NCBI GenBank assembly: GCA_005879605.1
Contig: VBKE01000001.1
Coordinates: forward strand, 53,067-117,066
From: Deltaproteobacteria bacterium
Lineage (GTDB): Bacteria; Desulfobacterota; Binatia; UBA9968
Direction of reading: 5' to 3'
DNA length: 64,000 nucleotides
In this document: positions 1 to 64,000 of the stretch, piece after piece
How the letters are laid out: the number at the start of each line of letters is the position of its first letter
Position numbering within the stretch: the first letter of the stretch is position 1
Position numbers and translations under genes: made by a program
The notes under the pieces: model-generated
What the model was told of the DNA's origin: nothing
Seen by the model: only the letters and a program-made list of their open reading frames with translations
Database searches by the model: none

Positions 1-67
1 TCGAGGAGGCCGTTGATTTCTCCGTCGGCGGACTTAGCGTCTCATTCTCCAAATTTCGCTCACTTTG

Positions 68-96
68 TTGACAATGGTCGATTCCACCCCTAGTCT
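68..96 (+). promoter_or_regulatory. Putative sigma70 promoter of hsp20-lon
   Basis: TTGACA (68-73), 17-bp spacer, TAGTCT (91-96), 34 bp upstream of ATG 130. Confidence 0.55.
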
Positions 97-129
97 GAAG
101 CTATCCTAGTAAGTTGAGGGTTATCTTAT

Positions 130-555
130 ATGGCGGCCCGTGATTGGGATTTTTTGATCTGGCGGCAAGCCAGCGACTTGCTGCAACAAGCTGAGCGAAT
201 CCATCGGAATTTTTTACAAATTGCCGTCGGCGCCCATTATCGGTCGTTTCATGGCAAAAGCTCGTTCTGGGAACCGCCCGTCAATGTCGTCGAGACCGAC
301 GAAAGCTTGTGGGTCATCTCGGCCATACCGGGTGTAGCTGCCGATCGGGTAGACGTCCGTTTGGATGGACGCGAGCTTGTGATCTCCGGCGAACGGCCGC
401 TACCGAAATGCTGTCAGGATGGCGAGTTAAAGATATGGGAGATTCCCCTCGGACGTTTCGAGCGCCGACTTACAGTGATCGACGGAGGAAATCCCTTGTC
501 CCTGGGAGAAACCAAACTCCAGAACGGATTGCTTATCATCGAGCTGAGGAAGTAA
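130..555 (+). CDS. Hsp20/alpha-crystallin family small heat-shock protein
   Basis: WEPPVNVVET, IPGV, V-x-LDGRELVISGER, WEIPLGRFERR and NGLLIIEL motifs; directly upstream of lon. Confidence 0.9.
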   Translation: MAARDWDFLIWRQASDLLQQAERIHRNFLQIAVGAHYRSFHGKSSFWEPPVNVVETDESLWVISAIPGVAADRVDVRLDGRELVISGERPLPKCCQDGELKIWEIPLGRFERRLTVIDGGNPLSLGETKLQNGLLIIELRK

Positions 556-557
556 TC

Positions 558-2966
558 ATGGCTGCAGAAGAGAAGGAAACTCCTAGATTCAAACCCCGTC
601 TGAACATTCCCGCCGGGGCGCTGGCTATTTTACCCTTGCGCAATACGGTGCTTTTTCCCTCCACGATCATGCCGCTTGCCGTCGGTCGCGCGGCGAGCCT
701 TCAACTTATAGAAGAAGCGGTTCGTCAACAATGGTCGGTTGGATTTGTCGCTCAACGGGATCCGAAAATCGAGGGGCCACAGCCGAAGGATCTCTTTGGA
801 GTCGGAACGGCCGCGGATATTCTCAGGATGTTCGGGCTTCCTGACGGCCAGCGTCAGATCATCATCCAAGGCCGTCAACGCTTTGAAATCGCCGAATTTC
901 TCGAGACCGATCCGTTCCTGGTCGCCCGCGTCACTATGGTGGCGGAGACAGTGCCCCACTCCAAAGAGTTTGAAGCAAGAATCTTGAATCTGCGTCAAGA
1001 AGCAGCGAGGGCATTGAGTTTGTTGCCCGAGCCGATGAGCGAATTGAGAACGACGATCGAAAGGATCGACAATCCGCTGGCGCTGATCGACCTGATCGCT
1101 TCGACGTTGGACCTGCCGCTACCCGAAAAACAGGAAATTCTGGCGACTCTCGATCCGGAAGCTCGCGCTCAAAGAGTTTCCGAGAAACTCGCGCGCCAGA
1201 TCGAATTGCTGGAACTGAGCAAAAAAATCGGCGAGCAGGCTAAAGAATCGATGGACCACGCTCAGCGCCAATATTTCCTGCGCGAACAATTGAAGGCGAT
1301 ACAAAAGGAGCTGGGCGAAGACGATGGGCAGGGTTTAGCGGCTGAGGAGCTGCGGAAAAAAATCTACGAAGCCAAGATGCCGCCCGAGGTGGAAAAAGAG
1401 GTGCTGAGAGAGGTCACCCGGCTTGAGCGCATGCCCGAGATGGCCGCGGAATATTCGTCGGTAAGAACTTACCTCGATTGGATGGTGGAGCTGCCCTGGA
1501 GCGTTTCCAGCAAGGAGGAAATCGATCTCCCGAAGGCGCGCGAGATTCTCGATGCCGATCATTACGATCTCGAGAGGGTCAAAAAGCGCATCGTTGAATT
1601 TCTAGCGGTTCGTAAACTGATGCCGCAGGGCAAGAGTCCGATCTTGTGCTTTGTCGGTCCTCCGGGTGTGGGCAAGACGTCCCTCGGGCAAAGCATCGCT
1701 CGGGCCATGAAACGGAAGTTCGTGCGGCAGAGTCTCGGCGGCGTACACGATGAGGCGGATATCCGCGGTCACCGGCGCACCTATGTCGGCGCTCTGCCCG
1801 GCAACATTATCCAAGGAATTCGAAAAGCCGGCACCAAGAACCCGGTGTTTATGTTGGACGAAATCGACAAGCTCAGCGCTAGTTTTCATGGCGACCCGTC
1901 GGCCGCGTTGCTGGAGGTTTTGGACCCTGCGCAAAACTCGACTTTTCAGGATCATTATCTCGGCGTGCCGTTCGATTTGAGCCAGACTTTGTTTATTGCG
2001 ACGGCTAACGTCCTGGATGCCATTCCGGCCCCGCTTCGCGATCGCATGGAAATTTTAGAATTGAGCGGCTATATCGAGGAAGAAAAGCTCGCGATTGCAA
2101 AAAGCTATCTCATTCCCAGGCAGACGGCTGAAAACGGCCTGAATGCTGGACAGATAAGCTTTGCCGACGATGCGATTCGCGAAATCATTCGATCCTACAC
2201 GCGCGAGGCGGGCGTTCGCCAGCTCGAGCGTGAGTTAGGTTCGGTTTGCCGGAGCGTGGCGACGCGCGTGGCGGAAGGCTCTAGGGAAAAAATAACCATC
2301 GACCGCGAGTCAGTGCGGGCGTACCTCGGCCCACAAAAGTTCTTCAATGAAGTTGCGCTGCGCACCAGTCTGCCTGGGGTGGCCACCGGCTTGGCGTGGA
2401 CGCCGTTCGGAGGGGACATCTTGTTCGTGGAAGCGACCAAGATGCCGGGGGAAGGCAGGCTGCAGCTCACCGGTCAGCTCGGCGACGTCATGAAAGAAAG
2501 CGCGCAGGCCGCCTTGAGCCTTGTCAAATCACGGGCGGAAAATCTGGGAATCGATCCCGATACCTTCAAGAAAAACGACCTGCATATTCACATACCCGCG
2601 GGCGCGATCCCCAAAGACGGTCCGAGCGCCGGGGTAACCCTTTTCGTTGCCTTAGTCTCGCTTCTCACCGGGCGCTGCATCAGCAAAGACATTGCCATGA
2701 CCGGCGAGATCAGCCTCCGCGGCTTGGTGCTGCCGGTCGGCGGAATCAAAGAAAAGGTGCTGGCGGCCAAGAGGGCCGGAATTTCGTGCGTGCTGCTGCC
2801 GGAATTGAATCAAAGAGATATGGAAGAGATTCCGGCTGCGGTGCGGGAGGGATTGCGGTTCGAGTTTTTGAAAACCGTCGATAACGCCCTGGCACTGGCT
2901 CTAGAGCGCGATACTTCCGCCGACTTCCCGTCCACCGAGGAGCTTGCGGCAGGTCCGGTTTCTTGA
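558..2966 (+). CDS. lon: ATP-dependent Lon protease (endopeptidase La)
   Basis: LPLRNTVLFP N-domain, Walker A GPPGVGKTS, Walker B MLDEIDK, PKDGPSAG Ser and GGIKEK Lys dyad. Real start is ATG 558 after GAGGA; the track's 309 start overlaps hsp20. Confidence 0.97.
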   Translation: MAAEEKETPRFKPRLNIPAGALAILPLRNTVLFPSTIMPLAVGRAASLQLIEEAVRQQWSVGFVAQRDPKIEGPQPKDLFGVGTAADILRMFGLPDGQRQIIIQGRQRFEIAEFLETDPFLVARVTMVAETVPHSKEFEARILNLRQEAARALSLLPEPMSELRTTIERIDNPLALIDLIASTLDLPLPEKQEILATLDPEARAQRVSEKLARQIELLELSKKIGEQAKESMDHAQRQYFLREQLKAIQKELGEDDGQGLAAEELRKKIYEAKMPPEVEKEVLREVTRLERMPEMAAEYSSVRTYLDWMVELPWSVSSKEEIDLPKAREILDADHYDLERVKKRIVEFLAVRKLMPQGKSPILCFVGPPGVGKTSLGQSIARAMKRKFVRQSLGGVHDEADIRGHRRTYVGALPGNIIQGIRKAGTKNPVFMLDEIDKLSASFHGDPSAALLEVLDPAQNSTFQDHYLGVPFDLSQTLFIATANVLDAIPAPLRDRMEILELSGYIEEEKLAIAKSYLIPRQTAENGLNAGQISFADDAIREIIRSYTREAGVRQLERELGSVCRSVATRVAEGSREKITIDRESVRAYLGPQKFFNEVALRTSLPGVATGLAWTPFGGDILFVEATKMPGEGRLQLTGQLGDVMKESAQAALSLVKSRAENLGIDPDTFKKNDLHIHIPAGAIPKDGPSAGVTLFVALVSLLTGRCISKDIAMTGEISLRGLVLPVGGIKEKVLAAKRAGISCVLLPELNQRDMEEIPAAVREGLRFEFLKTVDNALALALERDTSADFPSTEELAAGPVS

Positions 2967-3011
2967 CGCTCGCAGATTTTTCCCGTTGACACTTAAACGA
3001 ATTTCTCGGTG

Positions 3012-3155
3012 GCCTGTAACGGTTGATTTGCTACTAATGTTCCGTTCGCACTTCGATGTGCACCCTTCGACCAGCTCAGGGCGAACGGATAAGGAAGGCC
3101 GTTCGTGGTCAGCCGGGTCGAACCACGCGGCGCTAGCGATCTAAATGTTACAGGC
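3012..3155. mobile_element. MITE-like element with 9-bp terminal inverted repeats and internal REP-like palindromes
   Basis: GCCTGTAAC (3012-3020) and GTTACAGGC (3147-3155) enclose CCCTTCGACCAGCTCAGGGCGAACGG and CCGTTCGTGGTCAGCCGGGTCGAACCACG; no ORF. Confidence 0.5.
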
Positions 3156-3249
3156 AAATGTCGGCTTTCGCGTTAATTCCGAAACGCAAGACTCGGAAGT
3201 CGAAACTGCAAAGCGGACTCGATTGTAATTTTCAGGGCGCCTGGCATCC

Positions 3250-5160
3250 ATGTTTTTACTGCGATTCGATGACGTATCTCTGGCGTATGGCCATCTGCCA
3301 TTGCTTGCCCACGTCGATTTTCAAATCGAGCCCGGTGAGCGGGTGTGCCTCGTCGGTCGTAATGGCGCCGGCAAATCGACTTTACTTCGACTCATCACCG
3401 GGACTGCGCTGCCGGATGATGGCGAGATCTGGCGCCGTGACGCTTTGCGCATCGCGCATCTCGAGCAAGAGGTGCCGCCTGATACGGATCAGACGGTCTT
3501 CGAAGTCGTGGCGGCCGGGCTGGGTGAATTGGGCACGCTGCTGACGGAGTATCATCGGCTGACGCAGCACGCACTCGCAGCGGAGCCGTCGTTCCTTGAG
3601 AGAATGGCGCGGTTGCATGCGTGCATCGATACGCTGGATGGCTGGAACATCAATCAGAAGGTCGAGACGGTTTTGTCGCGCTTGGGTTTACCGGCAGACC
3701 AGAGTCTTGCCGACTGCTCCGGCGGGACGCGCAGACAGGTCATGCTGGCGCGCGCTCTGGTGAGCGAGCCGGACCTGCTGCTGCTGGATGAGCCGACCAA
3801 TCATCTCGACATCAGCGCGATCACCTGGCTCGAAAAGTTTCTGCTCGCTTACCACGGGGCGCTGATCTTTATCACTCATGATCGCGCGTTACTGAAACAT
3901 CTGGCGACGCGCATCGTCGAGCTCGATCGCGGAAAACTGACTTCTTTCCCCGGCGATTTTGACGGCTACCTAAGTAGGAAAGAGGAGCTGCTCGAAATCG
4001 AGGCGCGCGCGCTTGCCAAGTTCGACAAGAAGCTGGCGGAAGAGGAGGCGTGGATACGCCAGGGCATCAAAGCGCGGCGGACGCGCAACGAAGGACGGGT
4101 GAGGGCCTTGCAGGCGATGCGGCGCGAGCGCGTGCAACGCCTAGAAGCCATGGGGAAGGCCCGCTTTGGCATCAATGCTGGCGCGCTTTCCGGCAAGCTC
4201 GTGGTTGACTTGCGCCGGGTGAGTTTCCGTTACGGTGACGATGTCATTATTGACGATCTATCGACGCGCATCCTGCGCGGCGATCGGGTCGGCATCATCG
4301 GCCCCAACGGCTCGGGCAAGAGCACGCTTCTCGAGCTGATCCTGGGCGAACTCGCGCCGACCAGCGGGCAAGTGGTGATCGGCACACGCTTGCAGATCGC
4401 TTATTTCGATCAGCACCGCCGATTACTGAATCCGGAAAAAACCGTGCGCGAGAATATGAGCGACTCCGACTATGTTACGGTCAAAGGCCGTTCACGCCAC
4501 CTCATCGGGTATCTGAAAGACTTCTTGTTTCAGCCTGAGCGCGTTGATTCCCCGGTCAATGCGTTGTCCGGCGGCGAGCGCAATCGGTTGCTGTTGGCGA
4601 AAATCTTTACTCGGTCGGCGAACATGATCGTGCTGGACGAGCCGACCAACGATTTGGACGTCGAGACGCTCGAGTTATTGGAAGATCTGCTGGCCGATTA
4701 CGAGGGGACTCTGCTGCTGGTCAGCCACGACCGAACCTTTCTTGATAACGTCGTGACGAGCACGCTGGTTTTTGAAGGCCGAGGCAAGGTCGGGGAATAT
4801 GCCGGAGGGTACGAAGATTGGGAGCGACAACGCAGTTCCTCGCTGACCATGCCGCCGAAGCGTCCCAGGACGCCACCGCGGGTTACCTTCGCAGACGGGG
4901 AGCGCGCCAATGGAACTCGCAAGCTTTCATATAAGGAACAGCGCGAACTGGAAGCGCTGCCGGCAAAAATCGAAGCGTTGGAAGCAGAGCAAGCACAGCT
5001 ACATAGGATGATGGCGGGTGCCGAGTTTTATCGACAGCCGAGCGATAAAATCGCTGCCACCATGGAACGCCTGCAAGCATTAACGAACGAACTCGAAGCG
5101 TGCTACGCGCGTTGGGAATCGTTGGAATTACGAGCGAACGCCGCAACGCGGGAAGGATAA
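3250..5160 (+). CDS. uup: ABC-F family ATPase, Uup-like
   Basis: Two ABC domains (GRNGAGKST, GPNGSGKST, LLDEPTN twice), EEEAWIRQGIKARRTRNEGRVRAL linker, C-terminal KLSYKEQRELE coiled coil. Confidence 0.93.
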   Translation: MFLLRFDDVSLAYGHLPLLAHVDFQIEPGERVCLVGRNGAGKSTLLRLITGTALPDDGEIWRRDALRIAHLEQEVPPDTDQTVFEVVAAGLGELGTLLTEYHRLTQHALAAEPSFLERMARLHACIDTLDGWNINQKVETVLSRLGLPADQSLADCSGGTRRQVMLARALVSEPDLLLLDEPTNHLDISAITWLEKFLLAYHGALIFITHDRALLKHLATRIVELDRGKLTSFPGDFDGYLSRKEELLEIEARALAKFDKKLAEEEAWIRQGIKARRTRNEGRVRALQAMRRERVQRLEAMGKARFGINAGALSGKLVVDLRRVSFRYGDDVIIDDLSTRILRGDRVGIIGPNGSGKSTLLELILGELAPTSGQVVIGTRLQIAYFDQHRRLLNPEKTVRENMSDSDYVTVKGRSRHLIGYLKDFLFQPERVDSPVNALSGGERNRLLLAKIFTRSANMIVLDEPTNDLDVETLELLEDLLADYEGTLLLVSHDRTFLDNVVTSTLVFEGRGKVGEYAGGYEDWERQRSSSLTMPPKRPRTPPRVTFADGERANGTRKLSYKEQRELEALPAKIEALEAEQAQLHRMMAGAEFYRQPSDKIAATMERLQALTNELEACYARWESLELRANAATREG

Positions 5161-5298
5161 TTGGCCGGAATATTGGAAATGACCAAAAGGCCAAGGCCGT
5201 AAGCATAAAGAACGCAAAGAGCACAACGGAATTAATAGGTCCGCGACCATTGCGTTCTATGTGTTGAAGGGATGTTTTATCAGGAGGACTTCGTGCAG

Positions 5299-6222
5299 AT
5301 GCGTATTGCAGCGGTTGATCTCGTCAGCAACACTTGTTTCCCTGCCCTCGCGGCCGAGGAGTTAGGTTTCTACAAAGCCGAGGGTCTCGATGCTCACATT
5401 GAGCTCGTGCCGATGCTTGGAGCAACCAAGGCGCTGCGAAACGGAGCGGCGGATGCCCTGATTGCCGGCTCGGTGCACGACCTTCTGACAGAGTTTCCCC
5501 GCTGGAAAGGGGCGAAGCTGCTCGTAGCGCTCTCGCAGGGGACGCCTTGGCTGCTCGTAGTCAGGGCTGATCTTGCAGCAAAGCGCGGTGACATCGGCGC
5601 TGTGAAGGGGCTTCGGCTCACGGCGGCGGAGGGGCCGGATCTGGCGCTGCGACAGATGTTGGTCGAGGCCAAGATCGATCCCAACCGAGATCTGCAGATT
5701 GTGGAGCTGCCCGGCGCGAAGGCGCGCGACGTTTCCTTCGGCGTTTTTGCCGCACGCGCTCTCGAAAGCGGTCTGGTTGACGGCTTTTGGGCCAACGCCA
5801 TGGGCAGCGAGACCGCCGTAAGGCGGGGAGTGGGCAAAATCCTCGTCGATGTGCGGCGCGGCGATGATCCCGCCGAGGTTCGTCACTTTACCTTTGCCGG
5901 GCTCGCGACCACCGAAGCGTTGATCGAGCGCGACCCGGAGTGCGCCGCCGCTGCCGTCCGAGCGATTGTGCGGACCCAAAAAGCGCTTCGAGATAACCCG
6001 GCCCTAGCCGCTGAGGTGGGAGGGCGCCGCTTTCCCGCCGACGCCGCGGAGCTGATTTCGACGGTCGTTGAACGAGATTTGCCCTTTTACGATCCTGTCA
6101 TCTATGAAGAGGCTGTCGTTGGACTTAACCGGTTCGCACGGTCCATCGGTCACTTGCTCAGTTTGGTGCCCTACGAACAGGTGGTCGCTGTCCGGTTTCG
6201 GAATCTGTGGCGTGGCGAATGA
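5299..6222 (+). CDS. SsuA/THI5-like (NMT1 family) substrate-binding-fold protein, no signal peptide
   Basis: A-EELGFYKAEGLD N-terminal motif typical of SsuA/TauA/NMT1 proteins; GGAGG RBS at 5283; start could be GTG 5293 or ATG 5272. Confidence 0.75.
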   Translation: MRIAAVDLVSNTCFPALAAEELGFYKAEGLDAHIELVPMLGATKALRNGAADALIAGSVHDLLTEFPRWKGAKLLVALSQGTPWLLVVRADLAAKRGDIGAVKGLRLTAAEGPDLALRQMLVEAKIDPNRDLQIVELPGAKARDVSFGVFAARALESGLVDGFWANAMGSETAVRRGVGKILVDVRRGDDPAEVRHFTFAGLATTEALIERDPECAAAAVRAIVRTQKALRDNPALAAEVGGRRFPADAAELISTVVERDLPFYDPVIYEEAVVGLNRFARSIGHLLSLVPYEQVVAVRFRNLWRGE

Positions 6223-6409
6223 AAGAAAAAAAGGATGAAGGCGATCCGCGCCTGCGCTCGACGCGTATCGTTTCTTCACATGGGGTTACCAGTTCTTAGC
6301 GTTAATCTCGGGCGAAGTACGGGAGTGATTCTGGGGGCCGAGTGACTCACTGCGTCATGGGGTTGATGGGACGTCGGTTCCTGACGACCCATTTGAAGCC
6401 AGGCGTGAG

Positions 6410-6808
6410 TCAGTTATCGCATCTAGTGACGCCGTGGTGAGCCAGCATTGCGCAGACTCGGTTTCCATAGTCCTCACGAGCTTCGATATCTGCTTCCAAC
6501 CGCGGCGCTGACGTACCCAGTGTGGCAATCTGTCTACGGCTCTCCTCGATTCGTCTAATCCACAAATCCTCCCGGAAGAGTTCTCCGCTGTCGTAGCCAC
6601 GGACAAGGGGGCTTTGGGAGATCAAATGTTCCGGCTTTGGAGCTGAAGTGGATGGAAGAGTGAATTTCACCATGGGTTTTGTCTCCTGCTTCCGCCGTCG
6701 CCAGTTAATGAAATCTTCATACCTGGCGGATGCAAACGTCACAATCCATCCGAGAGCCAGCGCCGAGGCAGAGTAAGTCATCACGTTTTCGAAATTTAAT
6801 AGGTGCAT
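6410..6808 (-). CDS. Hypothetical protein with N-terminal hydrophobic segment
   Basis: 132-aa ORF with a TM-like stretch (SALALGWIVTFASA) then a basic stretch; TTGACA just upstream on the minus strand; no family recognised. Confidence 0.4.
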   Translation of the reverse strand: MHLLNFENVMTYSASALALGWIVTFASARYEDFINWRRRKQETKPMVKFTLPSTSAPKPEHLISQSPLVRGYDSGELFREDLWIRRIEESRRQIATLGTSAPRLEADIEAREDYGNRVCAMLAHHGVTRCDN

Positions 6809-6979
6809 ACGTATAGCGCTCCTGATAAGCCGGTGTCAAGCCCTTTTTTACAGGCCTCCGAAAAGCGTTTGTCGATCTGAAAGGGAGTGAGTTTCTTACG
6901 CATTGCTTTTCACTCAGAAGATTCGGAAGAAACCGTGTACATCCCGTAGGCAATGACGCAGACTTGGAGAAACATTCTC

Positions 6980-7216
6980 TCAATCCAGCTTGTGAAATCT
7001 GATTCCCGGAGTCTTTATCTTTGCGGCATCCCAGTTCTTTTGGCCGATAATTTGAACGCTTGATTCTTCAAGATCGTTTACCGTCAGTTCCCTAAGCAAA
7101 GCTATAATCTTGTCGACCGCTAAACAGCGTCCGGCTTCGATAAAAATCAGGCTCTTAGACTTGCGGTCCGAATGCTGGATCTGGCTTTTCTTGTTGTAGT
7201 TGACTAAGTAAATCAT
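6980..7216 (-). CDS. Hypothetical protein
   Basis: 78-aa ATG ORF in an AT-rich region; no clear RBS or motif. Confidence 0.25.
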   Translation of the reverse strand: MIYLVNYNKKSQIQHSDRKSKSLIFIEAGRCLAVDKIIALLRELTVNDLEESSVQIIGQKNWDAAKIKTPGIRFHKLD

Positions 7217-8205
7217 CTTGAAGGTTTAGTAATCCTGTCGGAGTTGAAGGAAGGTAATGGTCAATGAGGTTCGTGGCATTGGGATTGATTTCGTGCTCCT
7301 CCGCCTGCGGCGTTCGATGCTGGTGATTGGAAAGGCCCACCCGCTTTGCATTGTGGTTAATAAGGGTAGCCGTGATCCTTAAATTAGATGGCAAGTGGAA
7401 TGGCAAGAAGCGGGCCAGCGATGAGAGGGTTTCCGCTCCGGCGTAAGTATTGGAAAAACCAAGAATGACTGAACAGCCGCCCGCTATTTCGTTTTGACAT
7501 ACCCTTGACAGCTGTCCATTTCTTGTCAATTTAACAAAGACTCGTTGTACAGCAATTTCATTTTTAACCCGTCGGCACTACCTTAACCCGGCCTTAAAAA
7601 AACGCCGAAATTCAACGATAACGATCAAGAACCCCAGTGGCCGTCGCTGCGCCATTCCCGCCATCATTGACCCATGGATTGCCTTGAGTAGCTGCTCACG
7701 CGCTTTTAGTGCGACCATGGCGTGAATATAGAAGCTTGAAATTATTTTGGGAAAAATCTGCTTTCGCGGGAACGGTTCAAAAAGCCTGGTACGTGTCGTG
7801 AATGCCAAACTTGCCTTGTCAGCTAGTCTGGCTTCTGGTTTTCGCGGGATCGCGTCGGGAAGAAGCCGAGAAGAGGGATAGAGCTTGGAATGCGGCCCGT
7901 AACCATAGGCGAGTATATTTCTGGGATCATCCTCTACCAAGAGAACGTTCCTGCCCATATTCCGCAAATACTGCGGCGTCAAAGAAAATCAAAGGCAAGT
8001 AGAGGCAAAGTGGGAGAAAGAGGTGCTGTCCAATGCGGCGCTTGCCGTCCTGTTCTACGCGGTCGAGTCATCCGGGTTGCTTGAGCGCCGCACACGAGAG
8101 AATTGCGGCGTTTTTAAATTAAATTTGTTTCTTGTTCATCGTCATGTGTTAAACTAGTCGGCAATTTTTGACGCAGGAATGATGGTGTACAAAGTAGTTT
8201 ACGTC

Positions 8206-9330
8206 ATGAAAGCATTATTTGTTCTGATCTTTCTCCTGACCGGTTGCGCAACGACACAAATCGCTCAACCTCCCGCGGCGCCTGTCATTTTCGCTACCAG
8301 CTTTGATCCGCTGGCGCCGCCGTCGTTTGCCGAGATGGATGGCATTCAATCGGCGAATGTGCCAGTGAGCAAGGACGTTTCGGTGGATTTGGGCCTGCAG
8401 GTTGTCAACCTGAAAACTTCTTTTCTCGAAAAGAAAGAGAATCTCAACGGCCTGAATGGAGTTATGGAAAAGGGCCTGTCCCGACGCTATCTGAATTTTC
8501 TTGCCAACTCCTCATCGCCCGGTGGCGGATTGCAGACCGAGGCAGAGTTTTCTTACAGTATGCTAGATTCTTTAAAGGCGCAGTGCGGCTGCGAGGAAGA
8601 GCCGCGAATGCTGCGGCTGAGTTTGAAGGATCAGTGGGCGGGGTTTAACTTTGGCGGCGATTACCGGTCGATCGGCAAGGGGTTTGTTTTTATGACCGAC
8701 CAAAGGGTAGACCAGGCGCGCGATGAGGCCCAGCTTTGGGGCGAACACAGTTTGGGCCCAGCCAATCTTCGCGGATCCATCGGCGAATCGTGGGAGCGGC
8801 TCTCGGAGATCAACCAGTTTCGCCTGACGAAGACTGCGGCTACTACGGTCAATTTTAACAGACCGGCATGGGGCGGGGGATGGATCTCAAGCTTCTCTCT
8901 GGTGGGGGAGGGCAGCGATACAAATTATGATACCACGGTTTTCAACCAGACATTCACGGGCGCCTATCGGCCTATCAACGGCTTATCTCTTGGCTCGAAC
9001 TTCAGTTTTAAGCAGGAGAGAAATATAAACAGCGGTATTAGAACGGACACTCCTGGCGCCGGACTAACGCTTTCCTACAGTCCTTTGAAAGATGGGCCTC
9101 GTTTGACTGGCACTACATCTTATACGAGAAGCTTCAGTGCAGACGGATCGAGCAACGTTGGAACAGTCAATCTCATGGCCGGTATAAATTGGAAATTGGG
9201 AAAGTTTTTGGCGAAAGACGACGTCCTATCCTTCAATTTAAGATACAATCACCAACTCGACTTCGTTTCCCCGAACGCGTCACACGAAGATTTTGGCGGG
9301 ATGTTGCAATTGAAGATCGTGGGATTCTGA
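8206..9330 (+). CDS. Hypothetical lipoprotein, probable outer-membrane beta-barrel
   Basis: MKALFVLIFLLTGC lipobox, alternating beta-strand patterns, C-terminal GMLQLKIVGF ending in Phe. Confidence 0.7.
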   Translation: MKALFVLIFLLTGCATTQIAQPPAAPVIFATSFDPLAPPSFAEMDGIQSANVPVSKDVSVDLGLQVVNLKTSFLEKKENLNGLNGVMEKGLSRRYLNFLANSSSPGGGLQTEAEFSYSMLDSLKAQCGCEEEPRMLRLSLKDQWAGFNFGGDYRSIGKGFVFMTDQRVDQARDEAQLWGEHSLGPANLRGSIGESWERLSEINQFRLTKTAATTVNFNRPAWGGGWISSFSLVGEGSDTNYDTTVFNQTFTGAYRPINGLSLGSNFSFKQERNINSGIRTDTPGAGLTLSYSPLKDGPRLTGTTSYTRSFSADGSSNVGTVNLMAGINWKLGKFLAKDDVLSFNLRYNHQLDFVSPNASHEDFGGMLQLKIVGF

Positions 9331-9356
9331 GGCTCCGAAAAATAGTTGGATAAATA

Positions 9357-9380
9357 GCTCGGGGATACGACTCCCCGAGC
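9357..9380. terminator. GC-rich hairpin downstream of the beta-barrel gene
   Basis: GCTCGGGGA-tacgac-TCCCCGAGC 9-bp stem; weak U-tract. Confidence 0.35.
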
Positions 9381-9685
9381 GCGGCAGTAGCGCTCGTCGA
9401 ATCATCTCAGCATTTTCAAAAAAAAATCACCGGGTTCTTTTACCCGCCTTGTAATACCGAATGGCGCGATTTCGATTGGGTAGCATCGTACAAGTCAGAT
9501 AACCTCTGGTCATCGCTGTCATATTCGATAAAATGAATTATAGCTTTATATCCTCAAGGCTGAGGATCGCGATGATGGTAGCCGATCATCTGCGGAGTGC
9601 TGTAGCACGACTGGCAAGAGCCGAGCTGAACTAGATCCGTTACGACCGGCCACGAGATTGCAAATTTTGCGTTGGGCTAGACGTC

Positions 9686-10269
9686 ATGAAGACCAGAACG
9701 TTTCGTAGCTTTGCTCTCCTGTTTGCATTAGTCGCATTCACCGGCTGCTCCGCTACGGAAAAGATTGTCAGTCAATGGAGCAACCCCGCTTACGCTTCGC
9801 TTTCCTTTAAAAGGATCATAGTGATTGGAGTAAGTGGGCAGACCAGCATCCGGCGCAACTTCGAAGACCTGTTCGTGGCTCAACTTAAAGCTGCCGGCTA
9901 CGGTGCGGTGCCTAGCTATCGATATGTAGCGGAAGACGAAAAATTCGAGCAAGCGAAGCTTAAACAGACGGCGCAAGCGGCTGGCGCCGATGGGGCCATA
10001 GTGACGCGACTCGCGCACGTCGAACATAGGACGGAGGTTAGTCCTGTTGGAGTTCCTTCGCTTGGTATGGCCTGTACGAGCCGCCGCGTTTTTACGGATA
10101 TGAGGTGTATACCTCAGAGACGACGCTCTACGATGTGGCTAAAAACGAGCTGGTTTGGGCCGGCACTATCAGGACTTCGGAGCCGGACGACGTTAATAAA
10201 GCAATCAAAGGCTACGTGGAGACGGTCATAAAAGCGCTCAACGAAAAAAATCTCCTCAGAAAAGGATAG
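9686..10269 (+). pseudogene. Frameshifted lipoprotein (DUF4136-like)
   Basis: AFTGC lipobox and FKRIIVIGVS...RRNFEDLF...ADGAIVTRL. At ~10045 the coherent sequence continues in another frame (WYGLYEPPRFYGYEVYTSETTLYDVAKNELVWAGTIRTS...KNLLRKG*, TAG 10267-10269). Confidence 0.75.
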
Positions 10270-10370
10270 CCTCTTCAAAAATAGGCGTGCCGCTAAGTGA
10301 TAAGCGAGGCTGCGGCGCGGTTGCGCCGGCAATCTCTCAATGGCAGATTGCTGAGCGAAAGGAGGGCACC

Positions 10371-10829
10371 ATGAACGACAAAGGCAAAAAAAAGGCGCGC
10401 GCGTTGGGTATCAACCATGTGGTTTTGGAAGTGGGGGATTTGGAAGCCGCGCTGGAATTTTACGGCGCGATCTTTGATTTTAAACTTCGCGGCAAAAGCG
10501 ACCACAATGCTTTTATCGATCTCGGCGATCAGTTCATCCAATTGAGCCTCGGCAGGACCCAGGAGGCAGACGACAAGCGCCATTTCGGTTTTGTCGTAGA
10601 TGACAGGGAGCCGGTACGCCGAGCGCTGATACAATTGGGAGTTGAGACACTGGATCGGCGGCTCAATTTTCGCGACCCGTGGGGCAACCGAATCGAGGTG
10701 GTTTCCTACGATGACATCCAGTTCACTAAAGCATCGCACGTGCTCAAAGGGATGGGCGTCGGCGCTATCGAAAAAACCTCCAACGCCATTGAAGAACTTA
10801 AGAAGAAGGGTATGGCGCCGGAAAGGTGA
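10371..10829 (+). CDS. VOC (glyoxalase/bleomycin resistance) family protein
   Basis: GINHVVLEVGDLEAALEFY, RHFGFVVDD, FRDPWGNRIEVV; AGGAGG RBS before ATG 10371. Confidence 0.88.
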   Translation: MNDKGKKKARALGINHVVLEVGDLEAALEFYGAIFDFKLRGKSDHNAFIDLGDQFIQLSLGRTQEADDKRHFGFVVDDREPVRRALIQLGVETLDRRLNFRDPWGNRIEVVSYDDIQFTKASHVLKGMGVGAIEKTSNAIEELKKKGMAPER

Positions 10830-10846
10830 GTGACGTGGCATTTACC

Positions 10847-11080
10847 ATGAGTTTCTGTCATCACACAACGCTCGAACTACTGCCGGAGAAGCAAAAGAAA
10901 TTTCGTTGCCGACACTGCCATTTGACCCTCGACGGCGAAGAGCTGGGCGACGGCTGTTGTCCGGAATGTTTCGAGCGATCCGGCGCGAAGCACTATGAGT
11001 TCGAGGAGATGGAACCGATAAACGAAGAAGGCGCCCGGTACAGATGCGAAGAGTGCGGTGCGATCGTCAAAAGTGCATAA
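10847..11080 (+). CDS. Small Cys-rich putative zinc-ribbon protein
   Basis: Three CxxC motifs (CRHC, CPEC, CEEC) plus N-terminal CHH in 77 aa; alternative GTG 10826 overlaps the VOC stop. Confidence 0.7.
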   Translation: MSFCHHTTLELLPEKQKKFRCRHCHLTLDGEELGDGCCPECFERSGAKHYEFEEMEPINEEGARYRCEECGAIVKSA

Positions 11081-11300
11081 CAGGCCCATAACCGTTCGGA
11101 GTGGCGGGAAGATAAGCGGGTATTGAGCCAATATTTCCACTAATAGGAGCCTAGGCGGCGCCGCTCATCGTCTGCATGCGCAGACGCCTGAGGCTATCTT
11201 CGGGCCCCAAGAGATCGGCGCTTACGGCCTGGCTCGATGTGAGAAGAGCGGCGCTATGGTCGCGGCGGGACTCGCCCACGGCATTTTTAATCGGATTTTC

Positions 11301-12671
11301 CTACCGGATAAGCCGCGCACGAGGCAGGGCCATGTAGATGGTGATCATGGACAGCGCGCCAACGACGCCCATTGACGCCAACGCCCATTGCGCTCCAACG
11401 AATGATGATAGCGCGCCGATAAGCATGCTCCCTACGGTCATTACGACCTGACTCATATGAAAGAGAGCCATGGTTCGGCCGCGAAATGCGGCAGGAGAGT
11501 AGAACTGAATAACCGTTTGGACGAGGGCATGAGCATGGACGTGGCAAAGGCCGACGATACCCATTAGCACCAGCGAAAGCTGGAACCACGGCGATATCGA
11601 GAATGCCACGACGATAACTCCGTAAAGCGTCACGCCGCCGAGCATGAGCATGCCTCTGGGTAAGCGGTCTCCGACCGAAGCGATGAGAACGGAACTGCAC
11701 AGTGCCCCTACTCCCATGGAAGTTAAAAGCAAACCCTGGCCAGTGGCGCCCACTCCGAGGATGTCCCGCGCAAACACGGGTAAGAGCGTCGTGAACGGGA
11801 CAATGAAGAAAGACGCAAACATAACGATGAGAAGACTCGTGCGAACGGCCTCATTCCTCCAGCTGAATTTCCATCCTTCGATAATGCTCTGCCCGAAGGA
11901 TTCTTTATGACCGGATTCGCCGTGAGAACCAGCCGAGGCGCGTCGCCCGGACCGAAGCCGCATCGTCCAAAGGGTTGCCAAAAAGAAAAAAACCGCTTGA
12001 ACCAAATACGCGCCGCCAGTGCCGGAGATGGCGATGAGAAAGCCCGCCAGCGCCGGGCCGGTGCTGCGCGCGACATTGAAAATAACGGCGTTAAGGCCAA
12101 TCGCGTTTGTCAGATGACTGGGCGGGACGGCATCCGCGATCATCGCAGCACGCGCCGGCTGCTGAAAAACCTGCGCAACTGCCATCAGGAAACCAGTCAC
12201 GTAGACGTGCCAGGGCTCGATCTCGTCTATATAAATCAGCAGCGCCGTCGCTGCATAGACCAACCCGTTCACGACTTGGGCCACCACCATCTGCATCTTC
12301 CGCGAATACCGGTCCGCAGTGCTGCCGGCGACCGGGGACAATAAGAGAAATGGTATGGCTTGAATTCCACGTACCAGGCCGAGTTGAAGCGCTGAGTCGG
12401 TCAGTTCGTAAATGAGCCAGCCGCGTGTGACCTGATCCATCCACGTCCCCATGGACGCGAAGACCTGACCGTACCAGATCAAACGGTAATCGCGATACCG
12501 GAGCGCCTCGAAAGCGCGGAGTTGGAGGAGCGCATGGAGGGGATGCCAAGATCGGGTAGCAACCTCGCTGTCGGCGTTTTCCGCAGTCGGCGCGTCAGGC
12601 TCTTCTTTCGGAATCGGCGGTGAACGCAGAGGAGTCTCCATAGCTGGCCGATGGAGACTCTCTTGCTCCAT
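11301..12671 (-). CDS. MFS transporter (MFS_3/EntS-like)
   Basis: ALRYRDYRLIWYGQ, GSTADRYSR motif A, QPARAAMI..NAIGLN..FNVARSTGPALAG; many TM helices. Confidence 0.9.
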   Translation of the reverse strand: MEQESLHRPAMETPLRSPPIPKEEPDAPTAENADSEVATRSWHPLHALLQLRAFEALRYRDYRLIWYGQVFASMGTWMDQVTRGWLIYELTDSALQLGLVRGIQAIPFLLLSPVAGSTADRYSRKMQMVVAQVVNGLVYAATALLIYIDEIEPWHVYVTGFLMAVAQVFQQPARAAMIADAVPPSHLTNAIGLNAVIFNVARSTGPALAGFLIAISGTGGAYLVQAVFFFLATLWTMRLRSGRRASAGSHGESGHKESFGQSIIEGWKFSWRNEAVRTSLLIVMFASFFIVPFTTLLPVFARDILGVGATGQGLLLTSMGVGALCSSVLIASVGDRLPRGMLMLGGVTLYGVIVVAFSISPWFQLSLVLMGIVGLCHVHAHALVQTVIQFYSPAAFRGRTMALFHMSQVVMTVGSMLIGALSSFVGAQWALASMGVVGALSMITIYMALPRARLIR

Positions 12672-12763
12672 GTTTCCAGCAAGATCGGGGATAGCGAAGG
12701 CTATAACATGGCTTAAGGGATGGCGTCCAGGTACTTAGGGTGACATATGTTTTTCATTCCATG

Positions 12764-14026
12764 CTACCGCGCACTTTTTGTGCTGACGCGCCAGACTTTA
12801 CCGGCCGCGTCATCTGCAACGAGCAAAGAACCATCGGTCCAGACCGCGACCCCGACGGGCCGTCCGTATACTTCCTTAGTTTTTTCGTTGGCGATGAATC
12901 CGGTGAGAAAATCTTCCATGGCGCCGGCAGGCCTGCCGTTTACAAACGGCACAAAAGCTACTTTGTAACCGACCAGATTCGATCGGTTCCATGAGCCGTG
13001 CATGCCGATGAAAGCACCAGTGTGATAATGTTGCGGGAACTGGCTGCCTCGGTAAAAGGCCAAGCCCAACGCCGCGACGTGAGAACCGAGCGCGTAGTCC
13101 GGCTTGATAGCCTTGGCGACAAGATCCGGCCGCTGACCCTTTTTGCGTGGATCTTGGTTCTGTCCAAAGTAGGAATAAGGCCAGCCATAAAATGCCCCTT
13201 CCCGTATTCTCGTGAGATAATCCGGAACCAACTCATCGCCGAGCAAGTCGCGCTCGTTGACGACAGCCCATAAAGCCTTCGTCTGCGGCTCCCAGTCCAT
13301 GCCGACAGGGTTGCGCAGGCCGCTGGCAAAGACGCGCATACCGGTTCCGTCAAGATTTGCTTCCAAAATCGCTGCTCGTCTCGGGTCTTTTTCGTCGATT
13401 CTTTCTTCGTCGACATTCGTAGCCGAGCCGACGCTGACGAAGAGTTTTTGCCCGGCGGGATCGACGACGACGTTGCGTGTGTAGTGGCCGCCCCCGGGCA
13501 AGTCCAGTACTTTCTCGGCTTTGCGCGTGATTTGAGTTTCGCCTGCGCGGTAAGGAAATATCACGACGGCATCAGTATTGCCGACGTAAAACCGATTGCT
13601 GATTAACGCCATACCGAAGGCGCCCTTCAGGCCCTCGCGAAAAACTTCTCGGCGATCCGGCACGCCGTTCTTGTGGGAATCGCGCAACAAAATCACGCGG
13701 CTGCCGGATTGGCGAAGCGATTCCATAACCAAGACGTCGCCATTAGGCAACACAAAAATCGACCGTGGATTGTCGAAGGCGTCGGCGAAAAGGCTGACTT
13801 CAAAACCGGCCGGCGCAACCGGAGTTTTGCCTTTGGGCCAGCCGATTATTGCGGGCGGACTGGCGACGGGCTTGGTCGCAAAAGGCGGTGGCAAAACGAG
13901 GCTTTCCACAGGGCCGGTTTCGATCACGCGTCGACCGTTCTGGCCACGGGCCTGCCTGGTAACCGCTAACGTTACGGCTAATGCTAGAAGCAAGCAGCAT
14001 GTGCATGCCCCGCGATGTGTCGACAT
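12764..14026 (-). CDS. PQQ-dependent glucose/sorbosone dehydrogenase family protein
   Basis: Signal peptide; GFEVSLFA, FASGLRNPVGM, NERDLLGDELVPDY, FYGWPY, HGSWNRS, GRPVGV motifs. Confidence 0.9.
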   Translation of the reverse strand: MSTHRGACTCCLLLALAVTLAVTRQARGQNGRRVIETGPVESLVLPPPFATKPVASPPAIIGWPKGKTPVAPAGFEVSLFADAFDNPRSIFVLPNGDVLVMESLRQSGSRVILLRDSHKNGVPDRREVFREGLKGAFGMALISNRFYVGNTDAVVIFPYRAGETQITRKAEKVLDLPGGGHYTRNVVVDPAGQKLFVSVGSATNVDEERIDEKDPRRAAILEANLDGTGMRVFASGLRNPVGMDWEPQTKALWAVVNERDLLGDELVPDYLTRIREGAFYGWPYSYFGQNQDPRKKGQRPDLVAKAIKPDYALGSHVAALGLAFYRGSQFPQHYHTGAFIGMHGSWNRSNLVGYKVAFVPFVNGRPAGAMEDFLTGFIANEKTKEVYGRPVGVAVWTDGSLLVADDAAGKVWRVSTKSAR

Positions 14027-14313
14027 GGGGTTCTCCCTTGTTATACAAATCGTCGTTGCGAAACGGAATCAATCTCTGTGGAACTGAGAATATCATATCC
14101 CTCGCATCCGCCGTTAGCAGACGCATAGTTGGCGGCGGGCGGTTTTGCTTGTCAGCGCGTTGCGAATATATATGTCAATTGAATCACAGGCTGGCTTGGA
14201 GAAAAAGGCAGAGTCTCTATTCAGCTGTCAGAAGAGTGGTCTGTTAACAGTGAATTCTCTTAACTCTGTCGGCACAACCTGTGTGGAAAGGATCGTGGAA
14301 AACAAACGTTGGC

Positions 14314-14349
14314 AAAAATAAACCCGGCGCCCCATTTGGAGGCGCCGGG
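14314..14349 (-). terminator. Rho-independent terminator of the 14403-14717 gene
   Basis: CCCGGCGCC / GGCGCCGGG stem (14323-14349) followed by TTTATTTTT on the minus strand. Confidence 0.75.
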
Positions 14350-14402
14350 CTCTCATCTGTCGCAAAGTCCCGATTACGAGACCATTTTATGATACAAGCA
14401 GG

Positions 14403-14810
<408 letters not shown>

Positions 14811-15200
14811 TTATTTCCGTATTTTTTACCTACCCTCACATCAAATCTATCGTGGAAAAGTATTGAATTAAACATAGTCGCCTGAGTGCGCAAGAACGAG
14901 GCCATTGGAATTTACAACTCGGATAAACAAAGCCCATGGCGTGATGGTCTGCGTTCGTCGTTTTTGCAACATTACTTCTCTAGTGCGAATTTTGCCCGCA
15001 GCGTCGCAAAAGAAAGCGAGAAAATACAACCTGTCGCTTTTTTTGAACACTCTATAAGCAAACTGACTGTTTTTTCCTAATCAGATTTGACCATTGCCGA
15101 ATAGCGAAGCCTTTAGAAGACCGCCAACAGCTAGGATATTATCGAAATGAGGCAAAATAATCATCGCTTACGGGCAATGTCTAATGCCTTTGTGCAGCTG

Positions 15201-15216
15201 TGGCATGGGGCTTGCT
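15201..15216 (+). promoter_or_regulatory. Putative sigma54 (-24/-12) promoter upstream of the HtrA protease
   Basis: TGGCAT-GGGGC-TTGCT matches TGGCAC-N5-TTGCW with exact spacing, ~200 bp upstream of ATG 15414. Confidence 0.6.
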
Positions 15217-15413
15217 CAATTCAGCATTTGCACGATCAAGAGATCTTCCGCAGGCTTCGCTGGCATAAGGCTGACATAACACAGAGCGCGTGCGCACGTA
15301 TAAAATTAAATCAACTAACCATGGGAAGCTCAGACGCGCGCAGCTTTGTAGAAACAATTCTCGCCGACGCGAGAATAAAAGCTCGTAGGTCATTTTTATT
15401 GGAGGGAGAAGAG

Positions 15414-16622
15414 ATGATGCACAAAATTGAAATGCCTTTTATGACCTTACTTTTGGTAGCGGTGACGACCGTTGGGTGTTCCAATAGCAAGGCGGACAGT
15501 TTTTCAAGCACTTTCAGCAGTGTACCCACGTCCAATGCTCCGGACTTTGTAATGTTGGCGAAGAAACTCCAACCCCTAGTGGTCAATATTTCAACGATGC
15601 AAGCATCACGACAAATACCGCAAGTACCACGGGGGCCGGGCTTTGGGACTCCGCCCGATGAGCAAGGAGGTCCCGATGAGCAAAGAGATCCTCCGGATGA
15701 GCAAAGAGATCCTATGGAGGATTTTTTACGGAAGCATTTTCAACAACGGGGGCCTTCGAGTGCGGTTCCGCAGAGAAATCTTGGCTCGGGTTTCATCATT
15801 GGATCGGATGGCTCGATTTTGACGAACGCTCATCTCATCGAGAATGCCAAGAAAATCACCGTAAAGCTCTCCGATAAGAGGGAGTTCGAAGCCAAAGTTT
15901 TAGGGAAGGATCAGAAAACCGACATTGCGGTGATCAAGATCGATACGAAGGAGAATTTGCCGAAGGTCCAACTGGGGAACTCGGACCGTCTTGAAGTGGG
16001 AGAATGGGTGATGGCCGTCGGTAATCCGTTCGGTCTCGAGAGCAGCGTTACCTCCGGCATTGTCAGCGCTAAAGGACGGCATATTGGCGCGGGCCCTTAT
16101 GATGATTTCATTCAGACCGACGCGTCGGTTAATCCCGGAAATTCAGGTGGACCGTTGGTGAACGGACGCGGTGAAGTCGTGGGAATCAACGTCGCGATTG
16201 TCAGTCAGACTGGAGCTAATGTCGGGATAGCATTTGCAATGCCGATCAATTTGGTGAAAGAGCTTCTGCCGCAGCTCCAAACTAAAGGCACGGTAACGAG
16301 AGGTTGGGCCGGGCTCGCTATTCAAGAGGTCACTCCGGACATCGCCCAAGCTTTCGGTTTGGCAAAACCCGGTGGAGCGCTCGTCGCCGGCATAGTTAAG
16401 GGCGGACCGGCGGAACGAGGCGGGATAAAGGTTGGCGATATCGTCACCGAATACGACGGTCGGCAGGTCAAGGATGCCAATGAGTTCCCGTTGATGGTTG
16501 CGCGCACCCCCGTAAACAAGGACGTCCGCATGAAGGTTTTTAGAGAAAAGAAAGAGATTGCCATGACGATGACTATCGGCGAATTGAAGGATACGCAAAA
16601 CGGCGGAGCGGGCAAGGGATAA
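15414..16622 (+). CDS. HtrA/DegP (Do) family serine protease with a single PDZ domain, probable lipoprotein
   Basis: GSGFII, TNAH, TDIA, GNSGG triad motifs, [11 protein letters not shown]; VGC lipobox; GGAGGG RBS before ATG 15414/15417. Confidence 0.92.
15651..15713 (+). repeat. Coding tandem repeat (PDEQ) in HtrA
   Basis: GATGAGCAA three times and GATGAGCAAAGAGATCCT twice, encoding [21 protein letters not shown]. Confidence 0.8.
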
Positions 16623-17011
16623 ACGAATCTTTTTTGATAGAGCAGGCGCAGTCAGTTATTCACAGCCTACGATGTTTGTAGTCGAAAAAGGGCGATCAGA
16701 TGCTACTTCAAACTGGTCGCCCTGAGCTCTGCAGAAAAACAGATCCCCGCCAATCTTCTTGCCTGCCTCCGTCGTCTTAAGTTTAATTAATTAGACCGCA
16801 ACACCGGTTTAATCCTTCCGCAAAACAATTTACCAACGTATCTGCTGTGTTGTCGCGCTGCGCGTGCAACCAGCGAAACACGCTACCTATCGTTCGCCGT
16901 TAATTGCTTTTTCTTCTCAGGTAGATAGCGAGCAGGCGCCCTCTCTTTTGCAGCCTCCTTGCCGATGCGGTAAAAGATAAGGCAGCACATCACGAGGCTT
17001 TATGAAGAAGA

Positions 17012-17152
17012 TTGGAGGCGGGGATGCCGGCAACGCAAATCTTGGAGGAGGCGGAAAAGGAACGAAGTGATTTGATCGTCATGTCGACCCACGGTAGAAC
17101 CGGCCTTGCCCACGTTCTGTGCTTGGCAGAACATGAAGATCGAAGACGATAA
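17012..17152 (+). pseudogene. Universal stress protein (UspA) C-terminal remnant
   Basis: LEAGMPATQILEEAEKERSDLIVMSTHGRTGLAHVL is the classic USP motif; in-frame stop at 17003; N-terminus and the GSVAE tail are missing. Confidence 0.75.
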
Positions 17153-17256
17153 ATTTCTCCTTCCGAGTTCCAGGCGGTGAGCGCGAGTCGTTTGCCTTTA
17201 TCTTCCATGCTATAGCTGACTTCAGATCCCAAGAGATAAAGAAAAGGGAGGATACG

Positions 17257-17565
17257 ATGATCGTTGTGTCGAACCGAATAAAGGTGGCAGAGGGGCATGA
17301 AAAGGAATTCGAGGCGCGTTTCGAGGGAAGGGCGCGGCTCGTTGAACACATGCCGGGTTTCATCCGCCTGGAAATCCTCCGTCCGCTCAAAAGTGATTAC
17401 TACGTGGTCCTGACCCACTGGCAAGATGAGGCGTCATTTGGCGCCTGGACCGATAGCGCGGAATTTAAAGAAGCCCACAGGAATCGGCCGCGTGCGGAGA
17501 TCTTTGCCGGCCCCAATGTTTTCGAGATGCACGAGGTGATCCAGCGAGCTGAAAAGAACGGTTAG
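17257..17565 (+). CDS. Antibiotic biosynthesis monooxygenase family protein (IsdG/HmoA-like)
   Basis: MIVVSNRIKV, FEARF, MPGFIRLEILRP, YVVLTHW, WTDSAEFKEAH; GGAGG RBS. Confidence 0.88.
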   Translation: MIVVSNRIKVAEGHEKEFEARFEGRARLVEHMPGFIRLEILRPLKSDYYVVLTHWQDEASFGAWTDSAEFKEAHRNRPRAEIFAGPNVFEMHEVIQRAEKNG

Positions 17566-17621
17566 TGGGCAATGTCGGCGTCTGCGTCGTATTTTTCGCC
17601 GCACACCGAGAGGAGGGTTAT

Positions 17622-19148
17622 ATGAAGTCGGCCAAAATCAAGTTCCTATTCTTTTCGGCCCTGGCTCTTGTCGGTTTCGGTACCTCCGTCCATCGGGTTT
17701 ACGCCGAGACGCGTATCTCGATCGGCGTAACGGAGACTATGGAGACATTCAATCCATATGCGGACAGCGTCTCTCTCATGTACAGCGTCTGGTGCCAGGT
17801 TTTAGGTTGTCTCGGCACCTACGACTTCGATAAGGGGCAGCATGTTGGATTGTTGGTTGAGCGTTGGGAGGTCAGGGATCCGAAAAACTGGATTTTTTAC
17901 CTGCGGAAGAACAACAGATTTCATGACGGTTCTCCGGTGACCGCGGACGACGTTGTCCATTCGATCTGGCGAACTCGAAATGACCCGCTCAGTAAGCAAA
18001 GGCAGAACATCTCCGCCATCGCGAGTGAAGCGGCACTGGATAAATACACCGTCAGGATCACGACCAAAGAGCCCACTGCGCCGTTGCTCGACTATCTTTT
18101 CGACCGCGTCATCGTCACGAGTAAAGCCATCTATGACAAGTACGGTCCCGATGTTGCGGACCGCCAGCATCCGGTTGGCGCCGGGCCCTATAAGTTCAGA
18201 GAGCTGATTCCCGGCCAACGCCTTGTTATTGGCAAAGACCCGAGCCACCCGATGATCCAGCAGTACCCGCTGGCGCCGGACGAAATCGTTTTCCGGATCA
18301 TGCGCGAGCCCGAGCAGCGAGTCACGGCGTTGTTAAACAACGAGATTCAAATCGCGCAATTCGTGCCGCCTCACTTACGGGAGCGGGTCGAAAAAAGCCC
18401 CAACCACAAGATCATTATGTTTCACACGGCGGAGATCATGTTTTTGGCGATGATGCCCAAGTTCAAGCCGTGGGATAACAAATTACTACGCCAAGCGGTT
18501 GCCTATGCCATCGATCGTGACACCATCATTCGCACGTTGCTCAGGGGAGAGGCGTCGCGGCTCGACGGTCCTATCGGTGTCGGACAATACGGCTACGATC
18601 CGAACTTGCAGCCCAAGTACGCCTACAATCCCGAAAAGGCGCGCGAGCTGGTCAAACAAGCGGGTTTTCCCAACGGCGTCGACGTAGAGCTCTCCACGCC
18701 GGTCGGCCGATATACGCTGGATAAGCAGATTACGGAGGCCATGGTGCCGATGCTCAATGCCGTGGGCATAAGAACAAAACTGCTTACGCCGGAATGGGCC
18801 ACGCTTTAAGCCAATGTCCAAGTGGGCAAGGTGCCGTTTTATTACATGGGTCGTGGCGGGGTCGTGGACCCGAGCGCCGCACTGTCGCAGTATTTCGAAA
18901 CCGGCGGCTCGCCGCGTATCGGTTACTCCAATCCGAAGCTGGATGAACTCCTCTCGGCGGAGCGTCAGACCTTCGATCCAGTCAAACGCAAAAAGATCCT
19001 GTCACAAGCGATGAGTTTGATTACGGAAGAAGCTCCCGCCCATTTTCTCTGGCGTCACCAACTCTTGTTCGGAATGACGAAGAATGTCGACTACCGACCG
19101 CTGCCGAGCGAGCGCATCTATGCTTGGAACATCAAAGTGCGGAAGTAG
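17622..19148 (+). pseudogene. ABC transporter substrate-binding protein (SBP family 5) interrupted by an in-frame TAA
   Basis: Signal peptide; FHDGSPVTADDV, PVGAGPYKF, LRQAVAYAIDR, YNPEKARELVKQAG. TAA at 18807-18809, then the same frame continues (ANVQVGKVPFYY...YSNPKLDELL...) to 19148. Confidence 0.85.
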
Positions 19149-19285
19149 GAGTTTCAGATTTCAAGCCCGAGTTCGTTGTGTGCGTTGACCCCCGGGTCGC
19201 CATTCGGTACGAAACACGCTATGCTTTTGCGCAATATCGGTTACGATACACGCAAACTATCCGTCTCTTGGAAGGAGCGCTTTGA

Positions 19286-20302
19286 ATGGTCAGAGTTGGA
19301 TACGCATTAGGCTACGGTAAGTTTACCAATGCCAAGGAAATGGCCGATGTCATGCGGCAGGCGGAGGAGCGCGGTTTTGAGATGGCTTTTTTTTCCGAGA
19401 CCATCGAGCTGATGCGCGATTCGGTGAGCTCGCTGGCAGCCATCGGACTGGCGACGAAGAATCTTAGACTCGGATCGACGCAGATCGTTCGTTTGCGCGG
19501 GCCGGTTATGATGGCGCAATCGCTGGCGACTTTGGATGAGCTCACCGGCGGTCGGATGACCCTCGCCCCGGGAGCGTGCACGAAGAGTCACGCGCGCGTG
19601 CACGCGCTGCCCGCAGACGTGGGCGCGACGCCGACTGAGGTGCTTCGCGAGTACATTGAATCCATGCGGCTACTGTTGACCGGCGAAAAAGTCTCTTACC
19701 ATGGCAAGTTCGTAAATTTTGACAACGTCGGTCTCGGCTGGAAACCGATTCGCGCCCATATCCCTCTTTATGTGCCCGCCACGGCGACCGTCGGGCTTCG
19801 GCTCGCCGGCGAGATTGGCGACGGCGTCGTACTCAATGCCGTGTGCTCGCCGGAATATACCGTCAACGCCCTTAAAATTATCAAGGAGTCGGCAGAAAAA
19901 GCCGGACGGGATTTCTCCAAGCTCGAAGTCGCACAAATCATCAACTGCTCCGTCGAAGATGACCACACCAAGGCTCTGGACGCCGTTCGGTGGGAAGTGG
20001 CCACCAAACTCGATCCGGTGCAGATTTCCTTTATCGCCGGTCCGAAGATGCGGGTTGGCGAACCGTACATCAGGAAAGAAGACATCCCGCTTTTCGAGAA
20101 AGCTCACGCTCAGGGCGGTATGGAAGGGCTCATCAAGGCGATTCCAGACTCCTATGTCGAGGGAATGACTGCCAGCGGCACACCGGAAGAGGTGAAAAAA
20201 CGCGTTCAGCAGTACCGCGATGCCGGTGTCAAAATTCCGCTCTTGCGGCCCGCCGCTGCCCATCAGACGCAGCGGCTTCTGGATCTTTTCGCGCAGCGGT
20301 AA
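19286..20302 (+). CDS. LLM class flavin/F420-dependent oxidoreductase (Mer-like)
   Basis: AEERGFE..FFSE, LATLDELTGGR, LRLAGEIGDGVVLN, GTPEEVKKRVQQY; GGAAGGAG RBS. Confidence 0.9.
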   Translation: MVRVGYALGYGKFTNAKEMADVMRQAEERGFEMAFFSETIELMRDSVSSLAAIGLATKNLRLGSTQIVRLRGPVMMAQSLATLDELTGGRMTLAPGACTKSHARVHALPADVGATPTEVLREYIESMRLLLTGEKVSYHGKFVNFDNVGLGWKPIRAHIPLYVPATATVGLRLAGEIGDGVVLNAVCSPEYTVNALKIIKESAEKAGRDFSKLEVAQIINCSVEDDHTKALDAVRWEVATKLDPVQISFIAGPKMRVGEPYIRKEDIPLFEKAHAQGGMEGLIKAIPDSYVEGMTASGTPEEVKKRVQQYRDAGVKIPLLRPAAAHQTQRLLDLFAQR

Positions 20303-20355
20303 GACTGCGTCCGAGTTTGAACGCTAGACCCGAGACCCGGAACCCGAGACTCCTT

Positions 20356-22434
20356 ATGTATCGAGTGGGCATTGATATCGGCGGTACGTTTACCGACCTG
20401 TTGCTGGTCGGTGAACACGGCACGGCCATCATCGGCAAGACTCTGACGACGCCGGGCGACCCCAGTGTCGCTGTTGAAAATGCGCTCCGACCCGCGCTGG
20501 AGAACGGCACGATAAAAACAGGGGAGCGCGGCACCTTGATTCACGGGACAACGCTGGTTACGAACGCACTGATCGAGCGCAAAGGGGCGCCGACGGCGTT
20601 GCTTACCACGGCCGGATTTCGCGACGCCGTCGAGATCGGCCGGGAGCATCGCTACGAGCTTTACGATCTCAATTTAGAACTCCCAAAGCCGTTGGTGCCG
20701 CGCCACCTTCGGTTCGACGTTCCGGAACGGATGGCCGCGGATGGCACGGTGCTGCAGCCGCTGGATGAAGCTTTCGTCCGCCGCTTGGTCTCCGAGTTGC
20801 GCGACAAAGGTATCCAAGCCATCGGCGTCTGTTACCTCAACAGTTTTCGTAATCCGGTACACGAGTGGAGCACCGCGGAAATCATCGCTGAAGTGGCCCC
20901 GAAGATCCGGGTCTCGATTAGTTCGGAAGTGGTTGCTGAGATTCGGGAGTTTCCACGCACCAGCACGACCCTTGTTAACGTCTATGTTCAAGAACGTGTA
21001 TCGGACTACCTCGCGCGCTTACAGCAGCGGCTGGACGACATCGGATTCGTCGGGAATTTTTTCGTGATGCTTTCAAGCGGTGGCATCGCGACGCGTGAGA
21101 CTTCAGCGCGATTTCCGGTTCGTCTTCTCGAATCCGGTCCGGCCGCGGGCGCCCTTGCCGCAGCGCAAGCCGGCATCCTCTCCGGCCATCGCGATCTGCT
21201 ATCGTTCGACATGGGCGGAACGACGGCCAAACTCTGTGTCATCGAAGACGGCCAGCCTTTGAAGACCCACGAGTTAGAGGTTGATCGGGTCTATCGATTT
21301 AGAAAAGGGAGCGGATTGCCGGTCCGTATTCCCGTTATCGACATGATCGAGATCGGCGCCGGCGGCGGCAGCATCGCGCGAGTCGATTCTCTCGGTCTAC
21401 TCAAAGTTGGACCGGATAGTTCCGGCGCAGACCCTGGGCCGGCTTGCTATAGACAGGGCGGCATGGAACCCACGGTGACCGACGCTGATCTGATCCTCGG
21501 CTATCTCGATCCGAACTATTTTCTCGGCGGAAAGATGCAGCTCGATCTGGAAGGCGCGCGCCAAGCGCTGGCGCGGCTCGCCGAACGACTCGACATGACG
21601 ATCGAGCTGGTAGCTTGGGGAATTCACCAGATCGTCAACGAGAACATGGCCAATGCGGCGCGCGCTCATCTCGGCGAGCGCGGCAAAGATCCGCGGCGCA
21701 TGCCGATGTACGCCTTCGGCGGCGCAGGACCGGTGCATGGTTATCGCGTGGCGGAGATTTTACGTTTGCCCGCATTGATCTCGCCCTTCGGCGCCGGCGT
21801 CGGTTCGACCTTCGGACTCTTGGCCGCGCCGCTGGCTTTCGATTTCGTCCGCAGCGGCTACAGCCGCTTGGATGAGCTGGATTGGAATTTTGCCAACGGG
21901 CTCCTCGATGAAATGGCGGATGAGGGGCGCAAGGTGCTGGAGAACGCGGGACTCTCTTCGGCCGAAATCACTTATCAGCGCACGGCTGACATGCGTTACG
22001 TTGGGCAGGGTCACGAGGTTTCAGTGCCGTTGCCCGAGGGAATTCTTAGCGAACAGCAGATGTCGCAAATCACCGGCGCGTTCGAGGATGTGTATCGTGG
22101 ACTATACGGCCGCAAAGGCCCGGATGTGCCCTTGGAGGTGATCAACTGGCGTGTTGTTGCAAGCGGCCCGCGACCGGAGCTGAAGTTGAAGTTGGCTCAT
22201 GCTGCTTCCGGCCGTAGGGATGCGCGCAAGGGCTCCCGCCGGGCCTACTTCCCGGAAATGGGGCAGTATATCGACATACCTGTCTATGACCGCTATGTTT
22301 TAAAGCCGGAGCTGCAGTTCGACGGCCCCGCAATCGTTGAAGAGCGCGAGTCGACTCTGGTCATCGGCGCGCGTGGACGAGCGCGAGTGGATGAAAGATT
22401 CAATATTATCGTAGAGTTTACCAATGAAAAGTGA
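20356..22434 (+). CDS. Hydantoinase/oxoprolinase subunit A
   Basis: GIDIGGTFTD, HGTTLVTNALIERKG, ESGPAAG, DMGGTTAK, IGAGGGSIA, GADPGPACY, PTVTDAD; true start ATG 20356. Confidence 0.93.
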   Translation: MYRVGIDIGGTFTDLLLVGEHGTAIIGKTLTTPGDPSVAVENALRPALENGTIKTGERGTLIHGTTLVTNALIERKGAPTALLTTAGFRDAVEIGREHRYELYDLNLELPKPLVPRHLRFDVPERMAADGTVLQPLDEAFVRRLVSELRDKGIQAIGVCYLNSFRNPVHEWSTAEIIAEVAPKIRVSISSEVVAEIREFPRTSTTLVNVYVQERVSDYLARLQQRLDDIGFVGNFFVMLSSGGIATRETSARFPVRLLESGPAAGALAAAQAGILSGHRDLLSFDMGGTTAKLCVIEDGQPLKTHELEVDRVYRFRKGSGLPVRIPVIDMIEIGAGGGSIARVDSLGLLKVGPDSSGADPGPACYRQGGMEPTVTDADLILGYLDPNYFLGGKMQLDLEGARQALARLAERLDMTIELVAWGIHQIVNENMANAARAHLGERGKDPRRMPMYAFGGAGPVHGYRVAEILRLPALISPFGAGVGSTFGLLAAPLAFDFVRSGYSRLDELDWNFANGLLDEMADEGRKVLENAGLSSAEITYQRTADMRYVGQGHEVSVPLPEGILSEQQMSQITGAFEDVYRGLYGRKGPDVPLEVINWRVVASGPRPELKLKLAHAASGRRDARKGSRRAYFPEMGQYIDIPVYDRYVLKPELQFDGPAIVEERESTLVIGARGRARVDERFNIIVEFTNEK

Positions 22435-24151
22435 AGTCGTCGATCCAGTTACTTTAGAAGTCATCTGGAACCGGCTGCTCTCTGTCGCCAACGAGCAGCA
22501 GGACGCTCTGATTCGCACGGCCTTCAGCACCATCGTGCGCGAAAGCCAGGATCTCGCCTGCGGCATGTTCGACACGCGGGGACGAATGATCGCGCAGTCC
22601 ATCAGCGGTACGCCCGGCCATATCAACGCGATGGCCATGTCGATGAAACATTTTCTCGCCGCCTTTCCGCCGGACAGGCTGGCGCCGGGCGACGTCTTGA
22701 TCACCAACGATCCCTGGCAGACCGCCGGGCAGATCAATGACATTACGATCACGACGCCGATTTTCAAAAACGGGGGGCTCGTCGCGCTCTTCGCCAATAC
22801 CTGCCACAGCGCGGATATCGGCGGGCGGATTCTCTCCGCCGAGGCGCGCGAGGTCTTCGAGGAAGGGCTGCGCATTCCGATCATGAAATTGTTCGAGCGC
22901 GGCGAGCCGAATAAGGTTCTCATGCAGATCGTGCGCGCCAACGTGCGGCAGCCCGATGAAGTCATCGGCGATTTTTACGCGCAAACGGCGTGCAACGACG
23001 CCGGCGGCCGCGCGCTGCTGGAAATGATGGAAGAATTCGGCCTGGACAGTATCGATGCCGTCGCCGAAGAAATTATCCGCCGCTCGGAGAACGCCGTGCG
23101 CGGCGAAATCAGCAAGTTGCCGGGCGGCGAGTGGGCAAGTGAAACCTGGAGCGATGGCTTTGAAGAGCCGATTCTGATCCGGTGCACGGTGCGGATCACG
23201 GGCGACGAGATATTTATTGACTTCACCGGTTCGTCGCCGCAGAGCACGCGCGGCATCAACGTGGTGTTGAATTACACGCACGCCTACGCCAGCTTCGCGA
23301 TCAAAGCCGCTATTTGCCCGGATGTGCCGCACAACGAAGGCAGTTTCCGGCCGGTACACGTGAGCGCGCCGGCGGGGAGCATCATGAATGCGCTCGATCC
23401 CGCACCCGTGGCGAGCCGGCAGGTGATCGGCCACTTTATTCCCAGCGCCATCTACGCCGCGCTGTCGGGCACGCTGCCCGGACGGCTGATGGCGCCGGGC
23501 GCGGATCCCATCTGGCTCAGTGTCTGGCGCGGGCAGAACCCATCGTTCACTCTGACCGTGTTTCAGGTCGGCGGTACCGGCGCCCGCCCGGCAAAAGACG
23601 GTCTCAGTGCCGTGGGATTTCCGAGCGGTGTGGCGGGGGTGCCGGCGGAAGTCATCGAAAGTCTTTCACCGGTCGTTTTGAAACAGCGGCAACTCCGTCC
23701 CGACTCAGGTGGAGCCGGCACTTGGCGCGGCGGCTTGGGCCAGCTTACCGAATTCACGCGACGAGGCGAAGGCAAATGGAGCGTAAGCTCCATCGCGGAC
23801 CGGACCGCCTATCCTGCGCCGGGACTCTTGGGAGGTCAGGCCGGCGCGGCTGGCGAGTTGATTTTGAGCAATGGTGAGCGGCCTCATCCCAAAGCATTGC
23901 TGGACTTGAACGTGGGCGATAGTGTCCACGTCAATCTGCCTGGCGGCGGAGGATACGGTGATCCCTTCGAACGCGATCCGGCGAAAGTTCTCTGGGATGT
24001 CATCGAGGGTTATGTGTCTCCCGAAGCCGCGGAAAAAAACTACGGTATCGCAGTAAGATACATGGGTAATCCTGAGGACTTAGTTAAGCTTCCGGGCCAG
24101 TGGATAATTGATCAAGCGAGGACGGCTGAGTTAAGAGGGAAAGGTCGTTAA
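22424..24151 (+). CDS. Hydantoinase B/oxoprolinase family protein
   Basis: DPVTLEVIWNRL, RTAFSTIVRESQD, PGDVLITNDPW, HSADIGG, EEGLRIP, PDSGGAGTWRGGLG, PGGGGYGDP; overlaps the subunit A stop. Confidence 0.93.
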   Translation: MKSEVVDPVTLEVIWNRLLSVANEQQDALIRTAFSTIVRESQDLACGMFDTRGRMIAQSISGTPGHINAMAMSMKHFLAAFPPDRLAPGDVLITNDPWQTAGQINDITITTPIFKNGGLVALFANTCHSADIGGRILSAEAREVFEEGLRIPIMKLFERGEPNKVLMQIVRANVRQPDEVIGDFYAQTACNDAGGRALLEMMEEFGLDSIDAVAEEIIRRSENAVRGEISKLPGGEWASETWSDGFEEPILIRCTVRITGDEIFIDFTGSSPQSTRGINVVLNYTHAYASFAIKAAICPDVPHNEGSFRPVHVSAPAGSIMNALDPAPVASRQVIGHFIPSAIYAALSGTLPGRLMAPGADPIWLSVWRGQNPSFTLTVFQVGGTGARPAKDGLSAVGFPSGVAGVPAEVIESLSPVVLKQRQLRPDSGGAGTWRGGLGQLTEFTRRGEGKWSVSSIADRTAYPAPGLLGGQAGAAGELILSNGERPHPKALLDLNVGDSVHVNLPGGGGYGDPFERDPAKVLWDVIEGYVSPEAAEKNYGIAVRYMGNPEDLVKLPGQWIIDQARTAELRGKGR

Positions 24152-24215
24152 GCAAAATTTCAAGTTACAAATCTCAATTTGCAATGGGATTTGAGATCGT
24201 GAGCGAAGCGAATCT

Positions 24216-24983
24216 ATGGAACTTGGTGGAAGGGTAGCACTGGTGACCGGGGGCGCCGGAGGAATCGGCGGCGCCGTGGTTTCTAATCTAGCCCGAGCCG
24301 GAATCGGCGGCATCGCAATCAATTACCGCAAGTCCGGTAAAGCGGCCGAGGAACTCGCAGCCGACATCGAGCGCGCGGGCGTCAAAGCTGCCGCGCTCCA
24401 GGCGGACGTCCGAAGCGACAACGAGATCCGTCGGATGATGGCAAAGGTGCGAGCTCAATTCGGTCGGTTGGACATACTGGTCAACAACGCCGGAATAACG
24501 CACTGGGTAAAGCTGTCGGATCTTGAGGGGTTGACCGACAAAATCTGGGACGAAATCCTCGATGTTAACCTTAAAGGAGCGTTCCGCTGCGCCCGCGCAG
24601 CGGCTCCGCTGTTGGCCGAGCATCACGGAATGGTTGTCAATGTAGCCTCGATCTCAGGCATATTGGCACCCACCACCATATCCTCCCTGGCCTATGGAAC
24701 CGCGAAGGCGGCTTTGATCTACATGACCAAGGGACTCGCCGTTGCGTTAGCGCCGGACATCCGAATCAATTGCGTGGCGCCGGCATTCACCGATACGCCG
24801 TGGATGAATGAACATTTTGGCGCGCAGTATCAACAGGTAATGGCAAACGCAGCCGCGGGTTACCCGCTGCAGCGCATCGCCAGTCCCGAAGACATTGCGA
24901 TTGCGATCACGGGTCTTATCACCGGCGGCGATTTCGTGACGGGGCAAACCTTGATTGTCGACGGCGGGCTCAGCTTGAGTTAG
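24216..24983 (+). CDS. SDR family oxidoreductase
   Basis: TGGAGGIG, LVNNAG, YGTAK catalytic YxxxK, TGQTLIVDGG. Confidence 0.92.
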   Translation: MELGGRVALVTGGAGGIGGAVVSNLARAGIGGIAINYRKSGKAAEELAADIERAGVKAAALQADVRSDNEIRRMMAKVRAQFGRLDILVNNAGITHWVKLSDLEGLTDKIWDEILDVNLKGAFRCARAAAPLLAEHHGMVVNVASISGILAPTTISSLAYGTAKAALIYMTKGLAVALAPDIRINCVAPAFTDTPWMNEHFGAQYQQVMANAAAGYPLQRIASPEDIAIAITGLITGGDFVTGQTLIVDGGLSLS

Positions 24984-25031
24984 TCTTCGATGCGGTAATT
25001 GGTTGAATAAGCAGAACGGAGCGATATTTTT

Positions 25032-25376
25032 ATGAACATCGAAAGAATCAATCCCAGGGAATGGAATTGTAGCGCTGTTGTGCACGGCAACGTGGTTTAT
25101 CTCTCGGGTGTCGTGGCCGACGACAAATCGCTGTCGATGAAAGGACAAACCGAACAGGTGCTGCGCAAGATCGATGCTGTGCTTGCAAAAGTCGGCACGG
25201 ATAAGTCGCGCATCGTGAGCGCGACGGTCTACATGGCCGACGCACGCCTAAAAGATGAAATGAACGAAGCCTGGATGGCCTGGGTGGATCGAGCCAATTT
25301 GCCGGCGCGCGCGGCGGTGGGCGCGGTCCTGACTCCCGGAACGTTGGTTGAGATTATGGTCTGTGCCGCGAAATAA
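25032..25376 (+). CDS. RidA family protein (YoaB-like)
   Basis: VYLSGVV, QTEQVL, GTDKSRI, MNEAW, PARAAV, LVEIMVCA. Confidence 0.9.
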   Translation: MNIERINPREWNCSAVVHGNVVYLSGVVADDKSLSMKGQTEQVLRKIDAVLAKVGTDKSRIVSATVYMADARLKDEMNEAWMAWVDRANLPARAAVGAVLTPGTLVEIMVCAAK

Positions 25377-25546
25377 CCAGCAGGCTATTGCAAAAGTCTC
25401 ATCTATTGTAGAGACGACCGGCCGACTCACAAAGACCCATTAGCCGGCGCCATGAGAGTTTGCTGGGATTCAGTCATATTCGGCAGAAAAATTACCTCAC
25501 CATCGAGACCACTGTCCAAAACAGTTAAATCGAGATATCCAACAGT

Positions 25547-26389
25547 TTAAAGCACGGAAACGATCAGTCGAACGCCGACAAAGGCGAGCGCGACGGCGAG
25601 TCCGCGAATGATCATTTTTCCACCGATGCGGTTCGACATCCACGCTCCGCCCTGGGCTCCGATTAAGACACCGATGGCCAGCATGGTAGTGCGCCTAATG
25701 CCACGGACAAAAACCCCCTGTGCCACATGTACCAGAGTTCCCGTCAGAGACATGATGGCGAGAACAAAGTGGGAGGTCGCCGTCGCGATATGGACCGGGA
25801 AATCTAATAAGCGAGTCAGGATGGGTACGTGAATGAAACCGCCGCCGACACCGAGCAGGCTCGAGATGAAGCCCACCACCAGGCTCAGCAAAACACCGGT
25901 CACGGGATTGTATGCATAGTGATAGCGAACTCCCTCGGCGTCAGTGAGATCACGCAGCATCCGGCGTCGCCTTGGATCAGAATCGCTGTCGCCCTTCCGG
26001 TATGATCGCACGGCCGATTCTTCCCCGCCTGAAGTCCAAAGATAAATCGCGGCTACAATCATCAAAACGCCAAATAATAAATCAAAAACACCGCGAGGAA
26101 CGTAGGCGGTGGAAAGAGCTCCCAAAATGGCGCCGGGAATCGTCGCGATGGAAAAAAGAATGCCCGACTTGTAGTCGACTCGCTTCATGCGGGCGTAGGC
26201 TAGCGAGCCGGACAAGGCGTTGAAGAAGACGACGGCCAGGGAAATGCCGGTGATCAGTTGCGTTTTTTCATTCGGGTAGACCAGCAGGAGTATCGGCACG
26301 AGAACAAATCCGCCGCCCGCGCCGATGAGCGTTCCAAAAGCACCGATGAGTAAACCCAGGGGCAGTAACCACAAATATTCGGCAGGCAT
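25547..26389 (-). CDS. TauE/SafE sulfite exporter family membrane protein
   Basis: GTLIGAGGGFVLVP and SSLLGVGGGFIHVP duplicated motif, ATATSHF; ATG 26389. Confidence 0.9.
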   Translation of the reverse strand: MPAEYLWLLPLGLLIGAFGTLIGAGGGFVLVPILLLVYPNEKTQLITGISLAVVFFNALSGSLAYARMKRVDYKSGILFSIATIPGAILGALSTAYVPRGVFDLLFGVLMIVAAIYLWTSGGEESAVRSYRKGDSDSDPRRRRMLRDLTDAEGVRYHYAYNPVTGVLLSLVVGFISSLLGVGGGFIHVPILTRLLDFPVHIATATSHFVLAIMSLTGTLVHVAQGVFVRGIRRTTMLAIGVLIGAQGGAWMSNRIGGKMIIRGLAVALAFVGVRLIVSVL

Positions 26390-26451
26390 GACTAGGATGC
26401 GTTGATTTCTAATTTGAACAGGCTGTTGAAAAAACCCATCTACGCGTTTGC

Positions 26452-26517
26452 AGTTTCGAGTTCTGAGTTTTGCGTTTCGAGTCAAACCCGAGACGCGAGA
26501 CCCGAAACCCGAGACTC
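26452..26517. repeat. Heptamer-built inverted repeat
   Basis: (AGTTTCG)(AGTTCTG)(AGTTTTG)(CGTTTCG) facing (ACCCGAG)(ACGCGAG)(ACCCGAA)(ACCCGAG); related copies at 20326-20351 and 60112-60197. Confidence 0.7.
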
Positions 26518-26588
26518 TTCTTGGAGAGAACGCGCCGGATGTTCACGATCGAAGAGGAAAAATCCGGCCGCCGCGTAAGGATGGCGCG

Positions 26589-27680
26589 TTAAACCGTCGG
26601 TAAGCCGTAAAAGCGCTCCGCGTTCCGATACCGTACGGCGTCCTTGTCTGCTTTAGTGAGCCGGGTATTTTCCTCGAGCTCTTCGAGCTCCCCCTTGCAG
26701 GTATCGTTGTTGACCTCGTGGGGGAAGTCCGAGGAGAAGATGAAAGGCTTGTTGCCGACGACGCTCACGGCGAAAGGAAGGGTCAATTCGTCGCCTTCGA
26801 CGCCGACAAAGATTCGCCCTTCGTCCACGTGGCGTTTGATATAGGCCGTGATCGATTCCTTTTCGCGCAGTTTCAGGAAACGGCCGCGCGGATCGTGCTG
26901 CACGTGGCTGTTCCACGAGCGTTCGAAGCGCTCGATGCAGTTTACGAACCAGCCGGATCCGGCTTCCATGAAACCAAAGCGCACGTTGGAATATTTGTCG
27001 AAGACGCCGTTAAAGAGAATGCCCGCAAAGTTCACCATCTGGCCAAACGGATGACCGAGGGCGTTCACCGGCGCGTACGGACTCATGTCGTCCAGTCCCA
27101 TATGGTCATGAACGCCGCCGTGAATGCCGATGGCGCATCCCAGACGATTCGCTTGGTCGTAGATCGGCCAGTAACGCTCATCTCCCAGTTGATTCTGCTG
27201 TTGCATCGCTCCCGTACTCGGCAGCATCGCGCCGCAAAAGCCAAGATCTTTGACGATACGGCGCAGCTCCTTCACCGCTTCCGCGGGCTCTTGCAAGGGA
27301 ATCAAACCCAGCGCCTGAAAGCGAGCACTCTTGCTGATGTACTCGTCGTACATCCAATCATTATACGCGCGCGCCAACTCGATGGCCCAGTCGCGGCTGA
27401 CGATACGGCCAAACGACAAACCAGTCGTCGGGTAGAGAACCGCGCTGGCAAGGCCGACATCTTCCATAAAGTTCAGCCAGCCTTCACGGCCAACTTTGGC
27501 AAAGGCGCCGGGCGGGAGAAAGTGAGCATTGGCGGCGTGAAGATGGTCATTGGATGGATAAGGGCCTCGGGCCGCTCCGAAGCGGCCGCGGTATTCTTCG
27601 GGCATTCGGGCCGCGATCGCCGCGTGATCTTCTACAACATGTCCGTCGCCGTCGATGATCTTAGGCTTTTGCGTGATCAC
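26589..27680 (-). CDS. Amidohydrolase family protein (Amidohydro_2), paralog B
   Basis: IIDGDGHVVE, VLYPT, RAYNDW, IHGG, FMEAGSGW, SSDFPHE; GTG start overlaps the paralog A stop. Confidence 0.9.
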   Translation of the reverse strand: MITQKPKIIDGDGHVVEDHAAIAARMPEEYRGRFGAARGPYPSNDHLHAANAHFLPPGAFAKVGREGWLNFMEDVGLASAVLYPTTGLSFGRIVSRDWAIELARAYNDWMYDEYISKSARFQALGLIPLQEPAEAVKELRRIVKDLGFCGAMLPSTGAMQQQNQLGDERYWPIYDQANRLGCAIGIHGGVHDHMGLDDMSPYAPVNALGHPFGQMVNFAGILFNGVFDKYSNVRFGFMEAGSGWFVNCIERFERSWNSHVQHDPRGRFLKLREKESITAYIKRHVDEGRIFVGVEGDELTLPFAVSVVGNKPFIFSSDFPHEVNNDTCKGELEELEENTRLTKADKDAVRYRNAERFYGLPTV

Positions 27681-28804
27681 GTATCATCCCCTTTTTCTTC
27701 GAAGTGACCCCAGAGGGTCAGTTGATAAAAACGTTGCGAGTTGCGGAACAGGATCGCTTCTTTGTCGTCAGTGCTCAGCTCGCTGTTTTCGCGCAGCTCT
27801 TCCAACTCGTGTTTGCAGGTTTCCGCGTCGACTTCGTGCGGATAGTCGGTGGAAAAGACAAAAGGCTTGTTGCCGGCGATCCGCACCGCCTCGGAAATAG
27901 TTAACTCCTCCCCTTCGCAGCCGACGAAAATGCGACCTTCGTCGATATGGCGGAGAATGTAATCGATGATCTTTTCGCCCTTGCGCAGTTGCAGGAATCG
28001 GCCGCGCGGATCGTATTGGACGTGGCTTTCCCACGACCCCGTGAAGCGCTCCATGCAGGTGAGGAGCCACGCCGAGCCGGCTTCCATGAAGCCGAGGCGC
28101 AGACCGGGGAACTTGTCGAAGATCCCGTTGAATACAATGCCGGCGAAGCAAATCATCTGACCCATCGGATGGCCGAGTGCGTTGACCGGCGCGTAGGGAG
28201 TCAGGTCATCCATCAACAAGTTCTCATGGGCGCCGCCGTGAATCGCGATAGCGCAACCTAACCGTTCGGCTTCGCCGTAAATGGGCCAATACTTCTCGGA
28301 CCCGAGATGTGGCATGTTCGCGCCCATGGAAGGTAGCATCGCGCCACAGAAGCCGAGATCGCGGACAATGCGCCTAAGCTCGATCACGGCTTCCGCGGGT
28401 TCCTGCAGCGGGATCAAGCCCATCGCTTTGAACCGGCTGCTCTTCGATAAATAGGTGTCGTATATCCAATTGTTGTAAGCGCGCGCCAGCTCGATGGCCC
28501 AGTCGCGGCTGACGATCTTGCCGAAGGCCAGACCGGCGCTCGTGTAAAGCACCGTGGTGCCGATGCCGACTTCTTCGAGAAACACTTCCCAGCCTTCGCG
28601 GCCGACGTTGGCGAACGCGCCCTTCGGGGTGAAGTGGCGATTGGCCGTGTGGAGATGGTCGATGGGAGGAAACGGGCTCCTTCCCCGCGCGTCGGAAAAG
28701 CTTTTACCGACGTACTCCTCCGGCATGTACTTCCAGATCGTCGCTATGTCTTCCATCACATGACCGTCGCCGTCGATGATCTTGTGCTGCGTCGCTGTGC
28801 TCAT
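27677..28804 (-). CDS. Amidohydrolase family protein (Amidohydro_2), paralog A
   Basis: IIDGDGHVME, RAYNNW, IHGG, FMEAGSAW, STDYPHE. Confidence 0.9.
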   Translation of the reverse strand: MSTATQHKIIDGDGHVMEDIATIWKYMPEEYVGKSFSDARGRSPFPPIDHLHTANRHFTPKGAFANVGREGWEVFLEEVGIGTTVLYTSAGLAFGKIVSRDWAIELARAYNNWIYDTYLSKSSRFKAMGLIPLQEPAEAVIELRRIVRDLGFCGAMLPSMGANMPHLGSEKYWPIYGEAERLGCAIAIHGGAHENLLMDDLTPYAPVNALGHPMGQMICFAGIVFNGIFDKFPGLRLGFMEAGSAWLLTCMERFTGSWESHVQYDPRGRFLQLRKGEKIIDYILRHIDEGRIFVGCEGEELTISEAVRIAGNKPFVFSTDYPHEVDAETCKHELEELRENSELSTDDKEAILFRNSQRFYQLTLWGHFEEKGDDT

Positions 28805-28916
28805 GGTTTCTCCCTAGAAATTGGGCTCGGGATTACGTTTCGCTTTAATGGTTTCTTTATACTGAAATTGCCGAAACGTCCAGAAGGCCGGATATTGATA
28901 GCGGGTAGGTTTGCTC

Positions 28917-28983
28917 AAGATCCCTCTCTTCATTCGAGATGACAGACGGACTATTTGTCATTCCGAGCGCAGCGAGGAATCTT
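28917..28983. repeat. Intergenic palindromic repeat (GTCATTCCGAGCG..GCGAGGAATCT type)
   Basis: AAGATCCCTC...CGAGATGACA pairs with TGTCATTCCGAGCGCAGCGAGGAATCTT. Confidence 0.65.
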
Positions 28984-29055
28984 TCCCCCGTGCTGACTTC
29001 CTTTTGCATTCAAACCGATTTACTACCGGGGATCGCTTATCCATGCCGCTAGATC

Positions 29056-29098
29056 AAAAACGTCGAAACCTCTCGGCGCGATACTGAGAGGTTTCGAC
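29056..29098 (-). terminator. Rho-independent terminator of the aldolase gene
   Basis: GTCGAAACCTCTC / GAGAGGTTTCGAC 13-bp stem followed by GTTTTT on the minus strand. Confidence 0.7.
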
Positions 29099-29162
29099 TA
29101 ACCTTGAACTTTTGAACCCTTCGAAATGCTCAGGGCAGGCTCTGGAACCTTGACCGAGTACC

Positions 29163-30137
29163 CTACGCCGTCTTCCGTGCTGCTTCCTTCACCAGCGGGT
29201 ACTTCTCGCACAGCGATTTCCAATACGCGGCAATCTTCTTGCTATTGTCGATAACCTCCTGCGGAACGATCCGGAAGGGTGGTCGCAGCGGACCGGCATA
29301 GCAATAACCCGCCTCATTGGTTGAGAGCTTATAGACGTTCTCGCGCCAGGAAAGGTTATTGATGTTCGGGCCGACCTTACCCACGCCGTCCAAGTCGAGA
29401 CATATTTGTTTTGCCGTTTCCCAGTCCTGCGCTTGACATGCATTGCGAAGGCGAACGACCGGCGACGGTCCCATCCAGACGTTGAACGACCAGCAGCCCA
29501 CGGCGCCGAGCATGAAGTAGGGAAAGGCTTGGGTCTGATTGACAAAAACGCTCATTTTGCCCTTGGTGATATTCGACAGTTCAACGAATTGAAGGGGAGT
29601 GCGGTGACTGTCCTTCATGCCAACGATGTTGGGTTTCTGGGTTATCTTCTTGAATGCGCCGACTGGAATTGTGACGCGGTGGTGCGTGGGATTGTGGTAG
29701 ATCATGATGCCCAGCTTCGGAAAAGCGTCCGCAACGTCGTGATAGAACTGAACAGCGTTATCGACTGTCGCTTGGTAGTAGAAGGGGACACCGAGCAATA
29801 GACCTTCGGCGCCGGCCTGTTGAGCGAATCGCGCCTGCAGCATCGCTTCGCGTGGGTTCAAATTCGTGCAGCCGATAAATAGCGGCACGCGCTTTTTAAC
29901 GGCGGCGACCGTCGCTTCGATCAGCTTTTTATGCTCTTCCCAGAGCAGAGTATGAAATTCGCCGAAGCTTCCGGTGGTCGTGATTACGTCAGCGCCGCCG
30001 TCGCGGATGATTTGATCCACGGCGCGTGTCAGCTCGGCGGTATCCACCGTGTCCTCCGCGTCCGGCCGGTCGCCGTCCTTCGTGGTAAACGCCGGCATCA
30101 TCGCCATAACGCCTTTGAGGTCGTTGGCTGTGATCAT
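29163..30137 (-). CDS. DHDPS/NAL family protein, NahE-like hydratase-aldolase
   Basis: ITANDLKGVMAMMPA...TVDTAEL, GSFGEFHTL, LLGVPFY, AVQFYHDVADAFP, IYHNP and the Schiff-base Lys in GMKDS; resembles the NahE N-terminal architecture. Confidence 0.85.
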   Translation of the reverse strand: MITANDLKGVMAMMPAFTTKDGDRPDAEDTVDTAELTRAVDQIIRDGGADVITTTGSFGEFHTLLWEEHKKLIEATVAAVKKRVPLFIGCTNLNPREAMLQARFAQQAGAEGLLLGVPFYYQATVDNAVQFYHDVADAFPKLGIMIYHNPTHHRVTIPVGAFKKITQKPNIVGMKDSHRTPLQFVELSNITKGKMSVFVNQTQAFPYFMLGAVGCWSFNVWMGPSPVVRLRNACQAQDWETAKQICLDLDGVGKVGPNINNLSWRENVYKLSTNEAGYCYAGPLRPPFRIVPQEVIDNSKKIAAYWKSLCEKYPLVKEAARKTA

Positions 30138-30296
30138 GTTGAACTCCGTGGAAATTTTTCCGATCGCATGTACTTGACCTTGTCCGGATTCTCCTTCAGG
30201 CGGGGCCAGGAGTCAAGCCAATTAGGATTGAAGCTCGGAGAGTCGCGGTCTAGTCGACGACCTGGAACGATTGGGAGATTGCGAAAGAATTCATTC

Positions 30297-31076
30297 CTAC
30301 TCAACTGCGCGCCGGGAAATATTCTCCGGCGCCAGACCTTCGGACCACGGGTAACTCTTGATGCTGTGGCTGGTTTTGCCATTCACCAAAGTCTCTGCAT
30401 GACGAATGCCGACCAGCTTGGTATTGATGACCGGCACCTTGAGTTCCGCCTCCAATTCTAGCGGCGAAACTACATAGGGGACGAGACGCCCGCCCAAAGG
30501 AATCAGCGCGTGAGCGCCTTCCGCAATCAACTCCTTTCCCACCGCGAGCATGCGCTCGACGAGCAGGTCGTGGTAGGCAGACAGATCGCCTGTCTCGTAG
30601 GTATTGATGGCTTTAATCCCCGAGATGAATCGGCCCATACGATAGTTCTCGATAATGCGCCGTGCATAGACTGCATGACTATCCAAAGGGGCGATGAGGC
30701 CGAAACGATCACAGAGCGTTGCGGCAAAGTGGCAAGAGGCGCGCAGGACTCCGACGACCGGAATGCGCACGGCGCAGCGCGCAACCTCCACGCCCGGATC
30801 GAACGTATTGCTCTGCACGACGGCATCGAAGCCCAACCGCTCCGCTTCGATAATCTTCTTGACCAAAGCGGGAGTTTCCAAGGCATGGTGAAGACCCGCC
30901 AGCGCCTGGCTCTTGCGCAGGTGGCTCGTCACCTCACTGCCGCCTAGATCTTCAGGATAGTGAACCTCTATGGTCGTGCCTGGCGAAGCATAACTCTGGA
31001 GCAGTGCTGCCACGCGCGCCTCGTACTCCGCGCTTCCTTCACGTTTAGACTGGTGATTCAAGATCATGATGCGCAT
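30297..31076 (-). CDS. Asp/Glu/hydantoin racemase family protein lacking the canonical catalytic cysteines
   Basis: YASPGTTI, AERLGFDAVV, FDPGVEVARCAVRIPVVG, GAHALIPLGG, VPVIN fold motifs. Confidence 0.8.
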   Translation of the reverse strand: MRIMILNHQSKREGSAEYEARVAALLQSYASPGTTIEVHYPEDLGGSEVTSHLRKSQALAGLHHALETPALVKKIIEAERLGFDAVVQSNTFDPGVEVARCAVRIPVVGVLRASCHFAATLCDRFGLIAPLDSHAVYARRIIENYRMGRFISGIKAINTYETGDLSAYHDLLVERMLAVGKELIAEGAHALIPLGGRLVPYVVSPLELEAELKVPVINTKLVGIRHAETLVNGKTSHSIKSYPWSEGLAPENISRRAVE

Positions 31077-31121
31077 GCTTGTTCCTCCGTTATCGGCAGT
31101 AGGGAACGGTCGCGCCGTTCC

Positions 31122-32153
31122 CTACTGGCCGAAAATTTCCCGCATCAGCTTCGAATACTCAGTGATGTTTTCGCCGAGTTCAGGGTTTACTGGAATCATC
31201 TGGAGTCCTTTGGCCTTCGCCATCTGTTCCTGCATGAACTCCAAGCGCGCAAGATACCGCCCCAAGTCCGCCAGAGTTTTCTGTCCTTCCAACGACAAAA
31301 CAAAATCCACATAGAGCCGCGCTGCATTCGGGTGGATCGGCTGAGACGAGATACCGATCCCTATTAGGGAAGCGGGCGCAGGTGGAAAAGCCACCCAGTC
31401 GATAGGGGCGCCCCTCTTCCGCACGCGATCCACGGAAGGAGCTGGAATGTCGATATCCAAAGATGCCTCTCCGGCAGCCACCAACTGGGCGATTAAGTCG
31501 TGACCGATGCGGTTCATAATATTCTGCTTTGCCAACTCCCTCATGTACTTCAATCCCTTCTCCCTGCCCATGAGTTGCAGAACTCCGCCGAACCAATCCA
31601 CCTTGGTCGCCTCCATCATCATTTTCCCTTGCCACATGGGTTGCAGAAGATCCTCGTACTTGCGCGGCAGATTTTCTTTGCCGACTAGCCGGGAATTGTA
31701 AGCCACGACATACGGGTTGGTATAAACCGTGGTCCAGTAACCCTCTTCTTTGAATTCTTTGGAGTAGTAGCCATTTTCTGACGAAAGATAATGACCCAAC
31801 TGCTGACTCTTCTTGAGCATATGCATCGCGAAGCCCAGAGTCTGGATGGCATCGGCAAAGGATTTTTTTGCTCTCGCCTCCACAAGGATCTTGGTAAGAA
31901 GCTTTTCGCTGTCGGTTCGGTTGAGCTTAACTTTCACAAACGGGTACTTTTGCTCAAAACGCGAGATCATCGTCTTGGCTTCTTCGAGATTCATCGAGGC
32001 ATAGAGGATCAGCTCAGCTTCTTTCTTTGCGCCTTCGATCAACAACTCCCTGCTCGCGGCGAGAGAAGAGGGCGTAGAATCAAATATGACAAGCGCACAA
32101 AACAAAAGAAGCCGCGAATGGACCAATCGGTTTTTAACCGCCTGCATAGCCAT
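31122..32153 (-). CDS. Extracellular solute-binding protein (Fe3+/family 1-type ABC SBP)
   Basis: Signal peptide; LIEGAKKEAELILY, FEQKYP, YNSRLV..PRKYEDLL.P.WQGK, HPNAARLYVDFVLSLEGQ. Confidence 0.9.
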   Translation of the reverse strand: MAMQAVKNRLVHSRLLLFCALVIFDSTPSSLAASRELLIEGAKKEAELILYASMNLEEAKTMISRFEQKYPFVKVKLNRTDSEKLLTKILVEARAKKSFADAIQTLGFAMHMLKKSQQLGHYLSSENGYYSKEFKEEGYWTTVYTNPYVVAYNSRLVGKENLPRKYEDLLQPMWQGKMMMEATKVDWFGGVLQLMGREKGLKYMRELAKQNIMNRIGHDLIAQLVAAGEASLDIDIPAPSVDRVRKRGAPIDWVAFPPAPASLIGIGISSQPIHPNAARLYVDFVLSLEGQKTLADLGRYLARLEFMQEQMAKAKGLQMIPVNPELGENITEYSKLMREIFGQ

Positions 32154-32247
32154 TGCCGCTAGCCCTATAATCCAGGAGGAAGCGACGCAAACATACTCTT
32201 ACGCCGAGAATATTCCAAGGATCATTGGTTCAACGTTTGATACCTAG

Positions 32248-32515
32248 CCTGGATTATGCACTCGTGACAGCGATCGAGGGGCGAGCCCTCCAGAGCGAAG
32301 GCAATGAGCCTGTGCCTTGGAGCGGCCTGCAAACTGAGTTACTGGAGCGAATGCCTGGGAAAAAATGCCAACGCCGAGCCAAGCACCAAAAACGGCATTG
32401 AAGCTGTTCGTCCGCTTCGACCCGGCTCAGGGCAGGCCTGTGCCTTCACTCCCCCAGGCTCATCCCTCGATCGATACAGTGTCGTAGTTTTTCCTCTGAC
32501 CATGAATAATGCGGG
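32248..32515. mobile_element. Non-autonomous MITE with IS1380-like ends and a CTAG target-site duplication
   Basis: Left end CCTGGATTATGCA, right end TGAATAATGCGGG; CTAG at 32244-32247 and 32516-32519; internal long imperfect inverted repeat. Confidence 0.7.
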
Positions 32516-32581
32516 CTAGGTGCTTTGAGATCCAAAAAAAACACTTCTACAATTTTCGGAAACATGTTATTCTAGCCGGCG

Positions 32582-33232
32582 ATGAAGATACGCCAAACGC
32601 TGATCTTGTCTGTTGTCGTGCTGACCGGCTGTAGTTCTGCGGGGAATCCTGGCACCACATTATGGGCCGGCCTCACTAACTATCGCGAGGAGATGAGAAC
32701 GCTCGAAGCCAAACCGGAGCGCTGGCCGGAGCGGCAAAGACTGGCAGAATCGATCAAGACGACCTACGTTGTTACTGTTGGAGCGTCTCGAGAGTTTAAT
32801 CGGTTGGTTGATCTCGACCTGAGACGGCGGGAGTTTTTAATTGCTCAGCGCGAAGGTGGCTTGAGAGCGGAGCGTGCAAAGGAAATTCAGGAAGAGCTGG
32901 TACAAGTCAACGAACAGATCGATGGATTGACTAGACTGACCAAGGGACAGTTGATGAATAGCCAGCTCAATGTGCAGGATACGTCGAAAACCATCGAAAC
33001 CGTCGCCACCATCGGTCTTTTGGAGTTGGCGATCGATGCATTTTCATCGCAAACGAATACCAGCCCCACGGCGGCTCCCTCCACCAAGGTGGGCCCCTAT
33101 GTGGTCATTGATCAAGGTTCTTTCTCGTCGGCCGTCAGAACGCCGGAGGGACAAACTTTCCACTGTACGACAAGGATGGTGTCCGAAGAGGGCGCGTCCA
33201 TACGGTGCCAACCGGTGGGCGGGAAGTCTTAG
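32582..33232 (+). CDS. Hypothetical lipoprotein
   Basis: MKIRQTLILSVVVLTGC lipobox, coiled-coil middle, C-terminal Cys pair. Confidence 0.75.
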   Translation: MKIRQTLILSVVVLTGCSSAGNPGTTLWAGLTNYREEMRTLEAKPERWPERQRLAESIKTTYVVTVGASREFNRLVDLDLRRREFLIAQREGGLRAERAKEIQEELVQVNEQIDGLTRLTKGQLMNSQLNVQDTSKTIETVATIGLLELAIDAFSSQTNTSPTAAPSTKVGPYVVIDQGSFSSAVRTPEGQTFHCTTRMVSEEGASIRCQPVGGKS

Positions 33233-33315
33233 ACCCATTGCGGATCGCCCGCCGCTGGATCCACCCCGAAATGGCCAGGTGAATCCCGGTATAGTCAATC
33301 TCCGACTGACTTGGA

Positions 33316-34674
33316 TTACTTTAGGTCCAACAGCGCCAACGCATCGGCAAGCCCGGTAGCCGAAGCGTCCTTTATATTCCACCAACTCTCCAAAGCCACG
33401 GCTGTACGCGTTTTTCCAAGCACCGATTCGGCGCATTGGCGAAACTTGGAGGTAATATCTTCGTGCTTCATCGGGTTATTCGTGTGGCCCAACGGGTCGC
33501 GCGGAAAAATACTGATTGTGTTTCCGTTCGTTGTCGTCGCCTTCACTTTCATGGAAACAACCTTCGGATAGATCGCCTCCACCTCGTCATCGCGCCGGAC
33601 TCGGATCTTTGCCATGAGTGGACGCAAGGCAGGCTCCCGGTAGGCCGCTTCCTCAAAGGCGGCGATTGTCATCGTGCCGTCAACGAGAGTTCTCGCAAAG
33701 ATGTAAGGCAAGCTGTGATCCGCGGTCTCCCGGGTCCTGGGATCCCACTTCTCGGGCTCGCTGCCGATCTCGGTGAAGGCGAAGGTATAGGTGCCGATAT
33801 CGATATCGACCAGCTCACGCCAATCCACTTTCGATCGTAGCTCGAGCGCTGCCCAGACCGGCAGCTGGGCGTTGTATTCCACCGGCCAGTACTTGAGCTG
33901 CACGTCGGGAGAACGAAATGGGCCTTTTTCGGTAGGCAGCGGCTCCAATTCGAATGGACCGGTGATCAGGTGCCACAAGCCATGCTTGCCTTCGAAGGGG
34001 CGATCGGGTCCCACCATTCCCTCCGCCGCCAGTAAGGCGGCGAATAGACCATTCCGAGTGGCGAAGGAGGTGGCGACACCTTTCCAGAGAGAAAGCTCGC
34101 CCGCGCGCGTGTTGCGCAGCGGAACGTTCGCCACCGTCGTGATGGCGACGGCTTCGCCGATCTTTTCCGGGGGCAGGCGCAGAAGATGTCCGACGCCCGC
34201 GGCCGTGCAAACACCGATCGCAAATCCCTGATCCCACCCTTTGTATCTGAGACCCGTGGCGTCGCTGATACGGACAAACAGTTCGTAGGCTACGACGATG
34301 CTGGACAGTAGCCGGCGCCCGTCAGTCCCAGCCGCCTCGGCAATGGCCAGGAAGGCGCCCAGGCAATCACTGGGATGACCGCCGGGATACTGGTCATTGA
34401 AATCCAGGTTCCGAATCATCGCGGTATTGACGAAAGCCGCCGACTCGGCGGTCGATCTTTCTCCATGGAGCAAGATCCGACCCGGATAACGCTCCGGCAC
34501 GGCGCCGCGCGCAAGCCGAAGACCCATGCCAGCGGGCTCGCAATCGCGGGCGGCAATCGCGCAAGCCAGGCTGTCGATCAAATATTGTGTCGCGGCCGTG
34601 ACGACTTCGTCCGGAAGCGTCTCGTAGGAAACGTGAGAAGCGAAATTTGCGATCTGGCGAGTTAGATTGTCCAT
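33316..34674 (-). CDS. MmgE/PrpD family protein (2-methylcitrate dehydratase-like)
   Basis: LIDSLACA, AAFVN..MIRNLDFND, GGHPSD, RAGELSLWKG, TRETADHSLPY, PLGHTNNPM. Confidence 0.92.
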   Translation of the reverse strand: MDNLTRQIANFASHVSYETLPDEVVTAATQYLIDSLACAIAARDCEPAGMGLRLARGAVPERYPGRILLHGERSTAESAAFVNTAMIRNLDFNDQYPGGHPSDCLGAFLAIAEAAGTDGRRLLSSIVVAYELFVRISDATGLRYKGWDQGFAIGVCTAAGVGHLLRLPPEKIGEAVAITTVANVPLRNTRAGELSLWKGVATSFATRNGLFAALLAAEGMVGPDRPFEGKHGLWHLITGPFELEPLPTEKGPFRSPDVQLKYWPVEYNAQLPVWAALELRSKVDWRELVDIDIGTYTFAFTEIGSEPEKWDPRTRETADHSLPYIFARTLVDGTMTIAAFEEAAYREPALRPLMAKIRVRRDDEVEAIYPKVVSMKVKATTTNGNTISIFPRDPLGHTNNPMKHEDITSKFRQCAESVLGKTRTAVALESWWNIKDASATGLADALALLDLK

Positions 34675-34676
34675 CG

Positions 34677-34865
34677 CTACCTAAAAACCTCCTCGGCAAA
34701 GATTCTGCGACTGCCGGCGACGAGCTTGCCGTCCTTCTTGGCGGCTTCCAATGTATTGTCCCATTCCTGTTGCCAAGGAGCCTTGGCTTCGCCGGCAAGA
34801 AGCTTGCCCTGTATTAAAAAGATGAACTAGATGGCCAACGCTGTGAATAAAATGATTCGTTTCAT
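34677..34865 (-). pseudogene. Collapsed remnant of an extracellular solute-binding protein gene
   Basis: MKRIILFTALAI*FIFLIQGKLLAGEAKAPWQQEWDNTLEAAKKDGKLV joined in frame to AGSRRIFAEEVFR*; internal TAG at 34827-34829; GAGGTG RBS. Confidence 0.75.
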
Positions 34866-35103
34866 GTTCACCTCTGGCTTTGTACAGGTCAAGGGACTTG
34901 TGCCACACAGATTTTCAGCACTTCCCTCGAAAGTCACCGATCGTGCAAATCTCTCTCAGCTATTGCTCGCAGTCAAGCAGATTTGTCTCGGAGAGGTTTC
35001 AATGAACTTAGGAGACAGAAGACCAGTGAGTGTGGGAGACAACTTGATCCAGTGGATCATGATGCGAAGCATGATATAAAAAAGCTGGAAGGAGAAGACC
35101 AAG

Positions 35104-35853
35104 ATGATGCTGAGAGTCATCGGGGCGGTGCTCATGATTTTGACGGTTTGTCACCCCGCCTCTGCCGCGGAATTACTCGTATCGGCCGCGGCAAGCCTTA
35201 CCAACGCGTTCCAAGAGATCGGCGGCCAGTTTGAGCGATCCCAAAGCGGGACGAAAGTGATTTTTAACTTTGCCGCTTCCGATGTGTTAGTTAAACAAAT
35301 TATCCAAGGGGCGCCCGTCGACGTCTTTGCTTCGGCGGATCAAGAATCCATGGATAGAGCCGTTCAGGAAAATGTCATCGATCGCGCCACGCGATTCAAC
35401 TTCGCGGCGAACCGGCTCGTACTGGTGGTACCGAATGACTCGAAAATCGTATTGAAATCGATCCATGACCTGAAGACGAAGGAAGTCGCACGCATCGCCG
35501 TCGGCCAGCCGGCCACCGTTCCCGCGGGTCGTTACGCCAAGCGCGCTCTCGACGAAGCCAGGCTTTGGGAGGGTTTGCAAGGAAAATTCATTTACACTCA
35601 GAATGTTCGACAGAATTTGGATTACGTGGCAAGAGGAGAGGTGGATGCGGGTTTCGTTTACTCGACGGACGCGGCCATCGTGAAAGACAAGGTCAAAGTC
35701 GCGTTCGAGGTGCCGACACCGGAGCCGGTTCTATATCCGATTGCCATCACCAGAGCGAGCAGGACACCGCAATTGGCTCGGGAATTTCTCGGTTTTGTAA
35801 AGTCCGAGGTCGGCCAAAAAATTCTTCAGAGATTCGGGTTTACCAAACCATGA
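35104..35853 (+). CDS. modA: Molybdate ABC transporter substrate-binding protein
   Basis: VSAAASLTNAF, FNFAAS, GAPVDVFASA, FAANRLVL, VPAGRYA, EVDAGFVYSTDA. Confidence 0.95.
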   Translation: MMLRVIGAVLMILTVCHPASAAELLVSAAASLTNAFQEIGGQFERSQSGTKVIFNFAASDVLVKQIIQGAPVDVFASADQESMDRAVQENVIDRATRFNFAANRLVLVVPNDSKIVLKSIHDLKTKEVARIAVGQPATVPAGRYAKRALDEARLWEGLQGKFIYTQNVRQNLDYVARGEVDAGFVYSTDAAIVKDKVKVAFEVPTPEPVLYPIAITRASRTPQLAREFLGFVKSEVGQKILQRFGFTKP

Positions 35854-35874
35854 CGGTCGGCATGGACATCTCTC

Positions 35875-36537
35875 GTGAGTAACGCGCTCGTACCTCTCAT
35901 GCTGACCTTGAAGGTTGCGACGGCGGCAACGCTGGTCGTCTTAGTTTTCGGCGTGAGCTGGGCGTATCTGTTTGGCCGCTTTCGTTTCCGCGGCAGTCAA
36001 ATACTGGACGCGGTTTTGACGCTTCCCATGGTCATGCCGCCCACTGTCTTGGGGTATTATCTGCTGGTCGTCATCGGAAGAAGGGGTTGGATTGGAGAGT
36101 GGCTGGAAAAGACTTTCGGGATTCGATTAATTTTCACCTGGCAAGGCGCGGTTATCGCATCCGCCTTGGTCGCCTTTCCGTTAGTCTTCAAGGCTGCGCG
36201 GGCGGCTTTGGAAAGCGTCGATCATCACCTGGAGAGTGCCGCGCGCGTGCTGGGTTCCAATGAGGCGAAGGTGTTTTTCAGGGTGACTCTACCGCTGGCC
36301 TGGCGCGGCATTTTGGCGGGTACGATGCTCGCTTTCGCCAGGGCCATGGGAGAATTCGGCGCCACTCTAATGATCGCCGGAAGCATACCCGGCAAAACCC
36401 AAACGGTTTCCATCGCCATCTACGAGGCCGTCCAAGCTGGACGGGACGAGCTGGCGAATTTCCTGGTGCTGTTGAGCTCTGTCGTCTGCATTATCGTGCT
36501 GATCGCCTCCGAAAATTTGCTGCAGCGAAAGTTCTAG
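35875..36537 (+). CDS. modB: Molybdate ABC transporter permease
   Basis: LPMVMPPTVLGYYLL, FTWQGAVIAS, AFARAMGEFGATLMIAGSIPGKTQT. Confidence 0.95.
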   Translation: MSNALVPLMLTLKVATAATLVVLVFGVSWAYLFGRFRFRGSQILDAVLTLPMVMPPTVLGYYLLVVIGRRGWIGEWLEKTFGIRLIFTWQGAVIASALVAFPLVFKAARAALESVDHHLESAARVLGSNEAKVFFRVTLPLAWRGILAGTMLAFARAMGEFGATLMIAGSIPGKTQTVSIAIYEAVQAGRDELANFLVLLSSVVCIIVLIASENLLQRKF

Positions 36538-36559
36538 GCTTCTTCTCAGCAAGCATCCT

Positions 36560-37297
36560 ATGAAGCTCGATTTAGAGATCCGCAAGACTTTAAAAGCCCA
36601 AGAGCGCGTTTTCGAACTCGACGTAAGATTTCAGTCAGAGAAAAATCTCATCGTCATTTTCGGTCAGTCGGGCGCCGGCAAAAGCGTCACGATTCAAATG
36701 ATCGCAGGATTGATGGCGGCAGATCAGGGACGGATCGTGCTGAATGGACGCGCGCTATTCGACTCGGATGCACACGTCAACCTGCCGGCGCGGAAGCGCA
36801 ATATCGGATATGTTTTTCAGGATTACGCGCTATTTCCTCATCTCAACGTGGCCCAGAACGTTGGTTTCGCGATTGAAAAGTCTTTGTGGGCCAGAAATGG
36901 AAAGGCATTACATGATCAGGTCCGGGATTTTCTTGCGAAGTTCGAATTGTCGGACCTCGGCGGCAGCTATCCGCGGCAACTTTCCGGTGGTCAACGGCAA
37001 CGTGTGGCGCTCGCCCGAGCGCTTATCCGTAAACCAGACATCTTGCTGCTCGATGAACCCTTCGCGGCGCTCGATCCGTTGCTGCGGGATAGAACTCGCC
37101 GCGAGCTACTCGGAATTCAGAAAGGATTCGGTGTGCCGATGGTCATCATCACCCATGACCCCGCCGACGTCGAGCTCTTCGCCGAGGATCTCGTTGTCCT
37201 TGATAACGGCCGCGTGACCCGGAAGCTGACCTTGGATGGACGGCATTCTGAAGAAAGTCGCGTCGACCTGATCCGGGATGTGCTAGGGCCCGCTTAA
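36560..37297 (+). CDS. modC: Molybdate ABC transporter ATP-binding protein (short form, no TOBE domain)
   Basis: GQSGAGKS, IGYVFQDYALFPHL, LSGGQRQRVALARAL, LLDEPFAALD; follows modAB. Confidence 0.9.
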   Translation: MKLDLEIRKTLKAQERVFELDVRFQSEKNLIVIFGQSGAGKSVTIQMIAGLMAADQGRIVLNGRALFDSDAHVNLPARKRNIGYVFQDYALFPHLNVAQNVGFAIEKSLWARNGKALHDQVRDFLAKFELSDLGGSYPRQLSGGQRQRVALARALIRKPDILLLDEPFAALDPLLRDRTRRELLGIQKGFGVPMVIITHDPADVELFAEDLVVLDNGRVTRKLTLDGRHSEESRVDLIRDVLGPA

Positions 37298-37349
37298 TTT
37301 CGCAGCGCGATAAGCAGCTCCGCCTGACCGAAGATCGAATGCTCCTGGC

Positions 37350-37607
37350 TTATGACGAGGACGCTTCTCGCGGTTTTTTGAATCTCCGCCACTCGCCGCT
37401 CCAGTCGCAGCCGCAGCTCTTGCAGTACCACTCGGTCATGCCTTCCCATTCCTCGCGATCGGCGAGAACGGCTTGGCCCTTTTTAATGGAGTGTTGGAGT
37501 GATGGAGTGATGGGGCCGTGCACGACTGGAATAACTTTATTGCCACCGCATTCGGGGCAGAGTGGGGGACGTGCTGGAGATTTTGTCTTTTTTGCTTTTC
37601 GCCGCAC
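37350..37607 (-). CDS. Small zinc-ribbon-like protein
   Basis: CPECG...VIPVVHG...WYCKSCG double CxxC; directly downstream of the MetE-like gene. Confidence 0.65.
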   Translation of the reverse strand: MRRKAKKTKSPARPPLCPECGGNKVIPVVHGPITPSLQHSIKKGQAVLADREEWEGMTEWYCKSCGCDWSGEWRRFKKPREASSS

Positions 37608-37648
37608 CTTCTGTTCTCACTGAACTCGTCGCAACGTGGACGGAGAAT

Positions 37649-38659
37649 CTACAGCGTTTTTCGCACTTCCTTCGCGACGTCGACAAGCAAGTGGGCCTTG
37701 GTGTTTGCAAGCTCGCGGCTGATGGTCATCAAGCCGCAGTCCGGGGCGAGCAGCAGATTATTCGGCTCGATATAACTCAGCGCCGAACGCACGCGCTCGA
37801 CAACGCCTGCCAAAGGTGGCACCGGAGTATCGCCCGGGTCGACGCAGCCGAACATAATGAGTCGGCCCTCGCAGATGCCCAGCACCGCGGGATCGTAGTT
37901 GCTGCGGGCAAATTCCACGGCGAAGCCGCCGATGCGCGTCTTCATCAGCTCCGTAAGTAATTCCGGATATTCGTATTGATGCTGTTGGCTAAGCCCGCCG
38001 GGATAGCCGTAGCAGAGATGAACGAAACTTGGAGTCTGGATGCCCTCAAGGCAACGGTCGAGAGCGCGCGCGCCGTAGGCGAAAACTTTTTCGTGGTAAC
38101 GCGTCATCGCGGGCTCGTCGATCTGCAAAACATCGCAGCCGGCTGCTTGAAGTTCGAGCAACTCCGCATTGAGGGCGGCGGCGATATCCATAGCTAGAGC
38201 CGGCTCATCGGTGTGGGTTTCGTCCAGAGTGCTGTCGATCACTGTCATCGGTCCGGGCACGGCCATCTTTACTGGCTTTTTGGTTTGAGCTTTGGCGAAA
38301 CGTAAATCATCGACGATGGCCGGGCCGCGCCGCTTTACTTTGCCGACGATGCGCGGCACAAGGCGATCCTGCTCGCGCCGGCGGTAAATCTTTTTTAAGG
38401 CTTGCTGATTCAGGTCGATGCCGTTAAAAGCCGCCAGGATATGATCGATAAAACCGGTCCGACGCTGCTCGCCGTCGGTCAATAAGTCGAGGCCGATCTG
38501 CTCTTGAGTTTGCATATTGAGGCTCGTGGCGTCGTCCTGCGCCTCTTTGAGCGCGCCGCCTTCCAGCCGGAAGATTACTCGACTACGCTCTGTCGTTGCG
38601 AGCCAACTTGGGCGTGGGAAACTGCCAATGGTCGTCGTGGCGATAGGCGGGAGTTGCAT
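37649..38659 (-). CDS. Cobalamin-independent methionine synthase II family protein (MetE C-terminal-like)
   Basis: TTTIGSFPRP, TDGEQRR, PGPMT, LQIDEP and Zn ligands HLCYG, VEF, APDCGL; ATG 38659 after GAGG. Confidence 0.9.
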   Translation of the reverse strand: MQLPPIATTTIGSFPRPSWLATTERSRVIFRLEGGALKEAQDDATSLNMQTQEQIGLDLLTDGEQRRTGFIDHILAAFNGIDLNQQALKKIYRRREQDRLVPRIVGKVKRRGPAIVDDLRFAKAQTKKPVKMAVPGPMTVIDSTLDETHTDEPALAMDIAAALNAELLELQAAGCDVLQIDEPAMTRYHEKVFAYGARALDRCLEGIQTPSFVHLCYGYPGGLSQQHQYEYPELLTELMKTRIGGFAVEFARSNYDPAVLGICEGRLIMFGCVDPGDTPVPPLAGVVERVRSALSYIEPNNLLLAPDCGLMTISRELANTKAHLLVDVAKEVRKTL

Positions 38660-38867
38660 GGGATTCCACCTCAGAGGATTTTCTCTGGCTATATACGCGA
38701 TGATAGGCAAATACAACCTTTCGAAAATGGATTACTTGCGGCTGCGGATTTTTTGAATGGGAGCGTGAGGCGACCCGTCGGCCGGATCTGTAGTTTTAGT
38801 CCAAGTTGTTTCGTCAGGTTATCGAAATCATTGATAATTCATAAAGATCAGCTACTCTGTAAGTAGT

Positions 38868-38902
38868 ACACACTTGACAACACACTATCAGTATGCTCTA
38901 AT
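38868..38902 (+). promoter_or_regulatory. Sigma70 promoter of the TA operon with overlapping direct repeats
   Basis: TTGACA (38874-38879), 17-bp spacer, TG-n-TCTAAT (38897-38902); ACACACT at 38868 and 38880. Confidence 0.65.
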
Positions 38903-38922
38903 GGTCCCATTGGAGGTATGTC

Positions 38923-39195
38923 ATGGCTCGCGTGAACGTTTTCTTAAAGGACGAATTGCTTGATGAAATCAACGATGAGGCAAAAGAGGAAGGAACCAAC
39001 CGCAGCGCCCTCATTCAGACTGCCTTAGAGAAGTATATCGAAGCTAAGCGCCGTGGGCGGGAGGAGGAAGAAAAACGGAAAAAAATGGAGGAGGCTTCCC
39101 GTAAGATGGATGCCTTGGCGAAGAAGTTGGGGAAATGGGACCCCCAGGCAACGATCCGGAAATTTCGTGACACTAACCTGAAGGGCAAGTCGTGA
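38923..39195 (+). CDS. Ribbon-helix-helix (CopG) antitoxin, VapB-like
   Basis: MARVNVFLKDELLDEINDEAKEEGTNRSALIQTAL RHH pattern; GGAGG RBS; GTGA overlap with the PIN gene. Confidence 0.85.
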   Translation: MARVNVFLKDELLDEINDEAKEEGTNRSALIQTALEKYIEAKRRGREEEEKRKKMEEASRKMDALAKKLGKWDPQATIRKFRDTNLKGKS

Positions 39196-39635
39196 CTTCT
39201 GCGCATCACGCCGGATACGTAATTGACGCGTCCGTTTTGGTGAAATGGTTTCTCCATGAAAAAGAAGCAGACCGCGACCGCGCCTTAGCATTGCGGGATC
39301 TTCATATCTCTCGTCGGTCAACGCTTTTCATACCACAGCTTGCTCTCCTAGAAGTTCTCAACGCCGTCAGGTTTAGTCCAAAGGCCGACGAAGAAGACGG
39401 GGAGATGGCTTTAGAAACACTCGAAGATTTACATCTCGAAATTAAGGCGAATGATGTTGTTCTATTGCGCAAGGCCAACGCAATCTCTTGGGGATATAAG
39501 ATTACGATCTACGATGCCCTCTATGTAGGCCTCGCTGAGCAAGTGGGACATCCGCTCATCACTGCCGATGAGGTGATGGTGAAAAAACTAAAAGGGCATA
39601 GCATCGTGGTCCCTCTACGGGAACTAAAATTTTAA
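39192..39635 (+). CDS. vapC: PIN-domain toxin, VapC family
   Basis: VIDASVLVKWF, LLEVLNAV, ITIYDALYVGLA, LITAD acidic PIN motifs. Confidence 0.92.
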   Translation: MTSAHHAGYVIDASVLVKWFLHEKEADRDRALALRDLHISRRSTLFIPQLALLEVLNAVRFSPKADEEDGEMALETLEDLHLEIKANDVVLLRKANAISWGYKITIYDALYVGLAEQVGHPLITADEVMVKKLKGHSIVVPLRELKF

Positions 39636-39961
39636 GTGCGAAAGAGCCCGGACTGGATTCTCCTGACCGTGCTTCATTGTTTCTGATCGGCTGCTCGATG
39701 CAACAGGGATCTGTGTTCAGGTTTTTACGGCGCAATAGCTAAACAATGCTCCAGTTTTCCCGTTGCATCCTGGATAAGGCATACGGATTGTAAGAGCCGA
39801 GAATGGAGAGTCTGCGTATGAGCAGATGACACCGCGGAGCCGTGCGGGCCGGGTTTTTGAGAGTAGCGATTGATCCAAAAAAGATTATCGCTGGTGTTGA
39901 CACAAAAGAGTTTTCAGCTTAGCGCTATGTCACTTCGATGTTGTGAAGAGGAGAAACTGCA

Positions 39962-40951
39962 GTGAGCTACGATGATCGCAGCGTGAAACCCATGAGCGCC
40001 AGCTTGATGCGGGCGCGGGTCGCGACCAAAATTCTGGCCGGACTGTATGAAGACGTGCCGACGATGCTGACCAGCGCGATTCGCTTGATGGTGGAGTTGC
40101 CGGGCGGCTCGGCGACATCGGGTCCGCCTTATCCGTTCACCATCGGCGTCAGTCCGGCATGGTGCAGCGGTGTGCAAGGGGCAAAACTGGTGGGAACGGG
40201 AAAGTTGGATCTCGTCTGGCTCAATCCCTCGATCATCCCTTCGATGGCGGTTCGCGGCAAAGGACCGTTTCGTCGTAGTTATCCGCTGCGCGCCCTGGCG
40301 GTGTTTCCCTCGTGGGATCGTCTCGTCATCGCGGTTTCACCCAAGCTCGCGGTGCGCACGATGGAAGAATTGATCGCGAAGCGGCCGAAGATGAACGTGT
40401 CCATTGCGGCCAACGATTGCGTGGACTTCGCCATCAAAGCGCTGCTAAAAGCGCATGGGATTTCGCAGCAAGACTTCATTGAATGGGGCGGGACGGTGGA
40501 TGAAGTCGCGCGACCGAGCAATCCGCACCGGCGCGAAGGCATCATTTCGGGCGACCTCCACATAGTCATCGATGAAGGCATGGATTCCTGGGGCGACGTG
40601 GCCGTGCAAAATGGCATGATCTTTTTGTCCTATTCCGAGAAGGTTCTAACGAAGCTCGAAAATTACGGTTTCCAGAGGGCGCGGCTCGATCATGGCAGGA
40701 TCGCTGGCATCAATGATCCGACCACGGTCGTCGATTTCAGCGGCTGGCCGATCGTGGTGCAGGAGAAATTTCCCGACGATCTGGCCTATCACATCGCCGG
40801 CGTGCTGGATCGTATCCGCGAAGAGATACCCTATGACGCGGCGGAAACTCCATCGATGAAATGTTTATGCACGAGCACGGAGCCAGGGCCATTGGATTTT
40901 CCGCTCCATCCGGGCGCGGAGCGATATTATAGGGAGAAGGGCTACCTGTAG
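39962..40951 (+). CDS. TAXI-family solute-binding-like protein, no signal peptide
   Basis: PLRALAVF, V+E..PDDLAYHI, C-terminal FPLHPGAERYYREKGYL; GAGGAG RBS before GTG. Confidence 0.8.
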   Translation: MSYDDRSVKPMSASLMRARVATKILAGLYEDVPTMLTSAIRLMVELPGGSATSGPPYPFTIGVSPAWCSGVQGAKLVGTGKLDLVWLNPSIIPSMAVRGKGPFRRSYPLRALAVFPSWDRLVIAVSPKLAVRTMEELIAKRPKMNVSIAANDCVDFAIKALLKAHGISQQDFIEWGGTVDEVARPSNPHRREGIISGDLHIVIDEGMDSWGDVAVQNGMIFLSYSEKVLTKLENYGFQRARLDHGRIAGINDPTTVVDFSGWPIVVQEKFPDDLAYHIAGVLDRIREEIPYDAAETPSMKCLCTSTEPGPLDFPLHPGAERYYREKGYL

Positions 40952-41009
40952 GAGGTAACGTGACCTCATGAAGACGAGCACGAACCACGAACACGACTCG
41001 CTTTGGCAA

Positions 41010-43298
41010 TTACGCAGGTCGATTTTTCTGTTGCAATCCGGCCAGAATCCGCTGCGGCGTAAACGGCGCTTCGCGTAGGCGTACTCCGGTCGCGTCGAAG
41101 ATCGCGTTGGCGATGGCCGCCCCGACAGGAGCGCTCGACGGTTCTCCGCCGCCGAGAGCCGGCATCTCCGGACGGTTGATCAAAACGACCTCGACCTCCG
41201 GAATATCCGGAAATTTAATAATCGGGTAGCTGGTCCAATCGAGCGTCTTAATGCCGGTTGCGTCGAACTTTACTTCCTCAAGCAGCGCACGGCTCACGCT
41301 CTGTATAATATTCCCTTCGATTTGGTTCTTGAGGCCGTCCGGGTTGATGATGAGCCCACAGTCGTGCGAGAGGGTGAATCGCTTGACTGTGACATTGCCG
41401 CTGGACTTGTCCACTTCGACTTCCGCTACCGCGCCGCAGATCGTGCCGGCTCGATTGGAAAGCGCAACGCCTCTGCCCGTGGCCTTCTTTGATCCATCCG
41501 AGGCCGGCGCGGGCGAAGGCCGCTCTTGCCAACTCGCTTTTTTCGTCACGGCGATAAGCGCATCGGCGACGCGCTTGTTTTCGGCTAAATAACGGAACCG
41601 AAACTGCACCGGATCGACACGCAGGTCCGACGCGATCTCGTCCATGAACGACTCGCTGGCAAAGCAGCGGGCCATGTCGCCGGGCGCGCGCAAATAACCG
41701 GTCCGCAGCGGAGTCTCGTCCGCTTGCACCCATGGGATAAGCGGCGCTGCGCACTTTTGGTTTTCGAAAGCATAGATCTCGCCGCCGCCCTGGGTACCGT
41801 TGGAATTACCGTCGGCGGTGGGTTTCATACCGATCTGACGCGAAGCGAGCAGGCGCAATCCTCGGCCCGAAGCAGCGGTCAGAGGGAAACTTCGATCGGA
41901 GAAGTCCCAGGCGATGATCTTGCCTTGTGCGTCGACGCCGGCACGGACTAGTTCCAGCTGCGCCGGACCTTTGGGCTCCCAGCCATGTTCGTCATCTCGC
42001 ATCCATTGAACACGGACCGGCTTGCCGACCGCGCGCGAAAGCAACGCGGCGTCTTCCGACACATCGTCGGCGCCCATCCGCCCGTAACTACCAGAGGCCT
42101 CTCTGTAGAGCACTCGAACATTTTTTTCGGGAAACCCGAGCATCTCGGCAACGGCCTTGCGCGTGTCGAAAGAACCTTGGGTGCCGGTATAGATTGTCGC
42201 GCTGTCCTTGCCGACATCCGCGACCGCGCAGGACGGGCCGATCATGCCGTGGAGTTGGAATGGCCAGTGATAAGTCGCTTCATATTTCTTGCTTGCTTGG
42301 GCCAGCGCCGATTCCGGATTGCCCTTGTTGACGGGCACCTGATCGCGCAAGCTCTTGGTGTCTTTCAAAATCGAAAAAACTTCTTCCGAACTCGCCGGCA
42401 TTTTGGTCGAGGGTTGAGACCAGGTGACTTTGAGCGCCTTGGCCGCGTTGATGGCAGCCCACTCGCTCCTGGCCACGACGCCGACAAAGCTTCCCTCCTG
42501 CACGACTTTGACAATGCCGGGGATATCCTTGATTGAGTTTTCGTCGATATTGGCCGGCTTCGATGTGATCGTCGGCGGCCGGACCACGCGCCCGTGCAAC
42601 ATTCCTGGGATGCGGACATCATGCGCGTAAACGAACTCCCCGGTAAGCTTTGGCGGAAGCTCGACGCGGGAGACCGAGGTCCCGACGAGCTTGTAGTCTT
42701 TGAAATTCTTGGCTTGGGCCTCCGGAGCGACTTTCATATCCCAACCAGTTCCGGTCGCCGTGATTTTTACGTTGAATTGCTTCCCGCCGATGAGCTGGCC
42801 GTAGGAGACTTTCTTCGCAGGATTGCCTATGACGCTCACGATACCGTCCTTCACGGTCAACTGCTCCGCAGGCGAGCCGAGACGCGCCGCGGCGAGTTTG
42901 AGCAGCTCTTGGCGTGCCACGGCAGCAGCCTGCCTCAGTTGCGGTCCTCCTCTTTCAACGGTTCTACTGCCGGCCGTGATGCCCTGATCGATCACCTTCG
43001 AAGTGTCCAGACTGGCCATTTTAATCCGATTGAATGGGACGTCGAGCTCCTCGGCGACGATTTGTGCCAGCGCGGTTTCGACGCCGGTTCCCAAGTCGAC
43101 CTTGCCGCTAAAGACCGTAACCGTGCCGTCTTTGCCGACGGCGAGCCAGGAATCGAGCTGCGTTGGATCCGGCTCTCCGCCCGCTTTATCTGCCGTTTGG
43201 GCAAAAAGCGATGATGCCGAGGGAAACAGGTTGAAGCTTACGACCAGCGCGCCGGTGCCTTTGAGAAATTGTCTGCGGGTGAAGTTTGTATCGCGCAT
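41010..43298 (-). CDS. Xanthine oxidase-family Mo-hydroxylase large subunit (IorB-like), Tat signal, copy 1
   Basis: TRRQFLK twin-Arg, GKVDLGTG, AEELDV, PGMLHGRVVRPP, LRAPG, HDCGLIINPDG, GGGEP, AIFDATGVRLR. Confidence 0.92.
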   Translation of the reverse strand: MRDTNFTRRQFLKGTGALVVSFNLFPSASSLFAQTADKAGGEPDPTQLDSWLAVGKDGTVTVFSGKVDLGTGVETALAQIVAEELDVPFNRIKMASLDTSKVIDQGITAGSRTVERGGPQLRQAAAVARQELLKLAAARLGSPAEQLTVKDGIVSVIGNPAKKVSYGQLIGGKQFNVKITATGTGWDMKVAPEAQAKNFKDYKLVGTSVSRVELPPKLTGEFVYAHDVRIPGMLHGRVVRPPTITSKPANIDENSIKDIPGIVKVVQEGSFVGVVARSEWAAINAAKALKVTWSQPSTKMPASSEEVFSILKDTKSLRDQVPVNKGNPESALAQASKKYEATYHWPFQLHGMIGPSCAVADVGKDSATIYTGTQGSFDTRKAVAEMLGFPEKNVRVLYREASGSYGRMGADDVSEDAALLSRAVGKPVRVQWMRDDEHGWEPKGPAQLELVRAGVDAQGKIIAWDFSDRSFPLTAASGRGLRLLASRQIGMKPTADGNSNGTQGGGEIYAFENQKCAAPLIPWVQADETPLRTGYLRAPGDMARCFASESFMDEIASDLRVDPVQFRFRYLAENKRVADALIAVTKKASWQERPSPAPASDGSKKATGRGVALSNRAGTICGAVAEVEVDKSSGNVTVKRFTLSHDCGLIINPDGLKNQIEGNIIQSVSRALLEEVKFDATGIKTLDWTSYPIIKFPDIPEVEVVLINRPEMPALGGGEPSSAPVGAAIANAIFDATGVRLREAPFTPQRILAGLQQKNRPA

Positions 43299-43310
43299 GG
43301 CTCCTCCTTA

Positions 43311-43778
43311 TTAAACTCTTTGCTGGCGCGCCGCGCGTTGGATCGCGCGCACGATGCGCAGATGGCTGCCGCAGCGGCAAAGGTTCGCCGTCAAGGCCTC
43401 TTTAATATCGGCCACCGTCGGGTTTGGATTGTTATCGAGCAGCACCTTGGCGCTCATGATTATGCCACTGATGCAGTAGCAGCATTGCCCGGCCTGTTCC
43501 TCGATAAACGCCTTTTGCAACGGATGGAGTTTTTTCGTCGTTCCCAGACCTTCGAGAGTTGTCACCGGCCGATTGGCCGCGGCCTTCACTTCCGTGACAC
43601 AGGAGCGGATCGCCTTCCCGTCCATGATGACCGTGCAGGAGCCGCACTGGGCCAGCCCGCAGCCGAATTTCGGACCGTTCAATTCAAGGTCGTTACGTAA
43701 GACGTAAAGCAGCGGGGTTTCAGGATTCACGTCGACGATCCGACTCTTGCCATTCACCTTGAGTGGGATTCGCGCCAT
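43311..43778 (-). CDS. (2Fe-2S)-binding small subunit (IorA-like), copy 1
   Basis: GPKFGCGLAQCGSC, RSC, QCCYC, NLCRCG; AAGGAGG RBS before ATG 43778. Confidence 0.93.
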   Translation of the reverse strand: MARIPLKVNGKSRIVDVNPETPLLYVLRNDLELNGPKFGCGLAQCGSCTVIMDGKAIRSCVTEVKAAANRPVTTLEGLGTTKKLHPLQKAFIEEQAGQCCYCISGIIMSAKVLLDNNPNPTVADIKEALTANLCRCGSHLRIVRAIQRAARQQRV

Positions 43779-43940
43779 CGTCGCCTCCTTCGGGTCAGTA
43801 GTGGGAGATGTCTTGTTGGAGCCAGACAATTAAAGACGTAAGCCTAAGTAGATTTAGATTGAGCCGCTTGCAAAAGTCAAGATCGTACCCCGATTCTGTC
43901 GCTGGCAGTGCCGGGAAACTTGTCGGGGCGACGTAATCGC

Positions 43941-43982
43941 ACAGGGCAACCACACAGGGCAACCACAGAGGGTTGCCCCTAC
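43941..43982 (-). repeat. GTAG-type REP palindrome with a 13-bp tandem duplication
   Basis: Minus strand GTAG-GGGCAACC-CTCTGT-GGTTGCCC; ACAGGGCAACCAC duplicated at 43941 and 43954. Confidence 0.65.
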
Positions 43983-46261
43983 TATGCGGGCCGGCTCACC
44001 TGCTGGAGTGCCGCCAGAACGCGTTTCGGTGTGAAAGGCACTTCGCGCAGTCGAATACCGGTCGCGTCGAAGATGGCGCTGGCAATGGCCGCCGTTATCG
44101 GAACGGTCGCCAGCTCGCCGGCGCCAAGCGGGGCCACGTCCTGACGATTGATCAAGACTATGTCGAGCTCCGGTATGTCGGAGAATTTCAAAATCGGGTA
44201 ATCTTTCCAATCGAGACTCGTCACTCCATTGCCGTCAAACGTCACTTCTTCAACTAGCGCGCGACTGACTCCCTGGACAATGTTTCCCTCAACCTGGTTT
44301 TTGACGCCGTCAGGGTTAACAATGAGACCGCAATCGTGCGCGCAAGTGATGCGTTTGACGGTCACGTTGCCGGTGGACTTGTTGACTTCCACATCTGCTA
44401 CGGCGGCAGCGTATCCATTGGAGCGTCGCGTCATGGCAACTCCTCTGCCGCTCGCGGTCGTTGCATTTGAATTCAACGCCGGCGCGGGACGCTTTTGCCA
44501 TCGGGTCTTTTCAGCCACGGTTTTCAGGACCTCCGTGCCGCGCTGATCGCTAGTCAAGTAACGCAGGCGGAATTCAACGGGATCGACACCGAGATCCGCC
44601 GCGATCTCATTCAAAAGCGATTCGCTGGCGAAAACGCGCGACAGCTGGCCGGGAGCGCGCAGGTTGCTTGTCCGAAGTGGAATGGGCTCGGGTTGCATCC
44701 ATGGAATCTCCTCCGCAAAGACCTTCGAATTTTCGAAGTTATAGATTTCCCCGCCGCCTTGGTTTCCGTTGCCCGAACCCGGGGTCTTTGACTTAATGCC
44801 GACCTGCTCCGACGCCAGAAGGGTTGTAATCGAAGAGACCGTCCAAGGAAGGCTGTAGTCGGTGAATTCCCAGGCGATGATTTTACCTGCGTCATCGACG
44901 CCGGCCTTCAATGTCTGTAACTGCGCCGGGCCTTTGGGTTCCCAGCCGTGCTCGTCCTGGCGCGACCATTGCACCCGCACGGGCGCCCTCACCGCTCTCG
45001 AAAGCAGGGCAGCATCCTCCGCGCTGTCATCGTTGCTCATCCGGCCATAGGAACCCGAGGCTTCGTGGTAGATAATCCGGACGTTTTTTTCCGGGATATT
45101 CAGTAGCGTCGCAATGGAGGCGCGGGTTCGAAAGGGGCCTTGGCATCCCGACCAAATGGTCGCCTGTTCGCCGCGCACATCGGCAACTGCGCATGATGGT
45201 CCAATCATGCCGTGCATCTGAAAGGGCCAGCGAAAGGTCGCCTCGTATTGTTTCTTTGCTTTGGCAAGTCCAGTGTTGGGGTCACCTTTGTCGGCAGCTT
45301 TTAGTGTGGTGAAGCTCTTCGTGTTTTTCAGGTAGGCATAGAGCTCATCGACATTGGCGGGAAGCTTGGTCGCCGGCTTGGACCAATTAACTTTTAGCGC
45401 TTGCGCCGCCTGGATCGCGGCCCACTGGGTTTTCGCGACGACACCGACGAAGCTTCCTTGACGAACGACTTTGACAAAGCCGGAAATATTTTTCACCGAC
45501 TCTTCGTCGATGCTAGCGGGAGCGGTATTGATCACCGGCGGCCGAACCACACGGCCATGCAGCATGCCCGGAACGCGCACGTCGTGGACGTACACTGCTT
45601 CACCCGTAACCTTGGGCGGCAAATCAAAACGCTGCACAGGGCTCCCGACCGTTTTGTATTGTTTGGGGTCCTTGGCCTTAACGTCCTGAGCTAACTTGAG
45701 TTCACCGGCTTTGCCTTCGGCTTGGATCGTCACGTTAAAGCGTTTGCCGCCGATCAACTGCGCGTAGGATACCTGTTTGGATGGAATGCCGGCGACGCTG
45801 ACCACGCCGTCTCGAACGGTGAGCTTCTCGACGGGAGCACCGAGCTTTTCCGATGCGAGGCGTAAGAGTTCTTTGCGCGCTGCTGCGGCCGCCTGGCGAA
45901 TCTGCGGGCCGGCGCGCTCGATGGTGCGGCTGCCGGACGTCGTTGCCTGGTCAATGGTCTTCGAAGTGTCACCCATGTCGACTTTGATCTTTCTCCAAGA
46001 AACATCCAACTCCTCGGCGGCAATCTGAGCGAGCGCGGTTTCGATACCGGTACCGAGCTCGACCTTGCTGGTGAAAACGGTCACGGTCCCGTCTGAGGCA
46101 ACGGCGATCCAGGAATCGAGTTGCGTGGGATCGGGCTCTCCGGCCGGAGCGGCTGTGGACTGTGCGAACAGATCGGACGCTGAGGGGAAAAGGTTAAAGC
46201 TGACGATCAAGGCGCCGGTGCCTTTGAGAAATTGTCTGCGGGAAAGTTCAGCTGTTGTCAT
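43982..46261 (-). CDS. Xanthine oxidase-family Mo-hydroxylase large subunit (IorB-like), Tat signal, copy 2
   Basis: SRRQFLK, SKVELGTG, PGMLHGRVVRPP, NLRAPG, HDCGLIVNPDG, GAGE. Confidence 0.92.
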   Translation of the reverse strand: MTTAELSRRQFLKGTGALIVSFNLFPSASDLFAQSTAAPAGEPDPTQLDSWIAVASDGTVTVFTSKVELGTGIETALAQIAAEELDVSWRKIKVDMGDTSKTIDQATTSGSRTIERAGPQIRQAAAAARKELLRLASEKLGAPVEKLTVRDGVVSVAGIPSKQVSYAQLIGGKRFNVTIQAEGKAGELKLAQDVKAKDPKQYKTVGSPVQRFDLPPKVTGEAVYVHDVRVPGMLHGRVVRPPVINTAPASIDEESVKNISGFVKVVRQGSFVGVVAKTQWAAIQAAQALKVNWSKPATKLPANVDELYAYLKNTKSFTTLKAADKGDPNTGLAKAKKQYEATFRWPFQMHGMIGPSCAVADVRGEQATIWSGCQGPFRTRASIATLLNIPEKNVRIIYHEASGSYGRMSNDDSAEDAALLSRAVRAPVRVQWSRQDEHGWEPKGPAQLQTLKAGVDDAGKIIAWEFTDYSLPWTVSSITTLLASEQVGIKSKTPGSGNGNQGGGEIYNFENSKVFAEEIPWMQPEPIPLRTSNLRAPGQLSRVFASESLLNEIAADLGVDPVEFRLRYLTSDQRGTEVLKTVAEKTRWQKRPAPALNSNATTASGRGVAMTRRSNGYAAAVADVEVNKSTGNVTVKRITCAHDCGLIVNPDGVKNQVEGNIVQGVSRALVEEVTFDGNGVTSLDWKDYPILKFSDIPELDIVLINRQDVAPLGAGELATVPITAAIASAIFDATGIRLREVPFTPKRVLAALQQVSRPA

Positions 46262-46277
46262 TTGGATCGCTCCTTCC

Positions 46278-46742
46278 TCAAACCGTCTGGCCCGACGCGC
46301 GCTTCACCGCACGCAAGATGCGCGTGTGGGTGCCGCAGCGGCAGAGATTGCCCGCCAGCGCCTCTTTGATCTGGCTGTCCGTCGGCTTGGGATTCTTATC
46401 CAATAGCGCCTTCGCCGTCATGATCATGCCGTTGATGCAGTAGCCGCACTGCAGCGCCTGTTCGTCGATGAAAGCTTTCTGGATAGGATGGAGTTTCTTC
46501 GTTGATCCAAGACCTTCGAGGGTGGTCACTGGATGGTTGCTTGCAGCTTTGACCGGCGTCACGCAGGAACGAATGGCGTTGCCGTCCATGATGACGGTGC
46601 AGGAGCCACACTGCGCCAAACCGCAGCCGAATTTCGGCCCATTGAGCTTCAAATCGTCCCGCAAAACGTAGAGCAGGGGAGTTTCGGGATCGGTATCGAC
46701 GACCTGAGTTTTGCCGTTTACTTTGAGAGAAACTTTCGCCAT
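46278..46742 (-). CDS. (2Fe-2S)-binding small subunit (IorA-like), copy 2
   Basis: GCGLAQCGSC, QCGYC, NLCRCG; GAGGAGG RBS. Confidence 0.93.
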   Translation of the reverse strand: MAKVSLKVNGKTQVVDTDPETPLLYVLRDDLKLNGPKFGCGLAQCGSCTVIMDGNAIRSCVTPVKAASNHPVTTLEGLGSTKKLHPIQKAFIDEQALQCGYCINGMIMTAKALLDKNPKPTDSQIKEALAGNLCRCGTHTRILRAVKRASGQTV

Positions 46743-46923
46743 TGCGGCCTCCTCTCCGATTTAGATGGGCAGAGCTAGATTAGCTGGGCTGTTCCATGTC
46801 TATGGATATAGACGATAAATTTTTAAGTCAAGGCACGCTAACGAGCGGTGACACAGTAAAAGCGCGGAGCTTTGATCCTCAAATAAGAACCCAGGAAGTG
46901 AGTCATGGTTGGAGCGGCAAGCG

Positions 46924-48684
46924 CTAGTTGACCGCCGAGCTTTCGTGATCGGGTGCGAGCGTGTCTTTTCGGTTGGAAAAGACGACGTCGTAAGCGTTTT
47001 GGGCTACCAGATACAATTTTCGGTCGGCTTGGGCGCGCAATTTGGCGTACGTAGCTCTGTCGGTTAGCGCGTAAATGGATTGCGGACTATTCCACTTTTG
47101 CCAGAACGCCTTATCATCATCAGCCCGCTTGTTTAATTCTTCCTCCCAGAGTTCGAAAGGCTCTACCCAACCGACCTGCGTCACGTGACGCTGCAGATAA
47201 AGAGGCAGATCTTGGTAATAGGCATGGTAACTCGCCACCTCATCGTTAGGCTGCAGCCAAGGCTTGATGGTGAGGGCGAGGTCCTTGACGGAGCGGCGCT
47301 GGTCAAAGATCGGCAAGCTGCTGTTGAGGACGACCAAGAAAAAAGCGGCGGTCAGTCCCAATGCGGAAAACGCTGCCGGAATATTTCGTTTGCCCAGAAA
47401 GCTCGTTGCCAGCGCGCCGGACAGCAAAATCGCGCTTTGCGCTATCATGTAGGGGCTTAACTTCATCAAATCGGGATAGAAATTCAAAGACGTAGACGGG
47501 ATCGTTGCTTCGTCCATGGGAACTTCGAGATCGGGCCAGTTCGAATACCGTTCCAGATAGTGCTGAGGCCCTCTTACGCCAAGCAGTAAGAGCACCAACA
47601 CAGCGCATAAAAGGCACAAGCAGCCGCCACGCAAGCCAGGGAGCTGAGGGTGGTTCCATGCCCCCGAGAAGTATCGACCGATCAATATGGCCAGCGGCGG
47701 GAACATGGGCAGTATGTAGGGAATAACTTTCGAACTGGAGAGAGAGAAAAACAGGAATACCCAGCCCGCCCAAAGCGCTAGAAAAATTGCTTCTTTGTGG
47801 CCGTGACGGGGGCGCCAGGAAGGGAAGAGGCTGTATCTTATGGCTTGATATAAGAACACCGTCCAGGGGAATAATCCTATGAACAAAACGGGTACAAAGG
47901 TCCACGGATGGTCGAGTGGGCCGTTCTTATAGAGAAACCGTTGAAAGTGCTCCCGAATGAAATAGAAATCGAGAAACTCCGGATTGATTTTGGCAACGAG
48001 AACGTGCCAAGGAGCAGCTATCGTGAGGAAGAGAACGAGACCAGAAGGGAGATACAGGTTTCTTAAAACGTTCCGTTCGCTAACAACCAGTATCCAAGTG
48101 CCGATGACGAGACTGGGAATAACGATTCCGATCAGACCCTTCTCCAGGACCGCCAAGGCTGCGAACACAAAAAAAGCCCACATGGCAGAGCGGCGCTTGA
48201 GTCCCGGCGGCTCGCGCGTGCCCAGTAAGAAAGAAATCAACGCGCAAGTTAGCAAGGTCGATAACCCCGTATCGAGATCGGCGACCCGGCTCATCGCGTA
48301 GTACAGCCCGGAAGTAGCCAGCACGACGGAAGCGAGCAGGGCGGTTCTGCGCCCGAATAGCTTCCTTCCGCCCGCATAAACCGCAAGACAACCGAGCAAG
48401 GCGAACATGGCGGGCCAAAGACGCAGCGACCATTCGTTCAAACCGAAGGCTTTTATCGATGCGCTCTGTAACCAATAAAATAGCGGCGGTTTCTCAAAGA
48501 ACTTGATGCCGTCGAGGCGCGGCGTGATGTAATCCCCGGTGACAACCATTTCCCTCGCGACTTCGGAATACCGGCCTTCATCCGGGGACCACAGCGCGCG
48601 CTCGCCGAGCTTGAAGCCAAAGAAAGACCCAAGCAAGAGAGTCAAAACCAACAGATCGCGGAACCAGTCACCACTCTTTAACAT
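46924..48684 (-). CDS. ArnT-like glycosyltransferase family 39 (lipid-carrier-dependent), copy 1
   Basis: PDEGRYSEVAREM..GDYITPRL, FFEKPPLFYW, WSLRL, KGLIG, EHFQRF, SKVIPYILP. Start 48684 (or 48729) overlaps the desaturase stop. Confidence 0.9.
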   Translation of the reverse strand: MLKSGDWFRDLLVLTLLLGSFFGFKLGERALWSPDEGRYSEVAREMVVTGDYITPRLDGIKFFEKPPLFYWLQSASIKAFGLNEWSLRLWPAMFALLGCLAVYAGGRKLFGRRTALLASVVLATSGLYYAMSRVADLDTGLSTLLTCALISFLLGTREPPGLKRRSAMWAFFVFAALAVLEKGLIGIVIPSLVIGTWILVVSERNVLRNLYLPSGLVLFLTIAAPWHVLVAKINPEFLDFYFIREHFQRFLYKNGPLDHPWTFVPVLFIGLFPWTVFLYQAIRYSLFPSWRPRHGHKEAIFLALWAGWVFLFFSLSSSKVIPYILPMFPPLAILIGRYFSGAWNHPQLPGLRGGCLCLLCAVLVLLLLGVRGPQHYLERYSNWPDLEVPMDEATIPSTSLNFYPDLMKLSPYMIAQSAILLSGALATSFLGKRNIPAAFSALGLTAAFFLVVLNSSLPIFDQRRSVKDLALTIKPWLQPNDEVASYHAYYQDLPLYLQRHVTQVGWVEPFELWEEELNKRADDDKAFWQKWNSPQSIYALTDRATYAKLRAQADRKLYLVAQNAYDVVFSNRKDTLAPDHESSAVN

Positions 48685-49705
48685 TGTCTGGTATCGATGT
48701 CGGTTCCGAAAGAGTTTTACGCCGAGCATTGCTACCGATAGCGGCGGGCAGTGCCGCGTCCGACAAAGCTATGGGACCGGAGAGCTGGTCTAGCGCAGCT
48801 GAAAAAAAGCCGCGATCGAACGTCTCCGACTGTTGGGCAAAGAAATCTGGAAGCTTTATCCAAGGAACCGCTGGATTGGCGTGGTGAACGCGATGCAAAT
48901 TGAAATGTAGAACGAGCCGAGAAAACATCCTGGGCAAGAAAAGATTATGACCGGAGACCGTGACCTGCACGGGAGTTCTGTAGTGATACACATTGTCCAG
49001 AAAAGAGATGAGAAAGGTTCGGACCATTAACAAGCTTATGAAAAGTCTCCAATGCGTCCCGAAACAAAACGCACTCAGAACGAAGATAAGACAAATCGCC
49101 ATGCCATCGGCCCGAACCTGTCGAACTATTTGGTCGTCCATAAATTTTTTCGCCAGCCATTTTTCCTGAATGTTGCCCTGGTCGAGAAGACGCTGTCGCA
49201 TCTTACGGAAAATATTTGACGGTAAGAAAAATATGAATGTGGAGGCGACCTCCAATAGGTAAAGGCCGCAAAATATGTAAAAGAAGTATCTGAAACTGGC
49301 TTTGGCTCTTGAAGCCTTTGCCGGATCGTATATCTCGGTCCCCCTTTCCATGGGTGACCGGTTGAACTTATGGTGGGACAGGTGGGTCAGCCGCAAAACA
49401 TGGAAAGGCGAGCCGAAAAAAATCGAGAGCAATCTTCCGAAAGCCAAATTAATTCTGCCAGAGGAATTGAACAAGTCGTGGATTGCTTCGTGAAGGAGCG
49501 CCCAGAAAGGGTTGTTCAAGCACGCAATGGGGATAAGAGACACGCCCCACCAAATACTTTTCGGCAACAGATAAAGCGGCAGAATAAAAAATTGAAAGAG
49601 GTTCAAGAAAATACACAGCCCCGCAAGGCTGTAATTAAAAACGTCGGGTATCAAGAGTTTTGCAGCTCGCGTTGGAGAAGAGAAGGAAACTGGCAAGTTG
49701 GACAT
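48668..49705 (-). CDS. Membrane fatty acid desaturase family protein
   Basis: Three His boxes HEAIH, HLSHH, HRVHH plus TM segments. ATG 49705 preferred because the track's extension runs through the promoter cassette. Confidence 0.85.
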   Translation of the reverse strand: MSNLPVSFSSPTRAAKLLIPDVFNYSLAGLCIFLNLFQFFILPLYLLPKSIWWGVSLIPIACLNNPFWALLHEAIHDLFNSSGRINLAFGRLLSIFFGSPFHVLRLTHLSHHKFNRSPMERGTEIYDPAKASRAKASFRYFFYIFCGLYLLEVASTFIFFLPSNIFRKMRQRLLDQGNIQEKWLAKKFMDDQIVRQVRADGMAICLIFVLSAFCFGTHWRLFISLLMVRTFLISFLDNVYHYRTPVQVTVSGHNLFLPRMFSRLVLHFNLHRVHHANPAVPWIKLPDFFAQQSETFDRGFFSAALDQLSGPIALSDAALPAAIGSNARRKTLSEPTSIPDNVKEW

Positions 49706-49801
49706 GTAGATCGCTCTCTCACAAACCGCTTCACGTTGTTCCATTGTCATCTTGATTGGGCTCTGTTTGTGGAAATATGCGCCATTCACGAGCGTCGCGA
49801 T

Positions 49802-49907
49802 GTTTACGCTAGCGCATGTATGCTTCGCGCTCAATTTTTGAAGCAGATTCAGAAGGGCCAATCACGATGAAATAAAGGGCTATTATCTTCTAGCCCTTAA
49901 GAGCTAT
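49802..49907 (-). promoter_or_regulatory. Duplicated promoter cassette, copy 1 (desaturase-ArnT operon)
   Basis: Minus strand: TAGCTCT-TA-AGGGCTA, TAGCCCT, TGGCCCT heptamers, then TTGAGC-17bp-TAGCGT; 93/106 identical to 55426-55531 by manual alignment. Confidence 0.8.
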
Positions 49908-50112
49908 TGGCTTCGAACACATCCCTCTCTTCCTCTAAGTCGCCGTGGTGCTCGGGTCCGCACGTTCACGAAAGTCGTCCTCATCGCGGGCACCTGCAGA
50001 TGAACGCGCTATTTTACATTCGCAGTCGAGATTTTTCCTGCAAATATTTTGCGCTAAGACCACGACGGCGAGAAAAGAAATGATATCATGGGTTAGGCCT
50101 AGATATTTCAAA

Positions 50113-50889
50113 ATGCTCCTGGACCCCTCTCGCAGTTCTGTCGCCATAGTGTTGATTTTTCGCGTTGCCTTGCTCGGTGCGCTTTCGTTAGCGACGCAAT
50201 CTGCGGTCTCTGCTTCTCCCGCCGGAGACGAACCTTCACCCGTAGAATCGAAAGAACACCAAAGTGCGGCGGTTCGACACTTCAGGCGCTCAATCGCGAG
50301 AATGCAGCCGTTGATAAAGCGCTATGGGTACTGGGCTGCAGCAGGGGCGACGTTGGTAGAGGGGATGGGAATCCCCGCGCCCGGCCAAACCCTTCTCATA
50401 GCGGGGGCTTTCGAGGCTGCCCGCGGGCGGATGAACATCGCGCTGCTCCTGCTCCTTGTGACTGGCGGCGCTCTAGTAGGCAACAGCCTCGGTTATGTGA
50501 TAGGCCGTTGGGCTGGCCGAGCCGCGCTGCACAAGCTCAAGGTCAACCCGCAGCGACAGCAGTACCTCGATGACCTTTTCAAGCGCCGTGGCGGCCCGAT
50601 CATCCTGTTGGCGCGCTTTGTCGATGGGTTACGGCAGTTGAACGGGATAATCTCGGGCGTGATGAAGATGCCGTGGTGGACCTTCACGGCGTACAACGTT
50701 GGCGGGGCGCTCCTATGGACTTTCGCCTGGGGGCTCGGAACTTACTATTTGGGTCGGGACATTCGCTTCATTGCAGCTTTTTTCCATCGGCACCGCGCGT
50801 TCTTTTTCGCACTGAGCGTGACCGCTTTGCTCGCTTTGTTGGTCTACTTTTTTTCGCCCAAGAATAGGGCGTTAAACGAAGATGCATAG
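50113..50889 (+). CDS. DedA family membrane protein
   Basis: RYGY...VEGMGIPAPGQTLLIAG, GNSLGYVIGR, ARFVDGLRQ, FTAYNVGGALLW; start uncertain. Confidence 0.88.
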   Translation: MLLDPSRSSVAIVLIFRVALLGALSLATQSAVSASPAGDEPSPVESKEHQSAAVRHFRRSIARMQPLIKRYGYWAAAGATLVEGMGIPAPGQTLLIAGAFEAARGRMNIALLLLLVTGGALVGNSLGYVIGRWAGRAALHKLKVNPQRQQYLDDLFKRRGGPIILLARFVDGLRQLNGIISGVMKMPWWTFTAYNVGGALLWTFAWGLGTYYLGRDIRFIAAFFHRHRAFFFALSVTALLALLVYFFSPKNRALNEDA

Positions 50890-51014
50890 GCGCCAGGTTC
50901 GAAAGTAACGACTCTCGGCAACACCTTATTGCTTTCAAAAGCGAACGACGATTTTTGGTAACAAGAAAACTGCTAGCGTGAAGCAGCGGTTCAGTTGACA
51001 CCGACGCTTTTCAC

Positions 51015-51119
51015 TCATGATTGCAGTATCGAATGTATCATACCCCAAGCGGCATAAAGGACTGTAAGCCCAACTACAAGCCAAACCACGACCTTAAACC
51101 AAAATGGCATATCTCCCAT
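51015..51119 (-). CDS. 34-aa single-pass membrane peptide (not in the ORF track)
   Basis: MGDMPFWFKVVVWLVVGLTVLYAAWGMIHSILQS*; purine-rich GAGATAGGGA upstream; co-oriented 98 bp downstream of the TVP38 gene. Confidence 0.6.
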   Translation of the reverse strand: MGDMPFWFKVVVWLVVGLTVLYAAWGMIHSILQS

Positions 51120-51217
51120 GCTTTAATCCCTATCTCGTCTCAACGTTTCAGAAGCGAAGGACGCAAAAGTGCCCGGTAATCTAGTCTCTTGGAACCTCTC
51201 ACTGGTAAACCAAATCA

Positions 51218-51934
51218 TCACTCATGCCGGATCGTTCTCAACCAGTGAACGAAACGGTCTTTACACAGGTAGCCGACAAATAGAAGGACCGCACAAAGAA
51301 CGGCAATTATCGCTGCGGTCGGGTAATCTTGTTTTCTAATGCTCACCCCTTGGATTGTAAGCAGGTATGTCCCGGGCATGCGACCCAACGTGGATACAAT
51401 CAAGAAGATGCTGAGCTTCATTCCCGTGAGGCCTAGGACATAACACAAAATGTCCTTTGGAAAACCGGGCAAGAGAAAAAGCAAGAAGCAGATTACTTCT
51501 CCTGTGTTCGTCGAGAGGAAGTTAAATTTGTCCAGAATGTCCTTCCTAATAAATCTCTCAACAAACGGTCTTCCCAAGATATCGGCAATCTCGAAAGCCG
51601 CCCACGAACCGAGCGTGAGTCCCAAGCTTGAGAAAAGAAACCCAAACGACACCCCATAAAGGTAGCCGCCCACTACGCCGGTCAACTCTCCCGGTATCGG
51701 CGAGATAATCACCTGTAACGCTTGCAACAAGATAAACATGGCAGAAGAATAGGGCCCCAGGGAAACAAGGAATCGGGCCAGCCTTCTTCTCCTCGTGAAT
51801 AACTTCCCAATTGTTTCAGCCGGTCCCATAACACTAAGTGGTTGTGGTCCGTAACGGCTCGAGAAGAAAATCAGTGCAATGAGCAGGACAAGAATCGTCC
51901 CTTTGATGAGAATCTTGCGTTGCTTGGTGGTCAT
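51218..51934 (-). CDS. TVP38/TMEM64 (DedA superfamily, SNARE-associated) protein
   Basis: FILLQALQVIISPIPGELTGVVGGYLYG, FLLPGFPKDILCY, GRMPGT; ATG 51934. Confidence 0.9.
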   Translation of the reverse strand: MTTKQRKILIKGTILVLLIALIFFSSRYGPQPLSVMGPAETIGKLFTRRRRLARFLVSLGPYSSAMFILLQALQVIISPIPGELTGVVGGYLYGVSFGFLFSSLGLTLGSWAAFEIADILGRPFVERFIRKDILDKFNFLSTNTGEVICFLLFLLPGFPKDILCYVLGLTGMKLSIFLIVSTLGRMPGTYLLTIQGVSIRKQDYPTAAIIAVLCAVLLFVGYLCKDRFVHWLRTIRHE

Positions 51935-52103
51935 GACTAGAGACCGAAAGAAAAATGCATCAACAGCGAGAGGAAATGACGAGCGCGCGGCATAGTCTTT
52001 CGAAGCAACTAACACCGATTACCGATGAGTTTGGGTGATTTTAAATTCGCCAAGTAATGCTTGGACCGCGGGTTGGTTATCTAGTTAAGCGCGGTGGAGC
52101 AAA

Positions 52104-52313
52104 TCACTCGATCGCCTTTCCGTCGGTTTTATGTTGAGACGCTTGAGGTGGTGCTTTGGGATCGGGTTCCTCGCCCTCGAGTTCCTTCTTGAATCCCCGT
52201 ATTGCCTCTCCGAGCCCCTTGCCAAGCTCCGGCAGTTTCTTCGGGCCAAAAACAACCAGCGCAACTAGAAAAATAACTATGAGGTGGAGAGGCTGAAAAA
52301 GACCTTCAAACAT
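52104..52313 (-). CDS. tatA: Twin-arginine translocase subunit TatA/E
   Basis: HLIVIFLVALVVFGPKKLPELGKGLGEAIRGFKK. Confidence 0.93.
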   Translation of the reverse strand: MFEGLFQPLHLIVIFLVALVVFGPKKLPELGKGLGEAIRGFKKELEGEEPDPKAPPQASQHKTDGKAIE

Positions 52314-52334
52314 AACGATTCTTCCGCGAGTTTG

Positions 52335-54116
52335 TCAGCGCAGTCGTATAGATGAGTTGTCTGTTTCGGCGCGGCAGCGATTTGACACCAGAACAAAATC
52401 ATCAAAGCTCGTGAGCCTCCTAGGAACTGCACCGACTTCCTTGGTCAGCCGGGGCAGGTTTTTTTCTTTCAGGAAGATCCGCAGCGGCAGTTCATTTTTG
52501 CCGCACTGAGCAGCGAACTCCTCAAAGGTAAAAAGGACCTGGCCGTAACCGGCGGCCGGAGCTGGACGCTTCTCCGCTACATAAAAACTGCCCATTATGT
52601 TTCCCTTCTCCGGTGACTGTACGAGCCAGATCGGTTTGTCAATCCGCAGATAGAACAGCAGCCCCTCGATATAAGTGTCGTAAAATACCAGACGGTCCGG
52701 ACGATCTATCAAAGCAGCCGTTGCCTGCGCGGTTGACTTTGCCGCACGACGGAACGAAGCTCTTGCCACAATCTGCCCGGCCAAAATGAAAAAGAGAGCA
52801 AGGCTGACGGCAGTACACATGAAAGCCGCGCCCTGGCCTTTCCAAACACTCTTTAGATCACCGGCTACAAAAACTCCAAAAACGAGGGAGATAATAGTCC
52901 CGTACAACAGAAGCAGCGAAACGCTCTGAGGCACGTCGGATCTAATATCTCTCGCCAAGAGATTCGGCCACGCCGCCCCCACAAGAAGATAGACAATGAA
53001 GGCGACTATAAAAATTCCAGGAATGTAGAGTATCCTCGATCGCTTCGGGTCTTGCATTTTAGCGGCCACGGCTTGCCCCGTTAGGATCGCCAGGGCCGGA
53101 TAAATGGGCAAGATATAATGCGGTAGCTTAGCATTCGATGCTGAAAAAAAAGCAAAAGGTAGGATCACCCACAGGGTCAAAAGAAGATTCGCACCGGTGA
53201 ACGTTCGATTCCACAGGTTTTTCGCCGTGACGGGTATGAAAAAACTCCAGGGTAAAAACCCGATTCCTAAAACCAAGAAAAAGTAATACCAGGTCTTGGT
53301 GCGGCTGAAATGCGGTGTCAGGTAGCGAACAAAATGCTCTTCCCACAAAAAGTACCGTAGGTAGCCCGGATTTCTCGACTCTACCCATAAATACCAAGGC
53401 GCAACGACAGCAAAGTAGACAATGGTCCCTAGGAGGATATTGAGTCGCCTCAGCAAAAACCATTTACCTGTAAGCAACAGATAAAAGAAAATGACCGCAC
53501 CCGGGATAACCAATGCGATCGGTCCCTTCACAAGCGTCCCGGCTCCCATCGCCGCATACATAAGGAGACAATGTCTTTTCCCGGCTCTCGGATCGTCGGT
53601 CTGTGTGACCGCATAAAATGAAAAAAGCGCCAAAGAGATGAACAAGGTCAAGGTCATGTCAAAGATCACAATCCGTGAGAATAAGAAGAACTCAAGGCTT
53701 GTGATCAAGACCAAAGAGCTCCACAAGCCCTCCTGCAATCCCCATTGAAGTCGAGCAAATCGGTAAACCAGAAAAATGCAACCAAGGCCTGCCAATGCGG
53801 ATGGCAATCGAGCCGACCATTCCGACAGACCGAATAGCTTGAAAGAAATCGCCACTAACCAATAGAAAAAAATGGGCTTATCTAGAGTTGGCAGGAAATT
53901 TTGATAGGGTGTCACCCAGTCGCCTAACAATAGAATCTCCCGCGCTTTCTCCGCGTTTCTACCTTCATCCGGCTCGAACAAAGCTGAGCTGCCCAGGCTG
54001 CTAAAGACGATAACCAGGCATACTAAACAAACCAGCCAAAACCAGCTTCGTTCCCCGATGCCGCTCACGCGGTTCTGACTGGCTATTGATTGCGAGATAT
54101 TGCTCTGATCGATCAT
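52335..54116 (-). CDS. ArnT-like glycosyltransferase family 39, copy 2
   Basis: EPDEGRNAEKAREI..GDWVTP, DKPIFFYW, EWSARLPSAL, TLVKGPI, EEHFVRY, AKLPHYILP; ATG 54116. Confidence 0.9.
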   Translation of the reverse strand: MIDQSNISQSIASQNRVSGIGERSWFWLVCLVCLVIVFSSLGSSALFEPDEGRNAEKAREILLLGDWVTPYQNFLPTLDKPIFFYWLVAISFKLFGLSEWSARLPSALAGLGCIFLVYRFARLQWGLQEGLWSSLVLITSLEFFLFSRIVIFDMTLTLFISLALFSFYAVTQTDDPRAGKRHCLLMYAAMGAGTLVKGPIALVIPGAVIFFYLLLTGKWFLLRRLNILLGTIVYFAVVAPWYLWVESRNPGYLRYFLWEEHFVRYLTPHFSRTKTWYYFFLVLGIGFLPWSFFIPVTAKNLWNRTFTGANLLLTLWVILPFAFFSASNAKLPHYILPIYPALAILTGQAVAAKMQDPKRSRILYIPGIFIVAFIVYLLVGAAWPNLLARDIRSDVPQSVSLLLLYGTIISLVFGVFVAGDLKSVWKGQGAAFMCTAVSLALFFILAGQIVARASFRRAAKSTAQATAALIDRPDRLVFYDTYIEGLLFYLRIDKPIWLVQSPEKGNIMGSFYVAEKRPAPAAGYGQVLFTFEEFAAQCGKNELPLRIFLKEKNLPRLTKEVGAVPRRLTSFDDFVLVSNRCRAETDNSSIRLR

Positions 54117-54154
54117 GGGGAAATTTTGAGTCGCTTTAATTCCCCGAACGACTT

Positions 54155-55264
54155 TTATTCTTCGGTTGTAAAGTAGAAAAATCCGATCATCGCGAAAATG
54201 GTATTGGGAATCCACGCGGCGATAGAGGCGGGCAGTGCTCCGCTATGGCCCAGGGAAATGCACAAGGCTGTCAGCACCCAATAACCGAAGCCGACAACCA
54301 TGGCAGCGCCAAAACTCAATGCGAGCCCCGCGCTCATTTGCTTCTTCAGCGCGAAAGGCGTCGCCAAGAGCACCATCAAAGGCGAGATAAATGGCAGCGC
54401 CAATTTTGTCTGGAGATCGACCTCGTCTGATGTCGTATCCATGCCCTTAGCCTTCATTTCAGAGATCTGTCTCTGTAGGTCGAAGAAGGTGAATTCTTCA
54501 GGGTCACGCGCCAGTAGCTTCAGATCATCTGGAGTGTTTGAAATGGTCGGCAAGTCAGTATCCTTTCGCCTAACCATTTTACCGTCTGCCAAGATATTCC
54601 ATCCCGTCGCTTCTTTGGCCTCCCATTCATGACCATTCCACCGAGCGCTCGGAACCTCTACGAGACCTCGCAGGCTGAAATCTCGATTGAGCAAAAAAAC
54701 GGTGACGTGCTCAAGGACATTTGTTCGGGTATCGAAATTGCCGATGTTTATAAAGCTACCCTGCGCGCGTAGCCATATTTCGCGAGTTCCAAAAAGACTT
54801 TGCTGTTGCTTTTTTTGGATTTCTACTTTGTAAATGGCTTGGGCGCGATGAGCGAAGATCGGCACGAGAGCTTCGTTCCAGAAAAACGTAAACAAACAAA
54901 TAAACATAGAAAGTATCAAGAGAGGTAAAGCGATTCTCTGGACGCTGATCCCGCTTGAGCGCATGGCGGTAATTTCGTTCGTTCGCGCTGCCATACCCAA
55001 ACAGAACAGAGTCGAAAACAGCGTGGCGAATCCGATCACGCGAGAAATCGAGAGCGGAGCGTTGTAAATAAAATAGCGAATCACGGTCCAAACCGGGATT
55101 GCATTGTCGAGAAAATTAGTGATCCGATCGAAAAAATCGACGACGATATACAATGATGTTGTAACCAGGAGACTGGAAAAAAAGATCCGGAGAAATGCCC
55201 GAACTAAATAGCCGTCAATAATACTGCCCAAGGGGAGGTTTTTGATCCCTCCGCGCGTGTCCAT
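54155..55264 (-). CDS. lptG: LPS export ABC transporter permease LptG (LptF/LptG family)
   Basis: IDGYLVRAFL, NEITAMRSSGIS, KLALPF, SLGHSGALP..AAWIPN motifs. Confidence 0.85.
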   Translation of the reverse strand: MDTRGGIKNLPLGSIIDGYLVRAFLRIFFSSLLVTTSLYIVVDFFDRITNFLDNAIPVWTVIRYFIYNAPLSISRVIGFATLFSTLFCLGMAARTNEITAMRSSGISVQRIALPLLILSMFICLFTFFWNEALVPIFAHRAQAIYKVEIQKKQQQSLFGTREIWLRAQGSFINIGNFDTRTNVLEHVTVFLLNRDFSLRGLVEVPSARWNGHEWEAKEATGWNILADGKMVRRKDTDLPTISNTPDDLKLLARDPEEFTFFDLQRQISEMKAKGMDTTSDEVDLQTKLALPFISPLMVLLATPFALKKQMSAGLALSFGAAMVVGFGYWVLTALCISLGHSGALPASIAAWIPNTIFAMIGFFYFTTEE

Positions 55265-55425
55265 CGGCAACTCTCAGCTCTTGTTTCGAAGTCTAGCTAT
55301 ACATCGACCGGCCCAAGCCAGTCCGGTATCCAGCTTAGTTTGGAACATAGCGACGATCCCTGAGCGCCTTCGAAAAAAGGTGAGTCCCTATCACACAGGT
55401 AGAACCCCGCCTTGCAATCATCGGG

Positions 55426-55531
55426 GTTTACGGTAGCGCATTGATACTTCACGCTCAATTTTTGAAGCAGATTCAGAAGGGCTAATTACGAGGAAATAAA
55501 GGGCTAGAGTATTCTAGCCCTTTAGAGCTAT
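55426..55531 (-). promoter_or_regulatory. Duplicated promoter cassette, copy 2 (lptG-ArnT-tatA-TVP38 operon)
   Basis: Minus strand: TAGCTCT-AA-AGGGCTA, TAGCCCT, TAGCCCT, then TTGAGC-17bp-TACCGT. Confidence 0.8.
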
Positions 55532-55556
55532 CGCAACGGAGATGGTTCAGGCGGTC

Positions 55557-56225
55557 CTATTCGAGAGAGCTTTTCACGGTAACCAGGCCTTGCTGGATTG
55601 CCAGAGCGGCAGCCTGCACTCGGTTTTGGAGATGGAGTTTTGCGAGAATATTTTTGAGGTGATTCTTTACGGTGTTTTCCGCGATATCCAATCGGGTCCC
55701 GATTTCTTTGTTAGTGAGTCCCGCGGCCAACAGTTGGAGTACCTCTTTCTCCCGTTCCGTGAGGTCGGCCGCAGCGGTCGTTTGGGAATTTTTAGACGCC
55801 CTTGCGGCGAACTCTTTCAAAATTCTCGCGGCGGTCCCTTGAGAGAGGGGCGCTTCACCGCGAAACACGCCTTCCAGCAGTTCGCGCAGCTTCTCCGGCT
55901 CCACTTTTTTGGAAAGATAGCCGTGGGCTCCGCACTTGATCGCTTCAAACAGGTCCCTATCTTCCTCGGAGATCGTTAAGATGACCACGCGGGTTGCCGG
56001 CAATGTGCTGGTAATCTGACGAGTTGCCTCTAAGCCGTTGACGACGGGCATATGAATGTCCATCAACACGAGATCCGGCTTCCCGGCCTGGGCCCTTGCG
56101 ATCGCCTCTGCTCCGTTTTCAGCTTCGCCCATGATCTCGAAGCATTTTTCCTTTTCGAGGAGACTGGCCAAGCCCTTTCTGAAGAGAGTGTGGTCGTCAG
56201 CCAGCAGCACGCGAATGGTTTTCAT
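55557..56225 (-). CDS. NarL/LuxR-family DNA-binding response regulator
   Basis: VLLADDH, PDLVLMDIHMP, GAHGYLSK, LTEREKEVLQLLAAGLTNKEIG..TVKNHLKNILAKL. Confidence 0.95.
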   Translation of the reverse strand: MKTIRVLLADDHTLFRKGLASLLEKEKCFEIMGEAENGAEAIARAQAGKPDLVLMDIHMPVVNGLEATRQITSTLPATRVVILTISEEDRDLFEAIKCGAHGYLSKKVEPEKLRELLEGVFRGEAPLSQGTAARILKEFAARASKNSQTTAAADLTEREKEVLQLLAAGLTNKEIGTRLDIAENTVKNHLKNILAKLHLQNRVQAAALAIQQGLVTVKSSLE

Positions 56226-57729
56226 CGAATCCTTGCTGTGCCAGCGGGAGCCGGATGATCATTAGGCTTCCCCGTCCCGGGACGCTGTTAATGCCAAGTA
56301 TGCCGCCCACAGACTTGGCGCGATCTTTCATGGTCTCAAGGCCAAAGCGGAGACTTGTCTCCAAGGTTCTATCCGTGAAGAAACCCCTTCCGTCATCTTC
56401 GATGGTTATAGTGGCGGCGTCGTTGTCATTTTCTATCGTGATCTTCCCCTTCGTCGCCCGCGCGTGTTTAACGATGTTGGTCAAGGCCTCATGGATGATG
56501 CGGATCAACTGGATTTCTACTTGAGAAGAAAAATTGATCGTTTCGGGATGATCAACTTTGAGTTCCACGGGAATTTTTCTCACGTCGCTAAAATCCCTGA
56601 GATAATCGGCAAGGGCGGCGACGAGTCCGACGTGATTCTTCAGAGCGAGAGCGCGCAGGCCGAATATGGATTCGCGAAGGTTTTGATAGGCTTCGTCAAC
56701 GATCTGAAACAATTCCCTCAATAGGTTGTTGGTTTCAGTGGACGCGTTCCCGCCGAAGCTTCTTTCTGCCTCAATGAGTTTGATACGAAGGAAGGCTAAG
56801 TCCTGGGCGAGGCTGTCGTGAAGCTCACAGGCCAATCGTTCTCGCTCGTCTAAAATGGCCAGCCCCTTTTGTTTGTCTTGGTGTTCTTTTAACTGTCCGG
56901 CCATGCGATTGAAGGCGTGGCTCAAGAGACCGATCTCGTCCCTCGATGTAATGGGCATATTTTCGGGGACTTCTCCCTTTGCGATTTCGCTGGACCTTTC
57001 AGCGAGCTGACGGAGAGGGAGAGCAATCGCATGATGAAAGTAGCGTCTTGACGCCAGCAGAAAGACGGTGCCGATAAGAACCAATGCGACATTGAAACCT
57101 ATCGTCATTCTCATTTTTTGTCGGGTTTCCGAAACTAGCTGATCCTCGATTCTCTCGTGTTCCACGCTTATCCGATCAGTGAATCCTTGGATCCGCTGCT
57201 GTATCGCCTCCATCGCTTCCAGGGCGCGGGTATCCACGTCGCTACGCGATCGCTCGGGGCCATTCTGCGATTGGCCGACGATTCGCTCCGCGACCCGTTC
57301 GGCATCGGTAATCATTTGACGCATCTCTTGGATGTTTCGGTCGGATCCGCCGACGTTTTTGTAGAGCGTTAGCAGCGTTTCGAAATCTGTCATGGAAGTA
57401 CGTATCAGAGAACCGGGAATCGTTTTGTTTTGCAGTTGGGCCAGCTGGACCTGAGAAGTGAAATACTGTAATCGCCTATCTATTCGTTCTACGGTATGAA
57501 CCTGCTCGCTCTGTCTGGCTATAACGTCTGACTTGAGAAGGTGGGAGCTTAAAAGATACAGAGAGCTTCCTCCAACCAAAAGGACTAATATGAAAAGGGA
57601 AACAAAAACAAAGCTCAATCGGCGATCGATTCGCCCGGTGAACTCCGTTCGGGAGGAGTCATTTTGTGCTACACTTTGACTGTTTGCGCGATATGTGTTT
57701 GGGAATAAAAAGCCGGCCAAAGACGACAT
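56197..57729 (-). CDS. NarX-type (HisKA_3) sensor histidine kinase with HAMP domain
   Basis: Two TM helices around a helical periplasmic domain, RDEIGLLSHAFNRM HAMP, ERERLACELHDSLAQ H-box, EALTNIVKHA, IEDDGRGF, FGLETMKDRA. Confidence 0.93.
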   Translation of the reverse strand: MSSLAGFLFPNTYRANSQSVAQNDSSRTEFTGRIDRRLSFVFVSLFILVLLVGGSSLYLLSSHLLKSDVIARQSEQVHTVERIDRRLQYFTSQVQLAQLQNKTIPGSLIRTSMTDFETLLTLYKNVGGSDRNIQEMRQMITDAERVAERIVGQSQNGPERSRSDVDTRALEAMEAIQQRIQGFTDRISVEHERIEDQLVSETRQKMRMTIGFNVALVLIGTVFLLASRRYFHHAIALPLRQLAERSSEIAKGEVPENMPITSRDEIGLLSHAFNRMAGQLKEHQDKQKGLAILDERERLACELHDSLAQDLAFLRIKLIEAERSFGGNASTETNNLLRELFQIVDEAYQNLRESIFGLRALALKNHVGLVAALADYLRDFSDVRKIPVELKVDHPETINFSSQVEIQLIRIIHEALTNIVKHARATKGKITIENDNDAATITIEDDGRGFFTDRTLETSLRFGLETMKDRAKSVGGILGINSVPGRGSLMIIRLPLAQQGFDENHSRAAG

Positions 57730-57839
57730 CAGATTTCAACTATAGCATACGTAATCGGGCAATCTAGAGCATAGGTGATGGGTAAGAAGAGCCCAGGTTC
57801 CATCGTCTGGGACGAATTTCGAGTTTCATATCGAAGCTT

Positions 57840-58619
57840 TCATCGTGTGACGAGATTCCCCATGACTCTCCCGGCGAGGAGCGTCTGCATCCGGCGGGGA
57901 GTAAGCTTCAGAGCGTAGACCAACAATCGGTTATGCCAGCCCGGAATCGCAACCGGCTTCTTGCCAAGTTTTTTTAGTCCCAGTTCAACGACCGGTTGCA
58001 CCGACATGGCAGCGACAGCGGATGAACCCGCGATTTCATGGAATTCTGTGTCCGTGGAGCCGGGACAGAGCGCTAGGACGTCCACTCCATCCTTTTTTAG
58101 CTCGTAGCCCAGAGACTCGGCCAAAAAGAGTTCATAGACTTTGCTTGCGGCATAGCTAGCTTCAAAAGGAGTTGCAATGTACGCGCTTACCGAAGAGACG
58201 AAAATGATTCCCCCTCTTTTCCGCTGCGCCATTTGCCGCCCGAATACATGACTCAAAATCACGGGCGCGCGGCAGTTGACGTCCAGTAGGGCCAGCTCTT
58301 TTTCTAAATCATGCTCTAAAAATCTGCTCGCGACGCCGAAGCCGGCGTTGTTGATCAGCAGCCCCACATCGATGGATTCAGTTGCCGAAAGAATCAGCGG
58401 GAGGAAGTCAGGCTGGGACAAGTCGGCCGTGACGATGCGGAGTTGTATTTTGTGCCTGTTTTCTAACTCGCGCGCTAAATCTTCCATTCTCTGTCGACGT
58501 CGAGCGACCAGCACCAGATTTAAACCCATTTCCGACAACTGCCGGGCAAACTCTGTGCCGATACCCGCGGAAGCACCGGTTACGAGCGCCCACGGCCCAT
58601 AGCGGTCTCTAAATGTCAT
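57840..58619 (-). CDS. SDR family oxidoreductase
   Basis: YGPWALVTGASAGIG, LINNAG, YAASK, LCPGSTDTEF. Confidence 0.92.
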   Translation of the reverse strand: MTFRDRYGPWALVTGASAGIGTEFARQLSEMGLNLVLVARRRQRMEDLARELENRHKIQLRIVTADLSQPDFLPLILSATESIDVGLLINNAGFGVASRFLEHDLEKELALLDVNCRAPVILSHVFGRQMAQRKRGGIIFVSSVSAYIATPFEASYAASKVYELFLAESLGYELKKDGVDVLALCPGSTDTEFHEIAGSSAVAAMSVQPVVELGLKKLGKKPVAIPGWHNRLLVYALKLTPRRMQTLLAGRVMGNLVTR

Positions 58620-58765
58620 CGCCGGGAACTCCTTTCTTCGAGCAGTGTATCTCGGCGAAAATCGCGCGCATAGTCAATGGCAAAGATTTGCTGGCAAGTC
58701 CGCCTGGAAGATCAGAGACGGAACACTACGCCGAGAACGCCGAAAAATTATAGCGAGCGAATGAT

Positions 58766-60010
58766 TTATTCTCTGACAAAGAGCAACAACAGCATTCCCG
58801 CGACGTAGGTTGAGGCCGCGACATAGAAGGCCGACGTAAAGCCGTATTGATCCATCACGTAGCCGACGATCAAGGTCCAAACCGGCCCGGAAACGCAGCC
58901 CACGAAGTAATAAATCGAAAAGGCGGCGTCGGTTAACTCGTCCTTGGCAAAATCACTGATCATCGCTTGGGTCAGCGAGCTTCGGGCCTCAACCACGCTG
59001 CCGTAGAGAATGAGGTTCAGGTAAAGCAGCAGCCCTAGAGACGTTTGATGGGCAAGCCACACGCTCATGATGGCGGATAACAAGAGGGTGAATTGAGTTA
59101 TCAAAGCGCGCTTGTGGAAACGGTCCGAGAACCAGGCGATGGCGATGGGGCCGACCAAGCCGGCGCCCTGCAGCAGGGTCAAAAGCAATCCGCCCGCAGA
59201 CGCTGTGATGGCAAATCGTTCCATGAAGAAGGGCACGAGATAAGTGAGATTGATGCCGGTTCCACGCCCGGCAGCTCCCACCATTAAAACCAGCGATGTG
59301 AACAAAATATTGCGGTTTGTGAGACAAAGCCGGTAGGCGTTCAGGTTGGCTTTGAGATTGCCTTTGCGGCCGACTGAATCGTCGGGTGAAGCCTGATCGC
59401 GGAGCATGAACAGGGTCAGTCCCATAACCAGACTGGCGATTCCAAAAACCACAAATGCCGTTTTCCAGCTCATATAAAGGAGAGCCAGCGATGCCAGAGC
59501 GGGACCGATGAATGATCCGAAACTCCCTGCTGAATGATGGAACGTGAGCGCCCAGCCCCTGGCGTTCGGAAAATGGCGGGATAAGATGCTCGCGCCGAGC
59601 GGATGCTGCGGGCTCGAGCCGGCGTCGATCGCGACCCTTGCCGCCAATAGTTGAGGATAACTGCCGACGAAGAATTGCATCATAGTGGCAATCCCGACGA
59701 TCACGTTTCCGGTTCCAAGAACCGCGGTGCGCTTGAAGAAGCCGGTAAAAAATCCGTAGATGACTTGCAGCCCCTGTCCGACGAAGTTGGAGATAGCGGA
59801 GAGCGCTCCGAGCTGCAGCAATCCAAATCCCAGTTCCTTCATGACGACTGGAAAGATGACTGAAGTGATGCTGTACTGCAGATGGTTGAGCGTATGGCAG
59901 GCGCTGATGAGGCTGATGGCCATACGCTTTTGTTGCTCGGTCGCTTCGAGTGGCTGCGCGTCTATGGACGCGGCGGTGACAGCTGCGGCGGTGTTTTGCT
60001 GATCTTTCAC
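58766..60010 (-). CDS. MFS transporter (FsR-like)
   Basis: HTLNH, HPLGASIL, ARGWALTFH, SDRFHK; about 12 hydrophobic helices. Confidence 0.88.
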   Translation of the reverse strand: MKDQQNTAAAVTAASIDAQPLEATEQQKRMAISLISACHTLNHLQYSITSVIFPVVMKELGFGLLQLGALSAISNFVGQGLQVIYGFFTGFFKRTAVLGTGNVIVGIATMMQFFVGSYPQLLAARVAIDAGSSPQHPLGASILSRHFPNARGWALTFHHSAGSFGSFIGPALASLALLYMSWKTAFVVFGIASLVMGLTLFMLRDQASPDDSVGRKGNLKANLNAYRLCLTNRNILFTSLVLMVGAAGRGTGINLTYLVPFFMERFAITASAGGLLLTLLQGAGLVGPIAIAWFSDRFHKRALITQFTLLLSAIMSVWLAHQTSLGLLLYLNLILYGSVVEARSSLTQAMISDFAKDELTDAAFSIYYFVGCVSGPVWTLIVGYVMDQYGFTSAFYVAASTYVAGMLLLLFVRE

Positions 60011-60111
60011 GACGGTTCGGCCCTTGAGTTATGAAATATTAGTTAGAGTACCATCTTTTCTGTACAGGGAGCCGGAGCTCTCTGTCAATGGCGGCTCGCG
60101 CTGGCTCGCCG

Positions 60112-60197
60112 AGTTTGGGGTCTCGCATCTCGGGTCTTGAGTTCCGGGCTTCGACTTGACTCACAGCGCGAGACTCGAAACTCGGAACTCGAAACTA
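60112..60197. repeat. Heptamer-built inverted repeat
   Basis: (AGTTTGG)(GGTCTCG)(CATCTCG)(GGTCTTG)(AGTTCCG)... facing (CGCGAGA)(CTCGAAA)(CTCGGAA)(CTCGAAA); abuts the MFS stop. Confidence 0.7.
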
Positions 60198-61727
60198 TTT
60201 CGGCCGCGGCGTGTCGGCCGGAGTGTAATGGCCGAGAGAAAGGCTGACGACGAGGCCGATCAGCATCAATGCAAACGCCGTGGCGAACGCATACCAAATC
60301 GAATCGGCCAAGACCGCTGTCAATTTGGGCAACAGTTCCACCGGGATCTGGGCGCGGGTTGCCGGTTCAAGGAGATTCTGCGGATTCGCCAACTTATCGA
60401 GCAAGCCGGAAACGGCACCGCCGTCTTTCATCCGGCTCAAATTCTGCTGCATCTGATTGAGCAAGACCGTCCCAAGCAAACTGACCGAGAACGCTCCGCC
60501 GAAAGTACGAAAGAGCATGAGCGTCGAGGTCGCCACGCCGATTCGTTGGAACCAGACGCCATTCTGAGCGGCCACGAGGGTTGCGAGATTCGCGAAGCCC
60601 ATGCCTACGCCGATCAATATCGCGCTGATCAAGACCGAAGGAAGACTGACGTTGGATTTATGAATCACGAACAACCCATAACCGAGCGCCATCAGCACCA
60701 TTCCTGTCGTGCTCACGAACCGATAGCCGCGTCGATTGATGGCTTGACCCGCAAGGAGACTTCCGGCGGTCCAACCGAGGCTCAAAAGTAAGAGCACCAT
60801 GCCGGCCCGAGAGGCGGACAATCCAATGACGCCCTGGAGATAGAGCGGCAGATAAGTGACTGCGCCGAAGACGCCCATTGACGCGAGCGTGGCGACACAC
60901 GTGGAAGTTCTGAACAGGCTCAGGTGAAAAAGATCAAGCGGGATCATCGGCTCCTCGGCCCTGCGCTCGATAACTAGAAATACGAATAGAATGACCAAAG
61001 CGAGGGCCACGAGACCGATGGTTTCGGGATTCACCGGGCGCATGGACTGTGAGCTTTCGGCTAAAGCATAAAAAATTAAAAGTAGCCCGAGCAGCAATAC
61101 CACCGCGCCTTTGAGATCGAGACGGTGGGCATGACGGATGGCTTTTTCTTCCTTCAGACCGATCACGATCAGAGCCGAGGCGACCGCGGTTATGGGAAGG
61201 TTGACGAAAAACGCCCACCGCCAGCTCCAGTTCTCGACGATGATACCGCCGGCGAGCGGACCCAGGATGGAAGCGAGACCCCAAACACTGCTGATGAATC
61301 CCTGCATCCTTGCGCGTGTTTCGGGAGGAAAAAGAATTCCGACGAGGATGAACGACAGCGCATAGATGGCGCCGCCGCCGAGACCCTGAACGGCGCGGAA
61401 GAGAACCAACATCTCCATGCTTTGAGCGGCGCCGCACAACGTTGAGCCAAGCACGAAAATACCGATGCCGATAAGCATGAGGCGCCGGCGGCTGAAAAGA
61501 TCCGACAACTTGCCGAAGAGCGGAGTCGTCAGGGCCGAGGTCAGCATGTAGATCGAAAACACCCAGCTGTAGAGCTCCAGACCTCCCAATCTGGCGACGA
61601 TGGTCGGCATGGCCGTGCTGACGATGGTCGCGTCGATGGCAAAGAGAAAGATGACCAGCATGACGCCGGTGACGGCGAGATTTCTCTTTTGCGGCGTTTG
61701 ATGAGTCGATGGATCGGGAGGGTTCAC
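60195..61727 (-). CDS. MDR family (DHA2, 14-TM) MFS drug:H+ antiporter
   Basis: IDATIVSTAMPTIV, WVFSIYML, GKLSDLFSRR, RAVQGLGGG, SWRWAFFVNLP; start uncertain (GTG 61727). Confidence 0.9.
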   Translation of the reverse strand: MNPPDPSTHQTPQKRNLAVTGVMLVIFLFAIDATIVSTAMPTIVARLGGLELYSWVFSIYMLTSALTTPLFGKLSDLFSRRRLMLIGIGIFVLGSTLCGAAQSMEMLVLFRAVQGLGGGAIYALSFILVGILFPPETRARMQGFISSVWGLASILGPLAGGIIVENWSWRWAFFVNLPITAVASALIVIGLKEEKAIRHAHRLDLKGAVVLLLGLLLIFYALAESSQSMRPVNPETIGLVALALVILFVFLVIERRAEEPMIPLDLFHLSLFRTSTCVATLASMGVFGAVTYLPLYLQGVIGLSASRAGMVLLLLSLGWTAGSLLAGQAINRRGYRFVSTTGMVLMALGYGLFVIHKSNVSLPSVLISAILIGVGMGFANLATLVAAQNGVWFQRIGVATSTLMLFRTFGGAFSVSLLGTVLLNQMQQNLSRMKDGGAVSGLLDKLANPQNLLEPATRAQIPVELLPKLTAVLADSIWYAFATAFALMLIGLVVSLSLGHYTPADTPRPK

Positions 61728-61816
61728 GTTGCTAGGGACAATGTTGGGAATTCGCGCGCGGCGTATCTTAACCAGTTGAACTAGTTTGCCGAGAGAGTCA
61801 AGCAATGATGGCTACG

Positions 61817-62105
61817 GGTCGGGTAATACGCCGGCTATCTCAGCGACCACTTCTCATTTTCGAATTACATAAAGGCGAACGTAAGACGGTTGCCGCCCGG
61901 CAAATCGCTTCGATGTTTTGAGAATTCTCAAAACGTGAAAGTATCCAAAGATCTGTTCGTGCAGCGACGGAGCGGGACTTCGGGCTCCGCGCCGGAGCGG
62001 AATGTACTAGATCCGATCGATCCCGACACGGTTTAAACGGATTGACCTGTTTGAACTGCTTGAACATTGCCTTCTCTGGATTACCTTGAGGAACGTTACC
62101 CGACC
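61817..62105. mobile_element. Possible MITE with 10-bp terminal inverted repeats
   Basis: GGTCGGGTAA (61817-61826) and TTACCCGACC (62096-62105); internal perfect 20-bp palindrome at 61915-61934 and 9-mer TTGAAC-type repeats. Confidence 0.45.
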
Positions 62106-62288
62106 TGGCTAGACGAGGCGAGCGAAGTGAAGCACATCTGAATAACTCAGTAACTCATGCCTGACGCCACATCATTTGTGCGCCGATCTGTTTAATTCGG
62201 TGGTTTCCGCCGCTGGGTTTCGAGTTGTTATAAATTTTGGAATAAAAACGTCTAATAGCCGAGCTTTCAAACCAAGGAGGATGCCGTC

Positions 62289-62513
62289 ATGAAAGGCCTG
62301 GCTACGTTGTTGCTTTTGGGATGCTTAGGTCTGGGCGGATGCGAGTTCATGGCCGGAGCCGCCACCGGTGCTTTGGCGACGGGAGCTGGTTATGAGATTA
62401 ACGCCAAACGACAGATGGATCGGCTCGAAGATGATTACCGACGTGAGCGCATCAGCCGAAGAGAGTACGAACGGCGTAGAAGCCAGATAGAGAGAGGCTC
62501 AATTCTATATTGA
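62289..62513 (+). CDS. Small lipoprotein with a glycine-zipper-like segment and Arg/Glu-rich tail
   Basis: AAGGAGG RBS, LGGC lipobox, AGAATGALATGAG. Confidence 0.8.
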   Translation: MKGLATLLLLGCLGLGGCEFMAGAATGALATGAGYEINAKRQMDRLEDDYRRERISRREYERRRSQIERGSILY

Positions 62514-62808
62514 GTCACGGACCACTCACCATAATAGGTAATAGTCGGGTTACCCAGGCCTTGCATGAAACGTTGTCCCCACGAGATTGTATGACTGCAG
62601 CCAGATCTCACCCTCCTCTGCTTTCCGTCGAGCCATCACCCTATTCAAATCCCAGTCACAACGCCAAAAAAGGAATCGATCTCGGAATTTCCGCTAAGGC
62701 CGACAATCTCGCAAATGAGACACTGTCAGGATTCGATCGCTGATAGGAATCCTCCGTTGCGCTTTTAACCCTTCATCCGTCTAACGTCTCAGGAAGGAGT
62801 TATTGCGC

Positions 62809-63021
62809 ATGAAGGCAAAAAAGTTCCTGACGGTTTCTATGCTGGCCGTCTTAATGGGTTTGGTCGGGGGCTGCCACGAGCAGTCAGTCGATAGGTACCG
62901 CAGTGGCTACGGTAACGGTTCTTACCGTGATGGCTTTCGGGATGGTCGCGCCTACGAAAGACGCCGCGATGATTGGCGTGACAGCCGTTACCGCTACGAC
63001 GACTACAGGAACCGCTGGTAG
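62809..63021 (+). CDS. Small Arg/Asp/Tyr-rich lipoprotein
   Basis: AGGAAGGAG RBS, VGGC lipobox, YRDGFRDG motif. Confidence 0.75.
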   Translation: MKAKKFLTVSMLAVLMGLVGGCHEQSVDRYRSGYGNGSYRDGFRDGRAYERRRDDWRDSRYRYDDYRNRW

Positions 63022-63213
63022 GCTGGAACAGCGGCTGCAGGGGGTAGGCGTTATCCCTCAGGCTGCGAGACTATCCCTAAAGAGGAAAAATTAAACTCTT
63101 ACGGGCCGGTGAGATTAGTTGTGCCATTTGTGGTCGAGGGGAGGGAAGCCGGGATGAAGCTTGAAACCCGCGGTTGTTTTAGATACTGCTCGACTCCCGA
63201 CCTTTATTTTCCC

Positions 63214-63663
63214 TCAAGTCAGGTTTGCGATGATCTCCTCGTCGGTCGCCGTCAAGTCCACCGGCTTCCCAAAAGGTTGCGGCCAATCCACGCCCGTGTG
63301 CCAGTACACTTCTACCTGGTTGCCGTCCGGGTCTTGAAAATAGACGCCGACGGCGTTGCCGTGGCTGACCGTACGGATGATGGGTATGTTGTGCTCCAAG
63401 AAGAGCCGGTAAAACTCTTTGACATCGGCGAGACTGGCGCAACGAAAGGAAATTTGCTGGACGACTTTGCCGTCCTCCCGGCCCGGCACCAGCAGCAACT
63501 CGTGGTGTTCTTCCAGCCGGCCCTTGGCCGTCATGAAGGTGCTGCCCGTCTTGGGATTCTCGTCGCTAATCTTCAGGCCAAGAATATCCCGATAAAATGC
63601 CTTCGAACGCTCGATGTCGCGCACGTAAAGACCCACATGACCCAATGACATCACTTTCGGCAT
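63214..63663 (-). CDS. VOC family protein (catechol 2,3-dioxygenase-like fold)
   Basis: SLGHVGLYVRDIERSKAFYRDILG, EHHELLL, SHGNAVGVYFQDPDGNQVEVYW; AGGAGG RBS. Confidence 0.9.
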   Translation of the reverse strand: MPKVMSLGHVGLYVRDIERSKAFYRDILGLKISDENPKTGSTFMTAKGRLEEHHELLLVPGREDGKVVQQISFRCASLADVKEFYRLFLEHNIPIIRTVSHGNAVGVYFQDPDGNQVEVYWHTGVDWPQPFGKPVDLTATDEEIIANLT

Positions 63664-63829
63664 AGATCCTCCTTTCAGAATGACCGGCCCCGACTCGTCA
63701 CTTGTCAATTGCAGTACAGTACCGGCAGTAGTTCAATTTCGCGAAAATTTGTCGGGCGCCCGAAAGTGGATCTTGGTGTGTCCAGATGAATTGTTGTCGC
63801 CAACTCTCGGTACCCCAACCGGCTGATCC

Positions 63830-63859
63830 AAAAAAAGAGGCGCCGTTCGGCGCCTCTTT
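63830..63859 (-). terminator. Rho-independent terminator of the peroxiredoxin gene
   Basis: AAAGAGGCGCC-gttc-GGCGCCTCTTT stem with a T-run on the minus strand. Confidence 0.8.
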
Positions 63860-63880
63860 GAAGTCACTCAAAAAATGGTC

Positions 63881-64000
63881 CTACTTCGGCTGAGACACGA
63901 GCCGGAGATACGGTTTCAGTGTTTTCCAGCCGCTTGGGTATTTCTTTTTTGCTTCTTCATCCGAAACCGAAGTAACGATGATGACGTCATCACCCTGCTT
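63881..64000 (-). CDS. 1-Cys peroxiredoxin (Prx6), 3' end only; truncated by the window edge
   Basis: KQGDDVIIVTSVSDEEAKKKYPSGWKTLKPYLRLVSQPK* matches the Prx6 C-terminal domain. Confidence 0.85.
   Translation of the reverse strand, partial: KQGDDVIIVTSVSDEEAKKKYPSGWKTLKPYLRLVSQPK

Follow-up and report, generated by a model that had tools for sequence, protein, structure and literature searches.

Does a run of eleven neighbouring genes combining a two-component system, lipid-type enzymes, glycosyltransferases and transport proteins represent one envelope-remodelling system under one regulator, or a locus put together in layers? The window, the 64,000-nucleotide stretch of DNA analysed here, belongs to contig C502 of a metagenome-assembled genome (581 contigs, 7.36% contamination) of a soil bacterium whose nearest named relatives are Candidatus Binatia MAGs. 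An earlier note on this DNA had proposed that one NarL-type circuit co-regulates lipid unsaturation, glycolipid modification, carrier recycling and export. Its gene inventory and positions were confirmed in full by the open reading frame list, Pfam and NCBIfam, with all genes on the minus strand except dedA. Five metagenome contigs (L086-L089, L091) carry the same arrangement at 99-100% protein identity, which excludes an assembly artefact for the arrangement; the locus is a physically real envelope-lipid modification gene cluster. The A/T-richness remarked on earlier is also real, though modest: GC per kb is 0.47-0.55 over 47-58 kb vs 0.56-0.60 over 41-47 kb (genome, 0.548), and GC3 is 0.50-0.58 in lptG, GT39A, tatA, TVP38, the desaturase-family gene and the kinase gene vs 0.64-0.72 in flanking genes. 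It is not peculiar to the locus, since paralogues of the locus genes elsewhere in the genome have a GC3 of 0.48-0.67.

The outer layer of the locus consists of the following genes:

57840-58619, minus strand: short-chain dehydrogenase/reductase (SDR; Pfam adh_short, 4.9e-37)
56197-57729, minus strand: sensor histidine kinase (HK; HAMP, HisKA_3 and HATPase_c, Pfam)
55557-56225, minus strand: NarL/LuxR-type response regulator (RR; Response_reg and GerE, Pfam)
48668-49861, minus strand: desaturase-family membrane di-iron oxygenase (PF00487, 1.3e-21)
46924-48729, minus strand: GT39B, an ArnT-type GT-C transferase (PMT, PMT_2 and Arnt_C, Pfam)

Three of these genes recur together. Among the 11 related loci found with an alignment of the oxygenase, a GT39B orthologue directly follows the oxygenase gene in seven, and an SDR gene lies ahead of the oxygenase gene in six of those seven. 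SDR genes stand directly upstream of it in L055, L056, L057, L058, L059 and L064; in the seventh GT39B locus, L061, the SDR gene precedes the HK-RR pair instead. The same triad is present in four relatives' loci, which are possibly the same records as among the 11. A two-component system lies just upstream of the oxygenase/GT39B genes in 5/11 loci, of OmpR type in four and of NarL type in one (L061). Judged by gene order, SDR, oxygenase and GT39B are a widely conserved unit, usually headed by a two-component system. In the window the SDR gene, first of the triad and just beyond the interval 46924..57729 that the note had covered, is separated from the oxygenase gene by the NarL-type pair, and GT39B begins either within the last part of the oxygenase gene or right behind it.

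The note's "lipid unsaturation" found no support. The oxygenase is one of a separate subfamily whose genes always occur alongside those of an SDR and an ArnT-type transferase. Its true start is probably at about 49744-49750, because homologues are 330-340 aa long, and all three of its histidine boxes are unchanged across 21 homologues. The nearest match of its predicted structure (pLDDT 66.6) is FtAlkB (8SBB, Z 11.1), so that the modelled fold resembles the desaturase/AlkB fold. The best NCBIfam model of the SDR is a mycolate reductase (142 bits, under the 380 cut-off). The chemistry of oxygenase and SDR is something we infer.

The second layer lies between RR and the oxygenase gene:

54155-55270, minus strand: lptG, extra and intact (TIGR04408, 270.6 bits, above the 240 cut-off)
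52335-54215, minus strand: GT39A, an ArnT-type GT-C transferase (PMT_2, 2.3e-24, and PMT, Pfam)
52104-52313, minus strand: tatA (TIGR01411, 69.5 bits, above 53.9)
51218-52015, minus strand: TVP38/TMEM64-type DedA-superfamily protein (VTT domain, 1.7e-20)
51015-51119, minus strand: hydrophobic open reading frame of 34 codons with AGGGA ahead, of uncertain gene status
50969-50987, minus strand: weak terminator-like hairpin from a pattern scan, 28 nt past the 34-codon frame
49945-50889, plus strand: dedA (VTT domain, 6.6e-18)

This block, with lptG as its first gene, is a 5.5-kb insertion: L061 has the window's flanks (MFS, MFS, SDR, HK, RR, oxygenase, Fer2_2, MoCoBD) without it. Block genes were joined in none of 20 lptG loci and none of 20 GT39A loci of relatives, and the block arrangement was found in 10 of 80 metagenome loci, all with at least 93% GT39A identity. 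By these comparisons the insertion is recent and lineage-specific, and the eleven genes do not form a single conserved system; with such an insertion next to a conserved core, the locus is a patchwork and not an old system of wide distribution. A 93-98% variant (L090, L092, L110) lacks tatA and TVP38, which indicates that both are dispensable for the role of the locus.

The likely starts of GT39A, TVP38 and dedA are the ATG codons at 54116, 51934 and 50080, respectively. The genome contains six TatA-family matches, the window tatA being one of them, and two TatC matches. Paralogues of the TVP38-type protein are 68% (C139) and 59% (C478) identical to it, and in 23/70 canonical metagenome loci GT39A relatives have a TVP38 relative as neighbour. 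The dedA gene, divergent from the oxygenase gene, is matched by the DedA/UptA models of NCBIfam below their cut-offs; compared with L090, its DedA domain is well conserved and its N-terminal 75 residues are variable. For the 34-codon frame a profile search found no family match, and the 8 loci in which the frame was seen, at 100%, all belong to this lineage; as the variant has exactly the same nucleotides there, the comparison gives no coding signal to read. It has a weak likeness to the C-terminal helix of a permease on C317. The hairpin that follows (-8.8 kcal/mol, z -1.15) is not distinctive.

The block is bracketed by a direct repeat of 106 nt, D1:

55426-55531, minus strand: D1 copy a, beginning 26 nt past the RR stop codon
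49802-49907, minus strand: D1 copy b, with its end about 55 nt ahead of where the oxygenase starts

The copies enclose 5518 nt, occur nowhere else in the genome, and consist of the regulator-oxygenase intergenic sequence; one copy precedes each of the lptG and desaturase operons. They are 88% identical with 13 mismatches overall, but a 30-nt core is identical in both. Within D1, a strong terminator-like hairpin with a T-run (about 55499-55524 in copy a; -22 kcal/mol, z -5.15) comes first and the core follows; the spacer between regulator and oxygenase in L061 has kept this hairpin, and in copy b it has decayed (-12.1 kcal/mol, z -2.16). The first third of D1 is thus a terminator, not a promoter, and a search for promoter-like sites inside D1 called none. 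Possibly D1 is no more than a mark left behind by the insertion.

As to regulation, RR starts within the end of the HK gene, and its best NCBIfam model is NarL (189 bits, under the 250 cut-off). L061 has the orthologous pair directly upstream of its oxygenase gene, with 75% identity for RR and 60% for HK, which occupies the same position. This sole direct NarL-oxygenase neighbour outside the lineage looks degraded or error-ridden, as its oxygenase is frameshifted and its GT39B is cut to about 76 residues. Compared with the 97% variant L090, RR has zero nonsynonymous changes. Co-regulation of the locus by the NarL-type pair is a plausible hypothesis: of the single circuit proposed earlier, the recurrence of a two-component system beside the desaturase-family gene and GT39B (5/11) and the shared 106-nt element stand, while its extension to a single conserved eleven-gene system does not.

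The reading that we prefer, and to which we give about an even chance, is that of a two-layer locus for envelope-glycolipid modification made up of the conserved triad and the inserted block. Insertion into the regulator-oxygenase spacer would have duplicated 106 nt of it. HK would sense a periplasmic signal, and RR would act on the post-terminator sequence in both D1 copies and thereby turn on oxygenase and GT39B jointly with lptG-GT39A-tatA-TVP38. GT39A and GT39B would then transfer a sugar from an undecaprenyl-phosphate donor to a phosphorylated lipid, most likely lipid A, on the outer side of the inner membrane; DegT, an ArnC-like GT2 and an oxidoreductase encoded at a second locus would make the donor, and the freed carrier would be returned by the TVP38 and DedA proteins. 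Finally, the extra LptG would extract the modified lipopolysaccharide together with LptF and LptB, a role with a precedent in the discrimination of ArnT-modified LPS by LptG (PMC5377068).

It is possible, if somewhat doubtful, that the cluster is not one circuit at all: the only unit would be that of SDR, oxygenase and GT39B, to which the two-component system may also belong, and the block would be a recombination by-product in the spacer, possibly brought in when a circular intermediate with a spacer copy on it integrated by a single crossover, and now independently expressed or drifting towards loss. This would fit the confinement of the block to one near-species lineage, the polymorphism of tatA-TVP38, the strong terminator between regulator and lptG, the copies of all four named block genes at ordinary places in the genome, and a mosaic nucleotide identity to L090 (99% for lptG, RR and HK vs 94% for GT39A and dedA). 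However, lptG, GT39A and tatA follow one another closely on one strand, with about 38 and 21 nt between them, the window LptG keeps 46/46 columns that are invariant in the LptG of 20 relatives, and dN/dS against the 97% variant (0.09-0.56 across genes, with few changes, in keeping with constraint) is 0.19-0.30 for GT39A and lptG. The identity of the D1 core despite the mismatches around it, and the fact that the broken lptG is the genome's other copy, likewise favour a functional block.

Other acceptors are possible for ArnT-type enzymes. We consider it unlikely, at a level that still deserves weight, that GT39A and GT39B modify something other than lipid A, be it a different phospholipid or glycolipid that SDR and oxygenase would produce, or else a polysaccharide or periplasmic proteins. 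Both score far below the cut-off of 567 of the Ara4N-transferase equivalog NF009784 (GT39B, 219.5 bits; GT39A, 197.1 bits), at least eight ArnT-like genes are present in the genome, and GT39B is constantly found with a lipid-type SDR and a di-iron oxygenase, which suggests that it has a lipid substrate of its own; ArnT relatives also transfer several different sugars, some without a known product (PMC8306577). On the other hand, the sole PDB sequence match of both proteins is ArnT 5EZM (E 3e-57 for GT39B and 8.5e-55 for GT39A), and of the ArnT residues D55, R58, E84, K85, D158, K203, R270 and Y345 (PMC8306577), read off the 5EZM alignments with a uniform +3 offset, GT39B keeps 8/8 and GT39A 7/8 (E84 replaced by D). 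These results rule out protein O-mannosyltransferases, in agreement with the ArnT assignment of the note. Both proteins retain the ion pairs D55/R58 and D158/K203, which are credited with orienting the phosphate of lipid A (PMC8306577). Lipid A is further favoured by the operon linkage of GT39A to lptG and by a heptosyltransferase-like fragment after the oxygenase gene in one related locus (L057).

The donor pathway, described earlier as missing from the window, is not missing genome-wide. The second locus holds DegT, an ArnC-like GT2, an oxidoreductase, three ArnT-like genes, DedA and UppP, includes the 70% paralogue of GT39A (C560), and recurs in its gene order in relatives and metagenomes. 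The window lptG is "lone" as noted earlier, in the local sense that lptF and lptB are absent nearby; the genome has an lptF-lptG pair on another contig (C126), where lptG carries a frameshifting deletion. In the lptG tree the window copy groups with G003 and G012, apart from the genome's other copy.

A bin of 581 contigs with 7.4% contamination does not prove a common cell of origin for the second locus and the broken lptG, and C502 on the one hand and C126, C560 and C478 on the other could derive from different related organisms, with neither an lptG replacement nor an in-cell donor locus. Besides the contamination, the different clades of the lptG copies (that of C126 groups with a G013 copy), the 99% identity of the C126 ClpX to that of G013, and the two tatC genes in the bin point this way. 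We regard such mixing as improbable, because only 11/97 C502 open reading frames have a copy of at least 60% identity elsewhere in the bin, far from a second genome, and window-type and C560-type contigs occur in one metagenome record series (e.g. L091, L096). Paralogy of this kind is normal in the family, as relatives too have 3-4 Lon paralogues, some pairs of them at 77-81%. Even a mixed bin would leave the window lptG without an adjoining lptF in five independent assemblies.

In Bacillus subtilis, DesK/DesR controls des, and DesK is a multi-span sensor that is not known to have a large periplasmic stretch or HAMP. A circuit of this kind, sensing temperature or membrane order and driving a phospholipid acyl desaturase with the glycosyltransferases as bystanders, is unlikely to the point that we set it aside: a HisKA_3 kinase and NarL-type regulator do lie near a PF00487 gene, directly adjacent in L061, but the analogy drawn in the note is weak, as HK has two membrane segments around a periplasmic stretch of about 145 residues plus HAMP, four of the five adjoining systems in related loci are of OmpR type, the oxygenase gene sits between SDR and ArnT-type genes in 6/11 loci with frames often overlapping or nearly abutting, and the oxygenase has no NCBIfam desaturase match, its sole hit being a weak one to CrtW (25.7 bits). 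In metatranscriptome data, two short contigs touch the oxygenase gene and the 3' end of GT39A.

The source organism is an uncultured soil bacterium, with no pathogen involved, and is represented by a MAG of 6.59 Mb in 581 contigs, with a completeness of 94% and a contamination of 7.4%. Between 46.9 and 58.6 kb of the window, an SDR gene, a two-component system, lptG, an ArnT-like gene, tatA, a TVP38-type gene and a 34-codon ORF follow each other in this order of transcription on the minus strand, and three further genes complete the cluster:

57840-58619, minus strand: SDR
56197-57729, minus strand: HAMP/HisKA_3 histidine kinase
55557-56225, minus strand: Response_reg/GerE regulator
54155-55270, minus strand: lptG
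52335-54215, minus strand: GT39A, an ArnT-like GT-C gene
52104-52313, minus strand: tatA
51218-52015, minus strand: TVP38-type VTT-domain gene
51015-51119, minus strand: 34-codon ORF
49945-50889, plus strand: dedA
48668-49861, minus strand: PF00487 'fatty acid desaturase' family gene, here called the oxygenase
46924-48729, minus strand: GT39B, a second ArnT-like gene, with an Arnt_C domain

By Pfam, the cluster is flanked by two MFS genes upstream and two Fer2_2/molybdopterin-hydroxylase pairs downstream. In the latter (41010-46742), which stand in tandem, each pair couples a [2Fe-2S] subunit with one of a molybdopterin hydroxylase, and the sole subunit that was scanned, 43982-46261, has a TAT-signal match. 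The region had been described in an earlier note as A/T-rich, and its GC content is indeed below that of the catabolic flanks; however, paralogues at ordinary loci of the genome are equally low, so that the A/T-richness belongs to these membrane-protein genes and is not a mark of the locus. For the same reason, low GC is rejected as a sign of foreign origin. Between 46000 and 59000, Rfam gave a single match, to a lncRNA model and at the level of chance. From three contig sets of soil metatranscriptomes came one piece of 322 nt on the oxygenase (5 mismatches) and one of 242 nt on the 3' end of GT39A (12 mismatches and a gap), in both cases with DNA carry-over possible; these two short pieces are too little to define transcription units or co-expression.

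We searched metagenome contigs with GT39A, which gave 80 loci, and screened these by tblastn with the window proteins. The gene order of the window was present in 10 of the 80 (L086-L092, L110, L126 and L127), all with a GT39A identity of at least 93%. Five of these contigs, at 99-100%, had the window order including tatA and TVP38, with L086 spanning SDR to oxygenase and L087-L089 and L091 covering overlapping portions. Since together they cover all genes from SDR to GT39B, the window is not mis-assembled, and an assembly chimera is ruled out by the presence of the arrangement in five independent contigs. lptG lay beside the transferase in none of the remaining 70 metagenome loci. Among relatives from the same family and order, none of 20 lptG loci contained other cluster genes within about 10 kb on either side, where the contig allowed, and none of 20 GT39A-family loci contained lptG. 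The proposal of the earlier note that all these genes form one undescribed system is not supported by the gene-neighbourhood comparison, in which the full arrangement appears only at GT39A identities of at least 93%; the locus as a whole is a lineage-specific mosaic rather than a widespread system. Two unpublished genomes, G005 and G011, were counted in some tallies but underlie none of the statements made here. A population at 93-98% (L090, L092 and L110) lacks tatA and TVP38 and has about 70 unrelated bases in place of window 52358-51158, with the small ORF straight after GT39A. Its identity to the window is itself mosaic, at about 99% from SDR through lptG and about 94% in GT39A and dedA, which suggests recombination within the locus. 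Compared with the 97% variant (L090), dN/dS was below 1 for every gene examined; on small counts, the SDR had the lowest value (0.09) and the kinase and dedA the highest (0.56), and the regulator had no amino-acid changes.

Within this mosaic, a triad of SDR, oxygenase and GT39B is conserved. An alignment of 21 oxygenase homologues was used to search species-representative genomes, and the 11 loci recovered were analyzed by tblastn and Pfam; the oxygenase as a single-sequence query had found no match in the genome-contig collection. A GT39B orthologue (56-78% identity) was located directly downstream of the oxygenase in seven of the 11 (L055, L056, L058, L059, L060, L064 and L061, the last with just the first ~76 residues). 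Of the other four, L057 has a heptosyltransferase-like fragment after the oxygenase and then ends, the L062 contig stops inside the gene, the oxygenase of L063 is in pieces, and L065 has 39% identity and a different context. The SDR gene was directly upstream of the oxygenase, often abutting or overlapping it, in L055, L056, L057, L058, L059 and L064. Where these loci have titled records, the MAGs carry the labels Candidatus Binatia, 'delta proteobacterium', Verrucomicrobiia and Chloroflexota. The same triad was present in four relatives' genomes, which were counted once as they are possibly the same records as four of the 11, and more distant oxygenase paralogues (43-56% identity) lay in unrelated contexts. 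Furthermore, a two-component system was encoded just upstream in five of the 11 loci, of the OmpR type with HisKA in L055, L057, L060 and L064, and of the NarL type with HisKA_3 in L061. That non-orthologous two-component systems recur beside the same three genes is the strongest indication of the core being a regulated unit. It is well known that two-component systems control lipid A glycosylation of the ArnT type; an SDR/di-iron oxygenase/ArnT-type unit beside non-orthologous two-component systems in several phyla goes beyond this. A keyword search of open full texts found no description of the triad, which may have been described elsewhere. In L056, the triad is followed by an FA_hydroxylase-family gene (12940-13737), which hints at further lipid oxidation steps in some lineages.

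The remaining genes, from lptG to dedA, form a block between regulator and oxygenase that is an insertion. L061 has the same order of flanking genes as the window: MFS, MFS, (EamA), SDR, kinase (60%), regulator (75%), oxygenase, GT39B remnant, Fer2_2 and MoCoBD, and it carries the same duplicated [2Fe-2S]/molybdopterin hydroxylase pair at the same position. Its regulator and oxygenase are separated by only ~250 nt. The window itself has a 106-nt direct repeat, with copies at 55426-55531 and 49802-49907 that are 88% identical. Between them lie 5518 nt comprising lptG, GT39A, tatA, TVP38, the small ORF and dedA, and fuzzy searches of the 6.6-Mb genome found no further copies of the repeat or its core. 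The upstream copy starts 26 nt past the regulator stop codon and includes a hairpin of 12 bp with a T-run behind it (-22 kcal/mol, z -5.15); in the downstream copy, the hairpin has decayed to 8 bp (-12.1 kcal/mol). The hairpin is also found in the L061 spacer, with changes on both arms. Past the hairpin lies a stretch with a 30-nt core identical between the copies, which differ at 13 positions over the whole repeat. A promoter pattern scan found no site in either copy and 5 sites overall, against 8.7 expected from shuffles. We infer that the repeat is the old regulator-oxygenase spacer, consisting of a terminator and the oxygenase upstream region, and that it was duplicated when the block entered. 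The observed repeat pattern is exactly what would remain after a single crossover with a circular intermediate bearing the spacer, and as a result of the duplication both transcription units would now begin behind the same sequence. The locus offers a clear example of operon building, in which envelope genes dispersed over the genome had spare copies placed in a regulated spacer, and the spacer was duplicated. L061 itself, with the same flanks and no insertion, has its oxygenase in two frames (10022-11214) and ~76 residues of GT39B followed by the Fer2_2 gene, reflecting either decay of the module or assembly errors.

Both transferases are members of the ArnT family. By sequence, the only PDB match at E≤0.001 was ArnT of Cupriavidus metallidurans (5EZM; 3e-57 for GT39B and 8.5e-55 for GT39A), with no Pmt chain among the matches at this threshold, and the E-values for the ArnT-type model NF009784 (7.8e-65 for GT39B, 4.6e-58 for GT39A) were far lower than those for Pfam PMT (5e-20 and 1e-14). 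This bears out the earlier assignment to ArnT rather than to protein O-mannosyltransferases. According to the part of PMC8306577 that deals with the C. metallidurans enzyme, E84, K85, R270 and Y345 are assigned to the carrier phosphate, and the pairs D55/R58 and D158/K203 to the lipid A phosphate. Located in alignments to 5EZM with a uniform chain offset of +3, the critical residues named there are kept at 8 of 8 positions in GT39B and 7 of 8 in GT39A, in which E84 is replaced by D. Arnt_C was matched by GT39B (35.6 bits; cut-off 26.5), with no match listed for GT39A. The scores of both proteins (219.5 bits for GT39B, 197.1 for GT39A) are below the NCBIfam equivalog cut-off of 567 for the Ara4N transferase, which makes them family members but not orthologues of the Ara4N enzyme. 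Genome-wide, at least eight ArnT-like GT-C genes were observed.

A 70% paralogue of GT39A is encoded on contig C560. The starts of C560 and C478 overlap by 189 exact bases in opposite orientation and are contiguous in the metagenome loci L097 and L104, so the two contigs make up one ArnT-type locus of ~17 kb. Its order is a divergent tatA, DegT aminotransferase, ArnC-like GT2, Gfo/Idh/MocA oxidoreductase, the GT39A paralogue, a second ArnT-like gene, AsnB-type amidotransferase, a third ArnT-like gene, DedA, UppP/BacA and a convergent TVP38 gene; the best model for the oxidoreductase, UDP-GlcNAc 3-dehydrogenase, was matched below its cut-off. The earlier note had seen no arnBCAD genes in the window; a donor pathway (DegT, ArnC-like GT2 and oxidoreductase) is present at this second locus of the genome. 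The order, in whole or in part, is the usual context of the GT39A family: DegT-GT2-oxidoreductase occurred in 5 of the 20 GT39A-family loci of relatives and TVP38 within ~3 kb in 7 of them, while the 70 canonical metagenome loci had a tatA relative divergently upstream in 19 cases and a TVP38 relative downstream in 23. The GT39A-tatA-TVP38 trio of the window therefore echoes a widespread neighbourhood.

The window tatA is a TatA gene by TIGR01411 (69.5 bits; cut-off 53.9), and the genome contains six TatA/B/E-family genes, two of them on the window's own contig, C502, and two tatC genes elsewhere. dedA and the TVP38-type gene each encode a VTT domain. The DedA protein reached 65 bits against a DedA cut-off of 236 and 47 bits against a UptA cut-off of 250, and the TVP38-type protein had no NCBIfam match; in this they differ from the DedA/UptA-type undecaprenyl-phosphate flippases that support lipid A modification (PMC12893004, PMC11474028 and PMC7835334), which they resemble in that two VTT-domain proteins adjoin ArnT-type transferases. 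At the canonical locus too, DedA, UppP and TVP38 genes, as predicted from sequence, follow the transferases. The 34-codon ORF has a plausible ribosome-binding site. It matched no Pfam family at E up to 10. Local tblastn at permissive settings retrieved it from the same lineage alone, apart from a faint resemblance to the final helix of a permease on C317. The variant is nucleotide-identical over ~230 nt, leaving no informative substitutions for a synonymous/nonsynonymous comparison, and we are inclined to doubt, without dismissing it, that this ORF is a real gene.

The window LptG protein matches TIGR04408 with 270.6 bits (cut-off 240) over positions 1-348 of 351. In 20 relatives, 46 columns of LptG are invariant, and the window protein conserves every one. 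No LptF/LptG-family match was found near it, so that it is not encoded beside lptF; among relatives, 13 of 20 loci have a weaker match of the LptF type directly upstream of their lptG. The lptF-lptG pair of the genome is located on C126, in a housekeeping region with ribosomal-protein, EF-Tu, Lon and ClpXP genes. In this second lptG (~86.9-88.0 kb; L045:8906-10078), ~41 nt are lost at about 87.78-87.80 kb and the frame is shifted, which removes the residues aligning with 'LMVLLATPFALKKQ' of the window LptG, part of a late transmembrane helix; it is otherwise well conserved (38 of 39 covered invariant columns kept). When 22 LptG sequences were placed in a maximum-likelihood tree, that of the window grouped with those of the relatives G003 and G012 (support 100/98) and that of C126 with one from G013 (96/92). 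From these separate positions, the two are not recent in-genome duplicates. For all named genes of the block, the genome holds a further copy in an ordinary location. Such pairs may also arise if the bin is mixed and its contigs come from different organisms, a reading that keeps some probability; however, among the 97 ORFs on C502 only 11 have a counterpart of at least 60% identity elsewhere in the bin, and relatives too carry several Lon paralogues at 77-81%, so that paralogy of this kind is normal for the family. The bin has three Lon genes, at 309-2966 of the window, on C401 and on C126, with the window copy 77% identical to that on C401, and the relatives have 3-4 in the same pattern.

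The oxygenase start is placed near 49744-49750 by its PF00487 homologues, which have 330-340 residues. The protein scores 78 bits against PF00487 (cut-off 29.7), and 21 sequences share without exception the histidine boxes HX3H, HX2HH and HX2HH (H87/H91, H123/H126/H127 and H286/H289/H290). An AlphaFold model of middling confidence (pLDDT 66.6) was nearest to FtAlkB (8SBB; Z 11.1, rmsd 4.5 over 251 residues), with unrelated structures beginning at Z 5.3. Neither the sequence at E≤1 nor the model by Foldseek at E≤0.001 matched the PDB, the only NCBIfam match was CrtW at 25.7 bits, with no specific model, and the protein atlas offered only generic 'fatty acid desaturase' clusters. Thus the three boxes and the fold match are shared with the AlkB/membrane fatty-acid desaturase superfamily, and the model fixes the fold as AlkB-like but not the chemistry. 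The SDR is nearest to lipid-type ketoreductase models, below their cut-offs. As in DesK-DesR-des of Bacillus subtilis, a HisKA_3 kinase and a NarL-type regulator adjoin a PF00487 gene in the window, and in L061 they do so directly. However, the kinase has hydrophobic segments at ~38-60 and 208-228 with ~145 residues between them and a HAMP domain at 231-282, whereas DesK is a multi-span sensor not known to have a periplasmic domain or HAMP. By this architecture the locus is not a DesK/DesR system, and a fluidity circuit of that kind is unlikely; the locus differs further in that its oxygenase subfamily is tied to an SDR and an ArnT-type gene and that its related loci mostly have OmpR-type systems.

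The PmrAB/PhoPQ-controlled arnBCADTEF genes constitute the lipid A aminoarabinose pathway of enterobacteria. As in that pathway, outlined in part of PMC8306577, a two-component system adjoins an ArnT-type GT-C transferase, and an und-P sugar donor would be supplied by an aminotransferase and an ArnC-like GT2 for transfer at the periplasmic face. Here, however, the regulator is of the NarL rather than the OmpR type, the donor genes lie at a separate locus with a Gfo/Idh/MocA oxidoreductase in place of ArnA/ArnD, both transferases miss the ArnT equivalog cut-off, and the cluster includes genes for an SDR, a di-iron oxygenase, LptG, TatA and DedA-type proteins. [quoted passage not shown] By analogy, the locus may work like a PmrAB/arn-type or ColRS/arnT-type lipid A remodelling unit, from both of which it is set apart by the class of its regulator, by its partner enzymes, by having transferase and donor genes at different loci, and by its LptG.

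In the working we propose, the kinase/regulator pair would control the sequences downstream of the hairpin in both repeat copies. At the periplasmic face, the two ArnT-type enzymes would take an amino sugar off undecaprenyl phosphate and attach it to a phosphorylated lipid, most likely lipid A, and the VTT-domain proteins would recycle the carrier. As a guess, the SDR/oxygenase pair could oxidise the acyl or prenyl chain of the same lipid. The extra LptG would serve the export of modified LPS, for which Burkholderia cenocepacia provides the precedent: in the part of PMC5377068 on this subject, arnT deletion is viable only with the lptG suppressor D31H, and LptG can tell ArnT-modified from unmodified LPS, which gives a rationale for an LptG beside an ArnT-type enzyme. 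In that organism the change is a point mutation in a single lptG, whereas here a second, phylogenetically foreign lptG shares a putative operon with the transferase, and the copy beside lptF is broken. With this combination, a new lineage becomes available for testing the idea that LptG is tuned to the modification of lipid A. In its fullest form, the proposal is of an exchangeable LptG isoform matched to glycosylated lipid A: a signal sensed by the NarL-type system would turn on an ArnT-type transferase and a foreign-clade LptG that lets LptB2FG extract modified LPS, having in this lineage replaced the frameshifted lptF-linked lptG, and in Binatia and some other soil phyla the triad would first oxidise an envelope lipid and then glycosylate it, by a pathway so far undescribed. 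We regard this full combination as improbable.

Elsewhere in the window, adjoining ribbon-helix-helix and PIN-domain genes at 38923-39635 look like a toxin-antitoxin pair.

Follow-up and report, generated by a model that had tools for sequence, protein, structure and literature searches.

The 64-kb window, by which we mean the whole stretch of 64,000 nucleotides analyzed, contains a two-component system, two sets of membrane-lipid and envelope genes, and two copies of a 106-nt cassette, all on the minus strand except for a divergent DedA gene (Table 1). These gene calls around both copies (regulator, HisKA_3 kinase, two gene sets, and divergent DedA gene) agree with the preliminary description of this DNA. 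Several of the predicted proteins have relatives elsewhere in the assembly. The LptG-like permease is a second LptG, the canonical SpoU-lptF-lptG set being on contig C126; ArnT-like 2 has a 70%-identical second copy on contig C560, and the minus-strand DedA protein has a 68%-identical copy on contig C139. Second copies of all three same-strand genes downstream of copy 2 range from 65 to 70% identity.

The response regulator combines an N-terminal receiver with a C-terminal GerE helix-turn-helix, the architecture of the NarL/FixJ (LuxR-type HTH) family. Its best NCBIfam model is NarL (NF007935), with 189.3 bits against a cutoff of 250, a score below the equivalog level, and its closest solved structure is NarL 1A04 (E=6.8e-41). 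The protein thus appears to resemble NarL in its mode of action without being classed as NarL itself. The partner kinase matches NarQ (150 bits; cutoff, 553) best in its catalytic core, residues 283 to 498, and does not have the full-length match, nitrate-sensing periplasmic domain included, that characterizes NarX and NarQ. No Pfam family matched its N-terminal sensor part of about 230 amino acids (best E=0.09).

Table 1. Features of the two cassette copies and the surrounding genes, in positions of the window
Feature	Position	Strand	Basis or remark
ArnT-like glycosyltransferase 1	46924..48729	-	Overlaps desaturase gene end
Fatty-acid desaturase, first gene after copy 1	48668..49750	-	Likely start ATG 49750
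Cassette copy 1	49802..49907	-	Divergent intergenic region, desaturase (-)/DedA gene (+); array model R1 E=9.1e-13
Proposed promoter, copy 1, TTGAGC-17-TAGCGT	49806..49834	-	Inferred; TTGAGC at 49829-49834, TAGCGT at 49806-49811
H4 TGGCCCT, copy 1	49854..49860	-	Sequence and cross-genome alignment
H3 TAGCCCT, copy 1	49876..49882	-	Hairpin with H2 weaker than that of copy 2
H1+H2 inverted pair 7-2-7, copy 1, TAGCTCT-TA-AGGGCTA	49891..49906	-	Read in sequence
H2 AGGGCTA	49891-49897 (copy 1), 55515-55521 (copy 2)	-	Read in sequence
H1 TAGCTCT	49900-49906 (copy 1), 55524-55530 (copy 2)	-	Read in sequence
DedA/VTT-domain protein	49945..50889	+	Transcribed away from copy 1; in-frame ATG 50080 candidate start
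DedA/VTT-domain protein	51218..52015	-	Same strand as ArnT-like 2
ArnT-like glycosyltransferase 2 (PMT_2/PMT)	52335..54215	-	30% identical to ArnT-like 1
LptG-like permease, first gene after copy 2	54155..55270	-	Likely start ATG 55264; TIGR04408 LptG 270.6 bits, cutoff 240
Cassette copy 2	55426..55531	-	Begins 26 nt past response-regulator stop codon, upstream of LptG-like gene; array model R1 E=2.0e-14
Proposed promoter, copy 2, TTGAGC-17-TACCGT	55430..55458	-	Inferred; TTGAGC at 55453-55458, TACCGT at 55430-55435
H4 TAGCCCT, copy 2	55478..55484	-	Sequence and cross-genome alignment
H3 TAGCCCT, copy 2	55500..55506	-	H3 and following TWATWTC conserved across genomes
H1+H2 inverted pair 7-2-7, copy 2, TAGCTCT-AA-AGGGCTA	55515..55530	-	Pair kept after regulator orthologs
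Response regulator, NarL/FixJ type	55557..56225	-	Pfam Response_reg 7.1e-30 (residues 6-117), GerE 4.1e-22 (residues 155-209)
Sensor histidine kinase	56197..57729	-	HAMP, HisKA_3, HATPase_c

The two cassette copies, previously described as an ungapped direct repeat, were confirmed by alignment to be gapless, with 13 mismatches in 106 positions (88% identity). Each unit spans from the first of four heptamers to 4 nt beyond a proposed -10 element, and the longest run identical in both copies is 31 nt. The repeat has sharp edges, because the 60-nt flanks on either side are just 32% and 27% identical between the copies. A dispersed repeat had been named as the outcome to check for, and a blastn search of the whole assembly (6,585,279 bases) recovered the second copy (E=6.4e-32) and no third, the five other matches being 14 to 17 nt long with E values of at least 3.9. 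With only two copies in a 6.6-Mb genome, the cassette is therefore not a dispersed repeat; a REP- or MITE-like element was rejected on this count and on the observation that relatives have one or two copies per genome, nearly all adjoining the regulator. A known RNA family was also rejected, as no covariance model of Rfam 15 matched either cassette at E<=1 in a search of positions 44000 to 60000.

Read on the minus strand, each copy runs TAGCTCT-N2-AGGGCTA, N8, TAGCCCT, N15, T(G/A)GCCCT, N19, and TTGAGC-17-TA(G/C)CGT, and every motif named in the preliminary description was located there in both copies. The first two heptamers (H1 and H2) stand in a 7-2-7 operator arrangement, that is, two inverted heptamers with 2 bp between them, in each copy. 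Within the 64-kb window, TAGCYCT occurs 11 times, compared to 7.45 expected by chance, and 7 of these occurrences lie inside the 212 nt of the two copies. The heptamers of both copies fit the cross-genome consensus, with one change in 28 heptamer positions, and the 19-nt spacer from H4 to TTGAGC is perfectly conserved between the copies. The NarL-like geometry proposed earlier holds: according to passages of PMC4549865, NarL binds 7-2-7 sites as a dimer, 7-2-7 being its preferred dimer site, and an engineered NarL site, TACCCCTAAAGGGGTA, differs from the TAGCCCT heptamer at position 3 only. It had further been argued that mismatches between the copies cluster in the spacers and that this suggests selection. 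As a description, the clustering stands, with 11 of the 13 mismatches falling outside the heptamers and hexamers, but it does not carry the argument for selection (hypergeometric P=0.066; P=0.09 for the heptamers alone; both for this pair only), and the 88% identity of the copies could reflect recent copying rather than constraint.

The proposed promoter downstream of the heptamers is present in both copies as sequence, in keeping with the earlier description, and is less secure as a promoter. Its -35 and -10 elements match the consensus at 7 of 12 positions, below the threshold of a consensus promoter scan, in which it is unlisted. In G009, the nearest relative, the gap from the -35-like to the -10-like part is five bases longer, and a counterpart of TTGAGC-17-TA(G/C)CGT is not recognizable in G044. 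Two other candidates were discarded by inspection of the same region. A sigma-54 promoter at H4 was rejected by eye, since the GG/GC spacing is wrong and copy 2 is without the GG, and the TWATWTC that follows H3 was rejected as a -10 box, there being no -35 at a workable distance.

The putative regulatory array finds its best support in other genomes rather than in the mismatch pattern between the two copies (P=0.07). Nine other genomes of the family carry, at 11 loci, regulator orthologs that are 56 to 88% identical, with the same four-heptamer array just past the stop codon of the orthologous regulator. Heptamers follow that stop codon at all 10 loci with downstream sequence, with a different spacing at G064b; the G077 regulator locus is cut off and hence outside this count. 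In a 12-row alignment of the arrays, the conserved columns are the heptamers and the TWATWTC block, not the spacers. At E<1e-5, an array model built from sequence only (R1) recognized 13 sites. They are spread over 10 of the 90 family genomes, exactly those with a regulator ortholog, and 10 of the 13 lie within 250 nt 3' of the regulator gene. Most of these sites had trained the model, whereas the G077 site (E=6.8e-8) and the second G058 site (E=2.7e-6) had not. The sole match among the 80 family genomes without an ortholog is partial (G030; E=0.003), and no site was found among the 150 other genomes searched in a sample of the class. The suggested check of co-occurrence between the array and orthologs of the two-component system thus returned 10 of 10 genomes with the ortholog versus one partial match in 80 without, counts drawn from metagenome-assembled genomes that are 60 to 100% complete, related, and nonindependent.

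Related sites also occur further afield. In distant homologs (48 to 60% identity; a Binatia MAG, NC10, and Chloroflexi), sampled as the best 80 of 601 stretches, TAGCCC-N4-GGGCTA with at most two mismatches lies just after the regulator gene. Six such sites were found in 4 of 49 loci, where the 14 sites counted across all 535 kb of these loci predict about 0.6. The palindrome directly adjoins T(G/A)GACG-17-TATAAT at the two Chloroflexi loci, as an activator site would at its promoter.

Scans with simpler patterns were set aside. A 16-mer scan of the family allowing one mismatch matched 29 of 90 genomes, and a reversed-pattern control matched as often; on inspection, the G009 site alone sits in an array, and an exact match in G011 is unrelated. 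A search of the cassette's own genome for extra sites, using a degenerate palindrome with at most one mismatch, gave 69 matches versus 196 for the reversed control. Two of the four exact matches are the cassettes, and the other two (C139:9198 and C360:31387) were rejected as extra sites because they are within chance, with an estimated 6 or so expected. The regulon that was to be readable from the sequence therefore comes to two sites in this genome, and no wider regulon backs the motif, because only these two sites exist.

The two cassette copies are also the boundaries of a 5.6-kb module that lies between the regulator and desaturase genes and contains the LptG paralog, an ArnT-like transferase, and two DedA genes; the preliminary description had missed this. 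G044 lacks the module at its syntenic locus; there, the desaturase ortholog is directly 3' of the array and a remnant of ArnT-like 1 is at the same place. Regulator-array-desaturase would be the ancestral arrangement and the desaturase the ancestral target, as judged from synteny. In the closest clade, the genes by the array are the desaturase (G044; copy 1 of G000), a PAP2 phosphatase (G009), and the LptG, ArnT-like, and DedA genes (copy 2 of G000), an apparently coherent set of targets. The arrangement recurs in soil sequencing runs X2, X4, and X13, from three studies, in which the 31-mer common to both copies has roughly twice the depth; in soil run X20 most of the module is uncovered. The unitigs of these four runs break at the 31-mer, so an integrated module looks the same in them as a circular module plus an uninterrupted chromosome, and a deletion between the repeats is invisible.

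We think it rather probable that the 106-nt copies both function as promoter regions dependent on an activator, each with four heptamers (TAGCYCT) for the adjacent NarL-type regulator, which would switch on both gene sets. The earlier reading of the cassette as a promoter bound by a NarL-type regulator is, in this form, partly supported. Upon perceiving its signal, the neighboring kinase would phosphorylate the regulator, whose dimers would bind the heptamers and recruit RNA polymerase to the weak promoter; co-occurrence and adjacency are the grounds on which this regulator is proposed to bind them as a dimer. The 7-2-7 inverted pair of H1 and H2 would be the high-affinity dimer site, and the remaining heptamers, H3 and H4, would be direct repeats spaced by roughly two turns of the helix. 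With the -10 element as proposed, the sites would be centered near -100, -80, and -58. The two gene sets, comprising (i) the desaturase and ArnT-like 1 and (ii) the LptG paralog, ArnT-like 2, and possibly DedA, would come on together, and the H2/H3 inverted pair of copy 2 would probably also terminate the kinase-regulator operon. Copy 1 may, as suggested earlier, act on the divergent DedA gene too. Because the 5.6-kb module sits between the regulator and the desaturase, flanked by the copies, the old and the new target would both keep a regulator-responsive promoter.

A terminator-like H2/H3 hairpin right after the regulator stop codon was likewise missed in the preliminary description. In copy 2, H2 and H3 form a 12-bp hairpin followed by TTATTTC, which starts about 35 nt past the stop codon (-18.8 kcal/mol; z=-5.1; matched by none of 200 shuffles); the hairpin of copy 1 (-12.1 kcal/mol; z=-1.9) is listed by a terminator-like scan at 49898-49875. 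We judge it improbable that the element acts chiefly as RNA or as a terminator, with the hairpin and a U-rich tail ending the kinase-regulator operon and copy 1 being a carried-along, nonregulatory duplicate. The strength and position of the copy 2 hairpin and the listing of copy 1 fit this idea, as does the fact that H2/H3 pairing gives the minimum-free-energy fold for 7 of the 12 arrays. There are also two double compensatory changes, both A-U and at different pairs, in G044 and G074, along with three G-U pairs; all of these are compatible with an RNA transcribed in the same sense as the regulator gene. However, covariation is within the range of shuffles: pairing of H2 with H3 is 90.6%, compared to 89.6% in shuffles (136 of 500 as high), and that of H1 with H2 is 87.3%, compared to 86.4% (199 of 500 as high). 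The pairing is thus explained by column composition, and it is the sequence that is conserved, not the structure, a pattern that fits protein binding sites. Moreover, H1, H4, and the TWATWTC block are conserved though they lie outside the hairpin, and G058, G002, G071, and NC10 retain the array without being able to form the hairpin from it. In G058, the gene is followed by a separate hairpin, and the array comes some 200 nt later. Copy 1 follows no same-strand gene; it lies, as do the second G058 site and G064c, in a divergent intergenic region with no same-strand gene to terminate. The hairpin tail in many relatives is TTAATATC, a poor U-tract. Within the promoter reading, H2/H3 of copy 2 may still double as the terminator of the kinase-regulator operon.

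Equally little probability attaches to the repeat being a neutral scar of the module's arrival, left by duplication or recombination at the insertion site, in which case the identity would mark a recent event and only the regulator-adjacent copy would be functional, if either is. The copies exactly bound the segment absent from the syntenic G044 locus, the flanks beyond 106 nt are unrelated, the mismatch clustering is not significant, and the second copies of the module genes suggest late acquisition or duplication. Nevertheless, the extent of the repeated unit fits the needs of a promoter precisely, both copies keep their heptamers close to the cross-genome consensus, the same arrangement recurs in three soil runs with roughly doubled depth at the 31-mer, and loss of copy 1 would deprive the desaturase, as the ancestral target, of its regulator-linked upstream region. 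It is quite improbable, finally, that the heptamers bind a regulator other than the adjacent one or that the adjacent regulator represses instead of activating. In its favor, the assembly has further NarL-type regulators (33 to 38% identity), and, in passages of PMC4549865, NarL itself represses some promoters. Against this reading, the array is specific to genomes with orthologs of the adjacent regulator and physically adjoins that regulator in 10 of 13 cases, and sites centered upstream of the -35 together with a weak -10 suit activation, a position that rests on the predicted promoter.

The E. coli NarL/NarP systems share with the one described here the receiver-GerE architecture, a HisKA_3 partner kinase, and heptamers, inverted at 2 bp or single, upstream of a promoter, which is a predicted one in the present case. 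The engineered NarL site given in passages of PMC4549865, TACCCCT-AA-AGGGGTA, differs from TAGCCCT at one heptamer position. Unlike in E. coli, the regulator stays at 189 bits against the cutoff of 250 and the kinase matches NarX/NarQ in the catalytic core only; also, E. coli NarL targets nitrate respiration, whereas the genes here are membrane-lipid and envelope genes of an uncultured soil bacterium. In Bacillus subtilis, DesK-DesR controls the des desaturase. The likeness lies in a HisKA_3 kinase and a NarL-family regulator beside a fatty-acid desaturase gene, their proposed target here, and DesR is among the solved-structure matches of the regulator (4LDZ; E=1.2e-25), more distant than NarL, VraR, and DevR. 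DesK senses through its own membrane helices, whereas the present kinase carries a HAMP domain, and its sensor region looks extracytoplasmic.

Control of ArnT-family proteins offers further parallels. BvgA of Bordetella is a NarL/FixJ-type regulator. In work by Marr et al. from 2008, BvgAS reportedly activates an ArnT ortholog for glucosamine modification of lipid A. This is a precedent for two-component control of an ArnT-family lipid A transferase. The PmrAB/PhoPQ-type regulators of arnT belong to the OmpR family; the regulator here, unlike these, is of the NarL family and has heptamer sites. PMC7835334 reports that B. thailandensis depends on a DedA protein to modify its lipid A with Ara4N, and passages of PMC5377068 report that B. 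cenocepacia arnT mutants are viable only with the lptG suppressor D31H, exporting unmodified LPS. PmrAB/PhoPQ control of arnT with dedA and the Burkholderia ArnT-LptG link thus resemble the proposed placing of ArnT-like, DedA, and LptG proteins under one signal; an LptG paralog within a regulated operon does not appear in the literature passages on either system.

The cassette is an ordinary kind of gene switch, and knowledge of how NarL-type regulators work is unchanged by it. It supplies TAGCYCT as a candidate binding motif, arranged as one 7-2-7 pair and two single heptamers, together with two candidate operons under a two-component system of uncultured, Binatia-like soil bacteria; a search for literature on Binatia and two-component systems gave three papers, none with either term in title or abstract. 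It would also be a natural example of regulon growth by promoter copying, which is one way that new genes get wired to an existing regulator: the presumed ancestral order of regulator, array, and desaturase is still visible in a relative, and here the inserted module and the old target each carry an array copy. The extra LptG and the ArnT-like protein under one putative switch raise the question of whether the export of LPS adjusts to its modification. As a speculative and rather unlikely extension, we suggest that the shared cassette provided homology for capture of the module beside the regulator. A single crossover between two regulator-responsive promoters (e.g., via a circular intermediate) would leave direct repeats and place a second LptG under one switch with an ArnT-like transferase and DedA proteins. 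During lipid A or LPS remodeling, the cell would then also swap this transporter subunit for a conditional LptG isoform that accepts the modified lipid. Such an isoform, if real, would be the natural counterpart of the Burkholderia lptG suppressor.

Aligned without a gap, the two copies of the 106-nt cassette are identical at 93 of 106 positions, which bears out the preliminary description of direct repeats with 13 mismatches. The 60 nt outside each end have only the identity of unrelated sequence (32% and 27%), and so the repeat unit is sharp-edged. Each copy carries an array of four heptamers with the consensus TAGCYCT (H1 to H4), in which H1 and H2 form an inverted 7-2-7 pair. Comparative evidence gives good support for reading these heptamers as predicted sites of the adjacent NarL-type response regulator, heading two operons; this core of the earlier proposal is well supported, and its promoter hexamers, activation, and control of the divergent dedA are possible features.

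Features of the cassette locus and of related sequences on other contigs of the source assembly
Feature	Position	Strand	Detail
MFS transporter, SDR, histidine kinase (HAMP, HisKA_3)		-	start of the gene order
NarL-type response regulator	55557-56225	-	directly before copy 2
Cassette copy 2	55426-55531	-	
LptG-like permease	54155-55270	-	after copy 2
ArnT-like transferase 2, then DedA protein		-	after the LptG-like permease
DedA gene, convergent	49945-50889	+	between the minus-strand DedA gene and copy 1
Cassette copy 1	49802-49907	-	
Fatty-acid desaturase, ArnT-like transferase 1		-	after copy 1
2Fe-2S and molybdopterin oxidoreductase subunits	43982-46742	-	after ArnT-like transferase 1; 2Fe-2S gene 46278-46742
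Cassette, 5' part	both copies	-	A, H1 TAGCTCT, 2 nt, H2 AGGGCTA, 8 nt (coding strand of flanking genes)
Cassette, middle	both copies	-	H3 TAGCCCT, 15 nt, H4 T(G/A)GCCCT, 19 nt
Cassette, 3' part	both copies	-	TTGAGC, 17 nt, TA(G/C)CGT, AAAC
SpoU-lptF-lptG set	C126:85693-88077		L181 2194-4578
Twin of ArnT-like transferase 2	C560:6-1700		contig edge
Twin of minus-strand DedA	C139:9664-10377		
Perfect 7-2-7 palindrome	C139:9198-9213		L182 2199-2214

In a blastn search of the whole source assembly (6,585,279 bases in 581 contigs; 94% complete, 7% contamination), a copy matches itself at E=1.1e-49 and the other copy at E=6.4e-32. No third copy appears there, the remainder being five 14- to 17-nt matches with E of at least 3.9; the cassette is thus not the dispersed repeat that had been considered as an alternative. 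TAGCYCT occurs 11 times in the 64-kb window versus 7.45 expected, with 7 of the 11 inside the two copies and the 4 outside within chance expectation. A lone TAGCTCT lies at 46771-46777, 29 nt upstream of the 2Fe-2S subunit gene. The claim that mismatches between the copies cluster in the spacers holds as a description, since 11 of the 13 fall outside the heptamers and hexamers, but not as proof of selection: with 40 of 106 positions counted as functional, P is 0.066 (0.09 for the heptamers alone), so the selection argument from this one pair of copies is only suggestive.

Soil metagenomes provide a separate view of the locus. The window is present at 85 to 96% of sampled words in 20 soil DNA runs from 16 studies. 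Four runs were checked by contigs: X2, X4, and X13 cover the whole stretch, and X20 gives no coverage of most of the module, the extra 5.6-kb segment between the copies. Contigs from X2, X4, and X13 break at a shared 31-mer, as they would for an integrated module and a circle alike. In X4 and X2 this 31-mer forms a separate unitig with roughly doubled depth (22 versus 8.7 to 10.2 in X4; 15 versus 5.3 to 9.4 in X2), and one 5,650-nt contig of X4 runs from the 31-mer in copy 1 to that in copy 2. As evidenced by this coverage, depth, and contig, the two copies are not an assembly artefact of the source bin. A contig from X13 matches the window up to 55506 and then continues into different sequence with another 7-2-7-like palindrome, TGGCCCCAACGGGCTA (plus strand), pointing to a related population with a variant array.

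The source genome is the sole member of its genus among the 90 family genomes compared. By blastn, the cassette has a match in only one other family genome, G009; the match covers the first 65 nt, which hold the heptamers, at 80% identity, and it immediately follows the stop codon of a gene whose regulator product shares 88% identity with the window regulator. A regulator protein search recovered 11 loci in 9 other family genomes (56 to 88% identity), and cassette elements follow the regulator stop codon in all 10 loci with downstream sequence, albeit with different spacing in G064b; the G077 locus, outside these 10, ends at a contig edge. The family layout is TAGCYCY, 2 nt, AGRGCTA, about 8 nt, TAGYYCT, then TWATWTC, about 8 nt, and TRGCYCT. 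When 12 arrays are aligned, 11 of them from family genomes and the twelfth from an NC10 MAG, conservation falls on the heptamers and on the TWATWTC block, and the spacers are variable.

A sequence-only model of this alignment identifies 13 sites at E<1e-5, most of which trained the model and therefore match by construction, the independent finds being the G077 site and a second site in G058. The 10 of 90 family genomes with these sites are exactly those with a regulator orthologue; co-occurrence with the two-component system was a check proposed in the preliminary description. Ten sites lie no more than 250 nt after the regulator gene; the other three are copy 1, the second G058 site, and the G077 site, in a genome whose regulator gene is at the end of another contig. 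The 80 family genomes without the orthologue yielded one partial match only (G030, E=0.003), and no match came from 150 further genomes sampled from the class. Because the family assemblies are related and incomplete, these counts are descriptive and carry no statistical test. To the family tallies, the genomes that are flagged as unpublished (G019, G022, G040, and G060) contribute nothing beyond non-hits and chance hits.

H2 and H3 are inverted with respect to each other and are followed by TTATTTC, and the two thus look like an intrinsic terminator. A terminator-like scan lists the copy 1 hairpin (-12.1 kcal/mol, z=-1.9), the copy 2 hairpin, some 35 nt past the regulator stop codon, reaches -18.8 kcal/mol (z=-5.1), and 7 of the 12 arrays have the H2/H3 hairpin as their minimum-free-energy fold. 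Nevertheless, pairing is no more than column composition gives: H2 and H3 pair in 90.6% of cells versus a shuffled value of 89.6% (matched or exceeded in 136 of 500 shuffles), and H1 and H2 in 87.3% versus 86.4% (199 of 500). The hairpin is missing in the G002, G071, and NC10 arrays, and in G058 the regulator gene is followed by a separate hairpin and, some 200 nt beyond it, by the array, which lacks H2/H3 pairing. Moreover, H1, H4, and TWATWTC are kept although they lie outside the hairpin, and copy 1, the second G058 site, and a weak G064 site are all in divergent intergenic regions. Collectively, these observations indicate conservation of the heptamers at the sequence level, in keeping with protein binding sites; copy 2 may also end transcription of the upstream operon.

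Given the co-occurrence and adjacency of the array, the neighboring NarL-type regulator is the obvious candidate for binding the heptamers. Its best curated model is NarL (189 bits, under the cut-off of 250), its closest solved structure is NarL 1A04 (E=6.8e-41), and the recognition helices are similar in alignment (TVKNHLKNIL versus TVKVHVKHML in NarL). According to PMC4549865, the NarL output domain prefers inverted heptamers 2 bp apart and binds them as a dimer, in agreement with the 7-2-7 geometry ascribed to the cassette at the outset. The engineered NarL site printed there is TACCCCTAAAGGGGTA, and its counterpart in copy 2 is TAGCTCTAAAGGGCTA; the consensus heptamer here, TAGCCCT, and TACCCCT of that engineered site differ only at position 3. 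The NarL consensus cited earlier, TACYYMT, has 0 occurrences in that paper. The window kinase matches NarX and NarQ in its catalytic core only, and its sensor part matched no family; thus, the pair would work like NarXL without being NarXL. The cassette and regulator are a further case of an already known kind of system.

The hexamers TTGAGC-17-TA(G/C)CGT could possibly form a weak promoter. If transcription started a few bases after the -10, then the sites would be centered at about -100 (H1/H2), -80 (H3), and -58 (H4), which would suit activation from upstream. The hexamers are present in both copies, as first described; however, a promoter scan does not list them because the -10 matches at only 3 of 6 positions, in G009 the -35-like and -10-like parts lie 5 bases further apart, and G044 has no counterpart, so the promoter position is one that we infer.

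The history of the locus is seen best in G044, where the order is MFS, SDR, kinase, regulator (75% identical to that of the window), array, desaturase (64%), an ArnT-like 1 remnant, and the 2Fe-2S and molybdopterin subunits. The window has this order plus 5.6 kb between regulator and desaturase (LptG-like, ArnT-like 2, DedA, and the opposite-strand DedA), and the boundaries of the extra segment are exactly the two cassette copies. From these gene orders, the module would either have been inserted in the window with a copy of the promoter region or have been lost from G044 by recombination between repeats. In G044 (L150 4708-6020), ArnT-like 1 is reduced to residues 14-89 and the desaturase is frame-broken; the target genes appear to be decaying there, with kinase, regulator, and array still intact. 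A PAP2 phosphatase gene follows the array in G009. The orthologous kinase of G009 is broken across three reading frames and the SDR is in three pieces (L010 10731-12255 and 12356-13126), which may be frameshifts or indel errors of assembly.

The window LptG-like permease scores above the cut-off of TIGR04408, and its gene is full-length and alone, without lptF. A twin 65 to 70% identical sits on contig C126 in canonical SpoU-lptF-lptG order, and its Pfam profile match extends only to position 280 of 353, indicating a divergent C-terminus. The source assembly has two LptG genes, and almost all other family genomes give a single LptG match. With further twins of ArnT-like 2 (70%) and the minus-strand DedA (68%), each of the three same-strand module genes has a 65 to 70% identical twin elsewhere. 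Duplication could explain these twins, as could genes acquired from a relative or binned from a second organism, and the 7% contamination makes the last a possible source of some. The palindrome on C139, TAGCTCTAAAGAGCTA, adjoins the DedA twin in the gap between SH3-domain and ComEA-like (HHH_3) genes; it lacks H3 and H4, and the genome-wide number of exact hits is within chance.

The ArnT-like proteins are only 30% identical, and so the cassette copies are far more alike than the genes that they precede. A 320-nt gap (52015-52335) separates ArnT-like 2 from the downstream DedA open reading frame, so this DedA gene may have its own promoter or a later start. The 2Fe-2S and molybdopterin pair has a tandem second pair just downstream (own contig, C502:94079-96844; 76% and 63% identical), and G044 carries such pairs three to four times in succession.

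The desaturase, the two ArnT-family transferases, the DedA proteins, LptG, and the G009 PAP2 phosphatase would all act on membrane lipids or lipopolysaccharide (LPS), and the regulated genes likely serve envelope remodeling on a signal. A BvgAS-activated ArnT orthologue is reportedly an earlier case of such a gene under two-component control. Two features add modest interest: the duplicated promoter region at the boundaries of the putatively inserted module, and the LptG paralogue under the same proposed control as an ArnT-like transferase. A DedA protein of B. thailandensis is needed for Ara4N modification of lipid A (PMC7835334), and B. cenocepacia arnT mutants are viable only with an lptG suppressor that permits export of unmodified LPS (PMC5377068). 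In other genera with regulators about 56 to 64% identical, arrays precede small receiver-like proteins, cytochromes c, and cupredoxin-like and iron-sulfur proteins, indicating that only the closest clade (G000, the source genome, with G009 and G044) has lipid and envelope targets.

Public genome contigs were also scanned with the regulator alignment; the best matches listed are a sample, and the best named among them are MAGs titled Candidatus Binatia, NC10, Dehalococcoidia, and Anaerolineae. Among 49 loci from the matches listed, the 470 nt around the regulator gene end hold 6 sites, spread over 4 loci, that match TAGCCC-N4-GGGCTA with at most 2 mismatches, versus about 0.6 expected from 14 sites in the remaining 535 kb of the same loci. 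The regulators of these 4 loci are 48 to 60% identical to that of the window, and none of the 49 loci with a regulator below 48% has the palindrome near the gene end. Two Chloroflexi loci carry two tandem palindromes, the second abutting T(G/A)GACG-17-TATAAT, an arrangement that would suit an activator site adjoining a promoter. In a sister clade of the regulator (about 52 to 62% identity; Binatia, NC10, and Chloroflexi loci L065, L047, L048, L192, and L071-L075), a conserved protein of about 125 amino acids is encoded after the array; it is weakly receiver-domain-like (Pfam E about 1e-4), and its gene is often followed by one for a cytochrome c.
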